From Candidatus Omnitrophota bacterium (lineage in GTDB: Bacteria; Omnitrophota; Omnitrophia; Omnitrophales; Aquincolibacteriaceae), in the NCBI GenBank assembly GCA_003140935.1, contig PLLJ01000042.1, positions 10,144 through 74,143 of the forward strand: a stretch of DNA of 64,000 nt, in the 5' to 3' direction. Under the pieces are notes generated by a model. That model was given only the letters and a program-made list of their open reading frames with translations. It was not told the DNA's origin and made no database searches. Shown here piece after piece: positions 1 to 64,000 of this stretch. A program made the translations under genes and the position numbers. Every line of letters begins with the position of its first letter. Position 1 is the first letter of the stretch.

Positions 1-150
1 CATACCAGCGATGGGAGTGGAGCAATTCTCATGTCTATCATGAGCACAAGGCGGTAATGGGGACCATCCTTGGCGGTTTTTGAAAGAAATAAAATAGTAG
101 ACAAGTACTATGGATTTTTGATTTAACCGTGGTAAAATGCCGTCAATACA

Positions 151-2178
151 ATGTTTATGAAAAAAATCTCTTACTGTCTCTTAGTATTTTTTAGTGCCGC
201 AGGGCTTTGCCTGTTCTCTTTCCAAGCGCAAGCCGCGGAGAGTTCCGTGCCGACGGCTGGTATTTCCACAGCTTCCAAGGATGGATCCATTTCTGACATG
301 GATTCTCCGAAGAAGTCATGGTGGAGTCGATCATTATCGGCGATCACCGGTCAGGATTCGCCGCCCCAACCTGCCCCGGTAGCGGCTCCTGTGACTTCCA
401 ATAAGTCTGCCCCGGTGGCGGTTCCCGTGACTTCCAATAAGTCTGCTCAGGCGCCCGACAGTGTCCAAGAGCCTGTCGCTGTTCGCAAAGATGCGCCCCC
501 CGCGAAGATCGAAATCGTGAATGAAAAAGAGAAGAATAAGCAGAACCCACGCGAAAAGACCGAAGAAAAGGCTCGTGCGGAGGCTCTGGAAAAGGCCGTT
601 GAGCAACAGGTAGAAGCGCTGCGGGCCGCGCGCATGCGGGAGATGCCTTATTTAGACAAAGTCTATATCCGGACGAGCATCACACCGCTCAAGATCCAGC
701 AGAAAGAGGAATTCTTGAGCGGCGGAAAAAAGGATCTCCAGGATCTCATCCTTCGCGCTCAATCCGTACACACCCAGGCCAAAGCCGCGCATGAGAATAT
801 TGAGCTCTACAACCGGCGTGTGCTTATGGCGCTGCGAAAACTTTTTCCGGAGGTGTCTTTAAACTACAATAATCGTGAAGGCCTGATCAACACCAATAAT
901 TTCGTGGGAGACGATTGGCATATCACGCTTCGCCAGCCCATCTTCAACGGAGGGATCCTTTGGAATACGCTCTTGCAGGAAAAGGCGAACCTGGAGGCTT
1001 CAAAAAAACAATTCGACAAAACCGTTGCCGATCTCATATTCGATCTTTCCCGTGCTTATTTCGAATACCAACGGACCTTGCAGACCGCCGAAGAACATCG
1101 TAATGCGGTAGAAAAGATGAAGCGCTTCGCAGAAATGTCGGAAGAGAAGTTCAACGAAAAGATCATTTCCGAGATCGAACATCTGAACGTACAGTCGCTT
1201 TACAGCCAGATGCAGTTCGATCTTGAGTCCGCGAATCAGGAGCTTGAGATCGCGAAGCTCGATCTTCAGAAATATCTCGATCTTTCCGTGGACGATCAGT
1301 TCACGCTTGCCAAGATCTACGATCTTGATGATGTAGTGCAAGGGCAAGCGATCCCTGCGGGAAGTGCGCCGGGGGGCAAGAACTTGCCTGATATTTTTAA
1401 AGGCGGAGATAAAGCGCCGGAACTTTCAAAATTGATCGACCTCTCGTATGAGCATCGTCCGGAACTCCAGGTCGAGGCCGCAAAGCTCCAGGTCATGCGA
1501 CTCGGTGAGCGCATTCGATGGGGCGAATTTTTACCCAAGGCCAATCTGACCTACCAGTACGGGGCGTTGGGCGAGGCTTATCTCAATCCGGGCTTTGTTT
1601 TTGCGGGTAGTGGTTTAAACGAAAAAAATGATCCGATTTTGAAAAGGGAGTGGCAGCTTATGCTCGAAATGAACTGGAATGTCGGCGGCAACAAAGTAAA
1701 TTATACTTATAGCCGAGATTACAAAGCGCCGTCCATCACGCAATTTGATCAGGCCTCGGGTTCTGCTCTCAGGAAGAACGGCCTGACCTTCGGGGTCCTG
1801 GACGGCCTGGATGCTTTTGTGAACGTGAAGCAGGCCGAGGTCGATAAGCTCAACCAGGTCGTGGAATTGGAAAAGGCCGAGAAGCAGGTGCTTCAGGACG
1901 TGAAACAGGCCTTTTACGATTATCAAAAGTCCGTGATCCAGGTGAATTCCACGGTCAAGCGTCTGGAATATCGCAAGCGTCTGCGCGAGTTTGCCGAGCA
2001 CCGGCTGAGCAAAAAAGAGATCGAGCTTTCCGAATATCTTCAGGCCGAATCCGATCTTGTGCGCGAAAGAGCGGAACTCCACAAGGCTCTCAAGGAATAT
2101 TTTACCGCCAAAGCGGCGCTTAATCACGCGGTGGGTATCCAGAATTTCTATAACATGGAGAGCCCTCAGAAGAAGTAA
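151..2178 (+). CDS. Outer-membrane efflux protein (TolC-like OMF) with an N-terminal signal peptide and a Pro/Ala/Val-rich low-complexity linker
   Basis: Signal peptide MFMKKISYCLLVFFSAAGLCLFSFQAQA. The C-terminal 450 aa are coiled-coil/beta-barrel repeats typical of the OEP family. First gene of the RND operon. Confidence 0.8.
   Translation: MFMKKISYCLLVFFSAAGLCLFSFQAQAAESSVPTAGISTASKDGSISDMDSPKKSWWSRSLSAITGQDSPPQPAPVAAPVTSNKSAPVAVPVTSNKSAQAPDSVQEPVAVRKDAPPAKIEIVNEKEKNKQNPREKTEEKARAEALEKAVEQQVEALRAARMREMPYLDKVYIRTSITPLKIQQKEEFLSGGKKDLQDLILRAQSVHTQAKAAHENIELYNRRVLMALRKLFPEVSLNYNNREGLINTNNFVGDDWHITLRQPIFNGGILWNTLLQEKANLEASKKQFDKTVADLIFDLSRAYFEYQRTLQTAEEHRNAVEKMKRFAEMSEEKFNEKIISEIEHLNVQSLYSQMQFDLESANQELEIAKLDLQKYLDLSVDDQFTLAKIYDLDDVVQGQAIPAGSAPGGKNLPDIFKGGDKAPELSKLIDLSYEHRPELQVEAAKLQVMRLGERIRWGEFLPKANLTYQYGALGEAYLNPGFVFAGSGLNEKNDPILKREWQLMLEMNWNVGGNKVNYTYSRDYKAPSITQFDQASGSALRKNGLTFGVLDGLDAFVNVKQAEVDKLNQVVELEKAEKQVLQDVKQAFYDYQKSVIQVNSTVKRLEYRKRLREFAEHRLSKKEIELSEYLQAESDLVRERAELHKALKEYFTAKAALNHAVGIQNFYNMESPQKK
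374..445 (+). repeat. Tandem 36-nt direct repeat (2 copies) inside the TolC-like gene, encoding PVAAPVTSNKSA / PVAVPVTSNKSA
   Basis: ccccggtagcggctcctgtgacttccaataagtctg is followed directly by ccccggtggcggttcccgtgacttccaataagtctg. Confidence 0.6.
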
Positions 2179-2237
2179 GGACGGTTCCGAGGGCGTCAAA
2201 AGATTTTTAAAAGGCAGGATTTCAAACGGAGTTTAAA

Positions 2238-3683
2238 ATGAACATGAAAAACGAAGAAAATCCCGGGGACAAGGGTTCTCCGTTCAAGATCAGAGCCCCC
2301 CTGCCGGAGGGGCCAGCCCAAACCCCGTTCCGGATCCCGGAAGAAAATAAGAACACATGGTTTGCTCAAAATAAAGTGCGTCTTATTATTATCGCGGTCG
2401 CCATCATAGGGTTGTTTTTTGTGGGCAAGATGGTGATAGGACGGTTTTTTAAGACTTCAAAGCCTTCTTTGAGCGAAATGATGAAACAACAGCAGCAGGC
2501 GGCTAAGGACGCGCCGGTGGCGGTCAAAGGTTTTAAGATCGGCCGGTTCAATTATGAGGATTCCATGAACGTGCTCGGGACGATCAAGGGGTCCATGGAA
2601 CTGAAGCTCAGCTTCGAGGTTCCGGGCGTGATCAGTTCGATCAATTACAAAGAAGGGGAACGTTACGAAGAAGGCGCTCTACTCGTCTCCTTGAAGCAGG
2701 ATGATATTCTCTTGCGATTGAAAAGGGCCCAAGCGGCTTTTAACAAAGCGGAGTCCCAAGCCAAAGTGACGGAGAACGAAGTCGCGGAAAATGAGAAGCT
2801 TCTAAAGATGGGGGCGATACCGCCGTCGACGGTAGAAAAAAAGAAATTGGAAATGGACGCTGCAAAATACGAGGCAGAAGCCCAGCGTCTTGAAATGAAG
2901 GCGAACGAAGCCATGCTCGAGAAGTCCAACCTTTACGCCCCTTCCTCCGGGATGCTGGGAGATCTGAACGTCGAGGAAGGGGAAAATGTCAGCCAAAGCA
3001 CGCTGATCGGGACCCATATCAGCACCGAGTATGTTTACGCCGAGTTCGGGATCGTCGAACGCGATGTTCAGAAGATCACGCTGGGACAGAAGGCCAAGGT
3101 CTTCGTGGACGCTTATCCGGATAAGACTTTTGAAGGCGTGATTGAGAATATTGCGCCGCAGATCTCGGGAACAAGCCGTACTTCGACGGCCAAAGTGCGC
3201 ATTGAAAATCCCGAAGGATTGCTGATGCCAGGGATGTTCGCCCGCGTCCGCATCATGCTTTACAGCAAAAAGGATGCTTTAGTGGTCCCGACGGATGCCA
3301 TCCAGGGCGGTGAAGGCGAGAAGTTCGTTTATGTCATTAAAGCAGCCGGGGGTTCGAGCCCCAAGGCCATAGAATCCAAGGTTGCAGGAGTGATGGGGGG
3401 AGGGCTTGGTGCGGTGGCTGCGTTAACCGGGGCCACGGGTCAGGAAAAGGCCGAGAAGAAGGGCGGAAAAGAAGCCGGAAAGGCGGCGGTCGAAAAGGAG
3501 TCTACCAAAATCGAGGAAGGCACTGCTGAAAAACGTCCTGTGACCGTGGGTTATACCCGCACGGACTATTCCCAGATCGACGCGGGTCTTACGGAAGGAG
3601 AAATTGTCGTTATGACCGGGTTCGAGAGATTGGAGGATGGAAAGAAGATCCGCTTGATCGAAACCCAAGAAGCCGAGCTTTAA
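2238..3683 (+). CDS. RND efflux periplasmic adaptor (membrane fusion protein, HlyD family) with a Gly/Ala/Lys-rich C-terminal extension
   Basis: N-terminal TM anchor, then coiled-coil, lipoyl-like and beta-barrel regions (VSLKQDDILLRLKRAQAAFNKAE...). Position between the OMF and RND genes; GGAG RBS upstream. Confidence 0.85.
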   Translation: MNMKNEENPGDKGSPFKIRAPLPEGPAQTPFRIPEENKNTWFAQNKVRLIIIAVAIIGLFFVGKMVIGRFFKTSKPSLSEMMKQQQQAAKDAPVAVKGFKIGRFNYEDSMNVLGTIKGSMELKLSFEVPGVISSINYKEGERYEEGALLVSLKQDDILLRLKRAQAAFNKAESQAKVTENEVAENEKLLKMGAIPPSTVEKKKLEMDAAKYEAEAQRLEMKANEAMLEKSNLYAPSSGMLGDLNVEEGENVSQSTLIGTHISTEYVYAEFGIVERDVQKITLGQKAKVFVDAYPDKTFEGVIENIAPQISGTSRTSTAKVRIENPEGLLMPGMFARVRIMLYSKKDALVVPTDAIQGGEGEKFVYVIKAAGGSSPKAIESKVAGVMGGGLGAVAALTGATGQEKAEKKGGKEAGKAAVEKESTKIEEGTAEKRPVTVGYTRTDYSQIDAGLTEGEIVVMTGFERLEDGKKIRLIETQEAEL

Positions 3684-3728
3684 CGTTATGCGGACGAGAA
3701 AAGATCTCCGCAGAATGATCCCTGCCCC

Positions 3729-6700
3729 ATGAGTCTTCCGGAATTTTCGATCAAGAAGAAGGTCACTATTTACATGATGACCGCTCTTCTTGTTCTTGTG
3801 GGGGTTATTGCTTTTAGTCGTCTTCCTCAGGAACTTTTCCCACCGATTTCTTTTCCTCAGATCACCGTTGTTACCGAATATGCCAACGCGGCTCCCGAAG
3901 AGATCGAGACACTTCTCACCCGCATCATCGAAGAAGCCATCGGTTCCGTGGCCGGTTTAAAGCGCATTGAGTCTGTTTCTCGCGAAGGACGGAGTACGAT
4001 CACGGTCTCATTTAATTGGGGACAGGACATTGACTTCGCGGCTTTGGCGGTTCGTGAAAAGATCGATCTTATCAAGGAGCGTCTTCCTAAGGACGCCTCA
4101 GACCCCGTCGTTCTAAAATTCGACCCTCTTGCCAAGCCCGTGCTTATTCTTTCCGTGACAGGACAGGACCTTCCCGCTGTTCGTCTCAAGCTTTTAACGG
4201 AAAAAATGCTGAAAGATCGCTTAGAGAAAATCGAGGGTGTTGCTTCCGTGACCATTTCGGGGGGTGTGAGCCGGGAGATCCTCGTGGATATCGACCAGCC
4301 GCGTCTTCAAGCGAACCATCTTTCGCTTCTGGAGGTTATCGATTCTCTTGATCAGGCCAATGTGTCCTATCCGGCCGGGAGCATCAAAAAAGGCCTTTAT
4401 GAATATTTGATCCGGACGGTCGGAGATTTCCGTTCGCCGACCGAGATTGGGTTTTCTGTGGTGGGCGTGGATAATGTTGAAAAGGTTCGTCGTGAAGAAG
4501 CCAGTTTTATCGAACGGGATATTTCCGAAGGCCCCCGCAAAACCATTGAAAGGGATCGAGAAGAGGTTGAGAAAAAAATGCTTGAAAAACGGCTCGTGAC
4601 CGTCAATGACATCGGGAAAGTCATTGATGGCCTCGCCGAGAAGACCAGTGTTTCCCGCTATAACGGGGAACCCAACATTTCGGTGGCTATTCAAAAGCAA
4701 TCCAATGCCAACACCATCAAGTTGGTGGATAGGCTGAAAAAAGAATTACGAGGACTTCAGGAGGATTTCGCCTCGCGAGGCATTCAGTACAAGATCATTT
4801 ACGATCATTCGATTTTTATCCGCGAAAGTCTTGAAAATTTGGCCCATGAAGGGATCATGGGAAGTCTGTTCGCCCTAGGTTCGCTCTTCGCTTTTCTGAG
4901 GAACCTAGCCATGTCCTTATTGGTTGTACTTTCAATTCCTACCACCATTCTTGGCGTTTTTTTACTGATGGCCATGTCGGGAGTTACGCTCAATATGATG
5001 TCCTTGGGCGGGTTGGCGCTTGCTCTCGGCATCATTACCGACACCAGCATTGTAGTTCTGGAGAATATTTTCAGGAGACGACAGGGAGGCGAATCTTCCG
5101 AACAAGGGGCTGTTAAAGGTGCGGATGAAGTGGTCTGGCCTGTGGTTTCTTCCAATCTGACGGGTATTGCCGTTTTCTTTCCCCTGATCGTTTTTGTGCC
5201 GGGTGTGGCGGGGCAATTTTTTAAGGACTTATCGTGGGCCATGGTTTTCGCCCACATCTTTTGTATTTTTCTTCCTCTGACGCTGATCACCTTGCTTTCC
5301 ATTTATATTCGCGTTGAGGAAAAGGAATACAAACCGCTCAGTTTGACGGGGGGCTTAGATAAACACATCATGAGTCTTCCGACCCATGAAGCGCAAAACA
5401 AGACCATGATTGGGATTGTGATCGCGGTCTTCCTGACTCTGGCGTCCTCTTTTCTGATCGTACCGACCATGGATCGAGAGGTTCTTCCCAAAATGGATCA
5501 GGGGCAGTTTTACGCCAAGGTGGATATGCCGCTTGGGACCCGGTTGGAGGTAACGGACGAGTTTTGTCAGAAATTGGAAAAAATCATTAAGAGTGAGCCG
5601 GAGGTTAGAGATATCGATGTCGCGATAGGGAGTGAAAAAAGCACCAAAGGAGAAATTAAGGTTGAAACGCTCCGCGCCTCACAGGCTATGATCCTGGTGA
5701 GTTTGCAAGACAAAAGAAAGCGCACTTCTCCCCAGATCATCACATCCATCGCCAAGAAGATGAAGTCGCTTGATCTTGAAAGAAAGAGCATTCGCGTGGA
5801 TATTCAACTTCAAGGGAGCGAATTCGCCGCGGTGGGTTCTTCCATAAAGCCGATCATCTTGGAAGTGAAAGGCTACGATTTTAACACCATGGAAATGCTC
5901 GTATCGCGCCTAAAAACGTGGCTTGCGAAGATCCCTGGGATTATCAATATTGATAGTGATATCGGAGAAAAGTCTCCGGAAACAAAACTTGTGATCAATA
6001 AAAAACGCGCCGCACTTTACGGTATTTCTGCCATGGATGTTTCGCTGACGGCCAAGGCCGCCATCGAGGGCGTTGTTGCTACCCAGTATCGTGAGGCGGG
6101 CCGTGAAGTTGATGTTCGGGTTCGTCTGAACGAAAAAGACCGGTCCAATATCAGCCATCTCGATGATCTTCTCCTCTACTCGAAGACTTTGGACATTCAT
6201 GTCCCGCTCAAAGAGACCGCGATCGTTCAGCAAGGGGTCGGACCCAGCGAGATCAAACGTGTGGACCAGGAGCGGACGGTCACTGTCGCCGCGGAGATTG
6301 ACAACAGCCGTAAGGATAAAGATGTTCTCGCAGACCTTCAGAAGTTCCTGGCGGGATTGAAAACGCCGAACGATATTCCCGAAGATTTCCAGGTTCGTCT
6401 TTCCGGAAAGGCGAAGGAACTCAAGGAAAATTTTTCCGGCGTTGTTTTTGCCTTTATTTTAGCCATCATGCTTGTCTATATGATCATGGCCGCGCAATTC
6501 GAGTCGTTTATCCAGCCGTTTATCATTATGGTGACCGTACCTCTGTCTTTCGGGGGTGCCGTGATCGCCTTGAAACTAACGGGAAATTCCCTGAACGTTA
6601 TTTCGCTTTTAGGGTTGGTCCTTCTGGGCGGTGTGGTGGTCTATAACGGGATCGTCTTGATGGAATATACCAACCAGCTCCGCGCGGAAGGTATCGAGCT

Positions 6701-6980
6701 GGTCAAGGCCGTGTGGGACGCGACCCGGACACGTACTCGTCCCGTTCTCATGTCTTCTACGACAACGATCATTGCGATGTTGCCTGTGGCTGTCGGGATC
6801 GGAGGGAAAGGCTCGGCTATTTTGTCGCCGCTCGCGGTGACGATCATGGGCGGACTTTTCTCTTCAACGATCTTGACGCTTATCGTTTTACCGTGTCTTA
6901 CCATCCTTATAACGCGTTTCTTCGAAAGCCATTTTGGCATCAGAGAAGAAACCACTGAGGAGGAAGCGCCCGCTTCCTAA
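3729..6980 (+). CDS. RND family efflux permease (AcrB/MdtB-like), first copy
   Basis: 1083 aa with 12-TM architecture. AcrB-family N-terminus MSLPEFSIKKKVTIYMMTALLVLVGVIAFSRLP and conserved TM4 and TM10-12 regions. Confidence 0.9.
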   Translation: MSLPEFSIKKKVTIYMMTALLVLVGVIAFSRLPQELFPPISFPQITVVTEYANAAPEEIETLLTRIIEEAIGSVAGLKRIESVSREGRSTITVSFNWGQDIDFAALAVREKIDLIKERLPKDASDPVVLKFDPLAKPVLILSVTGQDLPAVRLKLLTEKMLKDRLEKIEGVASVTISGGVSREILVDIDQPRLQANHLSLLEVIDSLDQANVSYPAGSIKKGLYEYLIRTVGDFRSPTEIGFSVVGVDNVEKVRREEASFIERDISEGPRKTIERDREEVEKKMLEKRLVTVNDIGKVIDGLAEKTSVSRYNGEPNISVAIQKQSNANTIKLVDRLKKELRGLQEDFASRGIQYKIIYDHSIFIRESLENLAHEGIMGSLFALGSLFAFLRNLAMSLLVVLSIPTTILGVFLLMAMSGVTLNMMSLGGLALALGIITDTSIVVLENIFRRRQGGESSEQGAVKGADEVVWPVVSSNLTGIAVFFPLIVFVPGVAGQFFKDLSWAMVFAHIFCIFLPLTLITLLSIYIRVEEKEYKPLSLTGGLDKHIMSLPTHEAQNKTMIGIVIAVFLTLASSFLIVPTMDREVLPKMDQGQFYAKVDMPLGTRLEVTDEFCQKLEKIIKSEPEVRDIDVAIGSEKSTKGEIKVETLRASQAMILVSLQDKRKRTSPQIITSIAKKMKSLDLERKSIRVDIQLQGSEFAAVGSSIKPIILEVKGYDFNTMEMLVSRLKTWLAKIPGIINIDSDIGEKSPETKLVINKKRAALYGISAMDVSLTAKAAIEGVVATQYREAGREVDVRVRLNEKDRSNISHLDDLLLYSKTLDIHVPLKETAIVQQGVGPSEIKRVDQERTVTVAAEIDNSRKDKDVLADLQKFLAGLKTPNDIPEDFQVRLSGKAKELKENFSGVVFAFILAIMLVYMIMAAQFESFIQPFIIMVTVPLSFGGAVIALKLTGNSLNVISLLGLVLLGGVVVYNGIVLMEYTNQLRAEGIELVKAVWDATRTRTRPVLMSSTTTIIAMLPVAVGIGGKGSAILSPLAVTIMGGLFSSTILTLIVLPCLTILITRFFESHFGIREETTEEEAPAS

Positions 6981-6984
6981 AAAC

Positions 6985-9900
6985 ATGGGGCTACCTAGTT
7001 TTTCCATCAAGCGGCCTGTTTTTACGATCATCATTTATGCCGCCGTTATCGTTATGGGACTCATTGCGCTGATGAGGCTCAAGGTCGAACTCTATCAAGG
7101 CCAAAGCCAAGGCATTATCAGTATCGTGGTCCGTGCGCGCGGGGGCCTCCCGTCCCAGGATGTTGAAAAAATGATCACAAAACCCATCGAAGAATCCGTG
7201 GGAACTGTTGCGCATATGAAGAGCCTTTATTCCAGCTCCCGCGAGGCAGAATCGCGTGTGACCATGGAATTTGAGCCGGGTACGAATATGAATTTTGCAT
7301 CCCTTGAGATCCGTGAAAAATTCGCCCGGGTCAAACCGCTCCTTCCAAAAGAGATCGAGAAACCGGTCATTGCTAATTACGATGACTCCCAGTCCGCGAT
7401 TATGGTCTTTGCCGTGAGCTCGGGAACCCTCGCGCCGGAACAGATCCGGGAAATCGTCGATTTAAAACTCAAACCGATTATCAGCCGTGTGGATGGTGTG
7501 GCGAGCGTGGAAGTGTACGGCGGCCGCGAGCGCAAGATCCTGGTAGAACTTGATCGCGACAAGATGGTGGCATACAACATTTCGATCGAACGCGTGATGG
7601 ATGTCCTCGGGCAGAGCAATATAAACCTCCTTGCGGGAAACGTCGGAGAAGGGAAGTATGAATTCGGGATCCGCAGCATGGGGGCGTTCCGCTCTGTGGA
7701 TGAGATCGGGGATATCGGCATCAAAGCGACCCGGCAAAGTTCCATCATCCCTCTCAAGGAGATTGCGACGATCAAGGATTCATACCTGGAGGCTACCGAC
7801 CAGGCCCGTTTGAATCTCGAGCAGAATGTCACGGTCTATGTGAAGAAGGCGAGTCTTGCGAACACGCTCGCAGTCGCCCGCAATTTGAACAAGGTGCTGG
7901 ACCTTTTTGAAGCGGAGCATAAAGAGAATCTCAAAATCGTACTTGTGAATGACCGGGCGGAGACCATTCGCCGCGCTATCGACGACGTAAAAGGGGCGCT
8001 TTATTTGGGGCTGATCCTGACGATGGGCGTCATTTATCTTTTTATCCGCAATTGGGTCCTTTCGGGCATCATTCTTATCGTGATCCCATGCTCTTTGATC
8101 GCGACGTTCATTTTTATGGCCGCTTGCGATATCAGCATTAATGTTATGACATTGAGTGGATTGTCCCTTGCCATCGGAATTCTCGTAGACACCGCCGTCG
8201 TGATCATGGAAAACATTTTTTCCAAGAAAGAGAAAGGCTGTAACGATACGCAGGCTATTCGTGACGGGAGTGAAGAGGTGTGGCTTCCGCTTCTCACATC
8301 GCTTCTGACGATGCTCGTGGTGTTCCTCCCCATCATTTTTATAGACAAGACCATTCAGTTGACCTACGGCGGATTTGCTTTCACGATCTGCATTTCTCTC
8401 ATTGCGTCTTTTTTTACCGCACTTATGTTGATCCCCATGCTCATCCGTCAGTTCGGGATCGCGTCGCTCAATCAGCATCGTCCGGACACCGCAAATAATT
8501 TCATTGATAAAACCCGCGCGAAATATGTAAACGCTATTCGCTGGTGCATCACACGACGATGGATGGTCATCCCGGCTGTTTTCGGTCTTTGTTTTTTTGC
8601 GCTCTTTATGCTGAGCAAGACGCCGATCGATTGGCCGTCTTCTTTCGAGGAAAATGAGTTTGCAGTCGTCACATTCCCGCTTGCGGGTGCGCGTCTGGAG
8701 TCAAACGATCAGGCCATGAAAAAGCTTGAAGAGATCCTCGCGAAGATCCCGGATATCACTCTCTTCTCAACGACGGTTTCTAAAGATGATCTGCGGCTTT
8801 TTGTTCGCTTGAAGCCCGCCCGCAAGCGCCAGTATTCCAAGGACGAGATCATGAAGATCATTGATGAACAGGGGAACGCCGCGGTCAAGGAGATCCACAG
8901 TGATTACAGCCTGATCGTGGACGAGGGCGCCGGTTCTTCCGAGACGAAAAAACTTGTGGTGAATATCTTTGGTCAGGATGGGGATGAACTTGAAAAAATC
9001 GCCAAGGAGTTTGCAAACAAGATGTCCAAAGTGCAAGGCCTGACCAATCTGGTTATGACGGACCTCCGCAAGCGTCCGGAGTATTCTCTCGTGGTCGATA
9101 AGGGAAAAGCCGCCATGTACGGGCTTAGCGTGAAGAGGGTTGCCGACAGCATGCATGCCCAGGTCCGCGGGATGAGGCCCACGCAATTTCATGAACTTTC
9201 CAAAGGCGAAGAGATCGAAACCATTACGCGTCTTCAGGCCATTTACCGCCAGAAGCTCGACGATCTGGGACAGATCTATGTCCAGACCAAGGAATCCAAG
9301 CAAATTCTTTTGAGTGAGATCGCGAACTTTTATCCGTCGACCGGTCCGCAAACCATCGATCGCAAAGAAAAGCACCGTTATGTGTTCGTCAAAGGGGATG
9401 TGAAGCGGCCGATCGAAAAGATCGCGATCGACGTCAAGAAAGCGGTGCAAGACGTGAAGCTTCCGGATGACTATTACTGGCGTTTCGGCGGCGGGTACGA
9501 AGAGCTTATGGAGAGCAAAACCCAGTTGGCGGTTGCTCTCCTGATCACGGTTTTTCTGGTCTATATGGTCATGGCCTGTCTTTTTGAAAATTATCTCTAT
9601 CCGTTCTTGATCATGATCAAGATCCTGCTTAATTTTATCGGGATTTGGGCGGCATTGGCCATCACGCGCAAGCCTCTCAGTACCCAGGTTTTTATCGGGA
9701 TGATCATGCTTGCCGGATACTCGGTCAACGCGGCGATCCTCCTGGTGGATCATGCCATCCATCTACCCGCGGAACAGAGCAAAAAAGAACGTTTTATCCA
9801 GGCCGGCGTAGACCGGTTACGGCCTATTCTGATGACGGCCATCGCGGCGATCCTTGGGTTTTTACCCATGGCGCTGAGTTTTGGCCAGGCGAGCGATCTC

Positions 9901-10083
9901 TGGTCGCCCCTGGCGGTGACCATTATCGGGGGACTCATCAGTTCGACCATCCTGATCCTTTTCGTTTTGCCGGCACTTGTGATGATCACGGATGATATTC
10001 GAGAAACTTTTAAAGCTTTTTTTTCGGGTGTGTCTGAAAGAATACACGCCTTGTCAGCGAACAAAGTGATCCAGAGCCCTTAA
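6985..10083 (+). CDS. RND family efflux permease (AcrB/MdtC-like), second tandem copy
   Basis: The start MGLPSFSIKRPVFTIII parallels the first copy, and the ATG lies 5 nt after the stop of copy 1. The track ORF extends upstream in frame, but 6985 fits the family N-terminus. Confidence 0.85.
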   Translation: MGLPSFSIKRPVFTIIIYAAVIVMGLIALMRLKVELYQGQSQGIISIVVRARGGLPSQDVEKMITKPIEESVGTVAHMKSLYSSSREAESRVTMEFEPGTNMNFASLEIREKFARVKPLLPKEIEKPVIANYDDSQSAIMVFAVSSGTLAPEQIREIVDLKLKPIISRVDGVASVEVYGGRERKILVELDRDKMVAYNISIERVMDVLGQSNINLLAGNVGEGKYEFGIRSMGAFRSVDEIGDIGIKATRQSSIIPLKEIATIKDSYLEATDQARLNLEQNVTVYVKKASLANTLAVARNLNKVLDLFEAEHKENLKIVLVNDRAETIRRAIDDVKGALYLGLILTMGVIYLFIRNWVLSGIILIVIPCSLIATFIFMAACDISINVMTLSGLSLAIGILVDTAVVIMENIFSKKEKGCNDTQAIRDGSEEVWLPLLTSLLTMLVVFLPIIFIDKTIQLTYGGFAFTICISLIASFFTALMLIPMLIRQFGIASLNQHRPDTANNFIDKTRAKYVNAIRWCITRRWMVIPAVFGLCFFALFMLSKTPIDWPSSFEENEFAVVTFPLAGARLESNDQAMKKLEEILAKIPDITLFSTTVSKDDLRLFVRLKPARKRQYSKDEIMKIIDEQGNAAVKEIHSDYSLIVDEGAGSSETKKLVVNIFGQDGDELEKIAKEFANKMSKVQGLTNLVMTDLRKRPEYSLVVDKGKAAMYGLSVKRVADSMHAQVRGMRPTQFHELSKGEEIETITRLQAIYRQKLDDLGQIYVQTKESKQILLSEIANFYPSTGPQTIDRKEKHRYVFVKGDVKRPIEKIAIDVKKAVQDVKLPDDYYWRFGGGYEELMESKTQLAVALLITVFLVYMVMACLFENYLYPFLIMIKILLNFIGIWAALAITRKPLSTQVFIGMIMLAGYSVNAAILLVDHAIHLPAEQSKKERFIQAGVDRLRPILMTAIAAILGFLPMALSFGQASDLWSPLAVTIIGGLISSTILILFVLPALVMITDDIRETFKAFFSGVSERIHALSANKVIQSP

Positions 10084-10138
10084 ATTTAACTAAAAAATAT
10101 TACTGCCGTCCTTCATGGGACGGACAAAGGAGATACTT

Positions 10139-10735
10139 ATGGAGACGAAGGCGAACGAGCATGCTAAGACCACAAACCACCATACCAACAAACGCCAGGC
10201 GAAGAATCTCATCATTCATCGTCCTATGCAGCGGGAATTTTCTTTCATGTTGATCGCCCTTTTCATGGTGGCCTCGGCGGCGGTAGCCTGGGTCATTCAT
10301 CAAACGATCCGTGATGCGGCCTTCGGAGGGAACTTTACTTTCGGGAAGGTCAATCCCTCCGAAATTCTCTATGATGTGAGTTATTCGATCATCATTCGCG
10401 TGACCCTGGTGCTGATCCTCACGCTGATCATTATTGGCGCTTATGGCGTGGTTTTTCTCCACCGGGTGGCCGGCCCGGTTTACCGGTTCCGCCAGATCTT
10501 GCTGAAAGTGAATCGCGGAGAAATGCCCCAGGATATCAAACTTCGCGAGGGGGATTTTTTCCACGATATGGCCCATGATATCAATGTCATTTTGAAGCGC
10601 CTTCGCTCGGAACAAAGCAAGATCTCCGAGCTTAAGATCAAAATAAATGATTTTCAGAAAAGCGCATTACCGGAGGATGTTCGTCAGAAGGCGGAAGACA
10701 TGAAGACGGTCTTGGACTCCTTTTCAAAACTTTAA
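10139..10735 (+). CDS. Small membrane protein with two TM helices and a HAMP-like amphipathic linker region
   Basis: AAGGAG RBS 7 nt upstream of the ATG at 10139. Two hydrophobic helices are followed by AGPVYRFRQILLKVNRGEMPQDIKLREGDFFHDMAHDINVIL, which looks HAMP-like. No output domain. Confidence 0.45.
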   Translation: METKANEHAKTTNHHTNKRQAKNLIIHRPMQREFSFMLIALFMVASAAVAWVIHQTIRDAAFGGNFTFGKVNPSEILYDVSYSIIIRVTLVLILTLIIIGAYGVVFLHRVAGPVYRFRQILLKVNRGEMPQDIKLREGDFFHDMAHDINVILKRLRSEQSKISELKIKINDFQKSALPEDVRQKAEDMKTVLDSFSKL

Positions 10736-10945
10736 GGCGGAGTTTCTGTAACTTATTTTGCAACAACAGGATACGACTTTTTTGCAAGAGATCTAAAGAT
10801 CCATGAGGATGGACCAGCCGTTCCGGAGAAATCCCACAAGCTTTAAACTTTTTTTTCGGACCCCTTGTCTTTATCTTTTTAAAAGGGTATACTCCCTGCC
10901 GACCCTCGCCATGCAGTATCATTCCACGAAAGGAGTAACAAAAAA

Positions 10946-11554
10946 ATGAAGAAGGTTAATAGCGGTATGACATTAGCGCTCGTTGCGTTGATGGTCGTCG
11001 GCTTTGGAGTTCCCGCTTTTGCGGCTGCTCCCGCGGCGAACGAGCTTGTGATCGCGGATTTTGATACCGGGGACAAGCCGAATAACATCGGTGGCGATTT
11101 CGGTGGATGGGACAAGGATCCGAACGATGAGTCCCAGGGATGCCAGATGTCTTTCGATACGGACGATAGCCAGGGGGATGCTGCCGGCTATTCGATTCGT
11201 CTCGATTACGATGTGGATTCTCCGAACCCGGCTTACAATGGTTTCTGGATGAAGCTGAACGGCGAGGATGCAACGGCTTACAACACTCTCAATTTCTACG
11301 TCAAGGGAGATGCCAAGGCCGGTTACACCAAGCGTTTCAAGATCGAGCTTAAGGACATGACGAACAAGCCTTCCGCTTATATCGTGAGCGGTGTCACGGA
11401 CCAGTGGCAAAAGATCTCGATCCCGTTCGAAAAGTTCCGTCGCATTGAAAACTGGAACTCTTTGAACGAGATTGTTTTTGTTTTCGACGATATCAACTCC
11501 AGTCCGAAGACCGGAAGCATTTTGATCGATCAGATCACGTTCTCGAAGCAATAA
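10946..11554 (+). CDS. Secreted protein with a CBM/CIA30-like beta-sandwich domain
   Basis: Strong RBS AAAGGAG. Signal peptide MKKVNSGMTLALVALMVVGFGVPAFAAAP. The downstream pattern (KIELKD...WQKISIPF...IVFVFDD...ILIDQITF) resembles carbohydrate-binding/CIA30-type beta-sandwich domains. Confidence 0.5.
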   Translation: MKKVNSGMTLALVALMVVGFGVPAFAAAPAANELVIADFDTGDKPNNIGGDFGGWDKDPNDESQGCQMSFDTDDSQGDAAGYSIRLDYDVDSPNPAYNGFWMKLNGEDATAYNTLNFYVKGDAKAGYTKRFKIELKDMTNKPSAYIVSGVTDQWQKISIPFEKFRRIENWNSLNEIVFVFDDINSSPKTGSILIDQITFSKQ

Positions 11555-11584
11555 TCGAGGCGTGTTGGAAGAAGTTGTTTCGAA

Positions 11585-11620
11585 GCAGCCCCGCTTTTAA
11601 AAGCGGGGCTGCTTTTTTTT
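11585..11620 (+). terminator. Rho-independent terminator
   Basis: gcagccccgc-ttttaaaa-gcggggctgc followed by tttttttt. Confidence 0.75.
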
Positions 11621-11865
11621 GTCCCGCATCCCTTTGAAGGCAGGATTTCAAGGACCTTCATGCGCGCCCTGAGACACCGGTGCGCATGCCTCCAACCCCG
11701 GGAGGGCTGGATGGGGGTGAAGTTCCCCGCGATCTCCGGGGTTAAAAGCCCGCGATTTCGGCCGATAATAAACGAGAGTGTCCTGACTTAGAATAGCTCT
11801 AGCACCTTGATGCTATTGATGTTAGGGTAGGTGCAGTACCTGGAGATGATAGAGGGGTATCCCCG

Positions 11866-13434
11866 ATGCAAAAGAACGACGGCATTTATGCCGTAAGTGT
11901 GAGCCGCGTATTGCCGGCCAAGCGTTGGCAGGTCCTGCGTCTGCTCACGCGCGTTCAGGATTTCCCGCGCTTTTTGCCCAGTATCCTGGAATGTAAGGTT
12001 CTTTCCCGGGAACGGAAACGCGTGATCAGTTCCTGGCTCGTAGAAATGGAAAAGATCCCGATCTCCTGGACAGAAGAAGAGATCCTGGATCTTCGCCATT
12101 TCATGATCCGTTTCCGGGCCCTGAAGGGTGACTTGGAGAGGTTCGAAGGCTTCTGGAAACTTGAGGAACATGCCTCCGGAGGCACCGAACTTTTTGTCGA
12201 AGCCACCCTCAAACTCGGCATTCCGGTATTCGAAGTGGTGGCGGGCGGGATCATCGCGGACAAGATCCGGAACTATTTTGATTCGCTCCTCAGGGCTTTT
12301 GAAGAGGAGTTATCCAAGCGCCGCTACCACAGGGTGAAAGACCGGCCCTCGCAACAGGTGGGCGGGTTCGCGGTAATCGGCCATCCTTACAATCTTCAAC
12401 ACCTCATTGATTTTTTCGAAGCCCACAAACAAGGCCGGACGATCCAGTCACCGGAATTTCTCGCCAAGATCTTTGAAGAGGCTCCTTCATTCGAAGCGGA
12501 CGCGATCCGGGAGTTTCGCAGTGCGAACGGCAAGACCGTCAATGGGTCCTTCATCGTCTGTAATATCATTCCCGATATGCTGGATATGGACATCGAGAAA
12601 GCGGTCCGTAAGGTCGTGGACGCCTGCAAACTCGCGGAGCGCTGCGGGTTCGGCATTGTCGCGCTGGGCGGTTTCACGTCGATCGCGGGCGAACGTTATG
12701 GGGACGAATTCCTTAAAAGGGTGCACATCCCCGTGACGACCGGCAACACGCTTACGGCCGCGCTCGCCGTCGAACAGGTGAAGAAGGCGGCGGCGCTCAT
12801 GGAGCTGGATCTTTCCCAGGCGAGCGTGACGATCCTGGGCGGGGCGGGTGATATCGGAAGCGCCTGCGCGCGCGGCCTGGCCGACAGGGTCCGGGAGATC
12901 ACGGTGACGAGCCGCACGGGAAAAAGTTTCGGCTGGATCAAGAAAGAGATCGCGAAAGCGGGAAAGGCCAAGGTCCGCACGAGTCTTAATAACCGCGCTG
13001 CCGTCAAGAATGCCGACATTGTAATCGCGGCCGCAAGTGCCCATAAATCGATCGTCGATGTTTCGGATTTCAAGCCCGGCGCCATCGTCTGCGACATCGG
13101 CTATCCGAAGAACATCTCCTATTCCAAAAGTGATCGTCAGGACATCCTGGTATTCTCAGGCGGCATTTGTGAGATCCCGTGCGAGTTCCGCACCTCGTTT
13201 GACCACAGTCTCCCCACACCGAAGGTCCTTTTCGGATGTTTTTCCGAGGCGATCGTGCTTGCGCTCGAGGAGCGCTACGAGCGTTTTTCTTGGGGGAAAG
13301 GAAACATCACCAAGGAAAAAATGGCGGAGATCCTCGGGTTAGCGGCCAAACACGGGTTCCATCCCGCTCCTTTCTTTTGGGGAGAACGGCTCTTATCGGA
13401 CGATGAAGTAAAAGCGATCAGGATCGAGGCATGA
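11866..13434 (+). CDS. Fusion protein: N-terminal SRPBCC (START/polyketide-cyclase-like) ligand-binding domain plus C-terminal acyl-ACP reductase (cyanobacterial AAR family) homologue
   Basis: The N-terminal 150 aa (YAVSVSRVLPAKRWQVLRLLTRVQDFPRFLP...) are SRPBCC-like. The C-terminal ~340 aa carry AAR hallmark motifs: FAVIGH, IVALGGFTSI, TTGNT, GGAGDIGSA, CDIGYPKN, FGCFSEAIVLALEERYERFSWGKGNITKEKMAEI, HGF. Confidence 0.75.
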   Translation: MQKNDGIYAVSVSRVLPAKRWQVLRLLTRVQDFPRFLPSILECKVLSRERKRVISSWLVEMEKIPISWTEEEILDLRHFMIRFRALKGDLERFEGFWKLEEHASGGTELFVEATLKLGIPVFEVVAGGIIADKIRNYFDSLLRAFEEELSKRRYHRVKDRPSQQVGGFAVIGHPYNLQHLIDFFEAHKQGRTIQSPEFLAKIFEEAPSFEADAIREFRSANGKTVNGSFIVCNIIPDMLDMDIEKAVRKVVDACKLAERCGFGIVALGGFTSIAGERYGDEFLKRVHIPVTTGNTLTAALAVEQVKKAAALMELDLSQASVTILGGAGDIGSACARGLADRVREITVTSRTGKSFGWIKKEIAKAGKAKVRTSLNNRAAVKNADIVIAAASAHKSIVDVSDFKPGAIVCDIGYPKNISYSKSDRQDILVFSGGICEIPCEFRTSFDHSLPTPKVLFGCFSEAIVLALEERYERFSWGKGNITKEKMAEILGLAAKHGFHPAPFFWGERLLSDDEVKAIRIEA

Positions 13435-13468
13435 GACTGGAGATCACAGACCCCAGGCTGAAGCGACC

Positions 13469-15778
13469 ATGCGTTCCCGTGCCTTCTTTTCGCCTCATGC
13501 CGGGAAAACCTTTTGGCTGCGGTCTTCAGTCTCCGGTCTTCAGTCTCCTCGGGTTCTTATGGGAACTTTAGCGCACGCTTTTCAATTCAACTGGTACGCG
13601 CTTCCCGTGGGAGGGATCGGCATCCTGATGTTCCTCACGGGATTCTTCATCTATCTCCAGAACCGCCGTTCCCCGGTGAACTTCTCTTTTTTCCTGATCT
13701 GTCTTTGCGGGATCCTTTGGCTCGTCGGGATCGCGGCGGTCTATGCGGCCTCCGATCCCAGTCTCGCGCTTTTGATCTACCGGCGCGTGAGTTTTCTCGG
13801 CGTGGCCTTCATATCTCCGTGTATCTATTGCTTTTCCGTGTTCTGGCTTGGCCGCTACAAGAAACAACGAGTACTGGTCTGGACCTTTTTCGCGACGAGC
13901 ACCGCGTTCTATCTGACAGGACTTGTTTCCGCCTCGAGTTTTCCGGGTATCTACCGCTATTTTTGGGGTTATTACCCGCAGTACGGTCCTGTGAACCGCT
14001 GGTTCCTCTTCTTTTTTCTTGTGGCCATTTTGACCGCGTTCTATAACTTTATCACCGCCTACCGGCGCGAATCCCCGGGTCTCCGCAAGAAACAGATCTC
14101 GTTCATCACGATGGCCTTCGTGGTCTCTTTCATCGGCATCTCGGATTTTGTTCCGAAACTGGTCTATAACCCCGTTTACCCGCTCGGATCCCTGTGCGTG
14201 TTTTTCTGGATGCTGGTCGTAGCTTACGCGATCATCCGCTATAAGGCGATGGATATCGAGACCGTTATCCACAAAACCCTTATGTGGCTGGCCACAACGA
14301 CCGCTGCGATCGTTCCGTTTGCCGCGCTTATTTACTGGACCCAGCGCTTCCGGGACCCCTCTTCTGCCTGGGGTTCGACGTTCTATTACCTTGCGGTCGC
14401 CATCGCATTCTATTTTTATTTCCGGTCGATCCAGCCCCGGCTCGACCATCTCTTCCAGCGTCAGAGGAGGAACCTGCTTGCGGTCATGACCCGGTTTTCC
14501 AGGGAACTGGTGCTTTTGAAGAATCTCCGTGATCTCCTGCAGAGTTTTGCCCGGATGCTCCGTCGCCAGCTTTATGTGCGCCGCCTTTCGGTCTTTCTGC
14601 TCGACGAAAAAAACGGCGAATATATTCCGGCCATCGCGAAAGGTCTGCGCAATCTTAAACCTTTCGCCAAGGACCATCCGTTCCTGGCCTGGCTTGAGAA
14701 AAAGGACGGGGTCGTGATGGGGGACCTTGTCAGTGCCGATCCTGAAGTCGAGACATTCAAAGGCGAGACCGAGGAATTTTTCCTTGCGACACAGGGGATG
14801 GTCGCGGTACCGCTCGTGCTGGGCGGGAAGCTTATCGGGGTGGTGAGTCTCGGCCGCAAGGCGAATCTGAAACCCTACCGGCCCAACGAGGTCCGGTTCC
14901 TTGCCGAGCTCAAGATCCCGGTGACGATCGCGTTCTCAAATTCCATGCAATATGAGAATATCAGCGAGCTTTATACCCAGGTCCGCGGGATGAGCGAGGA
15001 ACTCAAACGCTGGAATGTGGAACTGGAGCGTCGCGTGGGAGACCGGACACGGGAGCTCGTCAGGACCCAGGAGCAGTTGACCCAGGCCGAAAAGCTCGCG
15101 ACGCTGGGAACGCTCGCCGGCGGCGTAGCACATGAGATCAATAATCCGCTGACCGCGGTGCTGACGAACGCGCAGATCCTTAAGATGACCGCGGGCGAGG
15201 ACGTCAAGGAGTCGCTTGATCTCATCGAGGAAGGTGCGAAACGCTGCCAGGGGATCGTGCAGAAACTTATGAAATACGCCCGGAAAACCGCGGAAGAGGC
15301 GCCCCATAAGGACGTCGACTTGCGCGACGTGGTGAAAGGCACCTGCGCCCTTTTGGGTTTCCAGTTCCAGCAGGAGAATATCGTGATCGAGATGAAGCTC
15401 GGGGACGTGCAGGCCGTGAAGGGGATCGCGGGGGAGCTCGATCAAGTGCTTACGAACCTTCTCGTGAACGCCCGCGACGCCATTCAGGCTGCCCGGGTGA
15501 AAGGCAAGATCACGGTTGAAACGCGGGAGACTCCTGACGCGGTCGAGCTCATTGTGACAGACAATGGGATTGGCATCCCCAAGGAGAACCAGAAAAAGAT
15601 CTTTGATCCCTTCTTCACCACCAAGGACGTCGGCTCCGGCACCGGCCTCGGCCTTGCCGTCAGCTTCGGGATCTTGAAGCGCCACAACGCCGCCATCTCA
15701 GTTACCTCCGTCCCCGGCAAAGGCGCCACTTTTACTGTCCGGTTTCCTCTCGCCGTGCCCAAAAGCCTAAACACCTAA
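13469..15778 (+). CDS. Sensor histidine kinase: N-terminal 7TM-type membrane sensor domain, GAF, HisKA, HATPase_c
   Basis: Multiple TM helices end in the conserved YKAMDIETVIHKTL. A GAF-like region is followed by the H-box GGVAHEINNPL and by N, G1 (DNGIGIP) and G2 (GSGTGLGL) boxes. The start may instead be the ATG at 13559. Confidence 0.85.
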   Translation: MRSRAFFSPHAGKTFWLRSSVSGLQSPRVLMGTLAHAFQFNWYALPVGGIGILMFLTGFFIYLQNRRSPVNFSFFLICLCGILWLVGIAAVYAASDPSLALLIYRRVSFLGVAFISPCIYCFSVFWLGRYKKQRVLVWTFFATSTAFYLTGLVSASSFPGIYRYFWGYYPQYGPVNRWFLFFFLVAILTAFYNFITAYRRESPGLRKKQISFITMAFVVSFIGISDFVPKLVYNPVYPLGSLCVFFWMLVVAYAIIRYKAMDIETVIHKTLMWLATTTAAIVPFAALIYWTQRFRDPSSAWGSTFYYLAVAIAFYFYFRSIQPRLDHLFQRQRRNLLAVMTRFSRELVLLKNLRDLLQSFARMLRRQLYVRRLSVFLLDEKNGEYIPAIAKGLRNLKPFAKDHPFLAWLEKKDGVVMGDLVSADPEVETFKGETEEFFLATQGMVAVPLVLGGKLIGVVSLGRKANLKPYRPNEVRFLAELKIPVTIAFSNSMQYENISELYTQVRGMSEELKRWNVELERRVGDRTRELVRTQEQLTQAEKLATLGTLAGGVAHEINNPLTAVLTNAQILKMTAGEDVKESLDLIEEGAKRCQGIVQKLMKYARKTAEEAPHKDVDLRDVVKGTCALLGFQFQQENIVIEMKLGDVQAVKGIAGELDQVLTNLLVNARDAIQAARVKGKITVETRETPDAVELIVTDNGIGIPKENQKKIFDPFFTTKDVGSGTGLGLAVSFGILKRHNAAISVTSVPGKGATFTVRFPLAVPKSLNT

Positions 15779-15780
15779 AA

Positions 15781-17202
15781 ATGGATCCCTACAGTTTTTC
15801 AGCGCTTTGTTTTGTTTTTTGTTCGTTTTTTGTAGGCATTCTTGTATGGTTGAAACGCTTGGATCAAGTGGGAATGCTTTTCTTTTGGCATTCGATTTGT
15901 ATCTCCCTTTGGGGTGTTGGTTTCGCAATGGTGATTTCACCGGCAACTTCTTACGAAACAGCCCTATGGGCGGCTCGATCAGCTAATGGTGTAGTAGCAT
16001 TTATCCCCATAGCGTGGTTTCATTTTTCACTTACTTTGACAAATAAGTTGGAGCGTCGCAGAAGGGTTCTTTGGGTGCTTTATGGAGTTGCAATTATAAT
16101 TCTTTGTCTTTCATCAACCCCTTGGTTTATTCCTAATCTTTTTCCCATTTTAAATTTTAAGCACTATACACATGCAGGGCCTCTTTACACCCTTTTAACG
16201 TTAGTTTATTTTTTAACGGTACCTCTTGGCTTCTATGAATTGATTCAAAAAACTCGCGTAACTTCAGGAGAAGAAAAAAAACAGCTTCTCGGATTGCTCG
16301 TGGTTTCATTCCTGGGTTATTTGGGCGGTAGTTTAAGTTTTATACCAGTTTATGGCATTCCTTTCCCCCAGTATGGCTTATTTTTACTTCCCATCTTTCC
16401 TTTTGGGCTTGCTTTTGTCATGACTCGAACCAATCTTTTTGAAGTCGAACAATTGGCCCAAGCGGCGCACAGGGACAAACTCACAGCGATAGGCGTGCTT
16501 GCGGCGAGCATCAACCACGAGGTCAAGAATCCTCTTTTCATCATCAAAGGCCTTGCAGAAAATTGTTTGGAACGGCAGAAAGAAGGGATATTCCCGAGTA
16601 AGGAAAAAGCGCTTGAGAGCGCCAATGATGCCATGAAACGAAGCATGGAACAGGCCGATAGGGCCATGGATATCATCAAACGGCTTTCGCTTTTTGCCAA
16701 GGCTGGGATCGACAGCGAGATTAAATTCGAACCGGTCAAGGTCGCGCAGGTGATCGAGGATATTCTCCCGCTTGTTCGCTACGAGCTTGCGGCGTATGGT
16801 ATTGCACTCACGCGTGATTTACCGCCCGATCTTCCGGAGGTTCGTGCCGACCGGCGTTATCTTGAGGAGATCCTCTTTAACCTAATCGTGAATGCCTGCC
16901 AGGCGGTCAAAGAAACCGGTAAGCCGGGCGAGATCGTTATTCGCGCGGTATCTGAAGACGAAAAAGTTCGTGTAACCATTCAGGACAACGGCCCCGGAAT
17001 TCCCGCCGGCAAGCTCAAAGACGTCTTCCGCCCTTTTTACACGACGAAAGCCGAGGGCACCGGTCTCGGCCTTTACATTACCCAACAGCTCATTGAAAAG
17101 ATCCATGGCAGGATCGATGTCCGATCTGAAGTAGGGGTTAATACCGTTTTCTCCATTATTCTGGGGGCGAAGAATACCAGTTTGGAGAAAAATTTGAAGT
17201 AA
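15781..17202 (+). CDS. Sensor histidine kinase with 7TM-type sensor domain (no GAF), HisKA, HATPase_c
   Basis: Paralogous TM domain. H-box ASINHEVKNPL and G-boxes DNGPGIP / GTGLGL. Starts 3 nt after the HK1 stop. Lower GC than HK1. Confidence 0.8.
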   Translation: MDPYSFSALCFVFCSFFVGILVWLKRLDQVGMLFFWHSICISLWGVGFAMVISPATSYETALWAARSANGVVAFIPIAWFHFSLTLTNKLERRRRVLWVLYGVAIIILCLSSTPWFIPNLFPILNFKHYTHAGPLYTLLTLVYFLTVPLGFYELIQKTRVTSGEEKKQLLGLLVVSFLGYLGGSLSFIPVYGIPFPQYGLFLLPIFPFGLAFVMTRTNLFEVEQLAQAAHRDKLTAIGVLAASINHEVKNPLFIIKGLAENCLERQKEGIFPSKEKALESANDAMKRSMEQADRAMDIIKRLSLFAKAGIDSEIKFEPVKVAQVIEDILPLVRYELAAYGIALTRDLPPDLPEVRADRRYLEEILFNLIVNACQAVKETGKPGEIVIRAVSEDEKVRVTIQDNGPGIPAGKLKDVFRPFYTTKAEGTGLGLYITQQLIEKIHGRIDVRSEVGVNTVFSIILGAKNTSLEKNLK

Positions 17203-17271
17203 TTCATTCCATTACAGATGCACAAATATATACCGATACACTAAAGAGTAAAATTCAAACAAAGGTGGATT

Positions 17272-17640
17272 ATGCAAAAAAAGATACTTGTGGTAGATGA
17301 TGAGGAAATTTTAACTGCTACTTTTGTAAAGCTCCTTGAAACAGCGAGATACGATGTGTTGGTCGCATCTCGCGGTGAAGACGCCGTTGTTATGGCTGAG
17401 GAGGACGATTTTGATTTGATAATTTGTGATATCCGTATGCCTGGACAAGATGGAGTGAAAACCATCCAGCAGATTAGAAATCTTTGTGGGAAAAAAGAGA
17501 TTCCTGTGATTTTTATAACGGGCTATGCCGATGAAGTCTTGGAAAAAGAGGCTAATCGGCTTGGTCCCGTAGCGTATATTTACAAACCATTTGATGCTTT
17601 TAAGCTTTTAGATCTTATTAAGAGGGCAATTTCTAAATGA
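17272..17640 (+). CDS. Single-domain response regulator (CheY-like receiver, no output domain)
   Basis: ILVVDDE, an acidic pocket, a phospho-acceptor Asp in LIICDIRMPG, and a conserved T and K. RBS AGGTGG. Confidence 0.85.
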   Translation: MQKKILVVDDEEILTATFVKLLETARYDVLVASRGEDAVVMAEEDDFDLIICDIRMPGQDGVKTIQQIRNLCGKKEIPVIFITGYADEVLEKEANRLGPVAYIYKPFDAFKLLDLIKRAISK

Positions 17641-18659
17641 AAACGCTAGAACCGCCCAAAGTGTTTAACGCTTCTTTAAAGACACAGATACGTAAGTATC
17701 AAAAATATGCTAATGAAATTCGAGAAGAGCTTCAAAAAGCTCCTTTTGAGTGGGGACGGTATCAAAGCGTTTTTAACCAGGAAGTTAATATGGTCTTTTA
17801 TCGAATTATGGAATTTGAAAGGGATCAAATGAAGAGGGGGAGAGAAACAAGTGTTTATAAAATGAAGAAGCTTTTTTTGAATCATTTGCGCAAGGATTTT
17901 TTGTATGGCGATTATATCCGATGGAGTCTTGAAAAGCCCTACGGGTATGCGGGTGATTTCAAAATAATAGATGATATTTATAGGAATGCGCCACGGACAG
18001 AGGGTTTCGACCGTTTATATGACAATTATTTTCAAATGTCTTCCATTTCAGTCGCGGTCCGAAATCGTAAAGAAGATTTTAAAAAGCAAGTTCTGGAAAA
18101 TATCAATAATAAAAAAAATCAAAATATAAAAATTATGGATTTGGCATGTGGTCCGTGCGAGGAAGTCGTGGACATTTTTACATTTCCGTCTCAAATCGAT
18201 TTATCACGTGTCGAGTACCACTGTTACGATAACGACGAGCATGCAATCGAGTTTTCGAAAAAACGACTAGAAGGAATTTCGCAGGTCAAGTTCTTTAAAG
18301 AGAATGCTGTCCGACTTGCTCTCAAAAAAGATGTCGGCGCGTTTATTCCCCATCAATATGATGTGATTTATTCCACAGGTCTTTTTGATTATTTTGATTA
18401 CCGTATTTGCGTTCGCCTCGTCCAAAACTTAAAAAAACTGCTAAAGCCTGGTGGTTTTCTTGCAATTTCAGACGTGCGGGATAAATTTAGTAACCCCTCG
18501 GTTCATTTTATGGAATGGGTGGGGGATTGGAACTTAGTTTATCGCGATGATGAAAATTTTCGCCAAGTTTTTTTTGAGGCTGGGTTCAAAAAAGAAAATT
18601 TAAAAATCGGCTATGAACAGCAAGGGATTTTGCAATACATTTACGCTCGTAATCACTGA
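17637..18659 (+). CDS. Class I SAM-dependent methyltransferase with a ~150 aa N-terminal helical extension
   Basis: Motif I IMDLACGPCEE, the post-I acidic residue in YDND, DVIYSTGLFDYF, and LKPGGFLAISDV. Its start overlaps the stop of the receiver gene (ATGA). The DNA is very AT-rich. Confidence 0.75.
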   Translation: MKTLEPPKVFNASLKTQIRKYQKYANEIREELQKAPFEWGRYQSVFNQEVNMVFYRIMEFERDQMKRGRETSVYKMKKLFLNHLRKDFLYGDYIRWSLEKPYGYAGDFKIIDDIYRNAPRTEGFDRLYDNYFQMSSISVAVRNRKEDFKKQVLENINNKKNQNIKIMDLACGPCEEVVDIFTFPSQIDLSRVEYHCYDNDEHAIEFSKKRLEGISQVKFFKENAVRLALKKDVGAFIPHQYDVIYSTGLFDYFDYRICVRLVQNLKKLLKPGGFLAISDVRDKFSNPSVHFMEWVGDWNLVYRDDENFRQVFFEAGFKKENLKIGYEQQGILQYIYARNH

Positions 18660-18670
18660 GGAGATTTTCT

Positions 18671-20962
18671 TTGCCAGAAAGCCTTTTTGCGTATACCGGA
18701 CTCATTAATTTCATCACGAGTTTTGGACTAGGAATTTTTCTCTTAATAGCCAAGTATCGTTCTCACCTCTGCCAAGCTTTTGTCCTTTTTTGTTTCAGCG
18801 TGGCCTATTGGAGCATACATTATTTCTGGTGGCTCTCAGAAGCGAATTCTGAAATGGCATTGTATCTCATACGCCAAGCGATGATAGGTGCCATCTTTAT
18901 TCCCGCAACGTATACATATTTTACCTACCAACTAATTGAAAAAAAAGATTTCAAATGGGTCCATTCCCTCAATGTAGGGCTTGTAGTTATTTTTTTATTT
19001 TTTGCGATGTCCCCTTTTTTCATAGCTTCTCTGAAGCAACAACTTTTTTTTAAATTCTGGCCAGTTCCCGGTCCATTGTTTCATTTTGTATTAGCCTATT
19101 TTTCGATTAATGTTTTATATGCTCATCTGCTTTTGTGGAATGCATATAAAAAATCTTTTGGAATTAAGCGACTTCATGTGCTTTATGTCTTTTTAGGCAC
19201 AGCCGTTGGTTTTTTCGGTGGATCAACTAACTACTTCCTTTGGTATGGAATTCCCATTCCTCCATATTTGAATATTTTGGTTTGTATTTTTATAATTACA
19301 GTTGCTTATGCAATCGGCAAGTACAAGCTCATGGACATTCGACTCATTATTCGCCGCACCATTGTTTTTGCGGGATTATTCGGTGTGATCATGGCAGCAG
19401 TCGGAATTGTAACAGCTTTAACTCAAAGCTATGTCGGGCAGTTTTTTGGAATGGGGCCAACAGTACGGCAGCTTCTTAGCATTCTTATAGCGATTTTTCT
19501 TTTTGATCCGACTCGGAAATTGTTGACCAATCTCACCGACAAATATCTTTTTCAGAAGAAGTATGATTATCACAAATTGCTGAAGGATGCGTCGCGGGGG
19601 ATGTCGAATATTGAGTCGCTGGAGCGTCTCCTGGGGCTCGTGGTGCACTTTATCACCATGAAGATGCGGGTGAAGAATGCGGCGGTGCTGATGCGGGAGG
19701 GGACAAGCGACCAGTATCAGCTCGTTTACCAGCGGGGGTTTGACAAAAAGTTCCTGACGCTCACGCTTTATAAGAACGATCCCCTGATCCACTATCTCGA
19801 AAACCACCAGGAGGCAGTGGATATCGAGCGGATCAAGGAGCAGGTGGAGGTTGCATCGTACCGGCGGGACAAAAGCGAGAAGGCCTATGATTACGAGGCG
19901 ATCCGGGAGCGGATGAACCAGCTTCAGGCGAGTTGTTGCGTGCCGAGCTTTTTGGGGCGCGAGCTCCGGAACGTCCTTATGCTGGGAGAGAAAAAATCCG
20001 GCGAATATTATTCGAACGAGGACTTAAATCTCCTTTATACGCTCGCGCAGGAATCCTCGATCGCGATCGAGAACGCGCGGCTTTATGACGAGGCCCTCCG
20101 GAAGTCCCATGAGCTGGAGCATATCAACGAGCAGCTCGAATATTCCAAAGAGCTTCTCATGAAAGCCCTGCAGGAGGCCGAGGGGGCGAATAAACAGCTA
20201 CAGGACACGCAGGCCCAGCTCATTCACGAGCAGAAGATGGCGACCCTGGGCCGGCTGGCCGCGTCGGTGGGGCATGAAGTGAATAACCCGCTCACCATTC
20301 TTTCCATGAACGTGTCGCGCGTGATTCTGAAACACCGCAAAAACAAAGACATGAAAGTGACAGAGATCCTGGACGTCTTCGACAAGATGGAGAAGAATAT
20401 CGAACGTATCAAGGCGGTGGTGAACACGCTGACCGGTCTTTTGAAGAAATCGGAAAAAGGGAAGTTCGAGCCGCTGTCACTCAAGTTGATCCTGGAGGAG
20501 ACCTTGCCGCTCGTGCAGTTCCAGACTTATCTCGACAATCTCTCCGGGACAGAGGTCGATTTCAACGTGCCGGGGAACGTCCCGCTGATCCGTGGAGACC
20601 TGGAACGCCTGCAAGAGGTTTTCCTGAACCTTTTCATCAATGCGTATCACGCTATGGCCGGCAAGCGGCACCGCAAGATCGGGGTCCAGGCCGAGATCGA
20701 TCCCAAGGACCCGAACATGGTCGCGATCCATTTCAGGGACAACGGCTCGGGCATGACCGAGGACGTCATGAAGAAGGTTTTTAATTACGGGTTTACGACC
20801 AAAGCGCCCGGGAAAGGGTCGGGACTCGGGCTTTACATGTGCAAATACATCATCGAATTGCACGGCGGGACCATCACGGTCACAAGCAAGCTCGGGGAGG
20901 GGACAACCTTCACGCTGACGCTGCCCATTTATTCAGAGACGCCGGCATTAAAGCAGGCTTGA
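18671..20962 (+). CDS. Sensor histidine kinase: 7TM-type sensor domain, GAF, HisKA, HATPase_c (third paralogue)
   Basis: Probable TTG start after GGAGA. The TM region ends with YKLMDIRLIIRRTI. H-box SVGHEVNNPL and G-boxes DNGSGM / GSGLGL. The N-terminal half is AT-rich and the C-terminal half GC-rich. Confidence 0.8.
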   Translation: MPESLFAYTGLINFITSFGLGIFLLIAKYRSHLCQAFVLFCFSVAYWSIHYFWWLSEANSEMALYLIRQAMIGAIFIPATYTYFTYQLIEKKDFKWVHSLNVGLVVIFLFFAMSPFFIASLKQQLFFKFWPVPGPLFHFVLAYFSINVLYAHLLLWNAYKKSFGIKRLHVLYVFLGTAVGFFGGSTNYFLWYGIPIPPYLNILVCIFIITVAYAIGKYKLMDIRLIIRRTIVFAGLFGVIMAAVGIVTALTQSYVGQFFGMGPTVRQLLSILIAIFLFDPTRKLLTNLTDKYLFQKKYDYHKLLKDASRGMSNIESLERLLGLVVHFITMKMRVKNAAVLMREGTSDQYQLVYQRGFDKKFLTLTLYKNDPLIHYLENHQEAVDIERIKEQVEVASYRRDKSEKAYDYEAIRERMNQLQASCCVPSFLGRELRNVLMLGEKKSGEYYSNEDLNLLYTLAQESSIAIENARLYDEALRKSHELEHINEQLEYSKELLMKALQEAEGANKQLQDTQAQLIHEQKMATLGRLAASVGHEVNNPLTILSMNVSRVILKHRKNKDMKVTEILDVFDKMEKNIERIKAVVNTLTGLLKKSEKGKFEPLSLKLILEETLPLVQFQTYLDNLSGTEVDFNVPGNVPLIRGDLERLQEVFLNLFINAYHAMAGKRHRKIGVQAEIDPKDPNMVAIHFRDNGSGMTEDVMKKVFNYGFTTKAPGKGSGLGLYMCKYIIELHGGTITVTSKLGEGTTFTLTLPIYSETPALKQA

Positions 20963-21044
20963 GACTTAACTTGTTAGCAGTACAATAGAGCGTCAGAGTA
21001 TCAAAGTTTGAATGTGATGCGAGCACGGCAGGCCGAGGGCTCTT

Positions 21045-21404
21045 ATGCAAAAAAAGATTCTGATCGTCGATGACGAGGCCGGGATCGTCCAGGAGATCAA
21101 GGAGTTCCTGGAGGAGGAGGGCTACGAGGTCCGCACGGCGGACTCGGCCAAGGCGGGGATCGAACTGATCGAAGAGATCCGTCCGGATGTGGTTATGATC
21201 GACGTAAAATTGCCGGACGCCTCTGGAAACGAAGTGCTTCGCGCCTGCAAAGAAAAATCTCCCAAGACCAAGACCATCATGGTGACGGGATACGTGGACC
21301 AGCATGTGATGGACGAAGCGGAATTGATCGGCCGCGACACATTCCTCCAAAAACCTTTCAATCTCGAGAAGATCCTTGAAGAAATTAATAAGCTGCTGGC
21401 ATAA
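21045..21404 (+). CDS. Single-domain response regulator (receiver only)
   Basis: ILIVDDE ... VVMIDVKLPD ... TIMVTGY ... K. Confidence 0.85.
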   Translation: MQKKILIVDDEAGIVQEIKEFLEEEGYEVRTADSAKAGIELIEEIRPDVVMIDVKLPDASGNEVLRACKEKSPKTKTIMVTGYVDQHVMDEAELIGRDTFLQKPFNLEKILEEINKLLA

Positions 21405-21441
21405 ACGGCTGGGACTCGTTTCTCGGGATTCGATAAAACGC

Positions 21442-21463
21442 GGGACCAAGACGGGTCCCTTTT
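21442..21463 (+). terminator. Probable intrinsic terminator after the kinase/receiver cluster
   Basis: gggacc-aagacg-ggtccc followed by tttt. Confidence 0.5.
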
Positions 21464-21476
21464 AGGTGTTTAAAAT

Positions 21477-22019
21477 ATGAACTTCATGCGCACTGAAATT
21501 GACGGCGTGATCGTGATCGAGCCGAAGATCTTCGACGATGCCCGCGGTTTTTTTTATGAAAGCTATCAAAAAAAACGTTTCGTCCAAGAGGGCATCAAGG
21601 ACGATTTCGTCCAGGATAACATCAGCTCTTCCGTCAAAGGCGTTCTCCGGGGGTTGCACTTTCAGGCCGCGCCGCGCGCGCAGGCCAAACTCATGCGGGT
21701 GCTCCGCGGGTCCGTCTATGATGTGGTGGTGGATCTCCGGCCCCGTTTCAAAACGTTCGGGAAATTCTTCCCGATCCTGCTTTCCGCCGAGAACCGCAGG
21801 ATGCTTTATGTCCCCAAAGGTTTTGCCCACGGGTTCTGCGTGCTGGAAGAAGGAACGGAATTCATGTACAAAGTCTCGGATTATTATTCCCCCGAACATG
21901 AACGTGGTATTCTCTGGTCGGATCCCGACCTTGCGATCCCCTGGCCCAAGATCGATCGTCCGTTCATTCTTTCCGAAAAGGATACGAAGTTCCCGGTCTT
22001 GAAAGATCTGAAATTATAA
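21477..22019 (+). CDS. rfbC: dTDP-4-dehydrorhamnose 3,5-epimerase
   Basis: The RmlC cupin-family N-terminus (MNFMRTEIDGVIVIEPKIFDDARGFFYESY) plus conserved His/Lys/Tyr positions. Length 180 aa. Confidence 0.85.
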   Translation: MNFMRTEIDGVIVIEPKIFDDARGFFYESYQKKRFVQEGIKDDFVQDNISSSVKGVLRGLHFQAAPRAQAKLMRVLRGSVYDVVVDLRPRFKTFGKFFPILLSAENRRMLYVPKGFAHGFCVLEEGTEFMYKVSDYYSPEHERGILWSDPDLAIPWPKIDRPFILSEKDTKFPVLKDLKL

Positions 22020-22046
22020 TTATGAACTGAATGCCGGAGAAGCCCG

Positions 22047-22481
22047 ATGAGAAAATATATCTACGGAACGGTCCTCGTCGCAGTCGGTGCCGCGGTCGCG
22101 ATTTTCTTCTTCAGGCCTCCTGAGACCACCAACCGGCCGCCTCAGACGGTCCTCGCGATCACATTCCATTTTCCCCAGAATTATGAATTCACGGAAGGCG
22201 CTCCTTTTCTGCTTACCTGGCAGGCTGAAGGCCCGGAGGGGAAACTCTCGATCCCGGTCCCGGTTGAGCATTTCAACCCTCTCGCTTCTCCCTACAAACT
22301 GGCTTTCTCACCGGATCCAGGCTCCGCAGCCGTGGTCCTGAACGCCCGGCTTTATTATTGCCATACCCTAAGCCGCATGTGCTTCCAAGGCGATTTTAAG
22401 GCCCGCGTTCCGCTCATCGCCGGGAACACTTCTCCCATTTCCTACGTTTGGGAGATCACACCCAAAACAGGGAATGGATAA
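22047..22481 (+). CDS. Hypothetical membrane-anchored/exported protein
   Basis: N-terminal hydrophobic helix; no recognisable domain. Confidence 0.4.
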   Translation: MRKYIYGTVLVAVGAAVAIFFFRPPETTNRPPQTVLAITFHFPQNYEFTEGAPFLLTWQAEGPEGKLSIPVPVEHFNPLASPYKLAFSPDPGSAAVVLNARLYYCHTLSRMCFQGDFKARVPLIAGNTSPISYVWEITPKTGNG

Positions 22482-22538
22482 CGGAGAACGCGAAAGGTTT
22501 TATCGTTCGCCATACAACGTTTCTCTCGTGCCAACACT

Positions 22539-22769
22539 ATGAAATACACGATCAAGGTCAAAGCGAACGCCAAGGAAAACGCTGTTCTTGAAGGACTGGG
22601 AGGAGAGCTCCGGGTCTTGGTCAAGGCTCCGCCTCAAGAAGGCCGGGCGAACGAGGCCGTGATCGAGATCCTGGCCGCGCATTTCAAGATCCCCAAAAGC
22701 AGTGTCGCGATCGTGGGTGGGTTCAAGAGTAAGAATAAGATCGTGCGCATCGGCGTATGCCCCTGCTAG
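22539..22769 (+). CDS. DUF167 (YggU family) small protein
   Basis: KVKANAKENAVLEGLGGELRVLVKAPPQEGRANEAVIEILAAHFKIPKSSVAIVGGFKSKNKIV matches the YggU/DUF167 fold signature. Confidence 0.7.
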   Translation: MKYTIKVKANAKENAVLEGLGGELRVLVKAPPQEGRANEAVIEILAAHFKIPKSSVAIVGGFKSKNKIVRIGVCPC

Positions 22770-22801
22770 AAGCGGACCACGGGCCATGCTCCAAGGGCCA
22801 C

Positions 22802-22829
22802 GTGGTGCGTGGGTCGTGGAACGTGGCTC
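22802..22829 (+). promoter_or_regulatory. Four tandem heptads CGTGGnn (cgtggtg cgtgggt cgtggaa cgtggct) upstream of the MMPL gene
   Basis: Exact 7-nt periodicity is visible in the sequence. It lies about 50 nt upstream of a TAGAAT -10-like hexamer and of the ATG at 22881. Confidence 0.35.
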
Positions 22830-22880
22830 GATTTAACAAAAACGGTACGGCTTTTTTGATCTTTCAGCTAGAATAACGCC

Positions 22881-25232
22881 ATGTTTCGTTACCTCGCAGA
22901 GTTCATACAGCGTTTTCGCTGGCCAATCTTGCTGGTCATGATGGTCAGTGTCTACTACTTCGGGATCGCGGTCTCGAAGCTCTCGGTCGATCCTTCCATG
23001 GAAACGCTTTTTATCAAAAAATCTCCCGAATATCAGTATTATCAGCAGTATCGCATTAAATATGGCAGTGATCAGATGATCGCCGTCGCTATGTCGACAG
23101 AAAATCTTTTCACCCCCGCCAATCTCAAGACCCTCAAAAGCATCACCGACGGTATTGCCAGCTACACCCAGGTGGAACGTGTGATCAGTCTCACTAACGC
23201 GATGGACATCAAACATAAGATGCTCGGTGTGAAGACCGTGCCGGCGCTGGAGGGGGTGTTCGAAGGCGCGAGGTCGATCGAAGATGTCAAAAAAGAAGTG
23301 CTCCGGAATGAGCTCTACCTCAGCAATATTGTTTCCAAGGACGGGAAGATCGCTAATATTCTCGTTTATTTGAAGCCCGCCGAAAAAAACAGCGCTGCGG
23401 CCAATGGCGCGTTCATCGAGGCGTTGAAAAGTTACCTGGATGATTTTGAGCAGCCCGGTGTGAAGTTTTACATGGCCGGCGCGCCGGTCGAACAGTATGA
23501 GTTCATTGACCTGATCCATCGCGACCAAATGGTCTTCGTGCCGGTCATCACGGCCATTCTGATCTTGATGACGTACCTGATCTACCGCAGTTTTGCGTGC
23601 GTGGTCCTTTCCATGTCCATCGTTTTCACGACGCTTGTCTGGACGCTCGGAACGATCTCTCTTCTGGGGCAGGAGCTCAATCTCATGACCTCGCTTCTTG
23701 CCCCGGTGATCATGATCGTCTCGGTGATCAATTCAACGTACCTGATCAATCTCTTTTTTGAGATCCGGCCGCATCACAAGAGCCTTAAAGAGGCGGTAAA
23801 TGTGACGATCCAGCAACTCGGGATGCCGTGCTTTCTCACGCATTTTACGGCGGTCCTCGGATTTGGTTCGCTCGCGCTCTCCCCGATCCCGGCCATCCAG
23901 AGTTTCGGGATCTACGCGGCGCTTGGGACCTTTTATTCTTACATTGTCGAGCTCGTGATGACGACTCTGCTTCTTCCGATCCTGCCGTACCGGCCGGTGG
24001 ATCCCCTCGCTTCGAGTGAGTCGCATTTTTTCAACAAGGTCCTGCTGGGATTTCTCGAGAAACTTGAATTCCGCTGGAAATGGTGGATCCTGATCGTGAC
24101 GGGACTCGTCCTGATCCTTTCATTCCAAGGCGTCCAGAAGCTTGAGGTGGATACCAATATCGTGAAGCAGATGAAGCCGAACCTGCCGCTTGCGATCGCG
24201 ACCCGGTTCATCGACGAACATTTGACCGGCGTTTATTCGCTCGGGTTCGTGTTCCGCCGCAAGGACGGGGAGAGTATGGTGGACGCGAAGACGCTGGGCA
24301 TGCTGGACCAGTTCAAGACTTATCTGGAGAATGAGCCCGGGATCGCGAAGGTCAACAGCATCACAACGCTTGTCAAAAAGATCAATGAGGCGCGTAAAAA
24401 CGATCCCGAGGCTTACCGGATCCCGAGAAATCCCATGATGCTCAATCTCTATTTCAAAGGATTAGCCAGATCGAACGATCCGGAGCTTTGGAAACTGGTG
24501 TCGCATGATTTTAAGGAGGTGCGCATGGAGGCGCGTATGCGCGCGATCGGAACGACGAGGGGAGCGCTTTTGGAAGAAAGAGTCCGGGAGTATCTCCAGG
24601 AACATATGAGTGAATTTTTCGAATACAAACTGACGGGAAATGTGGTGCTTTTGGGAAAGATCGCAAAAAGCCTGGTTCATGAACAGGCCCAAAGTTTCGC
24701 CTTTGCGTTCATCTCCATCCTGATCGTGATCATCTTGATCTTCCGGTCCATTCCGCTCGGGCTTTTGGCCGCCATTCCCAACCTGATTCCGATCCTCGCG
24801 GTGTACGGGATCATGGGGTTCGCGGGGATCGAGCTTTCCACCGCGACCGCGATGATCGCGAGCATTGTGCTGGGCCTCGTGGTGGACGCCTCGATCCAGT
24901 TCCTTTACCGGTTCCGCAAAGAGTTCCAGAACCGCTCTCACTACATTCAGTCATTGCATCACACCTACCGCAACATGGGCCAATCGATGGTCGTCTCGAC
25001 CCTGATCCTGTGCATGGGATTCGCCTCGAGCGTATGCGCAAATTTCCGCATTACCGTGCATTTCGGGATGCTAACGAGCCTGACGATCTTCCTGGCGCTT
25101 ATTTGCTCGCTTCTGGTCATGCCGGCGATCCTGATCATGATGAAACCTTTCGGTCCCCAGCGCCTTTTCAAGCGCAAGGTCCAGGAAAATGATCCTTTGT
25201 ACAGATCTCAGGATCCCGTCAAGCACGTTTGA
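22881..25232 (+). CDS. MMPL/RND-superfamily exporter (HpnN-like, 12 TM with two large periplasmic loops)
   Basis: 783 aa with the duplicated 6-TM-plus-loop architecture of MMPL/SSD transporters. Confidence 0.8.
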   Translation: MFRYLAEFIQRFRWPILLVMMVSVYYFGIAVSKLSVDPSMETLFIKKSPEYQYYQQYRIKYGSDQMIAVAMSTENLFTPANLKTLKSITDGIASYTQVERVISLTNAMDIKHKMLGVKTVPALEGVFEGARSIEDVKKEVLRNELYLSNIVSKDGKIANILVYLKPAEKNSAAANGAFIEALKSYLDDFEQPGVKFYMAGAPVEQYEFIDLIHRDQMVFVPVITAILILMTYLIYRSFACVVLSMSIVFTTLVWTLGTISLLGQELNLMTSLLAPVIMIVSVINSTYLINLFFEIRPHHKSLKEAVNVTIQQLGMPCFLTHFTAVLGFGSLALSPIPAIQSFGIYAALGTFYSYIVELVMTTLLLPILPYRPVDPLASSESHFFNKVLLGFLEKLEFRWKWWILIVTGLVLILSFQGVQKLEVDTNIVKQMKPNLPLAIATRFIDEHLTGVYSLGFVFRRKDGESMVDAKTLGMLDQFKTYLENEPGIAKVNSITTLVKKINEARKNDPEAYRIPRNPMMLNLYFKGLARSNDPELWKLVSHDFKEVRMEARMRAIGTTRGALLEERVREYLQEHMSEFFEYKLTGNVVLLGKIAKSLVHEQAQSFAFAFISILIVIILIFRSIPLGLLAAIPNLIPILAVYGIMGFAGIELSTATAMIASIVLGLVVDASIQFLYRFRKEFQNRSHYIQSLHHTYRNMGQSMVVSTLILCMGFASSVCANFRITVHFGMLTSLTIFLALICSLLVMPAILIMMKPFGPQRLFKRKVQENDPLYRSQDPVKHV

Positions 25233-25363
25233 AAGATGTTTGTCGCGAATCTTCCGGCGTGAAGAGAAACAGACCGGATGTGCCCGCAGATCTTTTTAAT
25301 GGTGCCAGGACGTTTCAAAATCGCTATACTAGGCGCCACCTTTAACAACACTTACGGAGTCCC

Positions 25364-26899
25364 ATGGGGAGTTTTAAACCAAAGATCGCGGCATGGATCG
25401 TTCCGGCGCTCGTGCTGGGAATGACCGTCTTGCTTCCGGGTTGTTCCACGTCCCGTCCGTCTACAGGCGTCCGAGAAATCACGACCACCACGACTCGTGA
25501 CGGGATGCTTCGCGGGACTTTGGATCTTTCCTCCGGGGTGAATAATGAAGGCGCCATTTTTGTTGAAAAGGTCATGCCTTCCAAGGTCACGGTCGGGAAA
25601 CCTTTCGAATATACTCTCCATATCACCAACCGCACCGGTTGTCACTTTGGCAACGTGTTGGTCAGTGAAAAATTCCCGGAAAAATATGAAATGTTAAAAG
25701 CGACTCCGGAGCCGGCAAAAGTTTCCGGGAGTGCGGCCGAGTGGACGATCGGGGAGTTTGGCCCGAAAGAGACCAGGATCCTTACGATCCGCGGAACCGT
25801 TCAGGAGATCAGTCCGGTGCTCGCCTGTACGCGGGTGACTTATATTCCCATGCTTTGCCTCGGGCCTGAGACCACGGTTTCCGGGTTAAAACTCACGCTG
25901 ACAGCTCCGGGACAGGCCCTGTTGTGCGATGGGATCACCGGAAAGATCAAGATCGAAAATACCGGGGCCGATCTTATGGAAGATATCATTATCTCCGAGG
26001 CTTTGCCCGAAGGTTTAACGACTACGGAAGGCAAGAATTCTTTGGAGATCCGCGCGGGTAAGCTCGCGGGCCATGAGACGAAAACATTCGATATGAAGTT
26101 GAAGGTACAGAAGGCCGGAAGCTATATCCACAAAATCAGGGCCGTAGCTTCGAACGGGTTATCCATCTCAGCCGCTCCTGTGACGACGGTCGTGAAACAG
26201 CCGGCGCTTAAGATCGCCATGAGCGGTCCGGAAAAAGTTTTTATGACCCGGGACGCGGATTTTAAGATCACGGTCGAAAATACGGGAAATGCGGATTCCG
26301 CGAACACAATGGTGAACGCCAAAATCCCGGCCGGAATGAAATTCGCTTCAGCCAGTAACGGCGGCACTCTTTCAGGGGATCATGTGGCCTGGGTCCTTGG
26401 CGTTCTTGCCGCCCCCAAGCCTGTGGTTCTTAGCCTGACTTGTAAAAGCGTCGTCAGCGGCCCTGCGCAGATGGTCGCTACGGCCAAGGGCGTTTGTTGC
26501 CAGGAAATTTCCACGACGGCGAAGATCGATGTTCAAGGCATTCCGGCGATCCTTCTGGAGGAGGTCGACACGGAAGATCCCATCAAGGTCGGAGGCGTGG
26601 AGAAGTTTCGCGTCACCGTGACCAACCAGGGTTCCGCGCCGGATGCGCATATTGTTCTCAAGGTAGATCTAGAAAAAAACTTTGATTATGTTTCCTCTTC
26701 AGGTCCCACCCAGGCGAAGGCCGAGAGCGCCAAGTCCATTGAGTTTGCCCCGCTCGCGTCTCTAGCGCCGGGGCAAAAAGTGACATGGGAGATCCTCGCG
26801 AAGGCCGTGGAAGAAGGCGACCATCGCGCTTCTTTCCATATCAAAAGCGATGCCCTCGATCGCTCAGTCGAAAAGGTCGAATCGACCCGGGTTTACTAA
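25364..26899 (+). CDS. Cell-surface lipoprotein with repeated DUF11 (conserved repeat) domains
   Basis: Lipobox LLPGCSTS. At least three Ig-like repeats of the form KVT.G.PFEYTL.I.N.G / LKLTLTAP...GKIKIENTG. Confidence 0.65.
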   Translation: MGSFKPKIAAWIVPALVLGMTVLLPGCSTSRPSTGVREITTTTTRDGMLRGTLDLSSGVNNEGAIFVEKVMPSKVTVGKPFEYTLHITNRTGCHFGNVLVSEKFPEKYEMLKATPEPAKVSGSAAEWTIGEFGPKETRILTIRGTVQEISPVLACTRVTYIPMLCLGPETTVSGLKLTLTAPGQALLCDGITGKIKIENTGADLMEDIIISEALPEGLTTTEGKNSLEIRAGKLAGHETKTFDMKLKVQKAGSYIHKIRAVASNGLSISAAPVTTVVKQPALKIAMSGPEKVFMTRDADFKITVENTGNADSANTMVNAKIPAGMKFASASNGGTLSGDHVAWVLGVLAAPKPVVLSLTCKSVVSGPAQMVATAKGVCCQEISTTAKIDVQGIPAILLEEVDTEDPIKVGGVEKFRVTVTNQGSAPDAHIVLKVDLEKNFDYVSSSGPTQAKAESAKSIEFAPLASLAPGQKVTWEILAKAVEEGDHRASFHIKSDALDRSVEKVESTRVY

Positions 26900-27017
26900 G
26901 GGCGTGTCCATTTTAAATTTAAAGGAATACCGTCCTAACGCTTTCGTAATAGGATCTCGAGTTAGATTCGGCGTTTTTTAGTCCTTAACAACCGTTCCAT
27001 CACCGGAGGAAGGACGC

Positions 27018-27191
27018 ATGAACACACTTCTTGGCTTAGTAGTTCTGGTTTTGGATATCTTTGCCATTGCGGATTGTCTGAAAAGTGACGCGACCACGGG
27101 GAAGAAACTTCTTTGGATCCTTTTGGTCCTGATCCTGCCGGTCCTCGGTATGATCTTGTATTTTCTCTTGGGCAAGAAAAAAGCCGCCTAA
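27018..27191 (+). CDS. Small membrane protein of the PLD-nuclease N-terminal (PLDc_N) family, 57 aa; not in the supplied ORF track
   Basis: RBS GGAGGAAGG. MNTLLGLVVLVLDIFAIADCLKSDATTGKKLLWILLVLILPVLGMILYFLLGKKKAA: two TM helices and a charged tail, typical of PLDc_N mini-proteins. Confidence 0.6.
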   Translation: MNTLLGLVVLVLDIFAIADCLKSDATTGKKLLWILLVLILPVLGMILYFLLGKKKAA

Positions 27192-27292
27192 GATCTTTTG
27201 CGCAGCCAAAGGCTCGATCCAAAAGGTCGGGCCTTTTTATTTTCCGGGGTTGCTTTATTTTTCCTATTCTTTCTAGTACAATGTCGCACCTT

Positions 27293-27365
27293 GCTGGTGT
27301 AGCTCAGGGGTAGAGCAGCTGTTTTGTAAACAGCGGGTCGGGGGTTCAAATCCCTCCACCAGCTC
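27293..27365 (+). tRNA. tRNA-Thr (anticodon UGU)
   Basis: Hand-folded cloverleaf: acceptor GCTGGTG/CACCAGC, D-arm GCTC-AGGGGTA-GAGC, anticodon stem GCTGT/ACAGC with loop TTTGTAA, T-arm GGGGG-TTCAAAT-CCCTC. Confidence 0.8.
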
Positions 27366-27373
27366 GTTTTTGG

Positions 27374-27454
27374 GCTGGAGTGGGGAACCTGAAGCGAAGG
27401 TCGTCAAGACCAAGCGGAATGTCGAAAGCATTGGGCTTTCGACCTCCACCAGCT
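27374..27454 (+). ncRNA. tRNA-like element or tRNA remnant; 81 nt; its last 12 nt (cctccaccagct) match the 3' end of the tRNA-Thr
   Basis: An acceptor-like 5' end GCTGGAG pairs imperfectly with CACCAGC. There are internal hairpins GGTC-gtcaa-GACC and GTCGAAAGC-attgg-GCTTTCGAC, but no canonical cloverleaf by hand. Confidence 0.25.
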
Positions 27455-27475
27455 GATTTTAGTTTGATTTTTGAT

Positions 27476-27559
27476 GGGGAGTTGCCCGAGCGGCCAAAGG
27501 GGACAGACTGTAAATCTGTTGGCTTATAGCCTTCAATGGTTCGAATCCATTACTCCCCA
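27476..27559 (+). tRNA. tRNA-Tyr (anticodon GUA), class II with a long variable arm
   Basis: Acceptor GGGGAGT/ACTCCCC. Anticodon stem ACAGA/TCTGT with loop CTGTAAA. Variable arm GGCTTATAGCC. T-arm AATGG-TTCGAAT-CCATT. Discriminator A. Confidence 0.75.
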
Positions 27560-27924
27560 TTTTTTCCGTCTTATGATTTCGCTAAGGACCCATTCTTTTT
27601 ATTACTTCCGGTTCGCCGCGATATTTTCTTATTTTTTGTACGAGTTGAAATCAATTACATCATTTTGATTCAATAAAATACTATAGCTACTATTTAAGCA
27701 ATATGAATAACAATAGCTATCATTTGTATTAATTTGTAGCATTACTATATATTTCTTATCAATATAAGCTAAATTACAATAAAAAATTTAATATCTTTGA
27801 AATACTATCCTAATTTCTTGAATAACTTAATTATTGTGTTACAATAGCAAAGAAGGTGAGATAATATAAAATATTGATTTATTGCTATAAGAAGATAATT
27901 CTGAAAGGGTGAATAACGGCAAAT
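27560..27924. other. Non-coding island of about 25% GC (genome about 55%) between the tRNA locus and the GGDEF/EAL regulator gene
   Basis: Visible from composition. It contains repeated short motifs (tgaataac x3, acaatagc x2, ttacaata x2, aatactat x2) and a GGCAAATA tandem repeat spanning the downstream start codon. Confidence 0.5.
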
Positions 27925-30081
27925 ATGACGGCAAATAATGGGCTCAAAGTTTTGGTTATTGAGGATGATCCCAACTATTTTATCTTGCTGAATGAACGCC
28001 TGTCCCAAAACAAAGATCCCTCCTTCGAACTTGTACGCAGCAAGCACATGCAATCCGGTCTTGAGCGCCTTCGGGAAAGCGACATTGATGTGGTGCTTCT
28101 GGATCTGACGCTTCCCGATAGCGAGGGGCTCAATAGTTTCGTTTCGGTCCACACGGCATTTCCTTTGGTCCCCATTATCATTCTTACCGCCATCAACGAT
28201 GATGATCTAGCCGCGCAAGCGATCGCATTTGGAGCTCAGGACTTTTTGACGAAGGGGAGTTTCGATCGCCAGCTTTTGGTCAAAAGTATCTGCTACGCCG
28301 TCAGCCGCAATAAGAGTCAGGCCCAGCTGCAAAAGTATTATCAGGAGAACGAACGCTCCAAACGGGCGCTTCTGGAACGGGACGAAAGGTTCCGAAGCCT
28401 CGTTTCGAACATTCCTGGCGCGGTCTATCGTTATACTCTGTCCGTGGCGAAGGAATGGGAAATAGACTTTATCAGTGATGTGATCAAGGACATTGCCGGC
28501 TATCCTGCCGACAACTTCATAGGAAAGAATATCTCCGATTATTTTGAAAAAGTGTTGCCTCAAGACCTTCCGCTTTTGAAGGATGCGTTCGAGAAGGCGG
28601 TTCAGCACGGGAATTTATTTGCCGTGGATTACCGTGTCCGCCATATGAACGGGGATTTCCGGTGGGTCCATGATCGTGGGCGAGCCGTTCGGGACGTGGC
28701 GGGGAGAGTGACACACGTGGACGGCGTTATTTCGGATACCACGGAACGGACCAAAGAGAAAGAACGTTTTAACCAGCTGGTTTATTATGATGCCTTGACG
28801 AATTTACCGAACCGGGAGCTTTTTGTCGACCGTCTGGATCAGGCGATCCAGCAGGCCCGTCGCAAGAAGGAGACGGGGGCGGTGTTAGCTTTAGACCTGG
28901 ATCATTTCAAACGCATTAACGACACGCTGGGGCATCCCATCGGAGACCAATTGATCAAGGCGGTTTCCGTGCGGCTTCTGAAGTTGCTTTTTGACTCCGA
29001 TACCATCACCCGCATCAGCGGAGGAGCTTTCATCATTCTTCTGTCGCGGGTGGCAAAAAGCGAAGACGCGGAGAACGTCGCCACGAAGCTTCTGACGGCT
29101 TTCAAGGCGCCTTTTCTTATTAACGAGCACGAACTTTTCACAAGCTGCAGTATCGGGATCGCGCTTTTTCCAAACGATGGAGAAACAAGCGATATCCTGA
29201 TCAAGAACGCCGATGCGGCCATGCACATCTCCAAAGAACGGGGCAAAGACCGGTACCAGCTTTTTTCCTCCTCGATCGCCAATAGTAGTTTTGAACGGCT
29301 TGTTCTTGAGAGCAGTCTTCGTCGTGCCATGGAACGCAAGGAGTTCCAGCTTTTTTATCAGCCTCAGCTGGATCTTCGTACCGGGAAAGCGATCGGCGCC
29401 GAGGCGCTGATCCGCTGGAAGCATCCGGATCTCGGATTCATTCCTCCGATGGAATTCATTCCGATCGCGGAGGAAACGGGGCTGATCCATCCGATCGGAG
29501 AATGGGTCCTGAAGACGGCCTGCGAGCAGAAAAAACTTTGGGACCGGCAAGGCTTCGAATCTTTTCGAGTGTCCGTGAATCTTTCGGCCCGTCAATTCCA
29601 TTACGCCAATCTTGTGGATATGGTCGGAGACACCATTCGGAAAAGCGGCATCGATCCAAAGTGCCTGGACCTTGAACTGACGGAAAGTACGATCATGGAC
29701 CGTTTGGAAGAGACCACCCTGACCTTGAAAAGGCTCAAGAACATGGGGGCGCGTATTTCGATCGACGATTTTGGGACCGGCTATTCCTCCCTGATGTACC
29801 TGAAGACATTTCCCATCGACTGCGTGAAGATCGACAAGTCTTTCGTCAACGATGTGACCACCGATCCTGATGACCAAGCCATTACCCACGCGATCATTTC
29901 CATGGCGCATAGTTTGAAACTGGAAGTCGTTGCGGAAGGGGTGGAGACCAAGGAACAGCTTGAACTCTTGAAGTCTCAGAACTGCGATGTCATTCAAGGC
30001 TATCTTTTTAGCAAGCCTATCCCTGTCGACGATGTCTCGACATTTCTCTTGAGTGATGCCGCCAAAAAGATCCTCTCTTAA
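27925..30081 (+). CDS. Response regulator with REC, PAS, GGDEF (degenerate) and EAL domains
   Basis: REC: VLVIEDD, DVVLLDLTLPD. PAS/PAC region. GGDEF domain with the active-site motif replaced by SGGAF. EAL domain with an intact EALIRW, DDFGTGYSSL and QGYLFSKP. Confidence 0.85.
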   Translation: MTANNGLKVLVIEDDPNYFILLNERLSQNKDPSFELVRSKHMQSGLERLRESDIDVVLLDLTLPDSEGLNSFVSVHTAFPLVPIIILTAINDDDLAAQAIAFGAQDFLTKGSFDRQLLVKSICYAVSRNKSQAQLQKYYQENERSKRALLERDERFRSLVSNIPGAVYRYTLSVAKEWEIDFISDVIKDIAGYPADNFIGKNISDYFEKVLPQDLPLLKDAFEKAVQHGNLFAVDYRVRHMNGDFRWVHDRGRAVRDVAGRVTHVDGVISDTTERTKEKERFNQLVYYDALTNLPNRELFVDRLDQAIQQARRKKETGAVLALDLDHFKRINDTLGHPIGDQLIKAVSVRLLKLLFDSDTITRISGGAFIILLSRVAKSEDAENVATKLLTAFKAPFLINEHELFTSCSIGIALFPNDGETSDILIKNADAAMHISKERGKDRYQLFSSSIANSSFERLVLESSLRRAMERKEFQLFYQPQLDLRTGKAIGAEALIRWKHPDLGFIPPMEFIPIAEETGLIHPIGEWVLKTACEQKKLWDRQGFESFRVSVNLSARQFHYANLVDMVGDTIRKSGIDPKCLDLELTESTIMDRLEETTLTLKRLKNMGARISIDDFGTGYSSLMYLKTFPIDCVKIDKSFVNDVTTDPDDQAITHAIISMAHSLKLEVVAEGVETKEQLELLKSQNCDVIQGYLFSKPIPVDDVSTFLLSDAAKKILS

Positions 30082-30092
30082 AGCGGTGTGAT

Positions 30093-30119
30093 AGTAAGTG
30101 GTATGTCATATGACTTACT
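30093..30119. repeat. Inverted repeat AGTAAGT-N13-ACTTACT with an embedded GTCATATGAC palindrome, just after the stop of the GGDEF/EAL gene
   Basis: Read directly; no T-tract follows. Confidence 0.3.
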
Positions 30120-30251
30120 GCGACGTACGGCCTGCCATGCACGTACACGATCTCATGTTTCCCATGCTTGGGGTGCTCCGCATGCCTTTCTCCATAATCG
30201 TTTCATAAAGGAAAGCGGCTGGGGGACCGATAATTGTTGCGTGGAATCTCA

Positions 30252-31739
30252 TGGGAAGGAGTTATGAAAAAACATCCGCAGCTTCTTGAGTTGAATGCCT
30301 TCTTTTTTATCTCCAGAATGTCCAAGAAATACGGACACCGTCTGACGCTTGGGACAGTTCCGGTTGCGGAATGGAAGCTGTTCGCAACGCAGGGGTTCGA
30401 TCATCTCTGGCTCATGGGGGTTTGGACCCGCAGTCCCGGTTCTGCCGCTCACGCTGCCAAGGAGCCCGGTCTTTGCCGTGCCTACGACCTGATCCTTCCG
30501 GACTGGACACGAGAAGATGTGACGGGTTCTCCCTACGCCATCTGCGGTTATGAATTGGATCCTTATCTGGGCAGACCGGAGGAATTGCTTCAGCTTAAAA
30601 TGAAACTGAACGGACTGGGCCTCGGTCTTGTCCTGGATTTTGTGCCCAACCATCTTGCTTTCGACCATCCCTGGACCCTGGAACACCCCGAACTCTTCGT
30701 GTCCTGCCGTCCGGAGACTTTACGCGCCCATCCGGAATGGTCCTTCATGACAGCCGAGGGTAAAAAACTCGCGCATGGCCGTGATCCCTATTTTGCTCCC
30801 TGGATCGATACCGTGCAGATCAATTTTTGGTCTCACAAGGCGCGCGAAGTCTGGCTCGGAGAACTTCTCAAGATCGCGAAGGTCGCCGACGGGGTGCGCT
30901 GTGACATGGCCATGCTGGGGATGAACGATGTTTTTCAAAAGGTCTGGGGAGAACATATCACGGAGACGCGGCCCTACACGGAATTCTGGGAGGAGGTGAT
31001 CCCGGAGGTGAAGAAATTTGCTCCGAATTTTATTTTTATCGCGGAAGTTTATTGGGACATGGACTGGCCGCTTCAACAGATCGGATTTGATTTTACCTAC
31101 GACAAACGTCTCTATGACCGGATGTTCTTTGATTCCTCGATCTCGGTAGGCGAGCATTTAAATGCGGAGCCGGCCTATCGCGATAAATGCCTTCGCTTCA
31201 TCGAGAACCATGACGAGGAGCGGGCCCCGGTGACTTTTGGAAAACAAAAATCCAGGGCGGCGGGGATCATCGCGGCGACGGTTCCCGGGCTCCGGTTCTT
31301 CCATGACGGACAGCTTGAAGGACGAAGAATACGGACTCCTATTCACTTACGGCGCGAGCCTGAAGAGCTTGCGGATCCCGTGACGGTCGAGATCTATCGC
31401 CGGCTTTTACGGTATATCAAGGATTCTCCGACCCATGACGGGGAATGGACGCTCTTGGAGACCCGGCCGGCATGGGAAAAAAACGGGACCTGTCGGGCGA
31501 TCCTTGCCTGGCTTTGGGGATGCGGCCAGGATTGGAAACTTATCGTTGTCAATTATTCCGTGATCCGCGCGCAGGCCGCTGTCTGGCTTCCGGAATTCCT
31601 GGGCCGGAAATATTTCATCCATTTCCGGGATGCGCTGACGGACAAGTCTTACGACAGGACAGGGGAAGAACTTTTCAGAAAAGGACTTTATGTGGACCTC
31701 CAACCTTGGCAGGCCCACTTGTTTGATTTTAAAGCCTGA
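30252..31739 (+). CDS. Glycoside hydrolase family 13 (alpha-amylase superfamily) enzyme
   Basis: RBS GGAAGGAG. GH13 regions I (LDFVPNHLA), II (GVRCDMA), III (FIAEVYWD) and IV (IENHDEER). Confidence 0.7.
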   Translation, partial: WEGVMKKHPQLLELNAFFFISRMSKKYGHRLTLGTVPVAEWKLFATQGFDHLWLMGVWTRSPGSAAHAAKEPGLCRAYDLILPDWTREDVTGSPYAICGYELDPYLGRPEELLQLKMKLNGLGLGLVLDFVPNHLAFDHPWTLEHPELFVSCRPETLRAHPEWSFMTAEGKKLAHGRDPYFAPWIDTVQINFWSHKAREVWLGELLKIAKVADGVRCDMAMLGMNDVFQKVWGEHITETRPYTEFWEEVIPEVKKFAPNFIFIAEVYWDMDWPLQQIGFDFTYDKRLYDRMFFDSSISVGEHLNAEPAYRDKCLRFIENHDEERAPVTFGKQKSRAAGIIAATVPGLRFFHDGQLEGRRIRTPIHLRREPEELADPVTVEIYRRLLRYIKDSPTHDGEWTLLETRPAWEKNGTCRAILAWLWGCGQDWKLIVVNYSVIRAQAAVWLPEFLGRKYFIHFRDALTDKSYDRTGEELFRKGLYVDLQPWQAHLFDFKA

Positions 31740-31924
31740 TAAACCTTCCAAGCTTCACATCCCGCGGCAATCGCCCCCCTTCGATGGACGATGAGCGGTT
31801 TCCATGCGGCGCGGCATGCCTGTAAGCGGGGGTGGATCTTAAAACCGAGCTTGGAGTGTGGCGCGTTGTTTGTTAGACTATCAAACCAGCAAGTGCAGAC
31901 ACACAACTTTTTCCAGGAGCTCAA

Positions 31925-34423
31925 ATGCCAGGTGCAAAAAAAATGGACGAAAAGAAAGAGAGCCGGGAACTTTGGCACTTAGAACACAAGGATATGACCA
32001 AAGATGGGATCAAGGAATCCTTTAGCGCCAGTCTTCAATATGGTCTCGCCAAGGATCGGTTCACCGCAACGTCTCACGATAACTTCATGGCTCTCGGAAT
32101 GTCGCTTCGCGACCGTTTGGTGGAGCGTTGGATCCAGACGCAGCAACGCTATCACAAAAAGAATCTCAAGCGCGTTTATTATCTTTCTCTGGAATTCCTG
32201 ATCGGACGGCTTCTCGGAAATTATATTCTGAACCTTGGACTTTGGGACCAGACGCAAAAAGCCCTTGAGGAGTTCGGACTCGATCTTGAAGAGGTCCGCA
32301 ATGAAGAGGTCGATGCGGGACTCGGGAATGGCGGCTTGGGACGTTTGGCCGCATGTTTCCTTGATTCCATGGCGACGCTCGGGATCCCGGCGCATGGTTA
32401 TGGGATCCGCTATGACTACGGGATCTTCAACCAGAAGATCATCAACGGCTATCAAGTGGAATCGCCGGATGAATGGCTCAAGCACGGGAACCCCTGGGAA
32501 TTCGCCCGTCCGGAATATGCGCAAAAAATAAAATTTTACGGCACGACGAACATGTACCATGATAAAAAGGGACGGCTCTCCGTCGAGTGGGTGAATACCC
32601 AGAATGTGCTTGCGATGCCCTACGATACCCCGATTCCCGGGTATAAAAATAACGTCGTAAACACCCTGCGCCTCTGGTCCGCGAGAAGTTCCGAAGAGTT
32701 CGATCTCGAGTATTTCAATGACGGGGATTATGAGCACGCGGTCTATGACAAAATGTTCTCGGAAAATATCTCCAAAGTGCTTTACCCTAATGACGCGACC
32801 TCGATGGGCAGAGAGCTCCGGCTCAAGCAGGAGTATTTCTTTACCGCGGCTTCGATCGCGGACGTTATCCGCCGTTTCAAGGAAGATAACGCGGTCTTCA
32901 AAAGCTTTCCCGGCAAGGCCGCGATCCAGCTCAACGACACCCATCCATCGCTTGCGATCGTCGAATTCATGCGCATTCTTTTGGATGAGGAACAGGTGGA
33001 TTGGGACACGGCCTGGGACCTTACGGTCCGGACTTTTGCCTACACCAACCACACCGTGATGCCCGAGGCGCTTGAATGCTGGCCCGTGCCGATTTTCGAA
33101 AAACTTTTGCCTCGCCACATGCAGATCATCTATGAGATCAACGGCCGTTTTCTGAAAGAGCTCGCGTCCGAATATCCCGGTGATCCGGACCTTTTAGGCC
33201 GGATGTCCATCATCGAAGAGGGGCATCCGAAAAAGATCCGTATGGCCTACCTGGCGATCATCGGGTCCCATTCCGTCAACGGAGTCTCCGAATTACACTC
33301 GAAGCTTCTGAAAGAACAGCTTTTCAGGGATTTTTACGCGGTTTTTCCTGAAAAGTTCAACAACAAAACGAATGGGATCTCCCATCGCCGGTGGTTGATG
33401 AAAGCCAACCGGCCGCTTTCCGGGCTTATTACGGAAGCGATCGGGAAAGATTGGGAAAAGGACCTTCACGAGCTCGAGAAATTGATCCCGCTTAGGAATG
33501 ATCGTCTTCTTAAGAAAAAATGGCAACAAGTGAAAAAGGAAAATAAGAAGTTTCTTGCCGGTCTCATTTATGCGGAAACAGGGACCGTGGTCAATCCCGA
33601 TTCCATGTTCGACGTCCAGGTTAAACGCATCCATGAGTACAAGAGACAAACCCTCTTCATTCTTTATGTGATCTCCCAATACCTGAAGCTCCGGGAGAAT
33701 CCGGGAGCCTCCATCACGCCCAGGACGTTCATTTTTTCGGGGAAAGCCGCCCCGAGCTATTTTCTCGCGAAACTTATCATCAAGTTCGTCAATAACGTCG
33801 CGAACGTGATCAATCACGACAAGGTGATCAAAGATAAACTGAAAGTCGTGTTCCTTCAAAATTACCGTGTTTCTCTGGCCGAGAAGATCTTTCCGGCGAG
33901 CGATCTGTCGGAACAGATCTCGACAGCGGGGACAGAAGCTTCCGGGACCGGGTGCATGAAATTCATGATGAACGGAGCCCTGACCGTGGGGACTTACGAT
34001 GGGGCCAATATCGAGATCGCCGAAGAGGTGGGGAACGAGAATATTTACATGTTCGGCCTCAAGGCTCAGGAGGCCTTGAAAATAAAGAGCGAAGGTTATG
34101 ATCCCCAGAAATTCATCCACAAGTCGCCCTGTCTAAGCCAGATCTTTCAGATGATCCAGAACAATTTCTTCTCACCGATGGAACCCGGCATTTTCGATCC
34201 GCTGGTTCACAACCTGAGCGTGGTCGATCCCTTCATGGTTTGCGCGGATTTTGACGCCTATGGTGCCGTTCAGGACCGTGTTTCGGAGGAGTATCAGGAT
34301 CAGGACACGTGGATTGAAAAATCCATTCTGAATGTTGCCAAATCGGGAAAATTCTCAAGCGACCGCACCATTACCGAGTATGCCAAAAATATCTGGGATA
34401 TCCCGCTTGATCTTCCGAAATAA
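31925..34423 (+). CDS. glgP: Glycogen/alpha-glucan phosphorylase (GT35)
   Basis: 832 aa. The pyridoxal-phosphate site EASGTGCMKFMMNGALTVGTYDGANIE and the glucan phosphorylase N-terminal region. RBS AGGAG. Confidence 0.9.
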   Translation: MPGAKKMDEKKESRELWHLEHKDMTKDGIKESFSASLQYGLAKDRFTATSHDNFMALGMSLRDRLVERWIQTQQRYHKKNLKRVYYLSLEFLIGRLLGNYILNLGLWDQTQKALEEFGLDLEEVRNEEVDAGLGNGGLGRLAACFLDSMATLGIPAHGYGIRYDYGIFNQKIINGYQVESPDEWLKHGNPWEFARPEYAQKIKFYGTTNMYHDKKGRLSVEWVNTQNVLAMPYDTPIPGYKNNVVNTLRLWSARSSEEFDLEYFNDGDYEHAVYDKMFSENISKVLYPNDATSMGRELRLKQEYFFTAASIADVIRRFKEDNAVFKSFPGKAAIQLNDTHPSLAIVEFMRILLDEEQVDWDTAWDLTVRTFAYTNHTVMPEALECWPVPIFEKLLPRHMQIIYEINGRFLKELASEYPGDPDLLGRMSIIEEGHPKKIRMAYLAIIGSHSVNGVSELHSKLLKEQLFRDFYAVFPEKFNNKTNGISHRRWLMKANRPLSGLITEAIGKDWEKDLHELEKLIPLRNDRLLKKKWQQVKKENKKFLAGLIYAETGTVVNPDSMFDVQVKRIHEYKRQTLFILYVISQYLKLRENPGASITPRTFIFSGKAAPSYFLAKLIIKFVNNVANVINHDKVIKDKLKVVFLQNYRVSLAEKIFPASDLSEQISTAGTEASGTGCMKFMMNGALTVGTYDGANIEIAEEVGNENIYMFGLKAQEALKIKSEGYDPQKFIHKSPCLSQIFQMIQNNFFSPMEPGIFDPLVHNLSVVDPFMVCADFDAYGAVQDRVSEEYQDQDTWIEKSILNVAKSGKFSSDRTITEYAKNIWDIPLDLPK

Positions 34424-34548
34424 CTCCTCGCCGTCAGTTTTCACGCGCTACCGCCCATCTCTTCGTTGAAGTGATACCGAGGGTACACCGCAGTTGATTC
34501 CTAGCTCGAGGAAGGCGAAATATCAGGCGCTCTGCATCCAGTACCGGA

Positions 34549-35916
34549 TCAGTCTTTCCAGGGGGATCGCTTCAGGAAGGAAAGAAGACTCCAGTCCCTT
34601 CCTTTTTCCAAAAAGGGGCGTATGCCCACCACGCTGAAAAAAAGTTCCACGCTCGAGATCTTCTGAGCTGATGGTCTCACCTCATGAAAGTGGCGCGAGA
34701 GCAGGAAATGCGAGAGAAAACGCAGGGCGGCTGAGATCACAAAAAGCGTGAGGATCCGCGAACCGTTCAGCGTGGGAAGCCGTTCCGCGAGATAGCCCCC
34801 CAGTCCCGCCCCCACGAACGTGGCCACGCCGTTGATGAAGCCGAAATAACCGAGGCAGCGCGTCCGTTTCCCCGGGCTTACGGCATCATAGATGAAGTTC
34901 AGGGAGCATAAGTTGAAACCTCCCCATACGAATCCCGAAAAGATCTCCATCGTGAAAAGATACACGGGGTTGGACGAAAAAAGCCAAACGATCGGGATCA
35001 GAGGGATGAGAAGGCTCGTGGTCTTAAGCACTTTGGCGTTCCCGATCTTGTCGGCGTGCTTTCCCCAGATGGGGAATGAAACCAGGCTTGCCACGATGGA
35101 GCCCATATGAACAAACATATAAGTCAAATAGCTAAAGTGGATGTCCCGGAGCATGTAGACGCTAAAATAGGGGGCGGCAAGCGTGGTGGCGAAGGTGATA
35201 CTGGCGACATAAAAAACGAATTTCACGAAATTGCTTTCCCGGAAGCGACGCAGAAACATGAAAAAAGTGAACATGTCTTTCGGATTTTTTTGTGCCGGGA
35301 CATCCTGCATCCGGGCCATGAGACCGGAGGAAATGAAGCGGGTGCTTACCGCAGCCCCGAAAAGGATACAAAATCCGGCGGCTGTCGAAAACGATTTGAA
35401 AGCGTTCAATAGGACCCCGCCGAGGATTGTTGTGATCATTCCGGCCATCCCCGTGATGCGCGATCTCCAGCCGAAATACTTGCCGCGCTCCTCAGGGACG
35501 AGATAATCGCTTGCGAGACCTCCCCATACCGTGGCGATCAGATTTGCGAGGATCCTGAATAGGGCGACAAAGAAAATAAGCGCCAGGATCCGCGACGGGA
35601 AGAAAAAGAAAGGAAAGACCGCCAGCGGCAGCAGGAAAAGCGCTTGGAGAAATGAGGCGCGCACCAGAAATCGCAGCCGGCTTCCGAAGAGCTCGACGGC
35701 CTTGATCGCAAAGAATTGCGAAAGAGAGCCCAAAAGGTGCGGGATGGCTACCAGGAAACCGATGTCCATCGGGGTCGCTCCGAGGAAAAGCCCGAGCGGG
35801 ATCAGGTATTCGTCCGTGGCGGCCTGCATCACGCTTGCGGCGATGCCTTCTTTCCATGAGATATCCAGGCTTTTCCGGAAGGGGTTCTGGGAGAGGAAGT
35901 CCTGAAGCTTGAACAT
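34549..35916 (-). CDS. MFS-type transporter (12 TM)
   Basis: Hydrophobicity pattern. Only long minus-strand ORF with a coherent membrane topology. Divergent from the PAS kinase gene. Confidence 0.75.
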   Translation of the reverse strand: MFKLQDFLSQNPFRKSLDISWKEGIAASVMQAATDEYLIPLGLFLGATPMDIGFLVAIPHLLGSLSQFFAIKAVELFGSRLRFLVRASFLQALFLLPLAVFPFFFFPSRILALIFFVALFRILANLIATVWGGLASDYLVPEERGKYFGWRSRITGMAGMITTILGGVLLNAFKSFSTAAGFCILFGAAVSTRFISSGLMARMQDVPAQKNPKDMFTFFMFLRRFRESNFVKFVFYVASITFATTLAAPYFSVYMLRDIHFSYLTYMFVHMGSIVASLVSFPIWGKHADKIGNAKVLKTTSLLIPLIPIVWLFSSNPVYLFTMEIFSGFVWGGFNLCSLNFIYDAVSPGKRTRCLGYFGFINGVATFVGAGLGGYLAERLPTLNGSRILTLFVISAALRFLSHFLLSRHFHEVRPSAQKISSVELFFSVVGIRPFLEKGRDWSLLSFLKRSPWKD

Positions 35917-35998
35917 AAATTGTGCTGGCCCTATTTTTATTCTAAACTTTTATGAAACAATCAGGTTATAATACCACATCGCTATTCGGAGAGAAAAG

Positions 35999-38900
35999 AT
36001 GAGTCCTCGTCGCACCCAAAAGAGAATCAAGCGCGCCCGACAGATGCCCAGCCATTCCGGAGCAGCCTCCCTTCAAGCCTCGAAAAAGGTCCCTCAAAAA
36101 TTTCAATGGCGAACCCTCCGTCAGCAACGAACAAAGGGCATCCCTCTGGAAAGCGGGCTGGGCTGGAGAACTATTTTTGAGAATTCCCATGATGGTATTT
36201 TAATCGCGGATCTAGCCCGAAAAAAATTCTTGGATTGCAACAAAAAGATCACAAAGATGTTGAAATACTCCAAAGCGGAGATCCTCTCTTTATCCGTCAA
36301 AGACCTTCATCCGGCGAAGGGATTGAAACGTGCTCTGAAGGGGTTCCATCACTTGGCGAAGGGGCTGGCGTCGGTCGTGGTTGATATCCCGATGAAACGC
36401 AAGGACGGGAGTTCCTTTTACGCGGACATCAGCTGCGCGCGCGTGGAATTTTCCGGCCGTAAATATTTAGTCGGCTTTTTCCGCGATGTCAGCGAACGCA
36501 AAGGATCCGAAGAAGCGCTGATGGAAAGCGAGGAAATGTTCAGGACGTTCACGGAGCGGTCGCCTAACATGATCTTCATCAATCAGGGCGGAAAGGTCGT
36601 TTATGCGAATCCCAAGTGCGAAGAGATCATGGGATATAAACGCGAAGAATTCTATTCGCCGCGGTTCAGTTTTTTGACCCTTATGCACCCGGACGACGTT
36701 CCCGCGGTCCGGCGCAGTTTTTTCACGCACCAGAAAGGCAAAGAAGTCCCTCCCTACGAATACAAAATGCTCACCAAGGGCGGGAAACTGATCCGGGGTA
36801 TTTTGACGTCCAAACTTATCCACTATCGCGGTGCTCCGGCCATTTTGGGGATCATCACGGATATTTCCGATCGCAAAAAGGCGGAGGATGCGCTGCGCGA
36901 AAGTGAAAATCGTTTCCGGAAAATCATCGAACATTCGCCGATCGCGATGGCCATTGTCAGTACGGAGGGCGTGATCGAGTATATTAATCAGAAGGCCATC
37001 AAGGTTTTTGGCTACTTGCCTAAAGAGATCCCGACCATGGAAAGGTGGTGGGTTCAGGCTTATCCGGACAGAGATTACCGTAAGGAAGTTATTGCCGATT
37101 GGATGGGGCGCGTTCAACGGGGCATCGCGTCAGGCGGCGAAATCAAAGGTTCTGAATATCGGGTGACCTGCAAGGATCGCACTGTGAAGACGATGTTCAT
37201 CTCAGGGGCCTATATCGCCGGAAAGATATTCGTTTTGTTCGACGACATCACCGAGCGCTGGGAGGCAGCGGAGGCGCTGCGCGAAAGCGAGAAAAAATAC
37301 AAGCACCTGATCGAAACGACGGGGACGGGCTACGTGGCCCTCGATGAGTGGAGCCGGGTGACCGATGCCAACCCGGAATACGTACGGATGACCGGTCGTA
37401 AAAAGTTGAGCGAGATCTTGGGTCACAAGGTGCAGGAATGGACCGCTCCGTACGATCGCGAACGGAACAAACTTGAAGTGAAAAAATGTTTCAAGCGGGG
37501 TTTCGTGCGCAACCTTGAGGTCGACTACCAAACACCCGCCGGCCAGATTATCCCCATTGAGATCAACGCCACCGTGATCCGTGACGCCGGTCCTGTCCGG
37601 ATCGTGACGATATGCCGCGACATCACCAAGCGCAAGCGGGCGGAAACATCCTTGGCTCAACGTGAAGCCCATATTTCTGGCATCATCGAGAATCAGCCCG
37701 GGATGGTGTGGCTGAAGGATACGCATAGCCGGTTTCTTGTCGTCAATCAGAAATTTTCCGATGTCGCCGGAGGTAAAAACCCCACAAAAATGATCGGAAA
37801 AACGGATTTCGATTTTTGGCCGAAAGACCTTGCCCGAAGGTATCGGGCGGATGATAAAAGGGCCATGAGGACCGGAAAGTCACTCGTGGTGGAGGAACCT
37901 ATTTTAGACAGGGGCGTCCGGAAATGGCATGAGACTTTCAAGACACCGGTCGTGAATGAAAAGGGGCGTATCATCGGAACGACCGGTTATGCCCGGGACA
38001 TCACAGAGCGTAAGAGGACAGAAGCGGTGCTCAAGGAGAGCGAAGAAAAATTCCGCGCCATGTTCGAAACTTCTCCGAGCGGCATGGCTCTGTGCGAAAT
38101 GGATGGGACGCTAGTCCAGGTGAACCAGGCCTATCTGGACATCATCGGGTATACCCGTAAAGAAGCGTTAAAGCTGACTTACTGGGATCTGACGCCGAAG
38201 GAATATGCCGCGGGGGAAGCCCAACAGCTTCGTTCCATGGGAAAAACCGGGCGGTACGGTCCCTACGAGAAGGAATACATCCGTAAAACGGGGGAGCGGG
38301 TCCCGGTTTTGCTCAATGGAGCGGTCGTGACAGGGGTCGATGGCAAGAAACGTATCTGGTCGGTCGTTTTTGATATCACCGAACGCAAACGGGCGGAAGA
38401 AGCACTGAAACAATCTCTTTCTCTCCAAAACGCCACTTTGGAATCGACCGCGGACGGGATCCTTGTCGTGGATCGGGAGGGTAAGGTCGCGGATTTCAAC
38501 GAAAGATTCAAATACTTGTGGCGCATTCCCAAAAAGGTTCTTGCAACGCGTGATGACAAGAAACTGTTGCAGCTGGTTTTAAAACAATTGAAGACCTCCC
38601 CTCGTTTTCTTGCCCGCGTTCAGTGGTACTATGCCCATCCGCGGAAAAGTGGTTTTGATGTCCTGGAATTCAAGGACGGGAGGGTTTTTGAACGGGAAAC
38701 GCATCCGCAATGGGTGGAGAATAAACCCGTGGGGCGCGTGTGGAGCTTTCGCGATGTGACCGAGCGTAAGAAATCAGAAGAACTGCTCCGGAATACCGCC
38801 AAGGAGTGGCGTACCACGTTCAATGCGGTCGGCGATGCCGTGTGGCTCCTCAGTCTGGATGGGCGGATCCTTCAAACCAACAAAGCGGCTTCCAAAATGT

Positions 38901-40984
38901 TGGGAAAAAATACTGCTAGGATCCTCGGGCAATATTGCTGCGAAGTCATGCATAGTTCTAAAACGCCTCCTCCCGGATGTCCCCTGCGGCGTTTGCGGAA
39001 AAGCCTTCATCGCGAATCCTGGGAGACGTCGTTCTTGAACCGTTGGTTCCGGATCACGGTGGATCCCGTCTTGAACGAGCGGGGCGCCTTGATCGGGATT
39101 GTTCATATTGTCAGCGATATCACGGACCGTAAACGGGCGGACGAGGCGGTGATGAAGATCACCCGGTTCAACGAATCGATCATTAGCAGTTTGCCCGGCA
39201 TTTTTTATATTTTTAACAATCAAGGAAAATTTTTACGGGTCAATGAAAGGTTTTTGGAAGTCACGAAATACTCCCTGAAGCAGGTGTATAAAATGCATCC
39301 GTTTGATTTTTTCACCCAAAACGAAAAGGCGAAGGTCAAAGATACGATCGAGAAGGTCTTTGAAAAAGGCGAATCCTTTATCGAGGCCGATCTTTTGGGC
39401 AAAGATGGAAAAAAGACGCCTTTTTATTTCACGGGAGTCCGGGTTGTGATAGACGGGATTCCTCTCTTGGTGGGAGTGGGGATCGACGTTACCGAACGAA
39501 GAAGAGCGAAAGAAGCCGTCGTGGCCAGCGAACGCCGTCTTGCCCATTTGATGGCCGATCTTCCGGGCATGGTCTACCGGTGCAGGAACGAGCGGGATTG
39601 GCCCATATTTTTCGTCAGCGAAGGCTGTTTGCCGCTGACGGGGCACAGAAAAAAGGATTTTGAGTCCCACCGGGTCTTCTATAACGATCTCATCCACCGC
39701 GATGACCAGGAGCGTGTCTGGAACGCCGTGCAGGAAGCCCTAGCAGTAAAAAAATATTTCGAATTAACTTACCGGATCTGGACAAAAAAACACGAGGAAA
39801 AATGGGTTTGGGAACGCGGCCACGGTGTTTGGAACGATTCCGGTGAATTTATGTATCTTGACGGGTTCATCACCGACATCACCGCTCGCAAGCGAGCTGA
39901 GGACTTTCTCAGGGAACACCGGCATCAGTTACTCCAGGTCATTGATACGGTGCCGCATATGATATTCGCCGAGGATGGAAAAGGCCGGTTCTTGCTCGTG
40001 AATCGCGCGGTGGCCCAAGCGTACGGAAAGGAACCCAGAGACCTCATCGGGGTTCTGAGGCAGGACATGCATAAAGTTCGCGAAGAGGCCGAACATTTTT
40101 CGGCAAACGACAAGGAGGTTCTGGAGAGCGGTAAATCCAAGATCATTCCGGGGGAGATTTTCACGGACGTTCATGGGCGGAAGCATGTTCTCCAGACGAT
40201 CAAGATCCCGTTTAGGTTGGTGGGGGCAAAAGAGGATTGTATTTTGGGGGTGTCGGTGGACGTGACGGAGCAAAAAAAAGTCGAAGATTTCCGCAATGAG
40301 ATCATAAGGACCGTTTCCCATGAGCTCCGCACGCCGCTTTCGATCCAAAAAGAGGGTATCAGTCTACTTATGGATGAGATGGTAGGACCCATAAGTGTCG
40401 GACAAAAGGAGATCCTCGAAGCGGTCATGCGGAGCATCGATCGTTTGGCCCGCATGATCTCGAATCTTCTGGATGTTTCGAGTATCGAAACCCGAAAGAT
40501 CAAGTTCTTCCAAAAGATGACGAATTTGGAAGATCTTATAAAGGATGTGTTGCTCGAGTTTAAAAAGCGGGCATTCGAGAAGCATATCGATCTTAGCATG
40601 AAACCGTTGGGGAGCCCGGTCCGGGTTCTTATCGATCCGGACAAAATCACACAGGTTCTGAGCAATCTGGTGGATAATGCTATCAAGTTCACCCCGGAGG
40701 GAGGGACCGTGAAGATCTCTCTCGCTGTGCTAGAGAATGAATTGGAGTGCGAGGTCCGGGATAGCGGGATCGGGATCACTCCTGAGAATCTCGGCAAGGC
40801 GTTTGAAAAATTCCAACAATTTTCGCGGACGGACGGGCCGGGAGAAAAAGGGTTCGGGCTTGGGCTTTCGATCGCGAAGGGGATCATCGAATTGCATGGA
40901 GGCCGGATCTGGATAAAAAGCGAATTCGGCAAAGGGACGTGTGTGATGTTCTCATTACCGCTTTACCAAGGAAGACAGGGCTAA
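35999..40984 (+). CDS. Cytoplasmic multi-PAS sensor histidine kinase (about 10-11 tandem PAS/PAC domains, HisKA, HATPase_c), 1661 aa
   Basis: Repeated PAS cores followed by PAC boxes (ITERK / ITDRK / VTERK recur about 10 times). H-box VSHELRTPLS; N-box LVDNAIKFT; G-boxes DSGIGIT and GFGLGLSIAKG. No TM helices. Confidence 0.85.
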   Translation: MSPRRTQKRIKRARQMPSHSGAASLQASKKVPQKFQWRTLRQQRTKGIPLESGLGWRTIFENSHDGILIADLARKKFLDCNKKITKMLKYSKAEILSLSVKDLHPAKGLKRALKGFHHLAKGLASVVVDIPMKRKDGSSFYADISCARVEFSGRKYLVGFFRDVSERKGSEEALMESEEMFRTFTERSPNMIFINQGGKVVYANPKCEEIMGYKREEFYSPRFSFLTLMHPDDVPAVRRSFFTHQKGKEVPPYEYKMLTKGGKLIRGILTSKLIHYRGAPAILGIITDISDRKKAEDALRESENRFRKIIEHSPIAMAIVSTEGVIEYINQKAIKVFGYLPKEIPTMERWWVQAYPDRDYRKEVIADWMGRVQRGIASGGEIKGSEYRVTCKDRTVKTMFISGAYIAGKIFVLFDDITERWEAAEALRESEKKYKHLIETTGTGYVALDEWSRVTDANPEYVRMTGRKKLSEILGHKVQEWTAPYDRERNKLEVKKCFKRGFVRNLEVDYQTPAGQIIPIEINATVIRDAGPVRIVTICRDITKRKRAETSLAQREAHISGIIENQPGMVWLKDTHSRFLVVNQKFSDVAGGKNPTKMIGKTDFDFWPKDLARRYRADDKRAMRTGKSLVVEEPILDRGVRKWHETFKTPVVNEKGRIIGTTGYARDITERKRTEAVLKESEEKFRAMFETSPSGMALCEMDGTLVQVNQAYLDIIGYTRKEALKLTYWDLTPKEYAAGEAQQLRSMGKTGRYGPYEKEYIRKTGERVPVLLNGAVVTGVDGKKRIWSVVFDITERKRAEEALKQSLSLQNATLESTADGILVVDREGKVADFNERFKYLWRIPKKVLATRDDKKLLQLVLKQLKTSPRFLARVQWYYAHPRKSGFDVLEFKDGRVFERETHPQWVENKPVGRVWSFRDVTERKKSEELLRNTAKEWRTTFNAVGDAVWLLSLDGRILQTNKAASKMLGKNTARILGQYCCEVMHSSKTPPPGCPLRRLRKSLHRESWETSFLNRWFRITVDPVLNERGALIGIVHIVSDITDRKRADEAVMKITRFNESIISSLPGIFYIFNNQGKFLRVNERFLEVTKYSLKQVYKMHPFDFFTQNEKAKVKDTIEKVFEKGESFIEADLLGKDGKKTPFYFTGVRVVIDGIPLLVGVGIDVTERRRAKEAVVASERRLAHLMADLPGMVYRCRNERDWPIFFVSEGCLPLTGHRKKDFESHRVFYNDLIHRDDQERVWNAVQEALAVKKYFELTYRIWTKKHEEKWVWERGHGVWNDSGEFMYLDGFITDITARKRAEDFLREHRHQLLQVIDTVPHMIFAEDGKGRFLLVNRAVAQAYGKEPRDLIGVLRQDMHKVREEAEHFSANDKEVLESGKSKIIPGEIFTDVHGRKHVLQTIKIPFRLVGAKEDCILGVSVDVTEQKKVEDFRNEIIRTVSHELRTPLSIQKEGISLLMDEMVGPISVGQKEILEAVMRSIDRLARMISNLLDVSSIETRKIKFFQKMTNLEDLIKDVLLEFKKRAFEKHIDLSMKPLGSPVRVLIDPDKITQVLSNLVDNAIKFTPEGGTVKISLAVLENELECEVRDSGIGITPENLGKAFEKFQQFSRTDGPGEKGFGLGLSIAKGIIELHGGRIWIKSEFGKGTCVMFSLPLYQGRQG

Positions 40985-40988
40985 GGCC

Positions 40989-41366
40989 ATGCCTGAGGAA
41001 AAAAGAAAGATCCTTTTTGTCGATGATGAACCGGACCAGATCCTGATGATCTCCCTCAGGCTGCAGAAAAGCGGTTATGCGGTCGTCTCCGCCGCGGATG
41101 GAGAAGAGGGTTTGAAGAAAGCCTTTGAAGAAAAGCCCGCTCTTATTCTGTTGGACATGCTCATGCCAGGCATAGACGGTTTTGAGGTTTGTCGCCGGCT
41201 TCGTAAAAATCCCGTCACAAAAAACATTCCGGTCATCGCCACCACGGCGGCGGGCGTCGACGACATCGAATTCCAGTGCCGTGCGGCCGGGGCCGACGAT
41301 TGCATCCGGAAACCCTACGATTCCGCAGACCTTCTCACGAAAATCCGCCAACTGCTTAAGGCATGA
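40989..41366 (+). CDS. Single-domain response regulator (receiver only)
   Basis: ILFVDDEPD ... LILLDMLMPGIDG ... VIATTA ... K. Starts 5 nt after the kinase stop. Confidence 0.85.
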   Translation: MPEEKRKILFVDDEPDQILMISLRLQKSGYAVVSAADGEEGLKKAFEEKPALILLDMLMPGIDGFEVCRRLRKNPVTKNIPVIATTAAGVDDIEFQCRAAGADDCIRKPYDSADLLTKIRQLLKA

Positions 41367-41403
41367 CCCCACAAATCATGATCAAAGGGAAAGGCATCCT
41401 TCT

Positions 41404-42120
41404 GTGAGATCGTTGAACAGCAAACAGATCATTGATGCCTTGACTAAGATCAGCGATGCGGTCATTTCGGACCTGTATTTGGAAGAGATCCTTAAATTGA
41501 TCGTGACGGTGACCGCAGAGGTCATGCATTCCAAGATATGTTCCCTCATGCTCCTGGAAAAGTCCACCAATGAGCTAGTCGTCAAAGCGACCCAATCCGT
41601 CAGTGAGTTCTATAACAAAAAACCCAACGCAAAGCTCGGGGAAGGCATCGCCGGAAGGGCGGCCCAGCTTGGAGAACCGATCACCGTTCTTGATGTGCGG
41701 AAGGACAAACGCTATCTCAATCAAGCGATCGCCAAAAAAGAGAACCTTTGTTCTCTCTTAAGCATGCCGCTTATTTACAAGGGAAATGTCATCGGAGTGC
41801 TGAACTGTTATACGGCCAAGCCGCGTCCCTTTAGCCCAAACGAGATACGCGTCATCAAATCGATCGCGAACCAGGCCGCGATCGTCATTGAGAACTTCCG
41901 GTTGGTCGTAGAATCGCAAGTGATCCAGGAAGAACTGGAATCAAGGAAGGCGATTGAGCGCGCCAAAGGCATTTTGATGAAAAGGGAGAACTTAAGCGAA
42001 CAGGGGGCTTATAAGCTCATCCGTAAGTACAGCATGGATAAACGGAAGAGCATGAGGGAGGTCTCGGAGGCCATCCTTTTAAGCGCGGAGATGCAGAGAT
42101 TTTCATCCGGCAAAGAATGA
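41404..42120 (+). CDS. GAF-ANTAR protein (RNA-binding antiterminator with a GAF sensor domain); probable GTG start
   Basis: The GAF region (IVTVTAEVMHSKICSLMLLEK...NCYTAKPRPFSPNEIRVIKSIANQAAIVIEN) is followed by an ANTAR signature (ESRKAIERAKGILMKRENLSEQGAYKLIRKYSMDKRKSMREVSEAIL). The track ORF starts further upstream, inside the receiver gene in a different frame; GTG at 41404 follows a GGGAAAGG RBS. Confidence 0.75.
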   Translation: MRSLNSKQIIDALTKISDAVISDLYLEEILKLIVTVTAEVMHSKICSLMLLEKSTNELVVKATQSVSEFYNKKPNAKLGEGIAGRAAQLGEPITVLDVRKDKRYLNQAIAKKENLCSLLSMPLIYKGNVIGVLNCYTAKPRPFSPNEIRVIKSIANQAAIVIENFRLVVESQVIQEELESRKAIERAKGILMKRENLSEQGAYKLIRKYSMDKRKSMREVSEAILLSAEMQRFSSGKE

Positions 42121-42128
42121 GATTAGGA

Positions 42129-42156
42129 TTGGCAATCAGAATTTCCGTGCTATAAT
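42129..42156 (+). promoter_or_regulatory. Sigma-70-like promoter TTGGCA-N16-TATAAT for the gdhA leader
   Basis: Hexamers read directly, with 16-nt spacing. Confidence 0.45.
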
Positions 42157-42166
42157 CCCACTGCTG

Positions 42167-42209
42167 AACACAAAGTGAGTGTTTGGTGGAAAGAAAGCGA
42201 AGCGGCGCT
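42167..42209 (+). promoter_or_regulatory. Candidate ANTAR dual-hairpin target: P1 AACAC-[AAAGTGA]-GTGTT and P2 AGCG-[AAGCGG]-CGCT, with P2 overlapping the 5' arm of the leader terminator
   Basis: Two small stem-loops 12 nt apart with A-initiated loops. The 3' half of P2 (GCGCT) lies inside the terminator stem GGCGCTC. Confidence 0.45.
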
Positions 42210-42230
42210 CTGAGAAGAGCGCCTTTTTTG
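42204..42230 (+). terminator. Intrinsic terminator within the gdhA 5' leader (attenuator)
   Basis: ggcgctc-tgagaa-gagcgcc followed by ttttttg, about 150 nt upstream of the gdhA start. Confidence 0.6.
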
Positions 42231-42377
42231 TTTCAGTCCAGCAACACAGGATAAAGACGTCCTTCTTGGCAGGAGTTTTTGCCGGGAAGGATTTTTTTTT
42301 GGCAAAAGTGCTTTAGCACCGTAAACCAGGGGCGGGGACATTTGGGTCCTCAAAACATCAAAAAAGGGGTGAAAACA

Positions 42378-43742
42378 ATGGCAAAAACAGGGGAAAGTTC
42401 AGCGGAAAAAGAGATCAACGCGTTCATGAAAAAAGTGAGTGCCAGAAATCCCGGTGAAAAGGAATTTCTTCAAGCGGTCCGGGAAGTGGTGGATTCCGTA
42501 ACGCCTTTTATCGAAAAACACCCCAGGTATAGAAATGCGAAGATCCTGGAAAGAATGGTCGAGCCGGAGCGTGTGATCATGTTCCGGGTTCCCTGGCTTG
42601 ATGACAAGGGAGAGATCCAGATCAATCGTGGTTTCCGTATTCAGATGAACAGCGCGATCGGTCCCTACAAGGGCGGTATTCGCCTTCACCCGAGTGTCAA
42701 TCTCGGCATCCTGAAGTTTTTAGCGTTCGAACAAGTGTTCAAGAACAGCCTCACCACGCTGCCCATGGGCGGGGCGAAGGGCGGTTCAGATTTTGATCCC
42801 AAAGGGAAATCCGATAACGAGGTCATGAAGTTCTGTCAGAGTTTCATGCTGGAGCTCTCCCGTCATATCGGACCGGATACGGACGTTCCGGCCGGCGATA
42901 TCGGCGTGGGTGGCCGCGAGATCGGTTTTATGTTCGGCCAGTACAAGAGAATCCGTAATGAATTCACCGGCGTTCTGACCGGAAAGGCCCTGAGTTGGGG
43001 TGGCAGTCTTATCCGTCCCGAGGCCACCGGCTATGGCTGCGTTTATTTCGTCGAAGAAATGATGAAGACGAGAAAAATGTCCCTGGCAGGGAAGACCTGC
43101 GTTGTTTCCGGTTCGGGGAACGTCGCGCAGTATACCGTGGAAAAACTTAATGAGCTTGGCGCCAAAGTCGTCACCTTGTCGGATTCGGACGGTTACATCT
43201 ATGACAAAAAAGGCATTGACGCGAAAAAATTGCAGTTCGTCATGGAGCTCAAAAACGTAAAGCGCGGACGCATCAAGGAGTATGCGGACGAATTCGGCTG
43301 CGAATATGTGGCCGGTCAAAGACCGTGGAAAGTCGAGTGCGATGTGGCTTTTCCGAGCGCCACGCAGAACGAGATCAGCGGGAACGACGCAAAGGCCCTC
43401 GTCAAGAACGGTTGTATCGCGATCGGCGAAGGCGCCAACATGCCGACCACGCCGGAAGGCATCGAAGTATTCCAGAAGGCAAAGATCCTCTATGCCCCCG
43501 GCAAGGCGGCGAATGCCGGCGGGGTAGCGACTTCGGGTCTGGAAATGAGCCAGAACAGCATGAGGCTTCGCTGGTCCCGCAAGGAAGTCGATGAAAAACT
43601 GCACGGGATCATGGTCTCGATCCACGAGAGCTGCGTGAAATACGGCAAGGAAGACGCGAAGTATATCAACTACGTCAACGGCGCCAACATCGCGGGGTTC
43701 GTGAAAGTTGCGGATGCCATGATTGATCAAGGCTTGGTCTAG
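42378..43742 (+). CDS. gdhA: NADP-specific glutamate dehydrogenase
   Basis: The Glu/Leu/Phe/Val dehydrogenase active-site region (LPMGGAKGGSDFDPKGKSDNEV) and a Rossmann GSGNVAQY. RBS GGGGTGA before the ATG at 42378. The track ORF begins earlier, in the leader. Confidence 0.9.
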   Translation: MAKTGESSAEKEINAFMKKVSARNPGEKEFLQAVREVVDSVTPFIEKHPRYRNAKILERMVEPERVIMFRVPWLDDKGEIQINRGFRIQMNSAIGPYKGGIRLHPSVNLGILKFLAFEQVFKNSLTTLPMGGAKGGSDFDPKGKSDNEVMKFCQSFMLELSRHIGPDTDVPAGDIGVGGREIGFMFGQYKRIRNEFTGVLTGKALSWGGSLIRPEATGYGCVYFVEEMMKTRKMSLAGKTCVVSGSGNVAQYTVEKLNELGAKVVTLSDSDGYIYDKKGIDAKKLQFVMELKNVKRGRIKEYADEFGCEYVAGQRPWKVECDVAFPSATQNEISGNDAKALVKNGCIAIGEGANMPTTPEGIEVFQKAKILYAPGKAANAGGVATSGLEMSQNSMRLRWSRKEVDEKLHGIMVSIHESCVKYGKEDAKYINYVNGANIAGFVKVADAMIDQGLV

Positions 43743-43764
43743 GACCGGGACGTAGTTCTAAGGG

Positions 43765-43793
43765 CAGGGCCCCTTTTGGGGCCCTGTTTTTTT
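43765..43793 (+). terminator. Rho-independent terminator after gdhA
   Basis: cagggcccc-tttt-ggggccctg followed by ttttttt. Confidence 0.75.
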
Positions 43794-43796
43794 AGG

Positions 43797-43825
43797 TTGA
43801 CAAATGATACAAGAACGGTATCATT
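43797..43825 (+). promoter_or_regulatory. TTGACA -35 hexamer followed by the perfect inverted repeat AATGATAC-N7-GTATCATT (which contains TATCAT), immediately upstream of the Rrf2 gene; a candidate autoregulatory operator
   Basis: An 8-bp perfect palindrome arm read directly. The -10-like TATCAT sits 6-7 nt from the ATG at 43831, implying a leaderless or very short-leader transcript. Confidence 0.4.
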
Positions 43826-43830
43826 ACGCG

Positions 43831-44292
43831 ATGAAACTTATCACACGCAACACCGATTACGCGATGCGCGCCCTTTGTTATATCGCAGGACAGAGTAAAA
43901 CGTCCGTGTCTGCCGAAGAAATGGTAACGCGACTCAAGATCCCGAGGCCTTTTTTAAGGAAGATCCTCCAGATTTTAAGCGGCGAAGGTTTATTGAAGTC
44001 CACCAAAGGACAGGGAGGCGGGTTCTCTTTAGCTTGTTCCAAGGAGAAAGTTCTTCTGACGGACTTGATACGGATCTTTCAAAATACGATCCAATTGAAC
44101 GAATGTGTTTTCAAGAAAAAAACATGTCCCAACCGGAGCACCTGTATGTTGAAGAAGAAAATCGATTCCATCGAGCGAGACGTATTCAAAAGGCTTCGCG
44201 GGATATCGATCGCCTCTTTGATACATGACGGGAACGGTTCGCGTTCGCATCCGAAGGGAAAATGTCATGGCCATTCTGCAAGCCGCCACTGA
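43831..44292 (+). CDS. Rrf2-family transcriptional regulator (NsrR/IscR-like)
   Basis: An N-terminal winged-helix region (MKLITRNTDYAMRALCYIAGQ...) typical of Rrf2, and Cys residues in the C-terminal half. 154 aa. Confidence 0.75.
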   Translation: MKLITRNTDYAMRALCYIAGQSKTSVSAEEMVTRLKIPRPFLRKILQILSGEGLLKSTKGQGGGFSLACSKEKVLLTDLIRIFQNTIQLNECVFKKKTCPNRSTCMLKKKIDSIERDVFKRLRGISIASLIHDGNGSRSHPKGKCHGHSASRH

Positions 44293-46006
44293 AACGAGGT
44301 TCAAAGGGTTGCCGCTCAGTCCCGGGGTCGCGGTGGCGCGGGTGTGTCTTTTTAATGAAAAGCGCCATACGAGTCTTTCCGTCACGAATGTTACGGACAA
44401 AGAGGTTCGGAGTGAAGGCGAACGTTTCAGAAAAGCCTTGTCTTTCGTCCGGGAAAAGCTGACCCAGCTTATCAGGGAGGTAAAAGAACGCGTCGGGAAG
44501 GCTGAGGCCGAGATCTTTACGGCACAAAAAATGATCCTCGAAGATCCTGCGCTGATCCAAAGGGTGGCCGACCATATCCGCAGCAAGAACTTTAACGCCG
44601 AAAAGGCCGTGATCAGCTCGCTCGACTTTTTTGAGGAACAGCTGGCCGAGAAGGATAATGCTTATGTCCGGGAACGCGCGGCGGACATCAGTGAAGTGAA
44701 ACGCCGGCTGCTCGATGCGCTTGCCAATCTGAATCCTTCATTCCAATGTGAAAGTGATTCTTTCTGTCAAAAGGGGAAGAATCGGATCGTGATCGCCCAG
44801 GAGCTTACTCCGAGCTTGACCATGGAACTCAATACCGATTCTATCCGAGGATTTGTGACCGACCGCGGGGGCGTGGCTTCGCATGCTGCGATCCTGGCAC
44901 GTGCTCTCGGGATTCCGGCCGTAAGCGGTATTCCGGGGATCCACGATATGATCTTCTGCGGGACGGAGGTACTTGTCAACGGGGGTACCGGAGAGGTCGT
45001 GATATGGCCGAATAAAAATACGCTTGCGGAATATCCGGATCTTCAACGGGGGATCGCAGAAGAAATTCCCGTCGTGGAACCCGTCACCGGACTTAAGGTG
45101 TTCGCCAACTTGAGTCTCGCGAAAAAAGTGAAGGAGGCCGTGGATCATAAAGCGGAAGGGATCGGACTTTACCGGACGGAGTTTGAATTTTTTGCGGCAG
45201 GGAAGGTTCTCTGTGAAATGGAACAATACGATCTTTATCGCGAGGTCCTGAAAGCCATGAAAGACAAACCGGTCTATTTCAGAATGCTCGACCTGGGCGG
45301 TGACAAGACCGCGGATTTTTTTAAATTTCCAAAGGAACAAAATCCCGCGCTGGGCCTCCGCGGAAGTCGTCTCCTCTTGGGACATCCCGAACTTTTCAGG
45401 AATCAGGCACGGGCCTTGGCCCGTGCATCCCGGTACGGCCGCGTTCATGTGATGTATCCCATGGTGATCGATATTGAGCAATTCCGGAGACTGAAAAAGG
45501 CCTTCGGGGAAGCGAGCGCGGATATCCCGCAGGGCGAGATCAAGCATGGACTCATGTTTGAAGTCCCGTCGGCATGTCTCGATGCGGAAGAGATCCTGAA
45601 AGAGGCGGATTTTGGCAGTGTTGGCACGAACGATCTGATCCAGTATCTGTTCGCCGTGGATCGTGATAATGAATTCGTCGCATACGACCATCATCCGGAC
45701 CGCAAGATCTTCTGGCACCTTATTCACCATGTCGCGCATGCTGCCAAAAAACACCGCAAGCCGCTTTCGGTCTGCGGAGAATTGGCGGCCAATCCTGTGT
45801 ATGCGAGAAAATTGATCGCAGAGGGGATCCGCGCGGTCAGTGTGGCACCGCGGGCCATTACGGGCTTGAGGATCGCGATCAAGAACAAACCGAAGCTCGC
45901 CAAGAAAAGGGCTTTGAAGCTGTTCAACGGGAAAAAGAAGCGAACCGTGAACGCGGATCCTTCATTGAAAAATAGAAATAAAAAAACAACAAAAAGGAGA
46001 AAATAA
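44267..46006 (+). CDS. ptsI: PEP-utilising Enzyme I homologue (phosphoenolpyruvate-protein phosphotransferase-like) with a Lys-rich C-terminal tail
   Basis: The phospho-His region (GGVASHAAILARALGIPAVSG) and the PEP-binding TIM-barrel motifs GLYRTEFEFF and GTNDLIQY. No HPr or EII genes nearby. The tail is ...KKRALKLFNGKKKRTVNADPSLKNRNKKTTKRRK. Confidence 0.75.
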   Translation: MAILQAATETRFKGLPLSPGVAVARVCLFNEKRHTSLSVTNVTDKEVRSEGERFRKALSFVREKLTQLIREVKERVGKAEAEIFTAQKMILEDPALIQRVADHIRSKNFNAEKAVISSLDFFEEQLAEKDNAYVRERAADISEVKRRLLDALANLNPSFQCESDSFCQKGKNRIVIAQELTPSLTMELNTDSIRGFVTDRGGVASHAAILARALGIPAVSGIPGIHDMIFCGTEVLVNGGTGEVVIWPNKNTLAEYPDLQRGIAEEIPVVEPVTGLKVFANLSLAKKVKEAVDHKAEGIGLYRTEFEFFAAGKVLCEMEQYDLYREVLKAMKDKPVYFRMLDLGGDKTADFFKFPKEQNPALGLRGSRLLLGHPELFRNQARALARASRYGRVHVMYPMVIDIEQFRRLKKAFGEASADIPQGEIKHGLMFEVPSACLDAEEILKEADFGSVGTNDLIQYLFAVDRDNEFVAYDHHPDRKIFWHLIHHVAHAAKKHRKPLSVCGELAANPVYARKLIAEGIRAVSVAPRAITGLRIAIKNKPKLAKKRALKLFNGKKKRTVNADPSLKNRNKKTTKRRK

Positions 46007-46007
46007 A

Positions 46008-47684
46008 ATGGGCATGTTTTGCTATCAGTGCGAACAGACAGCCAAAGGAAAAGGCTGCGATGTGAAGGGTGTATGCGGTAAAACGCCGGAGGTGGCGGCG
46101 CTTCAGGATCTCTTGGTCCATGTGGCAAAAGGGATCGCGATCTATGGGCAAAGGATCCGCGAGATGGGTCTGAAGGATAACGAAGCGGATCTCTTTTTGA
46201 TCGAGGCGCTTTTTACCACGGTCACGAATGTGGATTTTGATCCTGAAAGGATCCAGGAGGCGTTGCTCCGGGGTTTTAAGATTAAAGAGAAGATCAGAAA
46301 TCTTTTCCATAATATCTATAAGAAAAAAAATCGCCGCGATTTTGACGGTGAACTTCCGGCGGCGGCCTACTGGATGCCCGCGGCCAATTTGGCGGGTCTT
46401 GTGGAACAAGGGAGCAAAGTCGGCATTCTCTCCGATAAAACTCTCAATGAGGACATCCGGAGCCTTCGCGAACTTCTGCTCTACGGGCTCAAGGGAATGG
46501 CGGCTTATGCGGATCATGCGCATGTGCTGGGCAGGCAGGATGAGGAGGTGACCGCGTTCTTCTACAAAGGTTTGTGCGCGCTCACGGACCATCGTCTGAC
46601 TGTGAACGATCTTGTGGACCTGAACATGAAGTTCGGGATGGTCAATCTCAAATGCCTGGAACTTTTGGATAAGGCGCACACGGATCATTTTGGGCATCCG
46701 GTGCCGACGCGCGTGTCGCTCGGAGTGAAAAAAGGTCCCGCGATCCTCGTGTCCGGCCATGATCTTCTGGACCTGGAACAACTTCTTCAGCAGACGGAAG
46801 GTCAAGGGATCAATATTTACACGCATGGCGAGATGTTGCCGGCGCACGGGTATCCGGGGCTTAAAAAATACGAGCACCTTGTCGCGAATTACGGCGGCGC
46901 GTGGCAGGATCAAGCCAAGGAATTCGACGTTTTTCCGGGAGCGATCCTGATGACCACCAATTGCATTCAGCAGCCGCGCGAAAGTTACAAGAGCCGGATC
47001 TTCACGACGGGTCTTGTGGCGTGGTCGGGAGTGCAACACATTGGACAGCTCAATGGACGAAAAGATTTTTCCCCCGTCATCGCGAAAGCGATCGAGACCG
47101 GCGGTTTTCTGCAGGATATCCCCGCGAAGAATATCGTGGTGGGGTTTGGCCACAACGCGGTGCTGGGTGTCGCGGACAAGGTCATCGACGCGGTGAAAGC
47201 CGGAAAGATCAAACATTTGTTCCTCGTGGGAGGATGTGATGGCGCGAAGCCCGGAAGGAACTACTACACGGATTTTGCCACGGAGGCGCCTAAGGATACG
47301 GTCATCCTGACACTTGCTTGCGGCAAATACCGGTTCAACAAACTCGAGTTCGGGGATATCGGCGGCATTCCGAGACTTCTCGATATGGGGCAGTGCAATG
47401 ATGCTTACTCCGCGATCCGGGTAGCCGTCGCTCTTGCGAAGGCTCTCGAGTGCGGCGTGAACGATCTGCCGCTTTCGATGATCCTTTCTTGGTACGAACA
47501 AAAGGCGGTCTGTATCCTCTTGACGCTTTTGGCGCTGAGGATCCAGAACATCCGCATTGGCCCCTCACTTCCCGCTTTTGTGAGTCCCAACGTGTTGAAC
47601 GTGCTTGTCTCAAAGTTCAATATCAAGCCCGTGACCACGGCCAAAGAGGACCTTGCTGCGATCCTCGGGACCGTGAAAGTCTGA
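46008..47684 (+). CDS. hcp: Hydroxylamine reductase / hybrid-cluster protein
   Basis: N-terminal Cys cluster MFCYQCEQTAKGKGCDVKGVCGK. 558 aa with conserved hybrid-cluster ligands. The ATG is 1 nt after the Enzyme I stop. Confidence 0.9.
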   Translation: MGMFCYQCEQTAKGKGCDVKGVCGKTPEVAALQDLLVHVAKGIAIYGQRIREMGLKDNEADLFLIEALFTTVTNVDFDPERIQEALLRGFKIKEKIRNLFHNIYKKKNRRDFDGELPAAAYWMPAANLAGLVEQGSKVGILSDKTLNEDIRSLRELLLYGLKGMAAYADHAHVLGRQDEEVTAFFYKGLCALTDHRLTVNDLVDLNMKFGMVNLKCLELLDKAHTDHFGHPVPTRVSLGVKKGPAILVSGHDLLDLEQLLQQTEGQGINIYTHGEMLPAHGYPGLKKYEHLVANYGGAWQDQAKEFDVFPGAILMTTNCIQQPRESYKSRIFTTGLVAWSGVQHIGQLNGRKDFSPVIAKAIETGGFLQDIPAKNIVVGFGHNAVLGVADKVIDAVKAGKIKHLFLVGGCDGAKPGRNYYTDFATEAPKDTVILTLACGKYRFNKLEFGDIGGIPRLLDMGQCNDAYSAIRVAVALAKALECGVNDLPLSMILSWYEQKAVCILLTLLALRIQNIRIGPSLPAFVSPNVLNVLVSKFNIKPVTTAKEDLAAILGTVKV

Positions 47685-47699
47685 TCCCGTTCGGCACCC

Positions 47700-47731
47700 G
47701 ATAGACGGTCTCAGACCCGGGACCGTCTATC
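47700..47731. repeat. Perfect 11-bp inverted repeat GATAGACGGTC-N10-GACCGTCTATC, 16 nt after the hcp stop
   Basis: Read directly. No T-tract follows. Confidence 0.4.
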
Positions 47732-47862
47732 TCAGGGGGCGGTCAAAGCATCTCGGGAATCCGTTTGATATAAGAGGGATTCCATGGTGTAATATGCCAG
47801 TTCGATAAAATCCCCCCGGAGAAATGTCGCGAGAATTTTTCTCTGTCAAATGAAGGGTGAAA

Positions 47863-48660
47863 ATGGAACAACCGAAATACAAATACATTTACGGGCCCGT
47901 TTCTTCCTGGAGGCTGGGTCGTTCTTTGGGGATTGATCCGATCTCCTCATTCCAGAAGACCTGCACATTCGATTGCGTATATTGCCAGTCGGGGAGGACC
48001 GAAGTCTTCTCGGATCGGCGTGAAGTTTATGTTCCGACCGAAGCCTTGATCCATGAATTGAACTCCTTGCCCGAAGTTTCCGTCGACTATGTCACTTTTG
48101 CCGGGCACGGCGAGCCTACGCTCGCGAAAAATCTTGGAGGAATGATCCGCGCGGTTAAAATGATCCGGAAAGAGAAAGTCGCGGTGATCACGAACTCCTC
48201 GCTGATCGACCGCAAGGATGTCGTGGAGGACCTGCTTCTCGCGGATCTCGTGGAAGCAAAACTTGATGCGTCCTCTTCCGAATCCTTCAAAGTGATCAAT
48301 CGGCCCATGCCGGAGATCCTCTGGGAAGATATGGTGGGAGGATTGAAGACTTTCCGGAAGGTTTTTAAAGGATATTTGGCCTTGCAGGTCATGTTTATGG
48401 CGAGTAATAAGGCTTGTGCTGCCGCTATCGCGCAAATTGCGCACCAGATCACTCCCAACGAGGTCGAGATCAATACACCTCTCCGGGCTTGTGCCGTGAA
48501 GCCGTTGTCGATAGAGGAAATAGAGGAAATAACGGCGATCTTTCGCGGGGTTTGCGGTGCTGAGAGTAAGGTGCGAAACGTGTATGAAGTGAAACGTGAA
48601 AAGATACAGCCGTTCTGCCAGCCATCGACGGAACGGCGACGGGGGAAAGAGAATTCGTAA
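47863..48660 (+). CDS. Radical SAM protein of unknown specificity
   Basis: The CTFDCVYCQSG (CxxxCxxC) motif follows the YGPVSSWRLGRSLGIDP N-terminal motif. The ATG at 47863 is preceded by AAGGG; the track start at 47857 is a GTG. Confidence 0.7.
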   Translation: MEQPKYKYIYGPVSSWRLGRSLGIDPISSFQKTCTFDCVYCQSGRTEVFSDRREVYVPTEALIHELNSLPEVSVDYVTFAGHGEPTLAKNLGGMIRAVKMIRKEKVAVITNSSLIDRKDVVEDLLLADLVEAKLDASSSESFKVINRPMPEILWEDMVGGLKTFRKVFKGYLALQVMFMASNKACAAAIAQIAHQITPNEVEINTPLRACAVKPLSIEEIEEITAIFRGVCGAESKVRNVYEVKREKIQPFCQPSTERRRGKENS

Positions 48661-48661
48661 A

Positions 48662-49630
48662 ATGAAAGACATTTCAAACGACGCACTCGCGCAGGAACTT
48701 CTGGGGCAGATCGCCCGTCTTAAAAAAGAACGGGAGGCCGTGATCCTGGCGCATAATTACCAGCCGCCGGAGATCCAGGACCTTGCCGATTTTACCGGTG
48801 ATTCGCTCGAACTGAGCCGCATGGCGGCCAAAACGCCTGCCAAAGTGATCGTTTTTTGCGGTGTTCAGTTCATGGGAGAGACTGCGGCGATCCTTTCTCC
48901 GGATAAGACCGTGCTCCTGCCCGTTCTGGAGGCCGGCTGCACCCTTGCCGATTATGCGACTGCGGAGAGACTTCGCGAGGCGAAAGAAAAAAATCCGGAC
49001 GCTGTGGTGGTGACCTATGTAAACAGTTCCGCGGAGGTGAAAGCGGAAAGCGACATCTGTTGCACCTCCGCCAACGCCGTCCAGATCGTCCAGGCGATCG
49101 ACCGAAACCGGCCGATCCTCTTTGTCCCGGACTATAATTTGGGGCATTATGCGGCGAAGATGGCGCAACGTGAGATCATCCTGTGGGACGGCTGCTGTCC
49201 AACGCACGCTCTCCTATCGACTTTTGCGATAGCGGAGGCGAGAAAGAAATGGCCGGGGGCGCAGGTGATCATGCATCCGGAGTGCAAACCCGAGACCCTG
49301 GAACTTGCCGATTTTATAGGGAGCACTTCGGGGATGCTCAGCTATGTCAAAACGCAACCGGCAGGGACGTCCTTTATCGTCGGGACTGAGGTGGGGTTGC
49401 TCCACCGCATGCAGAAGGAAAATCCGGGCAAGACATTTCATGTTGCCTCGGATTATCTGATCTGTCCGATGATGAAGATGACGACCTTGAAGGATGTGAA
49501 AGACTCACTTGAAAAGATGCGTTATGCCGTCAAGGTCGAAGCATCCGTTCGTTTGCGCGCGAAGGCCGCGGTGGATGCCATGCTCCAATACACCGGTACG
49601 GTTGTGCACAAATCGCAAAAGATGAAATGA
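48662..49630 (+). CDS. nadA: Quinolinate synthase
   Basis: The NadA N-terminus (ELLGQIARLKKEREAVILAHNYQPPEIQDLADFTGDSLELS) and three-fold repeat with conserved Cys ligands. The start at 48662 is in frame within the longer track ORF. Confidence 0.9.
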   Translation: MKDISNDALAQELLGQIARLKKEREAVILAHNYQPPEIQDLADFTGDSLELSRMAAKTPAKVIVFCGVQFMGETAAILSPDKTVLLPVLEAGCTLADYATAERLREAKEKNPDAVVVTYVNSSAEVKAESDICCTSANAVQIVQAIDRNRPILFVPDYNLGHYAAKMAQREIILWDGCCPTHALLSTFAIAEARKKWPGAQVIMHPECKPETLELADFIGSTSGMLSYVKTQPAGTSFIVGTEVGLLHRMQKENPGKTFHVASDYLICPMMKMTTLKDVKDSLEKMRYAVKVEASVRLRAKAAVDAMLQYTGTVVHKSQKMK

Positions 49631-49641
49631 AAGGAACGAAA

Positions 49642-51408
49642 ATGAAAAAAGCTGTGAATCCCGGGATTGAAGCGATCCAAAAACACGGAAGCCGGGTGGT
49701 GGGCGAGGGCATGCACATGCTGCCGGCTGCGGGACTGATGGTGGCCGCGGGTGTTTTAGGAGAGGTGGCCGACCGGAAGAAAAAATTTGTGACCGTCATT
49801 AATTCCTACACGACTCATATCCCGGGTCATGTTCATTTGAATGTCCTGGGGGAGAAGCTTGTGACCGCGCTTAAGACCAAAGGCTATAACGTCTGGTACG
49901 CGAATATCGGGGCGGCCATTTGCGACGGCATCGCGATGGGCCATTTCGGGATGAAATACTCGCTCCCTTCCCGCGAGCTGATCACGGACCAGATCGAAAG
50001 CATCGTGGGGGCTCATCCCTGCGACGGTTGGATCGGAATCGGCAATTGCGACAAGATCGTTCCGGGGATGTTGAATGCCATGGTGCGCCTGAATATCCCT
50101 TCGGTCTATGTGAGCGGCGGGCCGATGCTTGCGGGCGCAAAGAATACCGATCTCATTACGATCTTTGAGGGTGTGGGGAGCGAAGCGGCCGGCAAGATGT
50201 CTCCGGGCCACCTTGAAGATCTTGCCAATACCGCGTGCCGCACCTGCGGAAGCTGCGCGGGAATGTTCACGGCCAATTCCATGAATTGTCTGGCCGAGGC
50301 GATCGGATTGGCGCAGCCGGGGAACGGCACGATCCCTGCGGCGGTGTGGACCGATGCGAAAAAAACATCTTGGGCGATCAATCCTGAGCGTATCAGGCTG
50401 GTCGAACAGGCGGCGGACACTTTAGAGAACGCGCTTCTCAACAATATCCGTCCGCTCGATATTGTGACCAAGGCGTCGATCGATAATGCTTTTATTCTCG
50501 ACCTGGCCATGGGCGGTTCGAGTAACACGGTCCTTCACACGCTGGCGCTGGCGTGCGAGGCCGGTATTGCTTATTCCATCAAACGGATCAATCAGCTCGC
50601 TAAACTGACGCCCACGGTCTGTAAAGTGTCGCCGTCGCGTCCTGAAATCCATCTCGAAGATGTTCATCGTAAAGGCGGGATCGCGACGATCTTGAAATCA
50701 GTTTCTCAAGATGGCCGGGCGCCGCTCGATCTTGACCTCAAGACATGCGTAGGAAGTTTGCGGAACATGGTGGAAAAAGCACCGGATCCCGATGGCGATG
50801 TGATCCGTTCCGGAGAGAAAGTTTTTTCGAAAGAAGGCGGACTCGCGGTCCTGTATGGAAATATCGCGCCGGAAGGTGCGGTAGTAAAGACGGCCGGCGT
50901 GGATAAAGACATGATGCAATTCACCGGACGCGCGAAGTGCTACGATTCGCAGGAAAGCGCGCTTGAAGCAATCCTGAAGGGCAAGGTCGTGGACGGTGAT
51001 GTCGTGGTGATCCGCTATGAAGGACCCAAGGGCGGGCCGGGAATGCAGGAAATGCTCTCACCGACCTCGGCCCTGAAAGGCCGGGAGATCAAGGCGGCGC
51101 TGATCACGGACGGACGTTTCTCCGGTGGGACGCGCGGACTTTGTATCGGGCATATTTCGCCGGAAGCCGCCGCGGGAGGACCAATCGCGATCATTAAAAA
51201 TGGTGATACGATCAGAATCGATGCCACAAAAAGGACGATGGATGTCGACCTTCCGGCCCAAGAGATCAAAAAGCGGCTCTCCCAACTCAAACCCTTTACA
51301 CCCAAAGTCACGGGGGGATGGTTGGGCCGGTATGCCCGTCACGTCTTGAGTGCTCATACGGGCGCCGTGATGGATAACGTTGTTTTATTTTTGGGCCGGA
51401 GGAAGTAA
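49642..51408 (+). CDS. ilvD: Dihydroxy-acid dehydratase family enzyme (IlvD/Edd)
   Basis: CDGIAMGHFGMKYSLPSRELITDQIES, the Cys cluster PCDGW...GNCDK, and the C-terminal ITDGRFSGGTRGLCIGHISPEAAAGGPIA. RBS AAGGAA; the ATG is 12 nt after the nadA stop. Confidence 0.8.
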   Translation: MKKAVNPGIEAIQKHGSRVVGEGMHMLPAAGLMVAAGVLGEVADRKKKFVTVINSYTTHIPGHVHLNVLGEKLVTALKTKGYNVWYANIGAAICDGIAMGHFGMKYSLPSRELITDQIESIVGAHPCDGWIGIGNCDKIVPGMLNAMVRLNIPSVYVSGGPMLAGAKNTDLITIFEGVGSEAAGKMSPGHLEDLANTACRTCGSCAGMFTANSMNCLAEAIGLAQPGNGTIPAAVWTDAKKTSWAINPERIRLVEQAADTLENALLNNIRPLDIVTKASIDNAFILDLAMGGSSNTVLHTLALACEAGIAYSIKRINQLAKLTPTVCKVSPSRPEIHLEDVHRKGGIATILKSVSQDGRAPLDLDLKTCVGSLRNMVEKAPDPDGDVIRSGEKVFSKEGGLAVLYGNIAPEGAVVKTAGVDKDMMQFTGRAKCYDSQESALEAILKGKVVDGDVVVIRYEGPKGGPGMQEMLSPTSALKGREIKAALITDGRFSGGTRGLCIGHISPEAAAGGPIAIIKNGDTIRIDATKRTMDVDLPAQEIKKRLSQLKPFTPKVTGGWLGRYARHVLSAHTGAVMDNVVLFLGRRK

Positions 51409-51421
51409 GAAGGATTTTCCG

Positions 51422-52609
51422 ATGAAGGCTATTCCGATAGCGAAAAATATCTGGTGGGTCGGAGCGATCGATTGGAATGCTCATCATTTTCACGGGCAGA
51501 CTTTTACCACGAAGCGCGGCACGACCTATAACGCCTATCTGATCCTCGATGAAAAAGTTACGCTGATCGATACGGTCTACGGCCCCTTCACGGAAGAGAT
51601 GCTCCAGAGGATCCGGACCGTGCTTCCGCCCGAAAAGATCGATACCATCATCGTCAATCACATCGAACCCGATCATTCCGGAGCGTTACCCGCCCTCGTC
51701 AAGCTTTGTCCCAAAGCCAGGATCTACGGGAGCGCGCGTGCAGGGCAGGGGCTTGAGCGTTATTACCAGCAGAAGCTCGATTTTCACTCCGTGAAGACCG
51801 GCGACCGGCTGAGTCTCGGGAAAAGGACGCTTCAATTCATCGAGATTCCGATGATCCATTGGCCGGACAGCATGATGAGCTATATGATCGAAGACCAAAT
51901 CCTTTTCTCCAACGACGCGTTCGGTCAGCACTATGCCACGAGCGAGCGCTTTGATGACGAGGTGCCGCAAGAAACCCTCATGGAAGAGGCCGGAAAATAT
52001 TATGCCGGTATTCTTTGGCCGTTCAGCCAATTGATCACCCAACGGCTCGCGGAGATCGAGAAGATGGCCATTCCCATCAAGATGATCGCCACATCCCACG
52101 GACTCAGTTGGCGGAAAGATCCGGGAAAGATCCTTCAAGCCTATCAACGCTGGGCCTCAAATGAAACAAAACCCAAGATCGTCGTGGTTTATGAAACGAT
52201 GTGGGGTTCCACCGCGAAAATGGCGCAAAAGATCGTGGAGGGCATCCATGACGCGGGGGTGAAATTCGAGCTTTATGATATGGCTCAATCGGACCGCACG
52301 GAGGTGATCCACGACATGCTTGATGCCAAGGCCTTCATCGTGGGTTCTTCGAACCATGACAGCGGGATCCTGCCGAACATGACTTCTTTTATGGAATGCC
52401 TCAAGGGACTGCATCCGAAAAAGCGTATCGGTTGTGCATTTGGTTCCTACGGTTGGTCCGGGATCGCGATCCAATCGCTTCAAAATACACTTGCGGCGGC
52501 AGGGGTTGAGGTCGTCCAGCCTTTGCTTTCGGTGGTTTATGCTCCGGATGAAGGGCAGCTTGCCGCCTGCTATGAACTCGGTAAAAAAATGGCGGCACTT
52601 GTCAAATGA
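51422..52609 (+). CDS. fprA: Flavodiiron protein (FprA / flavorubredoxin-like NO/O2 reductase): metallo-beta-lactamase domain plus flavodoxin domain
   Basis: The di-iron motif in NHIEPDHSG and the N-terminus MKAIPIAKNIWWVGAIDWN. A C-terminal flavodoxin fold (IVVVYETMWGSTAKMA). Confidence 0.85.
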   Translation: MKAIPIAKNIWWVGAIDWNAHHFHGQTFTTKRGTTYNAYLILDEKVTLIDTVYGPFTEEMLQRIRTVLPPEKIDTIIVNHIEPDHSGALPALVKLCPKARIYGSARAGQGLERYYQQKLDFHSVKTGDRLSLGKRTLQFIEIPMIHWPDSMMSYMIEDQILFSNDAFGQHYATSERFDDEVPQETLMEEAGKYYAGILWPFSQLITQRLAEIEKMAIPIKMIATSHGLSWRKDPGKILQAYQRWASNETKPKIVVVYETMWGSTAKMAQKIVEGIHDAGVKFELYDMAQSDRTEVIHDMLDAKAFIVGSSNHDSGILPNMTSFMECLKGLHPKKRIGCAFGSYGWSGIAIQSLQNTLAAAGVEVVQPLLSVVYAPDEGQLAACYELGKKMAALVK

Positions 52610-52726
52610 CCGCATCATCTTGCGGGACGCAAGTTGCTGCGGGGATTTTCCGCCACACTGCCTTGGACGGATCCGTCCTTTGGCGGAGATCCGCCGTTTT
52701 GGACAGATAGAAAGGGGGGGAGGACC

Positions 52727-53221
52727 GTGGAAACCTTGGATGCCCTTGCGAAGCGCGCCAGCGTTCGCGATTATATGAACCAGCCAGTTCCGAAGGACAT
52801 GCTGGAAAAGCTCGTGGATGCGGGACGGCGTGCGCCGAGCGCCCGGGCGGTCGAGCCGTGGGAATTCGTGGTGATCATCGGCCGTGCGATGCTCGATAAG
52901 CTCGCCGGGATCATCAGCACGGGGGTGTTCCTCAAACAAGCGACGGCCTGCATTGTGGTTTTTTGCCAGGATACAAAATATTATCTCGAGGACGGCTCCG
53001 CGGCGACCGAGAACATTCTCCTCGCGGCAACGGACCTGGGGCTCGGCACTTGTTGGGTCGCGGGTGATAAAAAAGAGTATTGTGAAGAAGTCTCGAGGCT
53101 TCTCGGAGCGCCGGAACACTTAAAACTCATCAGTCTGATCTCGGTCGGATGGGCCGTACGTGAACCTAAACAACACAAACGCCGCACCCTCTCTGAAGTT
53201 CTGCACTGGGAAAAGATTTAA
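52727..53221 (+). CDS. Nitroreductase-family flavoprotein; GTG start assumed after GGAGG
   Basis: The LDALAKRASVRDY N-terminal motif, the nitroreductase fold, and C-terminal ...LISVGWAV. The upstream part of the track ORF has no homology signal. Confidence 0.65.
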   Translation: METLDALAKRASVRDYMNQPVPKDMLEKLVDAGRRAPSARAVEPWEFVVIIGRAMLDKLAGIISTGVFLKQATACIVVFCQDTKYYLEDGSAATENILLAATDLGLGTCWVAGDKKEYCEEVSRLLGAPEHLKLISLISVGWAVREPKQHKRRTLSEVLHWEKI

Positions 53222-53243
53222 CCGTGATGACCCTGGTTGCCGT

Positions 53244-54452
53244 ATGAACATTGATCTTGTAAGAAAAATCGACCTCTGGTTCGGGGTTCCCCTCTGTTTT
53301 TTAGTAAGTGTCTTTAACCGCATCGTGATTTTTTTTCGCCGTACCCGCCCGGCCCCTCGGCCTATCCGCAATATCCTTTTCATCAAGTTCTCCGAATTAG
53401 GAGCCATTATTTTATCGTTTCCACTCATGGCCCGTTTAAAGCGGGAATATCCCGATGCTCAGTTCTATTTTTTGACTTTCAAGAAAAATCAAGAAATTTT
53501 CCGTTTTATGGAAGGGATCATTCCTGAAAAAAATTTATACGTGATTCGCGAAAGTCCTTTGGGATTTGTCTTCGATATTTTGACGGCGATCATTCGGTTG
53601 CGCCACGAGGATATGGATTTCATTTTTGACCTCGAATTTTTTTCCCGTATTTCCGCGCTTTTAACGTATTTCATCCACGCGCCGAAACGGATAGGATTTG
53701 ACCGTTATACGTTTGAGGGGCTCTATCGCGGGAGTCTTATGACCCACAGGGTGTCCTACAACCCTTTGCTCCATGTCACCAAGAACTTTTTAGCTCTCTG
53801 CCAAGACATTCAAAAACCGGCGAAGACAAGTCCCGAACTTTTTTTTCCGACAAACCCTAAGGACCTTGTTTTTCCGAGGTACACTCCCGACAAAGAGGTG
53901 CGTGAAAGGCTTCTTCGCAAGCTCAAAGAACAGAAAAAAATTATTTTGTGGGAGAAAGTATTTCTTATTAATCCCGGCGAGGGAATGCTTCCTTTAAGAG
54001 AATGGCCTCTCGAGCGTTTTATCGAATTGACCCGGTTGATCCTCCAGGACACGTTGGCATGTGTGATCCTTGTCGGAGTGGACGGTGTAGCAGGGAAAGC
54101 CGACCGGATGGTCGAGGCCGTTGCCGACCCGCGATGCTTCAGTCTCACGGGTCAAACTTCGTTGGAAGAGTTATTAGAGCTTTTTTCGATGTCTCACGTT
54201 CTCATCTCCAATGATTGCGGTCTCGCTCATATAGCGATGCTTACCTCCCTCAAAATCATCACTCTTTTCGGACCCGAGAGCCCGAAGATCTTTGGCCCCC
54301 TGACAGAGTGTAGTCATGTGGTCTACGCCGACTGGCCTTGTTCACCTTGTTTGTCCGCTTTGAATCATCGCGACTCCGCTTGTCGTGACAACATGTGCCT
54401 TAAATCCATTACCGTGGCTGATATCCTTCAGCTGATTCCAGGAAGATCTTAA
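53244..54452 (+). CDS. Glycosyltransferase family 9 (heptosyltransferase-like)
   Basis: The GT9 C-terminal pattern: a GxxxG Rossmann region, VISNDCGLAHIAMLTSLKIITLFGPESP, then CSPC. About 400 aa. Confidence 0.7.
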   Translation: MNIDLVRKIDLWFGVPLCFLVSVFNRIVIFFRRTRPAPRPIRNILFIKFSELGAIILSFPLMARLKREYPDAQFYFLTFKKNQEIFRFMEGIIPEKNLYVIRESPLGFVFDILTAIIRLRHEDMDFIFDLEFFSRISALLTYFIHAPKRIGFDRYTFEGLYRGSLMTHRVSYNPLLHVTKNFLALCQDIQKPAKTSPELFFPTNPKDLVFPRYTPDKEVRERLLRKLKEQKKIILWEKVFLINPGEGMLPLREWPLERFIELTRLILQDTLACVILVGVDGVAGKADRMVEAVADPRCFSLTGQTSLEELLELFSMSHVLISNDCGLAHIAMLTSLKIITLFGPESPKIFGPLTECSHVVYADWPCSPCLSALNHRDSACRDNMCLKSITVADILQLIPGRS

Positions 54453-54453
54453 G

Positions 54454-56160
54454 GTGTCCATTTTAAATAAAGCCTCCCTCGCTCCTAGTATCCCTGTTCT
54501 TGTAGCTTTGCTAGTCCTGATCCCGGCCCTGGTGTACATGGGTTCGCTTCAAAATGGGTTTATTTGGGATGACGATTTAGTGATCACGCATAACGACTTT
54601 GTGAAGTCCTGGAAAAATTTCCCTATGATTTTCACCAAAGCCTACCTGAGTCCTTTTAGTCCGCTCGAAGAGGGAGTCTATCCCGGTTCTGGCGAAACAA
54701 CCTACCGTCCCGTCGTAACCATGTCTTATTTTTTGGACTATGCGATATGGAAAATGAACCCTTTTGGATACCATCTCACCAACTTGGCATGGCATTTATT
54801 GAATGTTTTGCTTTTATTTTTCTTTGCGGGGCTGTTGTTAAAAAAGTGGTGGGGCGCCTTTTGGGTTGCATTGCTTTTTGCCGTTCATCCGGTCAATTCA
54901 GAGGCCGTTAGCGTCATATCCTTTCGGGAAGATCTTCTTGTTTTTTTCTTTTACATCGGAACATGGATCCTCTTCATCCTCAAAGATCGCGCCCCAGGCA
55001 AGCAACAAGGGGTCTTCTCCCTTGCATCAGCAAGCTGTTTCTTTCTCGCGCTTTTTTCCAAAGAAATGGCCATTACCTTGCCGATCACCCTGATCGCGTA
55101 TGACTACTTTTTCACATTCGGTCAAAAGTGGAAAGAACTCGTTTCGCAAGCCCGGTCGCGATACGGTCTTTATTTTCTGATCGTTTTTCTTTACCTGGGA
55201 GTGTGGTTTTATTTTAAGCAGGAAGGGCTCACAGCGTCTTATCCGTATCCGGGCGGGAGCTTCTATACGAACTTCCTGACCATGGCAAAAGTATTTGCTG
55301 TGTATCTCCAGTGGATCCTTTTCCCTTTTCGCGTTCATCCGACCTTGCAATCGACGTTTCCCCCTATCATGGCTCATTCCATTCTGGAACCGAAAGTGCT
55401 GTTTTCGATCGGAGTGATTTTCGCGTACGCTCTCACTGTCCTTATGTTAAGAAAGAAGAAAAGAGAAATATCTTTCGCGCTCTTATGGTTTTGCGTGGCC
55501 CTTTTGCCGGTCAGCAATCTCATCCCGATCGCATCGATCATAGCGAGCCGTTATTTGTATTTACCCCTCGCAGGTTTTTCGATGGCGATCGCGCTGTTTT
55601 TTTTGGAGATTTTCGAGCTTCGCGTTCCCCTGATTTCTGAAGCCTTTTGGAAAAGACTTGTCCTGGATTTTTCCATTATCGTATTAGCGCTCTTGAGTAT
55701 GATCACAGTACTTATGCATCCCATCTGGAAGAACAATATCTCTTTGTGGACAAAAATAAGTTCTGAGTATCCTCGCGATCCGGACTCGCATTTGAACCTG
55801 GCCTATTTTTGGGGAGAGCTCGGACGATTGGATCAGGCGATCCGTGAATATGAAATGGCGATACAACTGTATCCGGTATATCCTGTTGCGTACAACAAAT
55901 ATGGCGCCACACTCGGAAGTTTTGGGCATTATCAAAAAGCGTTAAAGCTTTTCAAGGAAGCGATCCGTCTCGATCCTCAGTCTGTTTGCGCCTATAACAA
56001 TCTCGGGGCAACTTATGCTAATCTGAAAAATTGGGGGGAGGCGGAGAAAGCGTGGCGACAGGCATTGGTGCTGAATCCCAACAACGGCGACGTGCAAAGA
56101 AATCTCAAAAAGCTCGAGGAGTTTTCCCCTTATCGAAAAAATGACGCAAAGATGCGATAA
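54454..56160 (+). CDS. Integral membrane GT39/PMT_2-like protein with C-terminal TPR repeats
   Basis: About 11 TM helices, then TPR-like repeats (AYFWGELGRLDQAIREYEMAIQLYP...AYNNLGATYANLKNWGEAEKAWRQALVLNP). GTG start 1 nt after the GT9 stop. Confidence 0.6.
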   Translation: MSILNKASLAPSIPVLVALLVLIPALVYMGSLQNGFIWDDDLVITHNDFVKSWKNFPMIFTKAYLSPFSPLEEGVYPGSGETTYRPVVTMSYFLDYAIWKMNPFGYHLTNLAWHLLNVLLLFFFAGLLLKKWWGAFWVALLFAVHPVNSEAVSVISFREDLLVFFFYIGTWILFILKDRAPGKQQGVFSLASASCFFLALFSKEMAITLPITLIAYDYFFTFGQKWKELVSQARSRYGLYFLIVFLYLGVWFYFKQEGLTASYPYPGGSFYTNFLTMAKVFAVYLQWILFPFRVHPTLQSTFPPIMAHSILEPKVLFSIGVIFAYALTVLMLRKKKREISFALLWFCVALLPVSNLIPIASIIASRYLYLPLAGFSMAIALFFLEIFELRVPLISEAFWKRLVLDFSIIVLALLSMITVLMHPIWKNNISLWTKISSEYPRDPDSHLNLAYFWGELGRLDQAIREYEMAIQLYPVYPVAYNKYGATLGSFGHYQKALKLFKEAIRLDPQSVCAYNNLGATYANLKNWGEAEKAWRQALVLNPNNGDVQRNLKKLEEFSPYRKNDAKMR

Positions 56161-56345
56161 GATATAAAATGCTATTTGCCTCAATGCGGCAGCATCCTTA
56201 AAAGCGGTCCTCCTTATAAAAAACTCATCCGAAATAAGATGCAAGATAGAATAATTTGACGTATAGTACGGCATCAAAAATGACGTTCTCCTCTGGGGCG
56301 CTTTGTCCCGGAGGGCGCGCAACATAACGAAGGAGATTCACCGTA

Positions 56346-56546
56346 ATGGCAAAAGGTAAAGTCAAGTGGTTCAATAATCAAAAAGGTTATGGATTCATCA
56401 CGCCTGAGAATGGCGCCGATGTGTTTGTCCATCACACTGCGATCCAGGGCGAAGGCTACAAGTCTTTGGAAGAAGGCCAGGCTGTGGAGTTTGAGATCAC
56501 CCAAGGTCCTAAGGGCGATCAGGCAGTCAACGTCGTCAAGATCTAA
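56346..56546 (+). CDS. Cold-shock protein (CspA family)
   Basis: [34 protein letters not shown] carries the RNP1 and RNP2 motifs. 66 aa. RBS AAGGAG. Confidence 0.9.
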
Positions 56547-56559
56547 AGGTCCGTAAAGT

Positions 56560-56596
56560 CCGGGGCCCGGTCTTAAAGCCGGGCCCCGGTTTTTTA
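56560..56596 (+). terminator. Rho-independent terminator after the csp gene
   Basis: An 11-bp perfect stem ccggggcccgg-tcttaaag-ccgggccccgg followed by tttttt. Confidence 0.8.
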
Positions 56597-56749
56597 GCAC
56601 CGTTTCACATTTGATTTTTAGGGGTAAACGGTGCAATACTGTTAACCCATGAAATCAAATGGAGAACAGTATTAGAGTCCAAGCTCTTCTTTTTATCCCG
56701 CCTGTAAGGTCGTGAGACTCCGTTTGTCGTTCCTTTGCCAACAGGCAAA
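56597..56749 (+). other. Structured RNA region upstream of typA. It has two hairpins with 9-bp stems (56597-56634 and 56635-56673) whose loops are complementary over 10 nt, and a third small hairpin (56734-56749).
   Basis: GCACCGTTT/AAACGGTGC and AATACTGTT/AACAGTATT. Loop 1 CATTTGATTT is the reverse complement of loop 2 AAATCAAATG. TTTGCC-aaca-GGCAAA. Confidence 0.35.
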
Positions 56750-56778
56750 CGTATGGGGGAAAATTTCACTGAGGATTT

Positions 56779-58632
56779 ATGCCGATCCAAAAAAGACGTA
56801 AAGATGTCCGGAATGTCGCTATTGTCGCTCACGTCGACCACGGAAAGACCACGCTCGTTGACGCCCTTTTAAAACAGAGCGGTGCCTACAAGTTCGAGGC
56901 TGGAGAATCTACCATTATGGATTCCAACGATCTGGAGCGCGAGCGCGGGATCACCATCTTTTCAAAGAACGCCTCGTTCCGTTATAAGGACGTGCAATTC
57001 AATATCGTGGACACACCCGGCCACGCCGATTTCGGAAGCGAAGTCGAGCGGATCCTCAAGATGGTCGACGGGGTCCTGCTCTTGGTCGATGCCTATGACG
57101 GGCCGATGCCTCAGACCAAATTTGTTTTAAAAAAATCCCTTGCCTTACATCTGAAACCGATCCTCGTGGTCAATAAAATAGACCGTCCGAATTGCCGGCC
57201 CCACGAAGTGATGGACATGACGTTCGATCTTTTTTGTGAGTTGAATGCCACGGACGAACAGCTGGATTTTCCCGTGGTGTATGCCTCGGGCCGGGAGGGA
57301 TGGGCTGCGCTGGACCTTGAAGACGAGCGGAAGGATATGACTCCGCTCCTTGAGACTATTTTGCATCGTGTCCTGCCGCCGATCGCGGATCCCGAACAGC
57401 CGTTCCAGATGCTTGTGACCATGCTTGATTATGATAATTATGTGGGGCGCATTGCGATCGGACGCATTGCCCACGGACAGATCCGTTACGGCGATCCCAT
57501 GGTCGTGGTGAAGCTTAACGGCGAGGTGATCCGCGGCAAAGTGACCAAGATCCTGAAGTACCAGGGGCTCCAGCGGGTCGAAGCTCAGGACGCGATGGCC
57601 GGGGATATTATTTCCATCAGCGGGATCGACGATGTAAAAGTGGGAGAAACGCTGGCTTCTCCGGACAAACCTGAGGCATTGCCGACCTTAAAGATCGACG
57701 AGCCTACGATCTCCATGAATTTCTCCCATAATACCAGCCCGCTTGCAGGTAAGGACGGCGGCCGGTTCCTGACCTCCCGTCATATCCGTGAACGGCTCAC
57801 GCATGAAGCAATGATGAATGTCGGGGTCAAAGTGGAAGAGGTGGAAGGCGGGGAACGTTTCAAGGTCTCCGGCCGCGGGGAACTGCATCTTGCGATCCTG
57901 ATCGAGACGATGCGCCGCGAAGGTTACGAACTGGAGGTTTCGCCGCCGAAAGTGATCTTGAAGACGGTCGAAGGAGAACTTTATGAGCCCGTGGAAGAAG
58001 TCACCATCGAAGTGGACCCCGGCTATCAGGGCTGGGTGATTGAAGCTTTGGGGAAGCGCCGGGCCGAGATGAAGCACATGAACATGAGTGCGGTGGGCGG
58101 GACGGTCCGCATGGAATTCCTTGTCGCGTCGCGAGCGCTCCTGGGTTTTCGCAATGAATTCATGGTCATGACGCGCGGGACGGGTATGATGTACCAGAAT
58201 TTTTTTGAATACCAGCCGTTCAAAGGCGATATGCCCGAGCGTCAGTCCGGCGTGCAGATATCCCAATTGGACGGAAAAGCGGTGGCCTATTCGCTTTGGG
58301 GCCTTCAGGAGCGCGGAGAGATCTTTGTCCAGCCGGGCTGTATCCTTTACGAAGGGATGATCATCGGCGTGAACAATAAGGGGCATGATCTTGTCGTGAA
58401 CGCGATCCGTGAAAAAAAGCAGACCAATATGCGTTCCTCCGGAGCCGATGAGGCGATCCAGCTGATCACGCCCCGGGAAATGACTCTAGAGTTTGCGCTG
58501 GAGTTCATCGAAGAGGACGAACTTGTGGAGATCACCCCGAAGAATATCCGGTTGCGGAAAAGGTATTTGACTGAAAACGAGCGTAAGGCTATGGGGCGGG
58601 TGGCCGTGGGCAAAAGGCTGGGTTCCTCCTAG
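56779..58632 (+). CDS. typA: Translational GTPase TypA/BipA
   Basis: G-domain RNVAIVAHVDHGKTTLVDALL, DTPGHADF, NKIDR. 617 aa with domain order matching BipA. RBS GAGGA. Confidence 0.9.
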   Translation: MPIQKRRKDVRNVAIVAHVDHGKTTLVDALLKQSGAYKFEAGESTIMDSNDLERERGITIFSKNASFRYKDVQFNIVDTPGHADFGSEVERILKMVDGVLLLVDAYDGPMPQTKFVLKKSLALHLKPILVVNKIDRPNCRPHEVMDMTFDLFCELNATDEQLDFPVVYASGREGWAALDLEDERKDMTPLLETILHRVLPPIADPEQPFQMLVTMLDYDNYVGRIAIGRIAHGQIRYGDPMVVVKLNGEVIRGKVTKILKYQGLQRVEAQDAMAGDIISISGIDDVKVGETLASPDKPEALPTLKIDEPTISMNFSHNTSPLAGKDGGRFLTSRHIRERLTHEAMMNVGVKVEEVEGGERFKVSGRGELHLAILIETMRREGYELEVSPPKVILKTVEGELYEPVEEVTIEVDPGYQGWVIEALGKRRAEMKHMNMSAVGGTVRMEFLVASRALLGFRNEFMVMTRGTGMMYQNFFEYQPFKGDMPERQSGVQISQLDGKAVAYSLWGLQERGEIFVQPGCILYEGMIIGVNNKGHDLVVNAIREKKQTNMRSSGADEAIQLITPREMTLEFALEFIEEDELVEITPKNIRLRKRYLTENERKAMGRVAVGKRLGSS

Positions 58633-58720
58633 CGCAGTTTGACGGGGCTTTGTGGCAGGAGCAAGATTTTATGTATCATCAAGGCAGTATAAAAACCCAA
58701 ACTCACCGAAAGGAGTCACC

Positions 58721-59377
58721 ATGAAAAAATGGTTTTTACTTTCTTATTGTCTTCTTCTCGCAGGATGCGCAGGGCAAACGTCGGTAACCACGGCGTCCTC
58801 CCAAAACGCATCGCGCACCGGATCGCCGACCGCTGTCCCGGAAACGCAAACCGTAGCGCCCGTTCCGACCCCCGTTCCTTCCACCCCAACCCCCGAAACA
58901 GCAAAGGATAACACTATTGTGAAGATCAAGATCGAGACTACGATGGGAGATATTTACGCGGATCTGTATCAAGCGGAAGTGCCGAAGACCGTCGAGAATT
59001 TCGTGACGCTCGCCAAAAAAGGTTTTTATGACGGGATCATTTTCCACCGCGTGATTCCGGGCTTCATGATCCAGACCGGCGATCCGACGGGCACCGGTAT
59101 GGGCGGACCGGGATACCAGTTCGCGGACGAATTTTCGAAGAAACTGCGTCATGACAAACCGGGCGTACTCGCCATGGCGAATTCCGGGCCGAACACCAAC
59201 GGCAGTCAGTTCTTCATCACCGAGGTCCCGACCCCGTGGCTGGATGACCGTCATTCCGTTTTCGGGCAGGTGACCGGAGGCATGGATGTGGTGCTCGCGA
59301 TCGCCCAGGCGCCCCGGGACCGTCAGGATAAGCCGGTCCAGAAGATCGCCATGAATAAAGTCGTCGTTCTTTCCTAA
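58721..59377 (+). CDS. Cyclophilin-type peptidyl-prolyl cis-trans isomerase lipoprotein with a Pro/Thr-rich linker
   Basis: RBS AGGAG. Lipobox LLAGCAG. PT-rich linker. Cyclophilin core [25 protein letters not shown]...GSQFFIT. Confidence 0.85.
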
Positions 59378-59405
59378 TCATTCAGGAAGAGATTCTTACC
59401 CCGCA

Positions 59406-59429
59406 GCGCCGGTGTAAAAACACCGGCGC
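59406..59429 (+). repeat. Hairpin GCGCCGGTG-taaaaa-CACCGGCGC between the PPIase and flavoprotein genes
   Basis: Read directly. No T-tract, so it may act as a terminator or stabiliser. Confidence 0.3.
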
Positions 59430-59444
59430 CGTGCGGAGGCACCG

Positions 59445-60689
59445 ATGCAGCCAACTTCATGGGACGTGATCATTATAGGGGCGGGACCGGCGGGGCTCAT
59501 GGCCGCGATTCCCTGCGCCGAAAGCGGACTTCGGACTCTCGTTCTTGATTCCCAAGGAACGATCGGGGCCAAGCTTCTTCTCTCCGGCGGCGGTCGTTGC
59601 AATGTGACCAACCTTAAGGTCAGCGAAAAGGATTATCAGACCGGCGAGCCCCGGACCGTACGCAATATTCTTCGGTCTTTTCCTCCCGAGCGCACTCTGG
59701 CATTTTTCAAAGAACTCGGTGTGGAGATGGTCCTGGAGGAAGGGACGAAATATTTTCCTGAGCGGCAGTCCGCGAAAGTCGTGCTTCAAGCTTTACTCCG
59801 GGCTTCCCAGCATGCCGGTGTAATAATTCAAACAGGGAAAAAAGTCAAAACCGTTTCCAAAGAGCGCAAAAATTTCTGTGTTAGGGGAGAAGATTTCGAG
59901 TGTTCCGCCGAAACGCTTGTGATCGCGACCGGTGGCCTGTCGTACCCGGGGACCGGAAGCGACGGCTCAGGCTATCTTTTGGCGAAGTCTTTGGGGCACA
60001 GGATCGTTCCGACAACACCCGCGCTCGCGCCTCTCATTACGGACGAACCCGATTGGAAAACTCTTGCGGGCATTACGCTGCCGGTCAGGCTTTCCGTGAT
60101 CGCTGAAGGGAAAAAGATCGCCGGGAGCGAAGGGGCGCTGCTTTTTACGCATCTTGGTTTCAGCGGACCCGCGGCACTCGATATCAGCGGGTCGTGGCTC
60201 CGCTGTCAGACAGCACAAAAAAATCTGGTCGTAAATTTTCTCCCAGCTCGCCGGGAGGCAGATCTTTTGGCGGAATGGGCGCGCGGGGTCGCGGAACATC
60301 CCGATCGGAGTTGGAAACGCTCCCTCACGCAATATCTTCCCGAAAGGCTCGCGGAAGTCCTTCTCAGAAAAAGCGGGATCGATCCAAGATCACGGCTCGA
60401 TCAGATCTCCAAAAAAGGAAGAGCATCTTTCATCCGTGCTCTTCTTCATTGTCCGATCGGAGTGAGCGGTTCGCAAGGGTATGAAAAAGCCGAGGTCACT
60501 GCGGGCGGGGTGGACCTCGGGGAGGTCGACCCGAAGACCTTGGCGTCAAATTTGTGCCCCCGTCTTTTCTTTGCGGGAGAGGTCCTGGACGTGGACGGCC
60601 GTATCGGCGGGTTCAATTTCCAGTGGGCTTGGTCAAGCGGGGCCGTGGTCGGGCAGGCGATCATGCGCGAGCTGAGTCTTCAAGCTTGA
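59445..60689 (+). CDS. NAD(P)/FAD-dependent oxidoreductase of the HI0933/BaiN family
   Basis: Dinucleotide fold DVIIIGAGPAGLMAA...GGGRCNVTN and the family C-terminal GEVLDVDGRIGGFNFQWAWSSG. Confidence 0.75.
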   Translation: MQPTSWDVIIIGAGPAGLMAAIPCAESGLRTLVLDSQGTIGAKLLLSGGGRCNVTNLKVSEKDYQTGEPRTVRNILRSFPPERTLAFFKELGVEMVLEEGTKYFPERQSAKVVLQALLRASQHAGVIIQTGKKVKTVSKERKNFCVRGEDFECSAETLVIATGGLSYPGTGSDGSGYLLAKSLGHRIVPTTPALAPLITDEPDWKTLAGITLPVRLSVIAEGKKIAGSEGALLFTHLGFSGPAALDISGSWLRCQTAQKNLVVNFLPARREADLLAEWARGVAEHPDRSWKRSLTQYLPERLAEVLLRKSGIDPRSRLDQISKKGRASFIRALLHCPIGVSGSQGYEKAEVTAGGVDLGEVDPKTLASNLCPRLFFAGEVLDVDGRIGGFNFQWAWSSGAVVGQAIMRELSLQA

Positions 60690-60806
60690 CCCTGTTTATG
60701 CCGTTACAAAACAAACGAATTTCATGGTCACAAACAGTTTTTATGGGTAGATTATGCAAGGTTTCCTTCCGCATTTACATTTAACAGCATAGAACGGGGT
60801 TCCTTC

Positions 60807-62180
60807 ATGAAAAGAAGTGTTTTATTCTTGCTCGCGTTTCTCTTTATTTTTTCGATGGCCTATGCCGAAGAGGAGCTTCCGCCGCTTCCTAAGGGTCCGA
60901 TGATCCTCACGAGCGCTACTCCCGCGATGCAGTCACCGGAATACTGGATCAAACGCATTCCGGGAGCGGAAAAACCCATCAAGACCATGGATCAAATGAA
61001 ACATTTCAATGAAGAGATCAAGCACATGGTGCCTGAGAACATCGACGTCCTTAAGCTCGACAAGACACGTCCCGGAAAGGCGGTCATCGACCAACTTCAA
61101 TTAGAGTACGACACGCTCAAGAACCGCAAGCTTTTCGATGAAAACGACAAAGTCGTTCCCCAAAGTTTTTTTGAGGAAAAGGTCAAGCCCCTCATGCAGA
61201 TCGACCAAGTGCCCTCCAAGATCAAAGTGAAGTGGGGTGTGGCGACACAAGCCACCTCGGTGCGCGCGGTCCCGACGATGGTAAAAATGATCGAGGGAAA
61301 AGGGGACGTCGAGTTTGATCAGCTGCAATACACTTTGATCAAGCTTTGGACGCCGGTGGCGATCTATCACAAGTCCAGCGATGAAAAATGGTTCTATATT
61401 CAAGCGCCGTATATCCGGGGATGGGTCAAGGCGAAAGATATCGTGATCTTCGAAGGACGCGACGAGCTTAAGACGCGCCTTAAGTCCGGCAGTTTTCTTG
61501 TGGTCACGGGTGAAAGTGTCCGCGTGTTCCGCGACGCGACTTTGAAAGATGTTTTTCAGCGGCCGAGCATGGGAACGGTGATCCCCATGGCGACTTCCAA
61601 GTCTTCCGAAGGGGCTTATCCCGTGTGGATACCCTATCGCAAAGAGAGCGGGGCCGTGGGGCTAACGAAATGTTACATCAGCCGCAAAAGCGATGTGACC
61701 AAGGGTTTCCCGGTGTACAGTCAGGCGAATGTGATCCGCCAGGCGTTCAAACTCTTGGGCGCACGCTATGGCTGGGGCGGGCAATACAACGGTCGCGACT
61801 GTTCTGGATTTACGCATGACGTTTTCTTGAGCATGGGTGTGGATCTGCCGCGCGATTCCAAACAGCAAGCCATGGTCGGAACGCAGCTTGGATATTTTGA
61901 ACCTTTCCGGGATGACGCGCAAAGAAAAGCAACCTTAAGGGCCTCAAGACCCGGGATCACGCTCCTCAAGATGCCGCATCACGAGATGATCTATCTCGGG
62001 ACCGTGAACGATCAGTTCTATGTGATCCATTCGACCTGGGCCGAGCGTACCGGCGACGACCCAGTGGCGGATGAGAAGAACCGGATCAACCAGGTGGTCG
62101 TTTCCGATCTGGAACTGAACGGCCGTTCCTATATCGGGTCGCTTTTTGACCGCATCCTTTCTATCAACGAGGTCGATTAG
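60807..62180 (+). CDS. Secreted NlpC/P60 (C40) cell-wall peptidase with N-terminal SH3-like domains
   Basis: Signal peptide MKRSVLFLLAFLFIFSMAYA. Catalytic Cys in NGRDCSGFTHDVF and His in YLGTVNDQFYVIHS. Confidence 0.75.
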   Translation: MKRSVLFLLAFLFIFSMAYAEEELPPLPKGPMILTSATPAMQSPEYWIKRIPGAEKPIKTMDQMKHFNEEIKHMVPENIDVLKLDKTRPGKAVIDQLQLEYDTLKNRKLFDENDKVVPQSFFEEKVKPLMQIDQVPSKIKVKWGVATQATSVRAVPTMVKMIEGKGDVEFDQLQYTLIKLWTPVAIYHKSSDEKWFYIQAPYIRGWVKAKDIVIFEGRDELKTRLKSGSFLVVTGESVRVFRDATLKDVFQRPSMGTVIPMATSKSSEGAYPVWIPYRKESGAVGLTKCYISRKSDVTKGFPVYSQANVIRQAFKLLGARYGWGGQYNGRDCSGFTHDVFLSMGVDLPRDSKQQAMVGTQLGYFEPFRDDAQRKATLRASRPGITLLKMPHHEMIYLGTVNDQFYVIHSTWAERTGDDPVADEKNRINQVVVSDLELNGRSYIGSLFDRILSINEVD

Positions 62181-62181
62181 A

Positions 62182-62733
62182 TTGTTACGCAGGACGTTCG
62201 TCCTCTCAATTATTTTGTTTTTCATGGTTCCCGCCTGCTTTCTCCACGCGGAGAAAATGGAAGTCCCGTCGAAAGGATTATCGATCGAACCTTCGCAGGA
62301 TTGGATCGAACTGCCACCTCCGTTCCAGGGCGTGGTGGTTTCCTACGGGAAGAAGGGGACTTTGGCTACCTTCCATATCACCGAAAGAACTCTCGATGAG
62401 GTTAAAAACATTGACCAGTTGAAGTGGGAAGACCTCTTCAGTCCGGAATTCGGATCGATCGATATCCGGACGCAGAACGTTACTTTTGTCGGCGGGGAAA
62501 AAGCGAAGTTTTGCGTTTATACGCTGAAGCCGGGTGAGTTTAAAAGAACCATGGAAGGCAAGCTTCCCGCCAAATATATCAATTATGTCCTGATCCACCA
62601 AGGCAAACTCTTTTCCATCACGTTCGCGGATAAAGAGGATGGATTTGCAGTGACCTATCCGTCGTTCCTTGCCGTTATTCGTACGCTCCGGTTCGATGCG
62701 ACGAAGCCAGTCCCTCCGCGGAAACCGGTATGA
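62182..62733 (+). CDS. Hypothetical exported protein (probable TTG start)
   Basis: LLRRTFVLSIILFFMVPACFLHA looks like a signal peptide. No recognisable domain. The start is inferred. Confidence 0.35.
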   Translation: MLRRTFVLSIILFFMVPACFLHAEKMEVPSKGLSIEPSQDWIELPPPFQGVVVSYGKKGTLATFHITERTLDEVKNIDQLKWEDLFSPEFGSIDIRTQNVTFVGGEKAKFCVYTLKPGEFKRTMEGKLPAKYINYVLIHQGKLFSITFADKEDGFAVTYPSFLAVIRTLRFDATKPVPPRKPV

Positions 62734-63077
62734 CATTCCGGGATTTTCTTGCCGAGCTCCAGACCCTCAAAATCGAAGAATTACGCGCTCAAAGCGAGGA
62801 ATATTTTGAAGCCGTGATCTCCAGGACCCATCTTGATCCTCTGCATAAGATCCTGACGGCTTATTTTGGTCCGCCGCTCAAGCCCGAAGGTCAGTCGCCT
62901 TCCGGAGAGGCGAACCAACGCGCCAAACCCCACGGAGGGATACGCAAGGATCAGACGATGTATTTTCGCCAAGACGGGGATCATGCCGAGTGCGCGCTTC
63001 TTTGGCCTTGGGGAAATGGCATTTGCATTACGGTCAAGATCATTCAGTCCCAAAGCTCCGTTCCGGCAGGCGGTTGA
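62730..63077 (+). CDS. Hypothetical protein, 115 aa
   Basis: The ORF overlaps the previous stop by 4 nt (ATGA). No domain recognised. Weak. Confidence 0.3.
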   Translation: MTFRDFLAELQTLKIEELRAQSEEYFEAVISRTHLDPLHKILTAYFGPPLKPEGQSPSGEANQRAKPHGGIRKDQTMYFRQDGDHAECALLWPWGNGICITVKIIQSQSSVPAGG

Positions 63078-63272
63078 AAGAGTTTTCTGGAAAGTCTCCT
63101 TTTTTGCAAGTCCTGAGGATTATCCCAACGCATTGATCCCAAGCCAGTTAGAGAGATTGTTTAGAAGGTTCTTGAACTGGACAGAAACAGTCTGGTTTGT
63201 TATAATTTCGTATAAGAGTAAAGTGACAAGGTAAAGAATGCCTGTCCACTCGGCAGTGAAGAAAGGAAGGAT

Positions 63273-63737
63273 ATGCGGTATACCACGAAGACAGAGTACG
63301 GTGTCATTTGCCTCGCGCACATGGCCAAGAAGCTTTGGCCGGGGGCAAGTACGGCCAAGGAGATCGCCGTGCACGAAGGATTTTCTGTGACCTTTACGGA
63401 GAAGATCCTGCAGGGGCTGAGGCGGGCCGGCATTACGACTTCCCAACAGGGAAACCGGGGCGGGTGGGCCTTGACCCGGCCGTCTGCCGAGATCACCCTC
63501 AAAGAGATCATCGAGGCTTTGGAAGGAAGCACCTTCGAGGCTTTTTGTGATATCAAGCACCGGAAGAGCATTGTTTGCACTCATTTTTCATTGTGCACAT
63601 TAAAACCAATTTGGTACAAGACGCAAAAAACCCTGGATGAACTTTATCAGACCATCACGCTCAAGATGATCGCCGAAGATGTGATGGGCCCGGCACAAGA
63701 ACCGGAACTTGCAGTTACTTCGAGGAAGAAGCCATGA
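63273..63737 (+). CDS. Rrf2-family regulator (IscR/SufR-like) upstream of sufB
   Basis: MRYTTKTEYGVICLAHMAK... is an Rrf2 N-terminal HTH. Cys residues in EAFCDIKHRKSIVCTHFSLC could ligate an Fe-S cluster. Confidence 0.75.
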   Translation: MRYTTKTEYGVICLAHMAKKLWPGASTAKEIAVHEGFSVTFTEKILQGLRRAGITTSQQGNRGGWALTRPSAEITLKEIIEALEGSTFEAFCDIKHRKSIVCTHFSLCTLKPIWYKTQKTLDELYQTITLKMIAEDVMGPAQEPELAVTSRKKP

Positions 63738-64000
63738 CCGACGCGGGATCTTTTTTGCCTGAGGATTATGCTTATGGGTTCGTGACGCCGGTCGAGTCCG
63801 ACGCCGCGCCGCGAGGCCTGAGCGAGGATACGATCCGTTTCATTTCTAAAAAGAAGAACGAACCCGCCTTCATGCTCGAGTGGCGGCTCGCCGCTTACCG
63901 CGAATGGCTCAAGATGAAAGAGCCTGATTGGTCGAGCGTCCGTTATCCCAAGATCGATTATCAGGACATCATCTATTACTCCGCGCCGAGGCAAAAAAAG
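63734..64000 (+). CDS. sufB: Fe-S cluster assembly protein SufB (N-terminal fragment; continues beyond the window)
   Basis: YAYGFVTPVESD...LSEDTIRFISKKKNEPAFMLEWRLAAYREWLKMKEP matches the SufB N-terminus. The start overlaps the Rrf2 stop (ATGA). Confidence 0.75.
   Translation, partial: MTDAGSFLPEDYAYGFVTPVESDAAPRGLSEDTIRFISKKKNEPAFMLEWRLAAYREWLKMKEPDWSSVRYPKIDYQDIIYYSAPRQKK

Follow-up and report, generated by a model that had tools for sequence, protein, structure and literature searches.

An hcp operon of Omnitrophota with a candidate NsrR-like autorepressor and a cysteine-marked PTS Enzyme I

Among the classical targets of NsrR in E. coli is hcp, the gene of the hybrid-cluster protein, and NsrR-controlled hcp/ytfE/hmp regulons are known from E. 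coli, Bacillus and Streptomyces. In Clostridia and Desulfovibrio, operons encoding rubrerythrin, superoxide reductase, flavodiiron protein and rubredoxin are controlled by PerR/Fur. Enzyme I (EI, PtsI) of the PTS is represented by solved structures (2HRO, 2WQD, 2HWG), and the variant EI-Ntr (PtsP) carries a GAF sensor and is linked to rpoN/nitrogen genes. A rudimentary regulatory PTS has been proposed for the anaerobic PVC bacterium Kiritimatiella glycovorans (PMC5148204).

Here we describe an operon from an uncultured anaerobe of the Omnitrophota, found in a 64-kb stretch of DNA (the window), in which an Rrf2-family regulator, an EI homologue and hcp follow one another on the + strand. Every element described in an earlier note on this DNA is there, with coordinates that were exact or off by 1-2 nt. 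The features of the operon and its borders are:

43765..43793, + strand: intrinsic terminator of gdhA (CAGGGCCCC-TTTT-GGGGCCCTG, then T7), end of the upstream gene
43797..43802, + strand: -35 hexamer TTGACA, 16-nt spacer to the -10
43803..43825, + strand: 23-bp 8-7-8 palindrome (AATGATAC-AAGAACG-GTATCATT), candidate Rrf2 operator covering the promoter spacer and the -10
43819..43824, + strand: -10 hexamer TATCAT, lying within the right palindrome arm
43831..44292, + strand: Rrf2-family regulator, 153 aa (PF02082), ATG 6 nt from the -10
44267..46006, + strand: PTS Enzyme I homologue, 579 aa, with PEP-utilisers_N, mobile His and PEP-binding C domains
45995..45999, + strand: AGGAG Shine-Dalgarno of hcp, within the last EI codons
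46008..47684, + strand: hcp, hybrid-cluster protein / hydroxylamine reductase, 558 aa (NF003658)
47700..47731, + strand: hairpin with a 13-bp stem and no T-run, 16 nt after the hcp stop (intergenic fold z = -4.1)

The three genes form a single unit, limited by the gdhA terminator upstream and by the strong hairpin after hcp. The terminator is predicted to shield the operon from upstream transcription, and the hairpin, followed by a 172-nt gap before the next gene, is probably the 3' end or a stabiliser of the operon transcript. Junctions overlap or abut, as the note had it: EI starts 26 nt inside the end of Rrf2, and the hcp ATG lies 1 nt past the EI stop. Because the hcp Shine-Dalgarno is embedded in EI codons, translational coupling of these two genes is suggested, and with the Rrf2 overlap EI would be coupled on both sides. 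The EI start at 44267 stands behind a GAAGGGA Shine-Dalgarno; an alternative ATG at 44225 was chosen by neither public gene caller. Hcp is full length and well above the required scores (NF003658, 837 bits vs 367; TIGR01703, 751 vs 361). Nearly all genes of the window lie on one strand, and within Omnitrophota the neighbourhood from gdhA to the flavodiiron protein (FDP) gene is syntenic throughout.

Upstream of the regulator, the two hexamers match the promoter consensus at 11/12 positions and give the top score across 43500-48100, and the operon is predicted to have a strong sigma-70-type promoter. The perfect palindrome that had been noticed between the -35 and the ATG has exactly the arms reported, with the TATCAT within. 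In the window it has one match at <=3 mismatches, where 0.22 would be expected by chance, and this count by itself is weak evidence. Decisive is that the arms are identical in 16/16 orthologous Omnitrophota loci (EI identity 66-90%) while the 7-nt spacer varies; this conservation supports a candidate operator lying over the promoter core. The earlier note also expected a wider regulon, with a site before an fprA-like gene among others. That expectation found no support: no site precedes the fprA-like gene, and neither the window nor 317 kb of related Omnitrophota loci contains a further copy at <=3 mismatches. With the palindrome at no other gene, there is no evidence for a wider regulon.

The position of the Rrf2 ATG is consistent with the autoregulated, leaderless transcript that had been proposed. 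In 12 of the 15 loci examined, this ATG lies 6-9 nt past the -10 (exactly 6 nt in nine, 7-9 nt in the other three), and in none of the 12 is there a Shine-Dalgarno in between, where the bases vary. EI and hcp, in contrast, have their own (GAAGGGA and AGGAG). The -35 reads TTGAC(A/T) in 11 of these 12 loci and TTGATA in the remaining one (L023), and an extended -10 with TGn (TGGTATCAT) is frequent among the orthologues. At the window locus, the 6 nt free of a Shine-Dalgarno agree with the spacing of ~6-7 nt between -10 and AUG in leaderless mRNAs. Most probably, the Rrf2 message is leaderless, its first nucleotides being the Rrf2 start codon. One gene caller placed the start at an in-frame upstream ATG (43804), which is not conserved and runs into a stop in, for example, the orthologous locus L003, so that 43831 is the real start.

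Membership of the regulator in the Rrf2 family is clear (PF02082, 103.2 bits, cutoff 30; TIGR00738, 95.5 bits, cutoff 73.3). Aligning it for the three cysteine ligands, as had been suggested, places Cys92/99/105 and Asp9 on Cys93/99/105 and Asp8, the [4Fe-4S] ligands of Streptomyces coelicolor NsrR (ScNsrR), and these four residues are invariant in 15 orthologues. The alignment supports a 3-Cys regulator of the NsrR type. Its score against the NsrR equivalog NF008240 is 51.8 bits (cutoff 182), but that model is proteobacterial, and the low score therefore weakens a claim of orthology rather than of NsrR-like working.

The second gene encodes a protein with all three domains of the PtsI family (PF05524, PF00391 and PF02896), which scores 419.8 bits against TIGR01417 (cutoff 341.7) and matches S. 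carnosus EI (2HRO) with E = 4e-95. Its residues of interest are:

44345..44959, + strand: EI stretch with the subfamily-specific invariant cysteines and His206, from the homologue alignment
44345-47, + strand: C27, subfamily signature
44747-44767, + strand: C161 and C167 (C-x5-C), in an insertion missing from canonical EI
44882-84, + strand: phospho-accepting His206, from alignment to solved EIs
44957-59, + strand: C231, subfamily signature
45773..45775, + strand: catalytic Cys503 (VCGE motif), the counterpart of Cys502 in E. coli
45887..46003, + strand: K/R-rich C-terminal tail, 39 aa with 18 K/R, disordered (pLDDT <50 in the AF2 model)

In the alignment with solved enzymes, GGVASH206AAI falls on GGRTSHSAI and VC503GE on MCGE; His206 and Cys503 are invariant in 65 homologues, and the GTNDLIQY and LYRTEF motifs are conserved. 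These features point to a genuine, catalytically intact three-domain PTS Enzyme I. The domain check also disposes of the worry that the gene might be a fragment of PEP synthase or PPDK: scores are 182 vs 598 for PpsA and 126 vs 843 for PPDK, and the match is limited to the shared His and PEP domains. Nor is it EI-Ntr, as it has no GAF domain and its match to PRK11061 begins at model position 163 (293 vs cutoff 583). The Lys-rich tail, given earlier as 40 aa, is the last 39 aa. Among the other ~43 ORFs of the window there is no comparable one. Every Omnitrophota orthologue has a basic tail, of unconserved sequence, and homologues at 50-58% identity are without one.

What sets this EI apart is a signature of three to four extra cysteines in the EIN alpha/beta subdomain / phospho-histidine domain. 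C27, C161, C167 and C231 are invariant in 65-71 EI sequences, down to 49% identity, and the first three occur together in ~25 more distant representatives. The C161-C167 loop is modelled with a pLDDT of ~60 (AF2). Proteins with the signature are spread over Omnitrophota, Verrucomicrobiota, Lentisphaerota and related metagenomic lineages. On these alignments, the EI of the operon belongs to a distinct, previously unremarked cysteine-marked subfamily, a new result of this analysis.

The neighbours of this subfamily are unusual as well. We searched within 2.5 kb of each EI for a core detoxification panel (rubrerythrin, flavodiiron protein, rubredoxin, superoxide reductase, NROR and Hcp). Such a gene was present in 18/31 sequence clusters with the signature (signature clusters) and 1/21 ordinary-EI clusters (Fisher p = 8e-5), a contrast that is inflated, since the panel was drawn from the neighbours of subfamily members and the control EIs are probably from other, less anaerobic taxa. 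The density of detoxification genes is 0.68/kb at <=0.5 kb from EI and 0.012-0.021/kb at 3-7 kb, an enrichment of ~40-fold, and 27/28 of the nearby genes share the EI strand. In most lineages the signature EI gene lies within operons for anaerobic O2/NO/ROS detoxification. The linkage is kept in different phyla, through many gene orders, with either of two types of regulator and at EI identities as low as 42%. Gene order and regulator vary by lineage, examples being PerR-like Fur-Rbr-EI-Dfx-Ftn-FDP-Rd, FDP-Rd-EI-NROR, FDP-EI-Rbr and Rrf2-EI-Hcp. About 40% of signature clusters lie in unrelated contexts (DUF2400-EI-sigma54 activator, RND efflux or a DHODH-like gene). A linkage this persistent, ~40-fold and same-strand is the pattern expected of selected co-regulation, not of drift. 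The earlier suggestion that EI serves the stress response is thereby strengthened beyond the single locus.

No PTS partner was found nearby. A Pfam sweep of the 64-kb window gave no HPr, EIIA, EIIB, EIIC or HprK domain, and the HPr active-site motif is absent from all six frames. Thus the description of this EI as an orphan stands for those 64 kb, and for those only. The flanks of the 31 signature clusters (each >=1.5 kb) contain no HPr or EII, and an adjacent ptsH occurs in 0/31 of these and 9/21 ordinary-EI clusters (p = 8e-5). HPr may be encoded elsewhere in the genome, since a rudimentary regulatory PTS has been reported for a PVC relative (PMC5148204).

We favour, with somewhat better than even confidence, a three-gene stress operon of an NsrR-like autorepressor, a redox-linked PEP-dependent EI and Hcp. 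Rrf2, as a putative Fe-S repressor, would be the likely binder of the palindrome over its own promoter. NO or an oxidant could damage its cluster and lift repression, upon which Rrf2, EI and Hcp would be made together. The EI may act as a redox-linked PEP-dependent phosphotransferase or sensor, a reading we adopt because of the extra cysteines, the missing adjacent ptsH and the detoxification-operon context. It could couple the PEP/pyruvate node to the stress response, probably via a rudimentary regulatory PTS with HPr encoded elsewhere.

The gene could instead be an ordinary housekeeping ptsI, the one general EI serving a rudimentary regulatory PTS of the EI-HPr-EIIA-Ntr kind, with partners encoded elsewhere. 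Its place in a stress operon would then result from inherited synteny or from genome compactness and co-directionality, and its extra cysteines would be structural, e.g. a Zn site, with no sensing role. We consider this rather unlikely. In its favour, the EI is complete, its HPr-binding alpha subdomain is well conserved (mean column identity 0.64; EAIF and DNEY..ERA..D motifs kept), and a rudimentary regulatory PTS has been described for an anaerobic PVC bacterium (PMC5148204); the one-strand layout, the gdhA-to-FDP synteny and the ~40% of signature clusters that have no stress neighbour would also fit. Against it, the linkage survives many gene orders, phyla and both regulator types, the enrichment beside EI is almost all same-strand, and the window EI appears translationally coupled to both neighbours. 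The same HPr-binding subdomain, kept and conserved, argues against an EI that works independently of HPr, which would convert PEP to pyruvate under stress with another phosphate sink and feed pyruvate:ferredoxin oxidoreductase (POR) for low-potential electrons to Hcp, FDP, Rbr and SOR, or whose pyruvate would scavenge peroxide chemically. That no signature cluster has an adjacent ptsH would suit this idea, as would POR subunits convergent with one EI, operons shared with PntAB and NROR-like reductant suppliers, and an ArsC/LMW-phosphatase-like domain fused or adjacent to the EI N-terminus in one lineage. The fusion, however, is seen in one cluster only and may be a gene-call artefact, and we know of no catalytic turnover of EI without a protein acceptor. 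We regard HPr independence as very improbable.

A separate question is what the regulator senses. Instead of NO, Rrf2 might sense iron or Fe-S status, as IscR and RirA do, or redox state in general, like RsrR; the operon would then answer to iron or to general cluster damage. Its top NCBIfam scores are for SufR-like (69.7 bits) and RirA (67.3 bits) models, above that for NsrR, all of them under their cutoffs, and the control of EI relatives by PerR-like Fur proteins suggests that the signal is oxidative, not nitrosative. However, Asp9, in an N-terminal T-D-Y motif, aligns with a cluster ligand of ScNsrR. An assignment as IscR was rejected: equivalog scores are 56.5 vs 207.6 and 28.1 vs 275, and three residues past Cys105 there is a Lys in place of the IscR-like His. 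Another Rrf2 gene precedes sufB, and therefore that of the operon is not the Fe-S-assembly regulator. The operon's own target, hcp, is the one classically assigned to NsrR, and relatives encode a hemerythrin between EI and hcp, though its likeness to the C-terminal part of the NsrR target YtfE is weak (E 5.6e-4, 19.5 bits vs cutoff 254). An iron or general redox signal thus seems unlikely, and we retain the NsrR-like reading.

Compared with the NsrR regulon, the Omnitrophota operon shares the Rrf2 protein with three C-terminal Cys and an N-terminal Asp on the ScNsrR ligands, an inverted-repeat candidate operator that overlaps the promoter, and hcp as target, to which relatives add the hemerythrin with its weak likeness to YtfE. 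It differs in that the regulator heads the operon it would control, is probably leaderless, lies far under the NsrR equivalog cutoff and has no second operator in the DNA searched, and in that the unit includes a PTS Enzyme I.

This EI resembles PtsI in its three domains, phospho-His, catalytic Cys, PEP/Mg-binding motifs and TIGR01417 score. In contrast to PtsI, signature EIs have the extra cysteines, partly in an insertion, are found in oxidative/nitrosative stress operons with no ptsH beside them and, in Omnitrophota, bear the basic disordered tail. With EI-Ntr and the rudimentary PTS of K. glycovorans (PMC5148204) they would share a use in signalling rather than sugar uptake, as we propose here; there are no EIIB/C genes nearby, and the hosts probably have no PTS sugar transport. 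Unlike EI-Ntr, they have no GAF sensor, the candidate sensory element being the cysteine cluster in the His domain, and they are linked to ROS/RNS defence, not to rpoN/nitrogen genes. The PerR/Fur-controlled operons of Clostridia and Desulfovibrio are of the kind that hosts relatives of this EI, as in the Fur-headed gene order given above. EI is not known to us as a member of such operons, and full-text literature searches returned no description of it as one. By analogy, the operon in the window can be read as the Rrf2/Hcp version of this anaerobe detoxification theme.

The genes for the Rrf2 regulator, the Enzyme I homologue (EI, 579 aa) and the hybrid-cluster protein (Hcp) lie on the forward strand, and the operon, palindrome, promoter and EI tail described in the earlier note are all present where it had placed them. 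The features of the locus are as follows (all read on the forward strand).

43765-43793, intrinsic terminator of gdhA, clean and directly before the operon promoter
43797-43802, -35 element TTGACA
43803-43825, exact palindrome AATGATAC-AAGAACG-GTATCATT
43819-43824, -10 element TATCAT, within the right arm of the palindrome
43831, ATG of the Rrf2 gene (153 aa)
44267-46006, EI open reading frame, with a GAAGGGA Shine-Dalgarno ahead of its start and a 26-nt overlap with the Rrf2 stop
46008, ATG of hcp, with an AGGAG Shine-Dalgarno within the final EI codons
47700-47731, hairpin with a 13-bp stem, 3' of hcp in a 172-nt gap

With an 11/12 match and a 16-nt spacer, the promoter is the best in 43500-48100. 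Given the terminator before the three genes, the overlaps among them, and the hairpin and gap behind them, Rrf2-EI-hcp is thus an isolated, tightly coupled unit. The 172-nt spacer after hcp (47685-47860) folds far better than shuffled sequence (z = -4.1), mostly as one 13-bp stem that lacks a U-tract, and has no Rfam match; Rfam and tRNA scans gave no match in or near the operon. Nearly all genes of the window (1-64000) are on the forward strand and the GC skew is positive throughout, with two tRNA genes (Thr-TGT and Tyr-GTA, 27293-27560) in the only long gene-free gap. Directly upstream of gdhA (35999-42120), a multi-PAS histidine kinase of 1661 aa is encoded together with a stand-alone receiver and a GAF-ANTAR protein, a set conserved in most relatives. 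Three histidine kinases with an N-terminal 7TM region (HisKA_7TM), a receiver and a methyltransferase are encoded at 13469-20962. The G+C content at 16-20 kb is markedly lower (0.42 vs about 0.52), and this stretch may therefore have been acquired horizontally.

By sequence, the EI is a real and intact Enzyme I. It has all three EI domains and scores 419.8 bits against PTS_I_fam (cutoff 341.7). It falls far short of the PpsA and PPDK models, and these NCBIfam scores rule out a fragment of PEP synthase or pyruvate phosphate dikinase, the identity that the earlier note had set against its own. No GAF domain was found in the protein. Compared with solved EIs (2HRO, E = 4e-95; 2WQD; 2HWG), it keeps the phospho-accepting His (GGVASH206AAI), the catalytic Cys (VC503GE) and the LYRTEF and GTNDLIQY motifs. 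The HPr-binding subdomain is well conserved, and the enzyme is probably active.

Besides the catalytic Cys, the cysteines C27, C161, C167 and C231 are invariant across 35-71 aligned homologues with identities as low as 49%, and form a subfamily-specific set. All four fall in the EIN alpha/beta (phospho-His) subdomain, where C161 and C167 make up a C-x5-C within an insertion missing from canonical EIs. Among the best 150 of the 50%-identity representatives of a 1.84-billion-protein library, about 25 more distant proteins carry C27, C161 and C167 together, with position 231 variable, and all still more distant EIs, including that of E. coli, have neither the insertion nor any signature cysteine. 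In an AF2 model of the EI (pLDDT 83), C27 is placed in strand 21-29, C231 just ahead of strand 234-238, and C161 and C167 in a low-confidence loop.

The AF2 model also shows the basic C-terminal tail as a disordered region. It has 18 Lys/Arg among the final 39 residues and is specific to Omnitrophota, its charge being kept and its sequence not. A general trait of the organism's proteins was rejected as the explanation, as such a C-terminus is unique to EI among about 44 open reading frames of the window. Nor can the tail be fully accounted for as a by-product of the hcp Shine-Dalgarno, since loci with hcp up to 970 bp further downstream, such as homologous locus L004, have the tail too. One guess is that the tail tethers EI to nucleic acid or membrane.

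Homologues of 50% identity in Verrucomicrobiota and Lentisphaerota gave the first hint of a wider genomic association. Gene orders around EI homologues (FDP, flavodiiron protein; Rd, rubredoxin; Rbr, rubrerythrin; Dfx, superoxide reductase) include the following.

Retrieved locus L020: FDP-rubredoxin-EI-NROR-like reductase
Retrieved locus L024: FDP-EI-rubrerythrin
Further homologue: PntAB-Fur-Dfx-Rbr-EI
Further homologue: Rbr-[ArsC-like-EI]-DsbH-like ... FDP-Rd
Further homologue: EI-Rd-ferritin-FDP
Further homologue: EI-Dfx-ferritin

A metagenome scan yielded 80 more loci, with EIs of 31 to 74% identity. For annotation of the flanks of all loci we used a protein panel together with an HPr HMM; the EIs were clustered at 65% identity, and clusters with at least 1.5 kb of flank were compared. 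A core detoxification gene was present within 2.5 kb in 18 of the 31 clusters with the four-cysteine signature vs 1 of 21 without it, and an adjacent HPr in 0 vs 9 (Fisher p = 8e-5 for each comparison), the panel being drawn from neighbours of subfamily members and the control EIs probably coming from other, less strictly anaerobic taxa. One further signature EI precedes a gene outside the panel, for a peroxiredoxin. Within 0.5 kb of signature EIs there are 0.68 detoxification genes per kb, at 3-7 kb 0.012-0.021 per kb, and 27 of the 28 such genes within 1.5 kb share the strand of EI. Regulators in these operons vary between Rrf2 and Fur proteins, the latter with PerR models as best matches. 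Given such widely differing gene orders and regulators, the linkage of EI to detoxification genes has outlasted many rearrangements. The signature subfamily is strongly linked, on the same strand, to genes for anaerobic defence against O2, NO and ROS, and shows no linkage to ptsH. About 40% of the signature clusters have unrelated neighbours, e.g. DUF2400-EI-sigma54 activator, RND efflux or a DHODH-like gene.

A distant branch of signature EIs (40-43% identity; loci L064, L070, L073 and L074, EI at about 7000-8600 or 2522-4114) is always preceded by a DUF2400 protein, with a sigma-54 activator containing a PAS or GAF domain downstream in two of the four; here the gene context is conserved but of another kind. 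In one lineage (L029:2449-4572, protein P0098), the EI N-terminus is fused to an ArsC/LMW-phosphatase-like domain (CVGNSCRS motif), a gene for such a protein lies immediately upstream of EI in another lineage (L036:6541-6954), and ArsC-like homologues occur a few kb from EI in L024, L040 and L049. The window itself encodes an FDP 5.4 kb downstream of EI (51380-53221), which among NCBIfam models best matches that of the anaerobic NO reductase flavorubredoxin. Next comes a nitroreductase gene, and this order is kept across Omnitrophota, often with ferritin ahead of FDP.

The absence of HPr and EII partners, claimed in the earlier note, holds for the 64-kb window, where neither a Pfam sweep nor motif searches detected any PTS partner. 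Near the signature EIs, no HPr was found by tblastn with the E. coli and B. subtilis proteins, by a regex for the active site or by the HPr HMM. The latter is an approximate query, built from five HPr/NPr sequences, and as a positive control it found HPr beside 11 canonical EIs. Small open reading frames next to EI (75 aa in L019; Cys-rich, 74-81 aa, in L004 and L009) have no Pfam or NCBIfam match and no HPr motif.

The regulator belongs to the Rrf2 family by profile scores, with NCBIfam matches to SufR-like (69.7 bits), RirA (67.3), IscR (56.5) and NsrR (51.8), each under its equivalog cutoff. Alignment to the S. coelicolor NsrR structure places its Cys92, Cys99, Cys105 and Asp9 on the [4Fe-4S] ligands Cys93, Cys99, Cys105 and Asp8, so that it carries NsrR-type ligand residues, among them the three cysteines expected of the NsrR-like protein that the earlier note had proposed. 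All four are invariant in 15 orthologues, and the IscR-type His after the third Cys is absent from the window protein. In E. coli, hcp is a classical NsrR target. Weighing the ligand alignment, the conservation among orthologues, this target and the equivalog scores, we consider that the regulator likely works like NsrR; its status as an NsrR orthologue is unproven.

In seven loci (L004, L006, L009, L010, L011, L013 and L043), genes for a hemerythrin and a small Cys-rich protein are found between EI and hcp (11686-12558 in L009). The hemerythrin (207 aa, PF01814) weakly matches the YtfE C-terminus (E 5.6e-4, 19.5 bits vs a cutoff of 254), a likeness to the NsrR target ytfE that is only suggestive. 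The Cys-rich protein (74-81 aa; MNWGCPHLEKERCGKLGKACCPAQKGC...) has a basic tail and lacks a family match. A second Rrf2 (154 aa), directly upstream of an apparent SufB N-terminus (63273-64000), differs from the operon Rrf2 in its Cys spacing (C-x10-C-x5-C) and is probably a distinct regulator of Fe-S assembly (SUF). In an unrelated metagenomic lineage (L107:6279-9032, and L106), another Rrf2 precedes a canonical ptsI-ptsH pair without the cysteine signature, and Rrf2 control over general PTS genes may therefore recur; the L107 protein is 31% identical to the window Rrf2 and has a TDY motif and a Cys-rich C-terminal part.

The 23-bp, 8-7-8 inverted repeat fills the gap between the -35 and -10 elements and takes in the latter, a geometry that fits a repressor operator; Rrf2-family sites are of similar length. 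A single palindrome in 64 kb is unimpressive alone (one found, 0.22 expected by chance at up to three mismatches), and the comparative evidence is decisive. Exactly one copy with identical 8-bp arms is present in each of 16 orthologous Omnitrophota loci (EI 66-90% identity), and the 7-nt spacer varies among them. The -35 element reads TTGAC(A/T) in 11 of 12 leaderless-type loci (TTGATA in L023), and TGn before TATCAT forms an extended -10 in many orthologous loci. The palindrome over the promoter is thus conserved and operator-like. The genome-scale regulon envisaged in the earlier note was not borne out: in the window and 317 kb of related Omnitrophota loci, searched at up to three mismatches with spacers of 6-8 nt, we found the Rrf2 promoter and a few non-conserved three-mismatch matches inside genes, no second operator, and no copy before the flavodiiron gene 5.4 kb downstream. 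With no second operator, the regulator looks local and autoregulatory. The locus offers a clean, phylogenetically footprinted candidate Rrf2 operator, and with it a probably leaderless regulator gene, in a phylum with almost no experimental genetics.

The start codon of the Rrf2 gene lies 6-9 nt past the final base of TATCAT in 12 of 15 loci (exactly 6 nt in nine of these), and the intervening bases are variable and lack a Shine-Dalgarno. Transcription from about 7 nt past the -10 would make the A of this ATG the first base of the transcript. The leaderless geometry suggested in the earlier note is strong; the 5' end itself is predicted, and a leaderless start is likely. An in-frame ATG at 43804, chosen by one gene caller, was rejected as it is not conserved. 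In three loci (L008:1140-1252, L012:9463-9567 and L014:113-197), about 90-110 nt are inserted right behind ATGAA (GTGAA in L014), flanked by the inverted repeats CCCCGTTAGATCTC ... GGAGATCTAACGGGG and yielding a new GTG start with a GGAG Shine-Dalgarno. This is the outcome expected for an interrupted leaderless gene, which argues that the ancestral ATG was the start. Pairing of the repeats could hide the new GGAG, and the insert, of which no further copies occur among the retrieved loci, could be what remains of a MITE-like element, or a structured leader that was acquired.

We propose that holo-Rrf2 would repress its own leaderless operon, and that NO or oxidant damage to its cluster would release repression, co-inducing EI with Hcp. 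The signature cysteines could make EI responsive to redox state or metal, and EI could act by phosphorylating an HPr-type carrier whose gene lies elsewhere, or by shifting PEP-to-pyruvate flux so as to aid reductant supply. As to such a carrier, Kiritimatiella, an anaerobe of the PVC group, has been proposed to have a rudimentary regulatory PTS (PMC5148204), and EI has the well conserved HPr-binding subdomain noted above. The main rival is that EI is simply the housekeeping ptsI of a rudimentary PTS of this type, carried along in stress operons. The same-strand linkage, which resists rearrangement, speaks against a housekeeping role. Tentatively, and with the odds rather against it, the cysteine-marked subfamily may be a redox- or NO-gated phosphotransferase, in which C27, C161 and C167, perhaps joined by C231, form a metal or disulfide site that switches PEP-dependent phosphotransfer. 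A gated EI would turn oxidative or nitrosative stress into a PTS-type phosphorylation signal or a change in PEP/pyruvate flux in anaerobic bacteria of the PVC group and, if real, would be a core part of the ROS/RNS defence operons of anaerobes that has gone unrecognised until now.

If a conserved, cysteine-marked EI belongs in such operons, this would point to a direct tie between the PEP/pyruvate node or a PTS phosphorelay and the way in which strict anaerobes, including the poorly understood Omnitrophota, defend themselves against O2, peroxide and NO. EI is among the best-studied bacterial signalling and transport enzymes, and the operons with which anaerobes meet oxidative stress, encoding rubrerythrin, superoxide reductase, flavodiiron protein, rubredoxin and Hcp, have been dissected over decades. 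Our literature searches found nothing relevant on EI or ptsI with rubrerythrin, flavodiiron protein, superoxide reductase or PerR, nor on PTS in Omnitrophota beyond the Kiritimatiella remark. As far as we found in the literature searched, an EI subfamily marked by these cysteines is undescribed, as are the systematic separation of its genes from ptsH and its presence in PerR- or Rrf2-controlled detoxification operons across several phyla. The window EI is by every sequence test a member of the PtsI family, and regulator genes with leaderless starts, like the control of hcp by Rrf2/NsrR, are of a known kind.

Follow-up and report, generated by a model that had tools for sequence, protein, structure and literature searches.

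An unannotated element, probably a small palindromic insertion and not a temperature switch, between the csp and typA genes of an Omnitrophota genome

The stretch of Omnitrophota DNA analysed here (the window, 64 kb in length) carries between its csp and typA genes an unannotated 77-nt element (56597-56673) that is a candidate small palindromic intergenic insertion element and probably not a temperature switch. With moderate confidence, it is best read as two hairpin units in inverted orientation that form a dispensable palindromic insert, similar to a REPIN or MITE, at the T-tract of the csp terminator. According to this reading, the insert would be lodged at a TA inside the T-tract directly behind the terminator and the whole of it would be present in RNA only through read-through of the csp terminator, because it starts 1 nt past the T-run and is preceded by no promoter-like site. 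In such read-through RNA it would fold as two adjacent hairpins and any effect on typA would be passive, for example as a structural block or as a substrate of a double-strand RNase. We infer the mobility of the element, its transcription and any effect that it has on typA. The parts of the locus are as follows.

56346..56546, forward strand: csp, gene of a 66-aa cold-shock domain protein (open reading frame; PF00313, CSD)
56560..56595, forward strand: csp intrinsic terminator (12-bp stem 56560-56589 with 11 GC pairs, T-run 56590-56595; called by the terminator scan and conserved in relatives)
56597..56634, forward strand: hairpin H1, one copy of a unit of ~38 nt (stem 56597-56605 / 56626-56634; the loop includes CATTTGATTT, 56608-56617)
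56635..56673, forward strand: hairpin H2, the same unit in inverted orientation (outer stem 56635-56643 / 56665-56673; the loop includes AAATCAAATG, 56652-56661)
56647-56650 / 56659-56662, forward strand: predicted inner helix of H2 with the apical loop GAAAUCAA (56651-56658)
56599..56671, forward strand: alternative long imperfect hairpin, built from the loop-loop pairing together with GGGU/ACCC and AACGGUG/UACUGUU, which excludes H1 and H2
56675..56778, forward strand: typA leader (small hairpin; conserved T-rich motif GCTCTTCTTTTTATCCCGCC; GAGGA as RBS directly 5' of the ATG)
56779..58632, forward strand: typA/bipA, gene of a 617-aa translational GTPase (open reading frame; Pfam GTP_EFTU, EFG_C and BipA_C; source name 'translational GTPase TypA')

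Two adjacent hairpins with 9-bp stems directly after the csp terminator had been described in the earlier note, and the sequence and the repeat search found this description to be correct to the base. H1 is built from the arms GCACCGTTT (56597-56605) and AAACGGTGC (56626-56634), a perfect 9-bp stem enclosing a 20-nt loop, and H2 from the arms AATACTGTT (56635-56643) and AACAGTATT (56665-56673), a perfect 9-bp stem enclosing a 21-nt loop; in the repeat search both inverted repeats are 100% complementary, and the two hairpins abut. A 29-nt imperfect inverted repeat, 72% complementary, runs in addition across both loops and nearly to both ends of the element, that is, as terminal inverted repeats. 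Hairpins with a perfect stem of at least 9 bp and a loop of 3-30 nt were found at 22 sites in the window (36 matches by the hairpin script, which counts nested registers separately, compared with ~7 in shuffles), and H1 and H2 are the only sites that abut directly. Neither hairpin was called as an intrinsic terminator by the terminator scan and no T-run follows either one. In an Rfam scan of 55900-57100 with E-values up to 10, the element was overlapped only by noise far below the gathering scores (mir-588 at 21.6 bits, P31 at 20.8 bits and MIR8706 at 17.2 bits). A match to the Rfam cspA thermoregulator (RF01766; 60 bits, E 2e-14, gathering score 78) is located outside the element at 56246-56592, over the 5'UTR, coding sequence and terminator of csp, its score being owed largely to conserved coding sequence. 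The 232-nt spacer between csp and typA is identical in independent assemblies from six samples and, therefore, the element is not an assembly artefact.

The predicted fold of the 84-nt segment has an energy of -28.9 kcal/mol, compared with -12.3 +/- 2.5 kcal/mol for 200 dinucleotide shuffles (z = -6.7, 0/200). Comparative evidence on this structure came from csp-typA spacers of genome representatives and of contigs encoding identical or near-identical Csp and TypA. By its TypA relatives the host is a Candidatus Omnitrophota MAG, about 25 species-level relatives having a TypA 88-98% identical. The complete element is present in four lineages, namely the window, L017/L110, L011 and L125/L126, and a partial one in L019. 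The H1 stem changes from GCACCGTTT/AAACGGTGC to GTACCGCATG/CATGCGGTAC, with C:G replaced by U:A at position 2 and UUU/AAA by CAUG/CAUG, such compensatory changes being seen in L011, L019 and L125, while the H2 stem of L125 bears a double compensatory change from TT/AA to CG/CG. Pairs changed on both sides number three in H1 and two in H2 in alignment A1; in the unit alignment A2, made of ten hairpins, 94% of the cells are paired, five of the nine pairs show compensatory changes and the covariation score is reached by 0/500 shuffles. This pattern supports both stem-loops as real structures that were maintained in evolution, and two adjacent hairpins on the sense strand are the conserved conformation.

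The loops behave otherwise. The exact reverse complementarity of CATTTGATTT in loop 1 and AAATCAAATG in loop 2, as claimed before, was confirmed, and in the window the duplex of both loops (-17.3 kcal/mol) lies far beyond that of shuffled loops (-5.9 +/- 2.3 kcal/mol; ~1 in 500). The energy of this duplex is nevertheless only -10.0 kcal/mol in L017, -4.2 kcal/mol in L011 (p 0.28) and -2.5 kcal/mol in L125 (p 0.93), which is no better than chance in the last two lineages, and no pair of the loop-loop helix is changed on both sides in alignment A1. The covariation check in orthologous spacers that the earlier note had proposed consequently divides its element in two: both stems show compensatory changes, but the loop-loop pairing shows none.

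The match of the loops is explained by the origin of the element. H1 is homologous to the reverse complement of H2, the element being an inverted duplication of one unit of ~38 nt. A covariance model of the whole element, built from the four variants, matches each copy on the reverse strand (E 6e-8 to 1e-3), and in alignment A2 the H1 of the window and the reverse complement of its H2 share 24 of 39 positions, transitions making up 10 of the 15 differences. The consensus of the unit alignment reads TTA-[G/A]-Y-A-C-Y-G ... CATTT-GATTT-NA-GGG ... C-R-G-T-R-Y, with GYACYG.../...CRGTRC as the stem and CATTTGATTTTTAGGGGT as the form of the loop. The loops are thus complementary, and the element able to fold as one long hairpin, because H2 is a diverged reverse complement of H1; the loop complementarity was inherited by descent and not selected as a kissing pair. 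It is best kept where the copies are least diverged, in the window and L017, and eroded in L011 and L125.

The distribution of the element among relatives is that of a dispensable insert. It is cleanly absent from most close relatives with the csp-typA arrangement (L012, L122, L010, L016, L030, L008, L121, L124 and others), its carriers are scattered on the typA tree and sister taxa differ. In L012, L122 and L010, which lack the element, the typA leader is directly contiguous with the terminator. The empty site in L012/L122 reads ...CCGGTTTTTTA/GAGTCCCAGTTC... or ...TTTTTTA/AAGTCC... (TTTTTTA/GAGTCC in L012; the slash marks the site), and the filled site of the window reads TTTTT-TA-[GCACCG...CAGTAT]-TA-GAGTCC. 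Comparison of both sites fits a TA duplication, which no lineage but the window and L017 shows clearly; L125 is ambiguous in this respect and L011 has none. The Correia repeat-enclosed elements (CREE) of Neisseria duplicate specifically a TA dinucleotide.

The position of the element changes as well. In L125/L126 it is found behind a second terminator-like hairpin (GAAGAGCCAAGG...CCTTGGTTCTTTTATTTA) and directly 5' of the typA RBS, not behind the csp terminator. In L048, a distant member of the Omnitrophota, a covariance model built without this genome (R1) found a single unit, GTACCGAACACCCCTAAAATCAAATGAAACTCGGTAC, 64 nt past the 3' end of the typA open reading frame. The typA DNA of L048 and the window is ~68% identical and nothing aligns outside the coding region, yet the L048 unit is 72% identical to the H1 of the window, compared with 59% for the orthologous H1 of L011 and L125; this incongruence suggests that the unit either has moved between sites and genomes or is strongly constrained. 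L019 keeps H1 and has a deletion of the loop and 5' arm of H2. The lone hairpin of this locus (L019:2828-2864) has H1-like loop ends (CAT...AGGGTG), and its 8-nt centre AAATCAAA is the reverse complement of the centre of the window H1, TTTGATTT, and hence in H2 orientation, which looks like a template switch or a conversion between the two loops.

Other small inserts occupy the same place in relatives, and the terminator T-tract is an insertion hot spot. In L014 a MITE-like element of ~95 nt (L014:2820-2914) is located in the same T-tract, with inverted ends AACAAAATG...CATTTTGTT and a flanking 9-bp duplication, TTTTTAGAG. Partial or complete copies of it were found at unrelated positions (L110:1069-1128, L024:653-684 and L019:241-272), so that the L014 element is truly multicopy in this Omnitrophota clade. 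Another insert of ~70-80 nt, designated X, is present at the same site in sister lineages of the element-bearing genomes (L055:2811-2896, L057:2839-2920, L009:3252-3333 and L118:~855-935). A flanking 13-nt repeat of the terminator 3' half (CCCYGGTTTTTTA) accompanies it in L055, L057 and L009; L118 carries an X-like variant in which the second T-run block is only similar. Insert X is a nested hairpin, AACCAGG..ACTGAG..CTCAGT..CCTGGTT, followed by a T-run; changes between L057 and L055 appear to be compensatory, and its inner stem and ATTG tail resemble the H2 stem.

Further copies of the 77-nt element itself were searched for at several scales. In the 64-kb window no second copy was found with blastn-short, with a fuzzy regex or with the covariance models R1 and R2 run with filters off. 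The same two models detected no copy beyond those adjoining typA in 627 kb of related loci, a biased sample since all loci were chosen via typA. The pattern AATACTGTT-N-TGAAAT-N-AACAGTATT retrieved, from a metagenome collection that does not hold the source contig, only L110, an L017-type csp-typA site, and one chance match within an open reading frame; in viral contigs a stem-anchored pattern and a loop pattern gave chance matches only. No transposase domain was detected in the 30 of the 41 long open reading frames of the window that were scanned against Pfam.

Among known systems, REPINs, which are inverted doublets of REP sequences (PMC3337134, PMC3116915), share with the element the arrangement of two inverted imperfect-palindrome units and the possibility of forming one long hairpin. 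The element is likewise extragenic and located just behind a gene terminator, and a singlet (L048) as well as a decayed copy (L019) occur. REPINs, on the other hand, number tens to hundreds per genome and go with a RAYT gene, whereas the element is present as one copy in 64 kb and no RAYT/Y1 transposase was found in the scanned open reading frames of the window. Its units abut without a spacer, its loops are long (~20 nt) and partly conserved, and no conserved GTAG-like 5' tetranucleotide was identified in it. In the CREE elements of Neisseria, inverted repeats form a hairpin in mRNA that is bound or cleaved by RNase III, and target duplication and strain-to-strain differences in insertion are described (PMC2649163). 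CREE and bacterial MITEs resemble the element in being small non-coding inserts with imperfect inverted repeats at their ends and a possible target-site duplication; as with CREE, it shows presence/absence polymorphism between strains and is placed between promoter and gene, so that it would be part of the mRNA. CREE differs in its length of 100-155 bp with a core, in its more than 100 copies per genome and in its documented promoter and IHF sites, compared with 77 nt and two repeat arms only, each arm being itself a hairpin, for the element. By analogy with CREE, RNA of the element may be, e.g., a substrate of RNase III.

The alternative that survives best, possible although doubtful, is a dedicated cis-acting RNA of typA: the read-through transcript of csp and typA would form a tandem hairpin, of which H2 (loop CCNNUGAAAUNNAAUGG) would be functional, by binding a protein, as a site of processing or as a stabiliser, and H1 an accessory copy. 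Besides the compensatory changes in both stems, the conservation of H2 speaks for it. The H2 of the window is identical to that of L011 at 35/39 positions (90%), compared with 23/39 (59%) for H1, and to that of L125 at 29/39 (74%). H2 is predicted to fold with an inner helix CCAU/AUGG and an apical GAAAUYNA loop, and a loop of the AAAUCAAA or AAAUUNAA type is kept on the sense strand of typA in every element-bearing lineage, the unit of L048 having the same loop orientation. Owing to G:U pairs, the sense strand is more stable than the antisense strand by 4-8.5 kcal/mol in every variant, and in L125 the module adjoins the typA RBS. Conservation of H2, sense-strand stability and the kept sense-strand loop are no less compatible with a functional RNA than with a selfish element. 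Against such a dedicated RNA stand its absence from most close relatives with the csp-typA arrangement, its variable position in the spacer, the deletion of H2 in L019, its placement after a strong terminator and the lack of a match to any Rfam family; moreover, since all loci were chosen via typA, the sampling itself accounts in part for the link to this gene.

A more elaborate form of this idea is unlikely. In Omnitrophota the unit of ~38 nt would be a structured RNA motif not described before and linked to typA, with the sense loop CCNNUGAAAUCAAAUG, kept between genomes with ~68% typA DNA identity, and its inverted second copy would make the element truly bistable in the window lineage, where the adjacent Csp RNA chaperone could resolve the fold in the cold and thereby couple csp read-through to typA expression.

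The bistability invoked here is that of an RNA switch or thermometer, the role suggested by the earlier note, in which two kissing hairpins would interconvert with the long hairpin under the influence of temperature or of a Csp RNA chaperone and so control typA; this is decidedly unlikely. Part of its premise stood up to calculation: the RNAfold minimum-free-energy structure of the window element is one long imperfect hairpin (56599-56671) and not two hairpins, and with optimal inner pairs allowed the two hairpins and the long hairpin have energies of -27.4 vs -28.3 kcal/mol at 37 C and of -47.2 vs -48.7 kcal/mol at 10 C. The two mutually exclusive folds are thus predicted to be nearly isoenergetic in the window genome. 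Together with a loop complementarity far beyond chance, this favours a switch, as do the neighbours of the element, a cold-shock protein and TypA/BipA; Csp proteins of E. coli can act as antiterminators. In the other lineages, however, the long fold trails the two hairpins by 8 (L017), 19.7 (L011) and 15.3 (L125) kcal/mol, and the modelled bistability belongs to the window lineage only. Folding at different temperatures, which had been put forward as a check, gave a predicted ranking of the two folds that does not change from 4 to 45 C. The switch layout as such is further weakened by the loop-loop helix, in which no compensatory change is seen, which is at chance level in L011 and L125 and whose complementarity is explained by descent.

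The position of the element is equally unfavourable to a thermometer for typA. The RBS and ATG of typA (~56770-56781) are about 100 nt past the end of the element at 56673, and the element neither contains nor pairs with the RBS; no conserved pairing between the two was found. It is placed after a strong terminator and is dispensable in close relatives, most of which lack it. Thermometers of the cspA 5'UTR, ROSE and fourU types resemble it as structured RNA near cold-shock genes and, in the window genome, by two alternative folds, but the element does not include or mask the SD/AUG, no temperature-dependent change of ranking is predicted and the alternative fold is not conserved. The comparative evidence, at the level of sequence and predicted structure, argues against a thermometer or Csp-responsive role as a conserved function.

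Sequences around the element show features of their own. A promoter-like motif, RTGCAAG-N16-TATAGTA, is found upstream of csp (56240-56267, with TGCAAG at 56240-45 and TATAGT at 56262-67). The same motif occurs directly upstream of typA, followed by a similar 5'UTR, in L024, L027 and L046, where csp is not present; this suggests that typA may inherit a csp-type promoter and leader where csp is absent. The best-conserved piece of the typA leader (L012, L016-L019, L055, L125 and L127) is the pyrimidine-rich motif (G)TTCTTCTTTTT at 56690-56702. Cold-shock domain proteins prefer T-rich single strands like this one. In most relatives a GC-rich hairpin and a T-rich run are located directly 5' of the typA RBS (AGCCGGGGCYCGTGTCCCGGCTTTCTC in L009, L014, L057, L030, L121 and L124; GGGGACAGTCCC...GGGACTGTCCCCTTT in L013, L015, L020 and L022) and, thus, two or three terminator-like structures lie between csp and typA, an arrangement that would fit control of typA by read-through or antitermination. 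Upstream of csp, the window encodes a family-9 glycosyltransferase and a 568-aa TPR membrane protein (53160-56160). In L008-L011 and L121-L126 the ILVD and ODP-flavodoxin genes, present in the window too, are followed instead by genes of a nitroreductase and of a 144-aa protein; csp, typA and the PPIase gene stayed linked through a rearrangement of the locus. Elsewhere in the window, a gene of a GAF-ANTAR RNA-binding antiterminator (41182-42120) is located directly upstream of the glutamate dehydrogenase gene (42279-43742), with a 158-nt spacer.

A signal at the level of DNA is the least probable of the alternatives and very unlikely. It would be either a typA promoter at the junction of H1 and H2 (GGTRCAATACTG, which has TACAAT or TGnAATACT) or a palindromic operator to which a dimeric protein would bind. 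The junction CGGTRCAATACTG is invariant in 4/4 complete variants and largely kept in L019 (CGGTACAATA), a TTGATT hexamer is found 18 nt upstream of AATACT in the window, and a transcript from the junction would start with H2 as its 5'-terminal hairpin. The promoter scan, however, does not call the junction, the consensus match is 8/12 positions and the -35-like hexamer is lost in L017; conservation of the junction is explained by its being stem sequence, typA expression is still needed in relatives without the element, and the G:U pairs and the strand asymmetry point to RNA and not to duplex DNA.

Other candidates were rejected. A mini-ORF in the H2 loop (ATG AAA TCA AAT GGA GAA CAG TAT TAG) has ATG, GTG, TTG or CTG as its start across the variants, has no SD and loses its frame in L125. 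Pairing of the H2 loop with the typA start region (CAUGAAAUC with GAUUUAUG) is not conserved in L017 or L011, and spacing and loop sizes do not fit a LexA-box, an IHF site or an ANTAR dual-hexaloop.

Taken together, should the minority reading of a dedicated RNA be true, a csp-typA cold-response operon would have in the element a new RNA motif associated with typA. If the preferred reading of a dispensable palindromic insert holds, a switch-like layout of the order A-B-A'-C-B'-C' would arise for free from the inverted duplication of one hairpin, which calls for caution in the hunting of motifs from sequence only, and the element would document small palindromic insertion elements and a terminator-proximal hot spot for them in the poorly studied, uncultured Omnitrophota.
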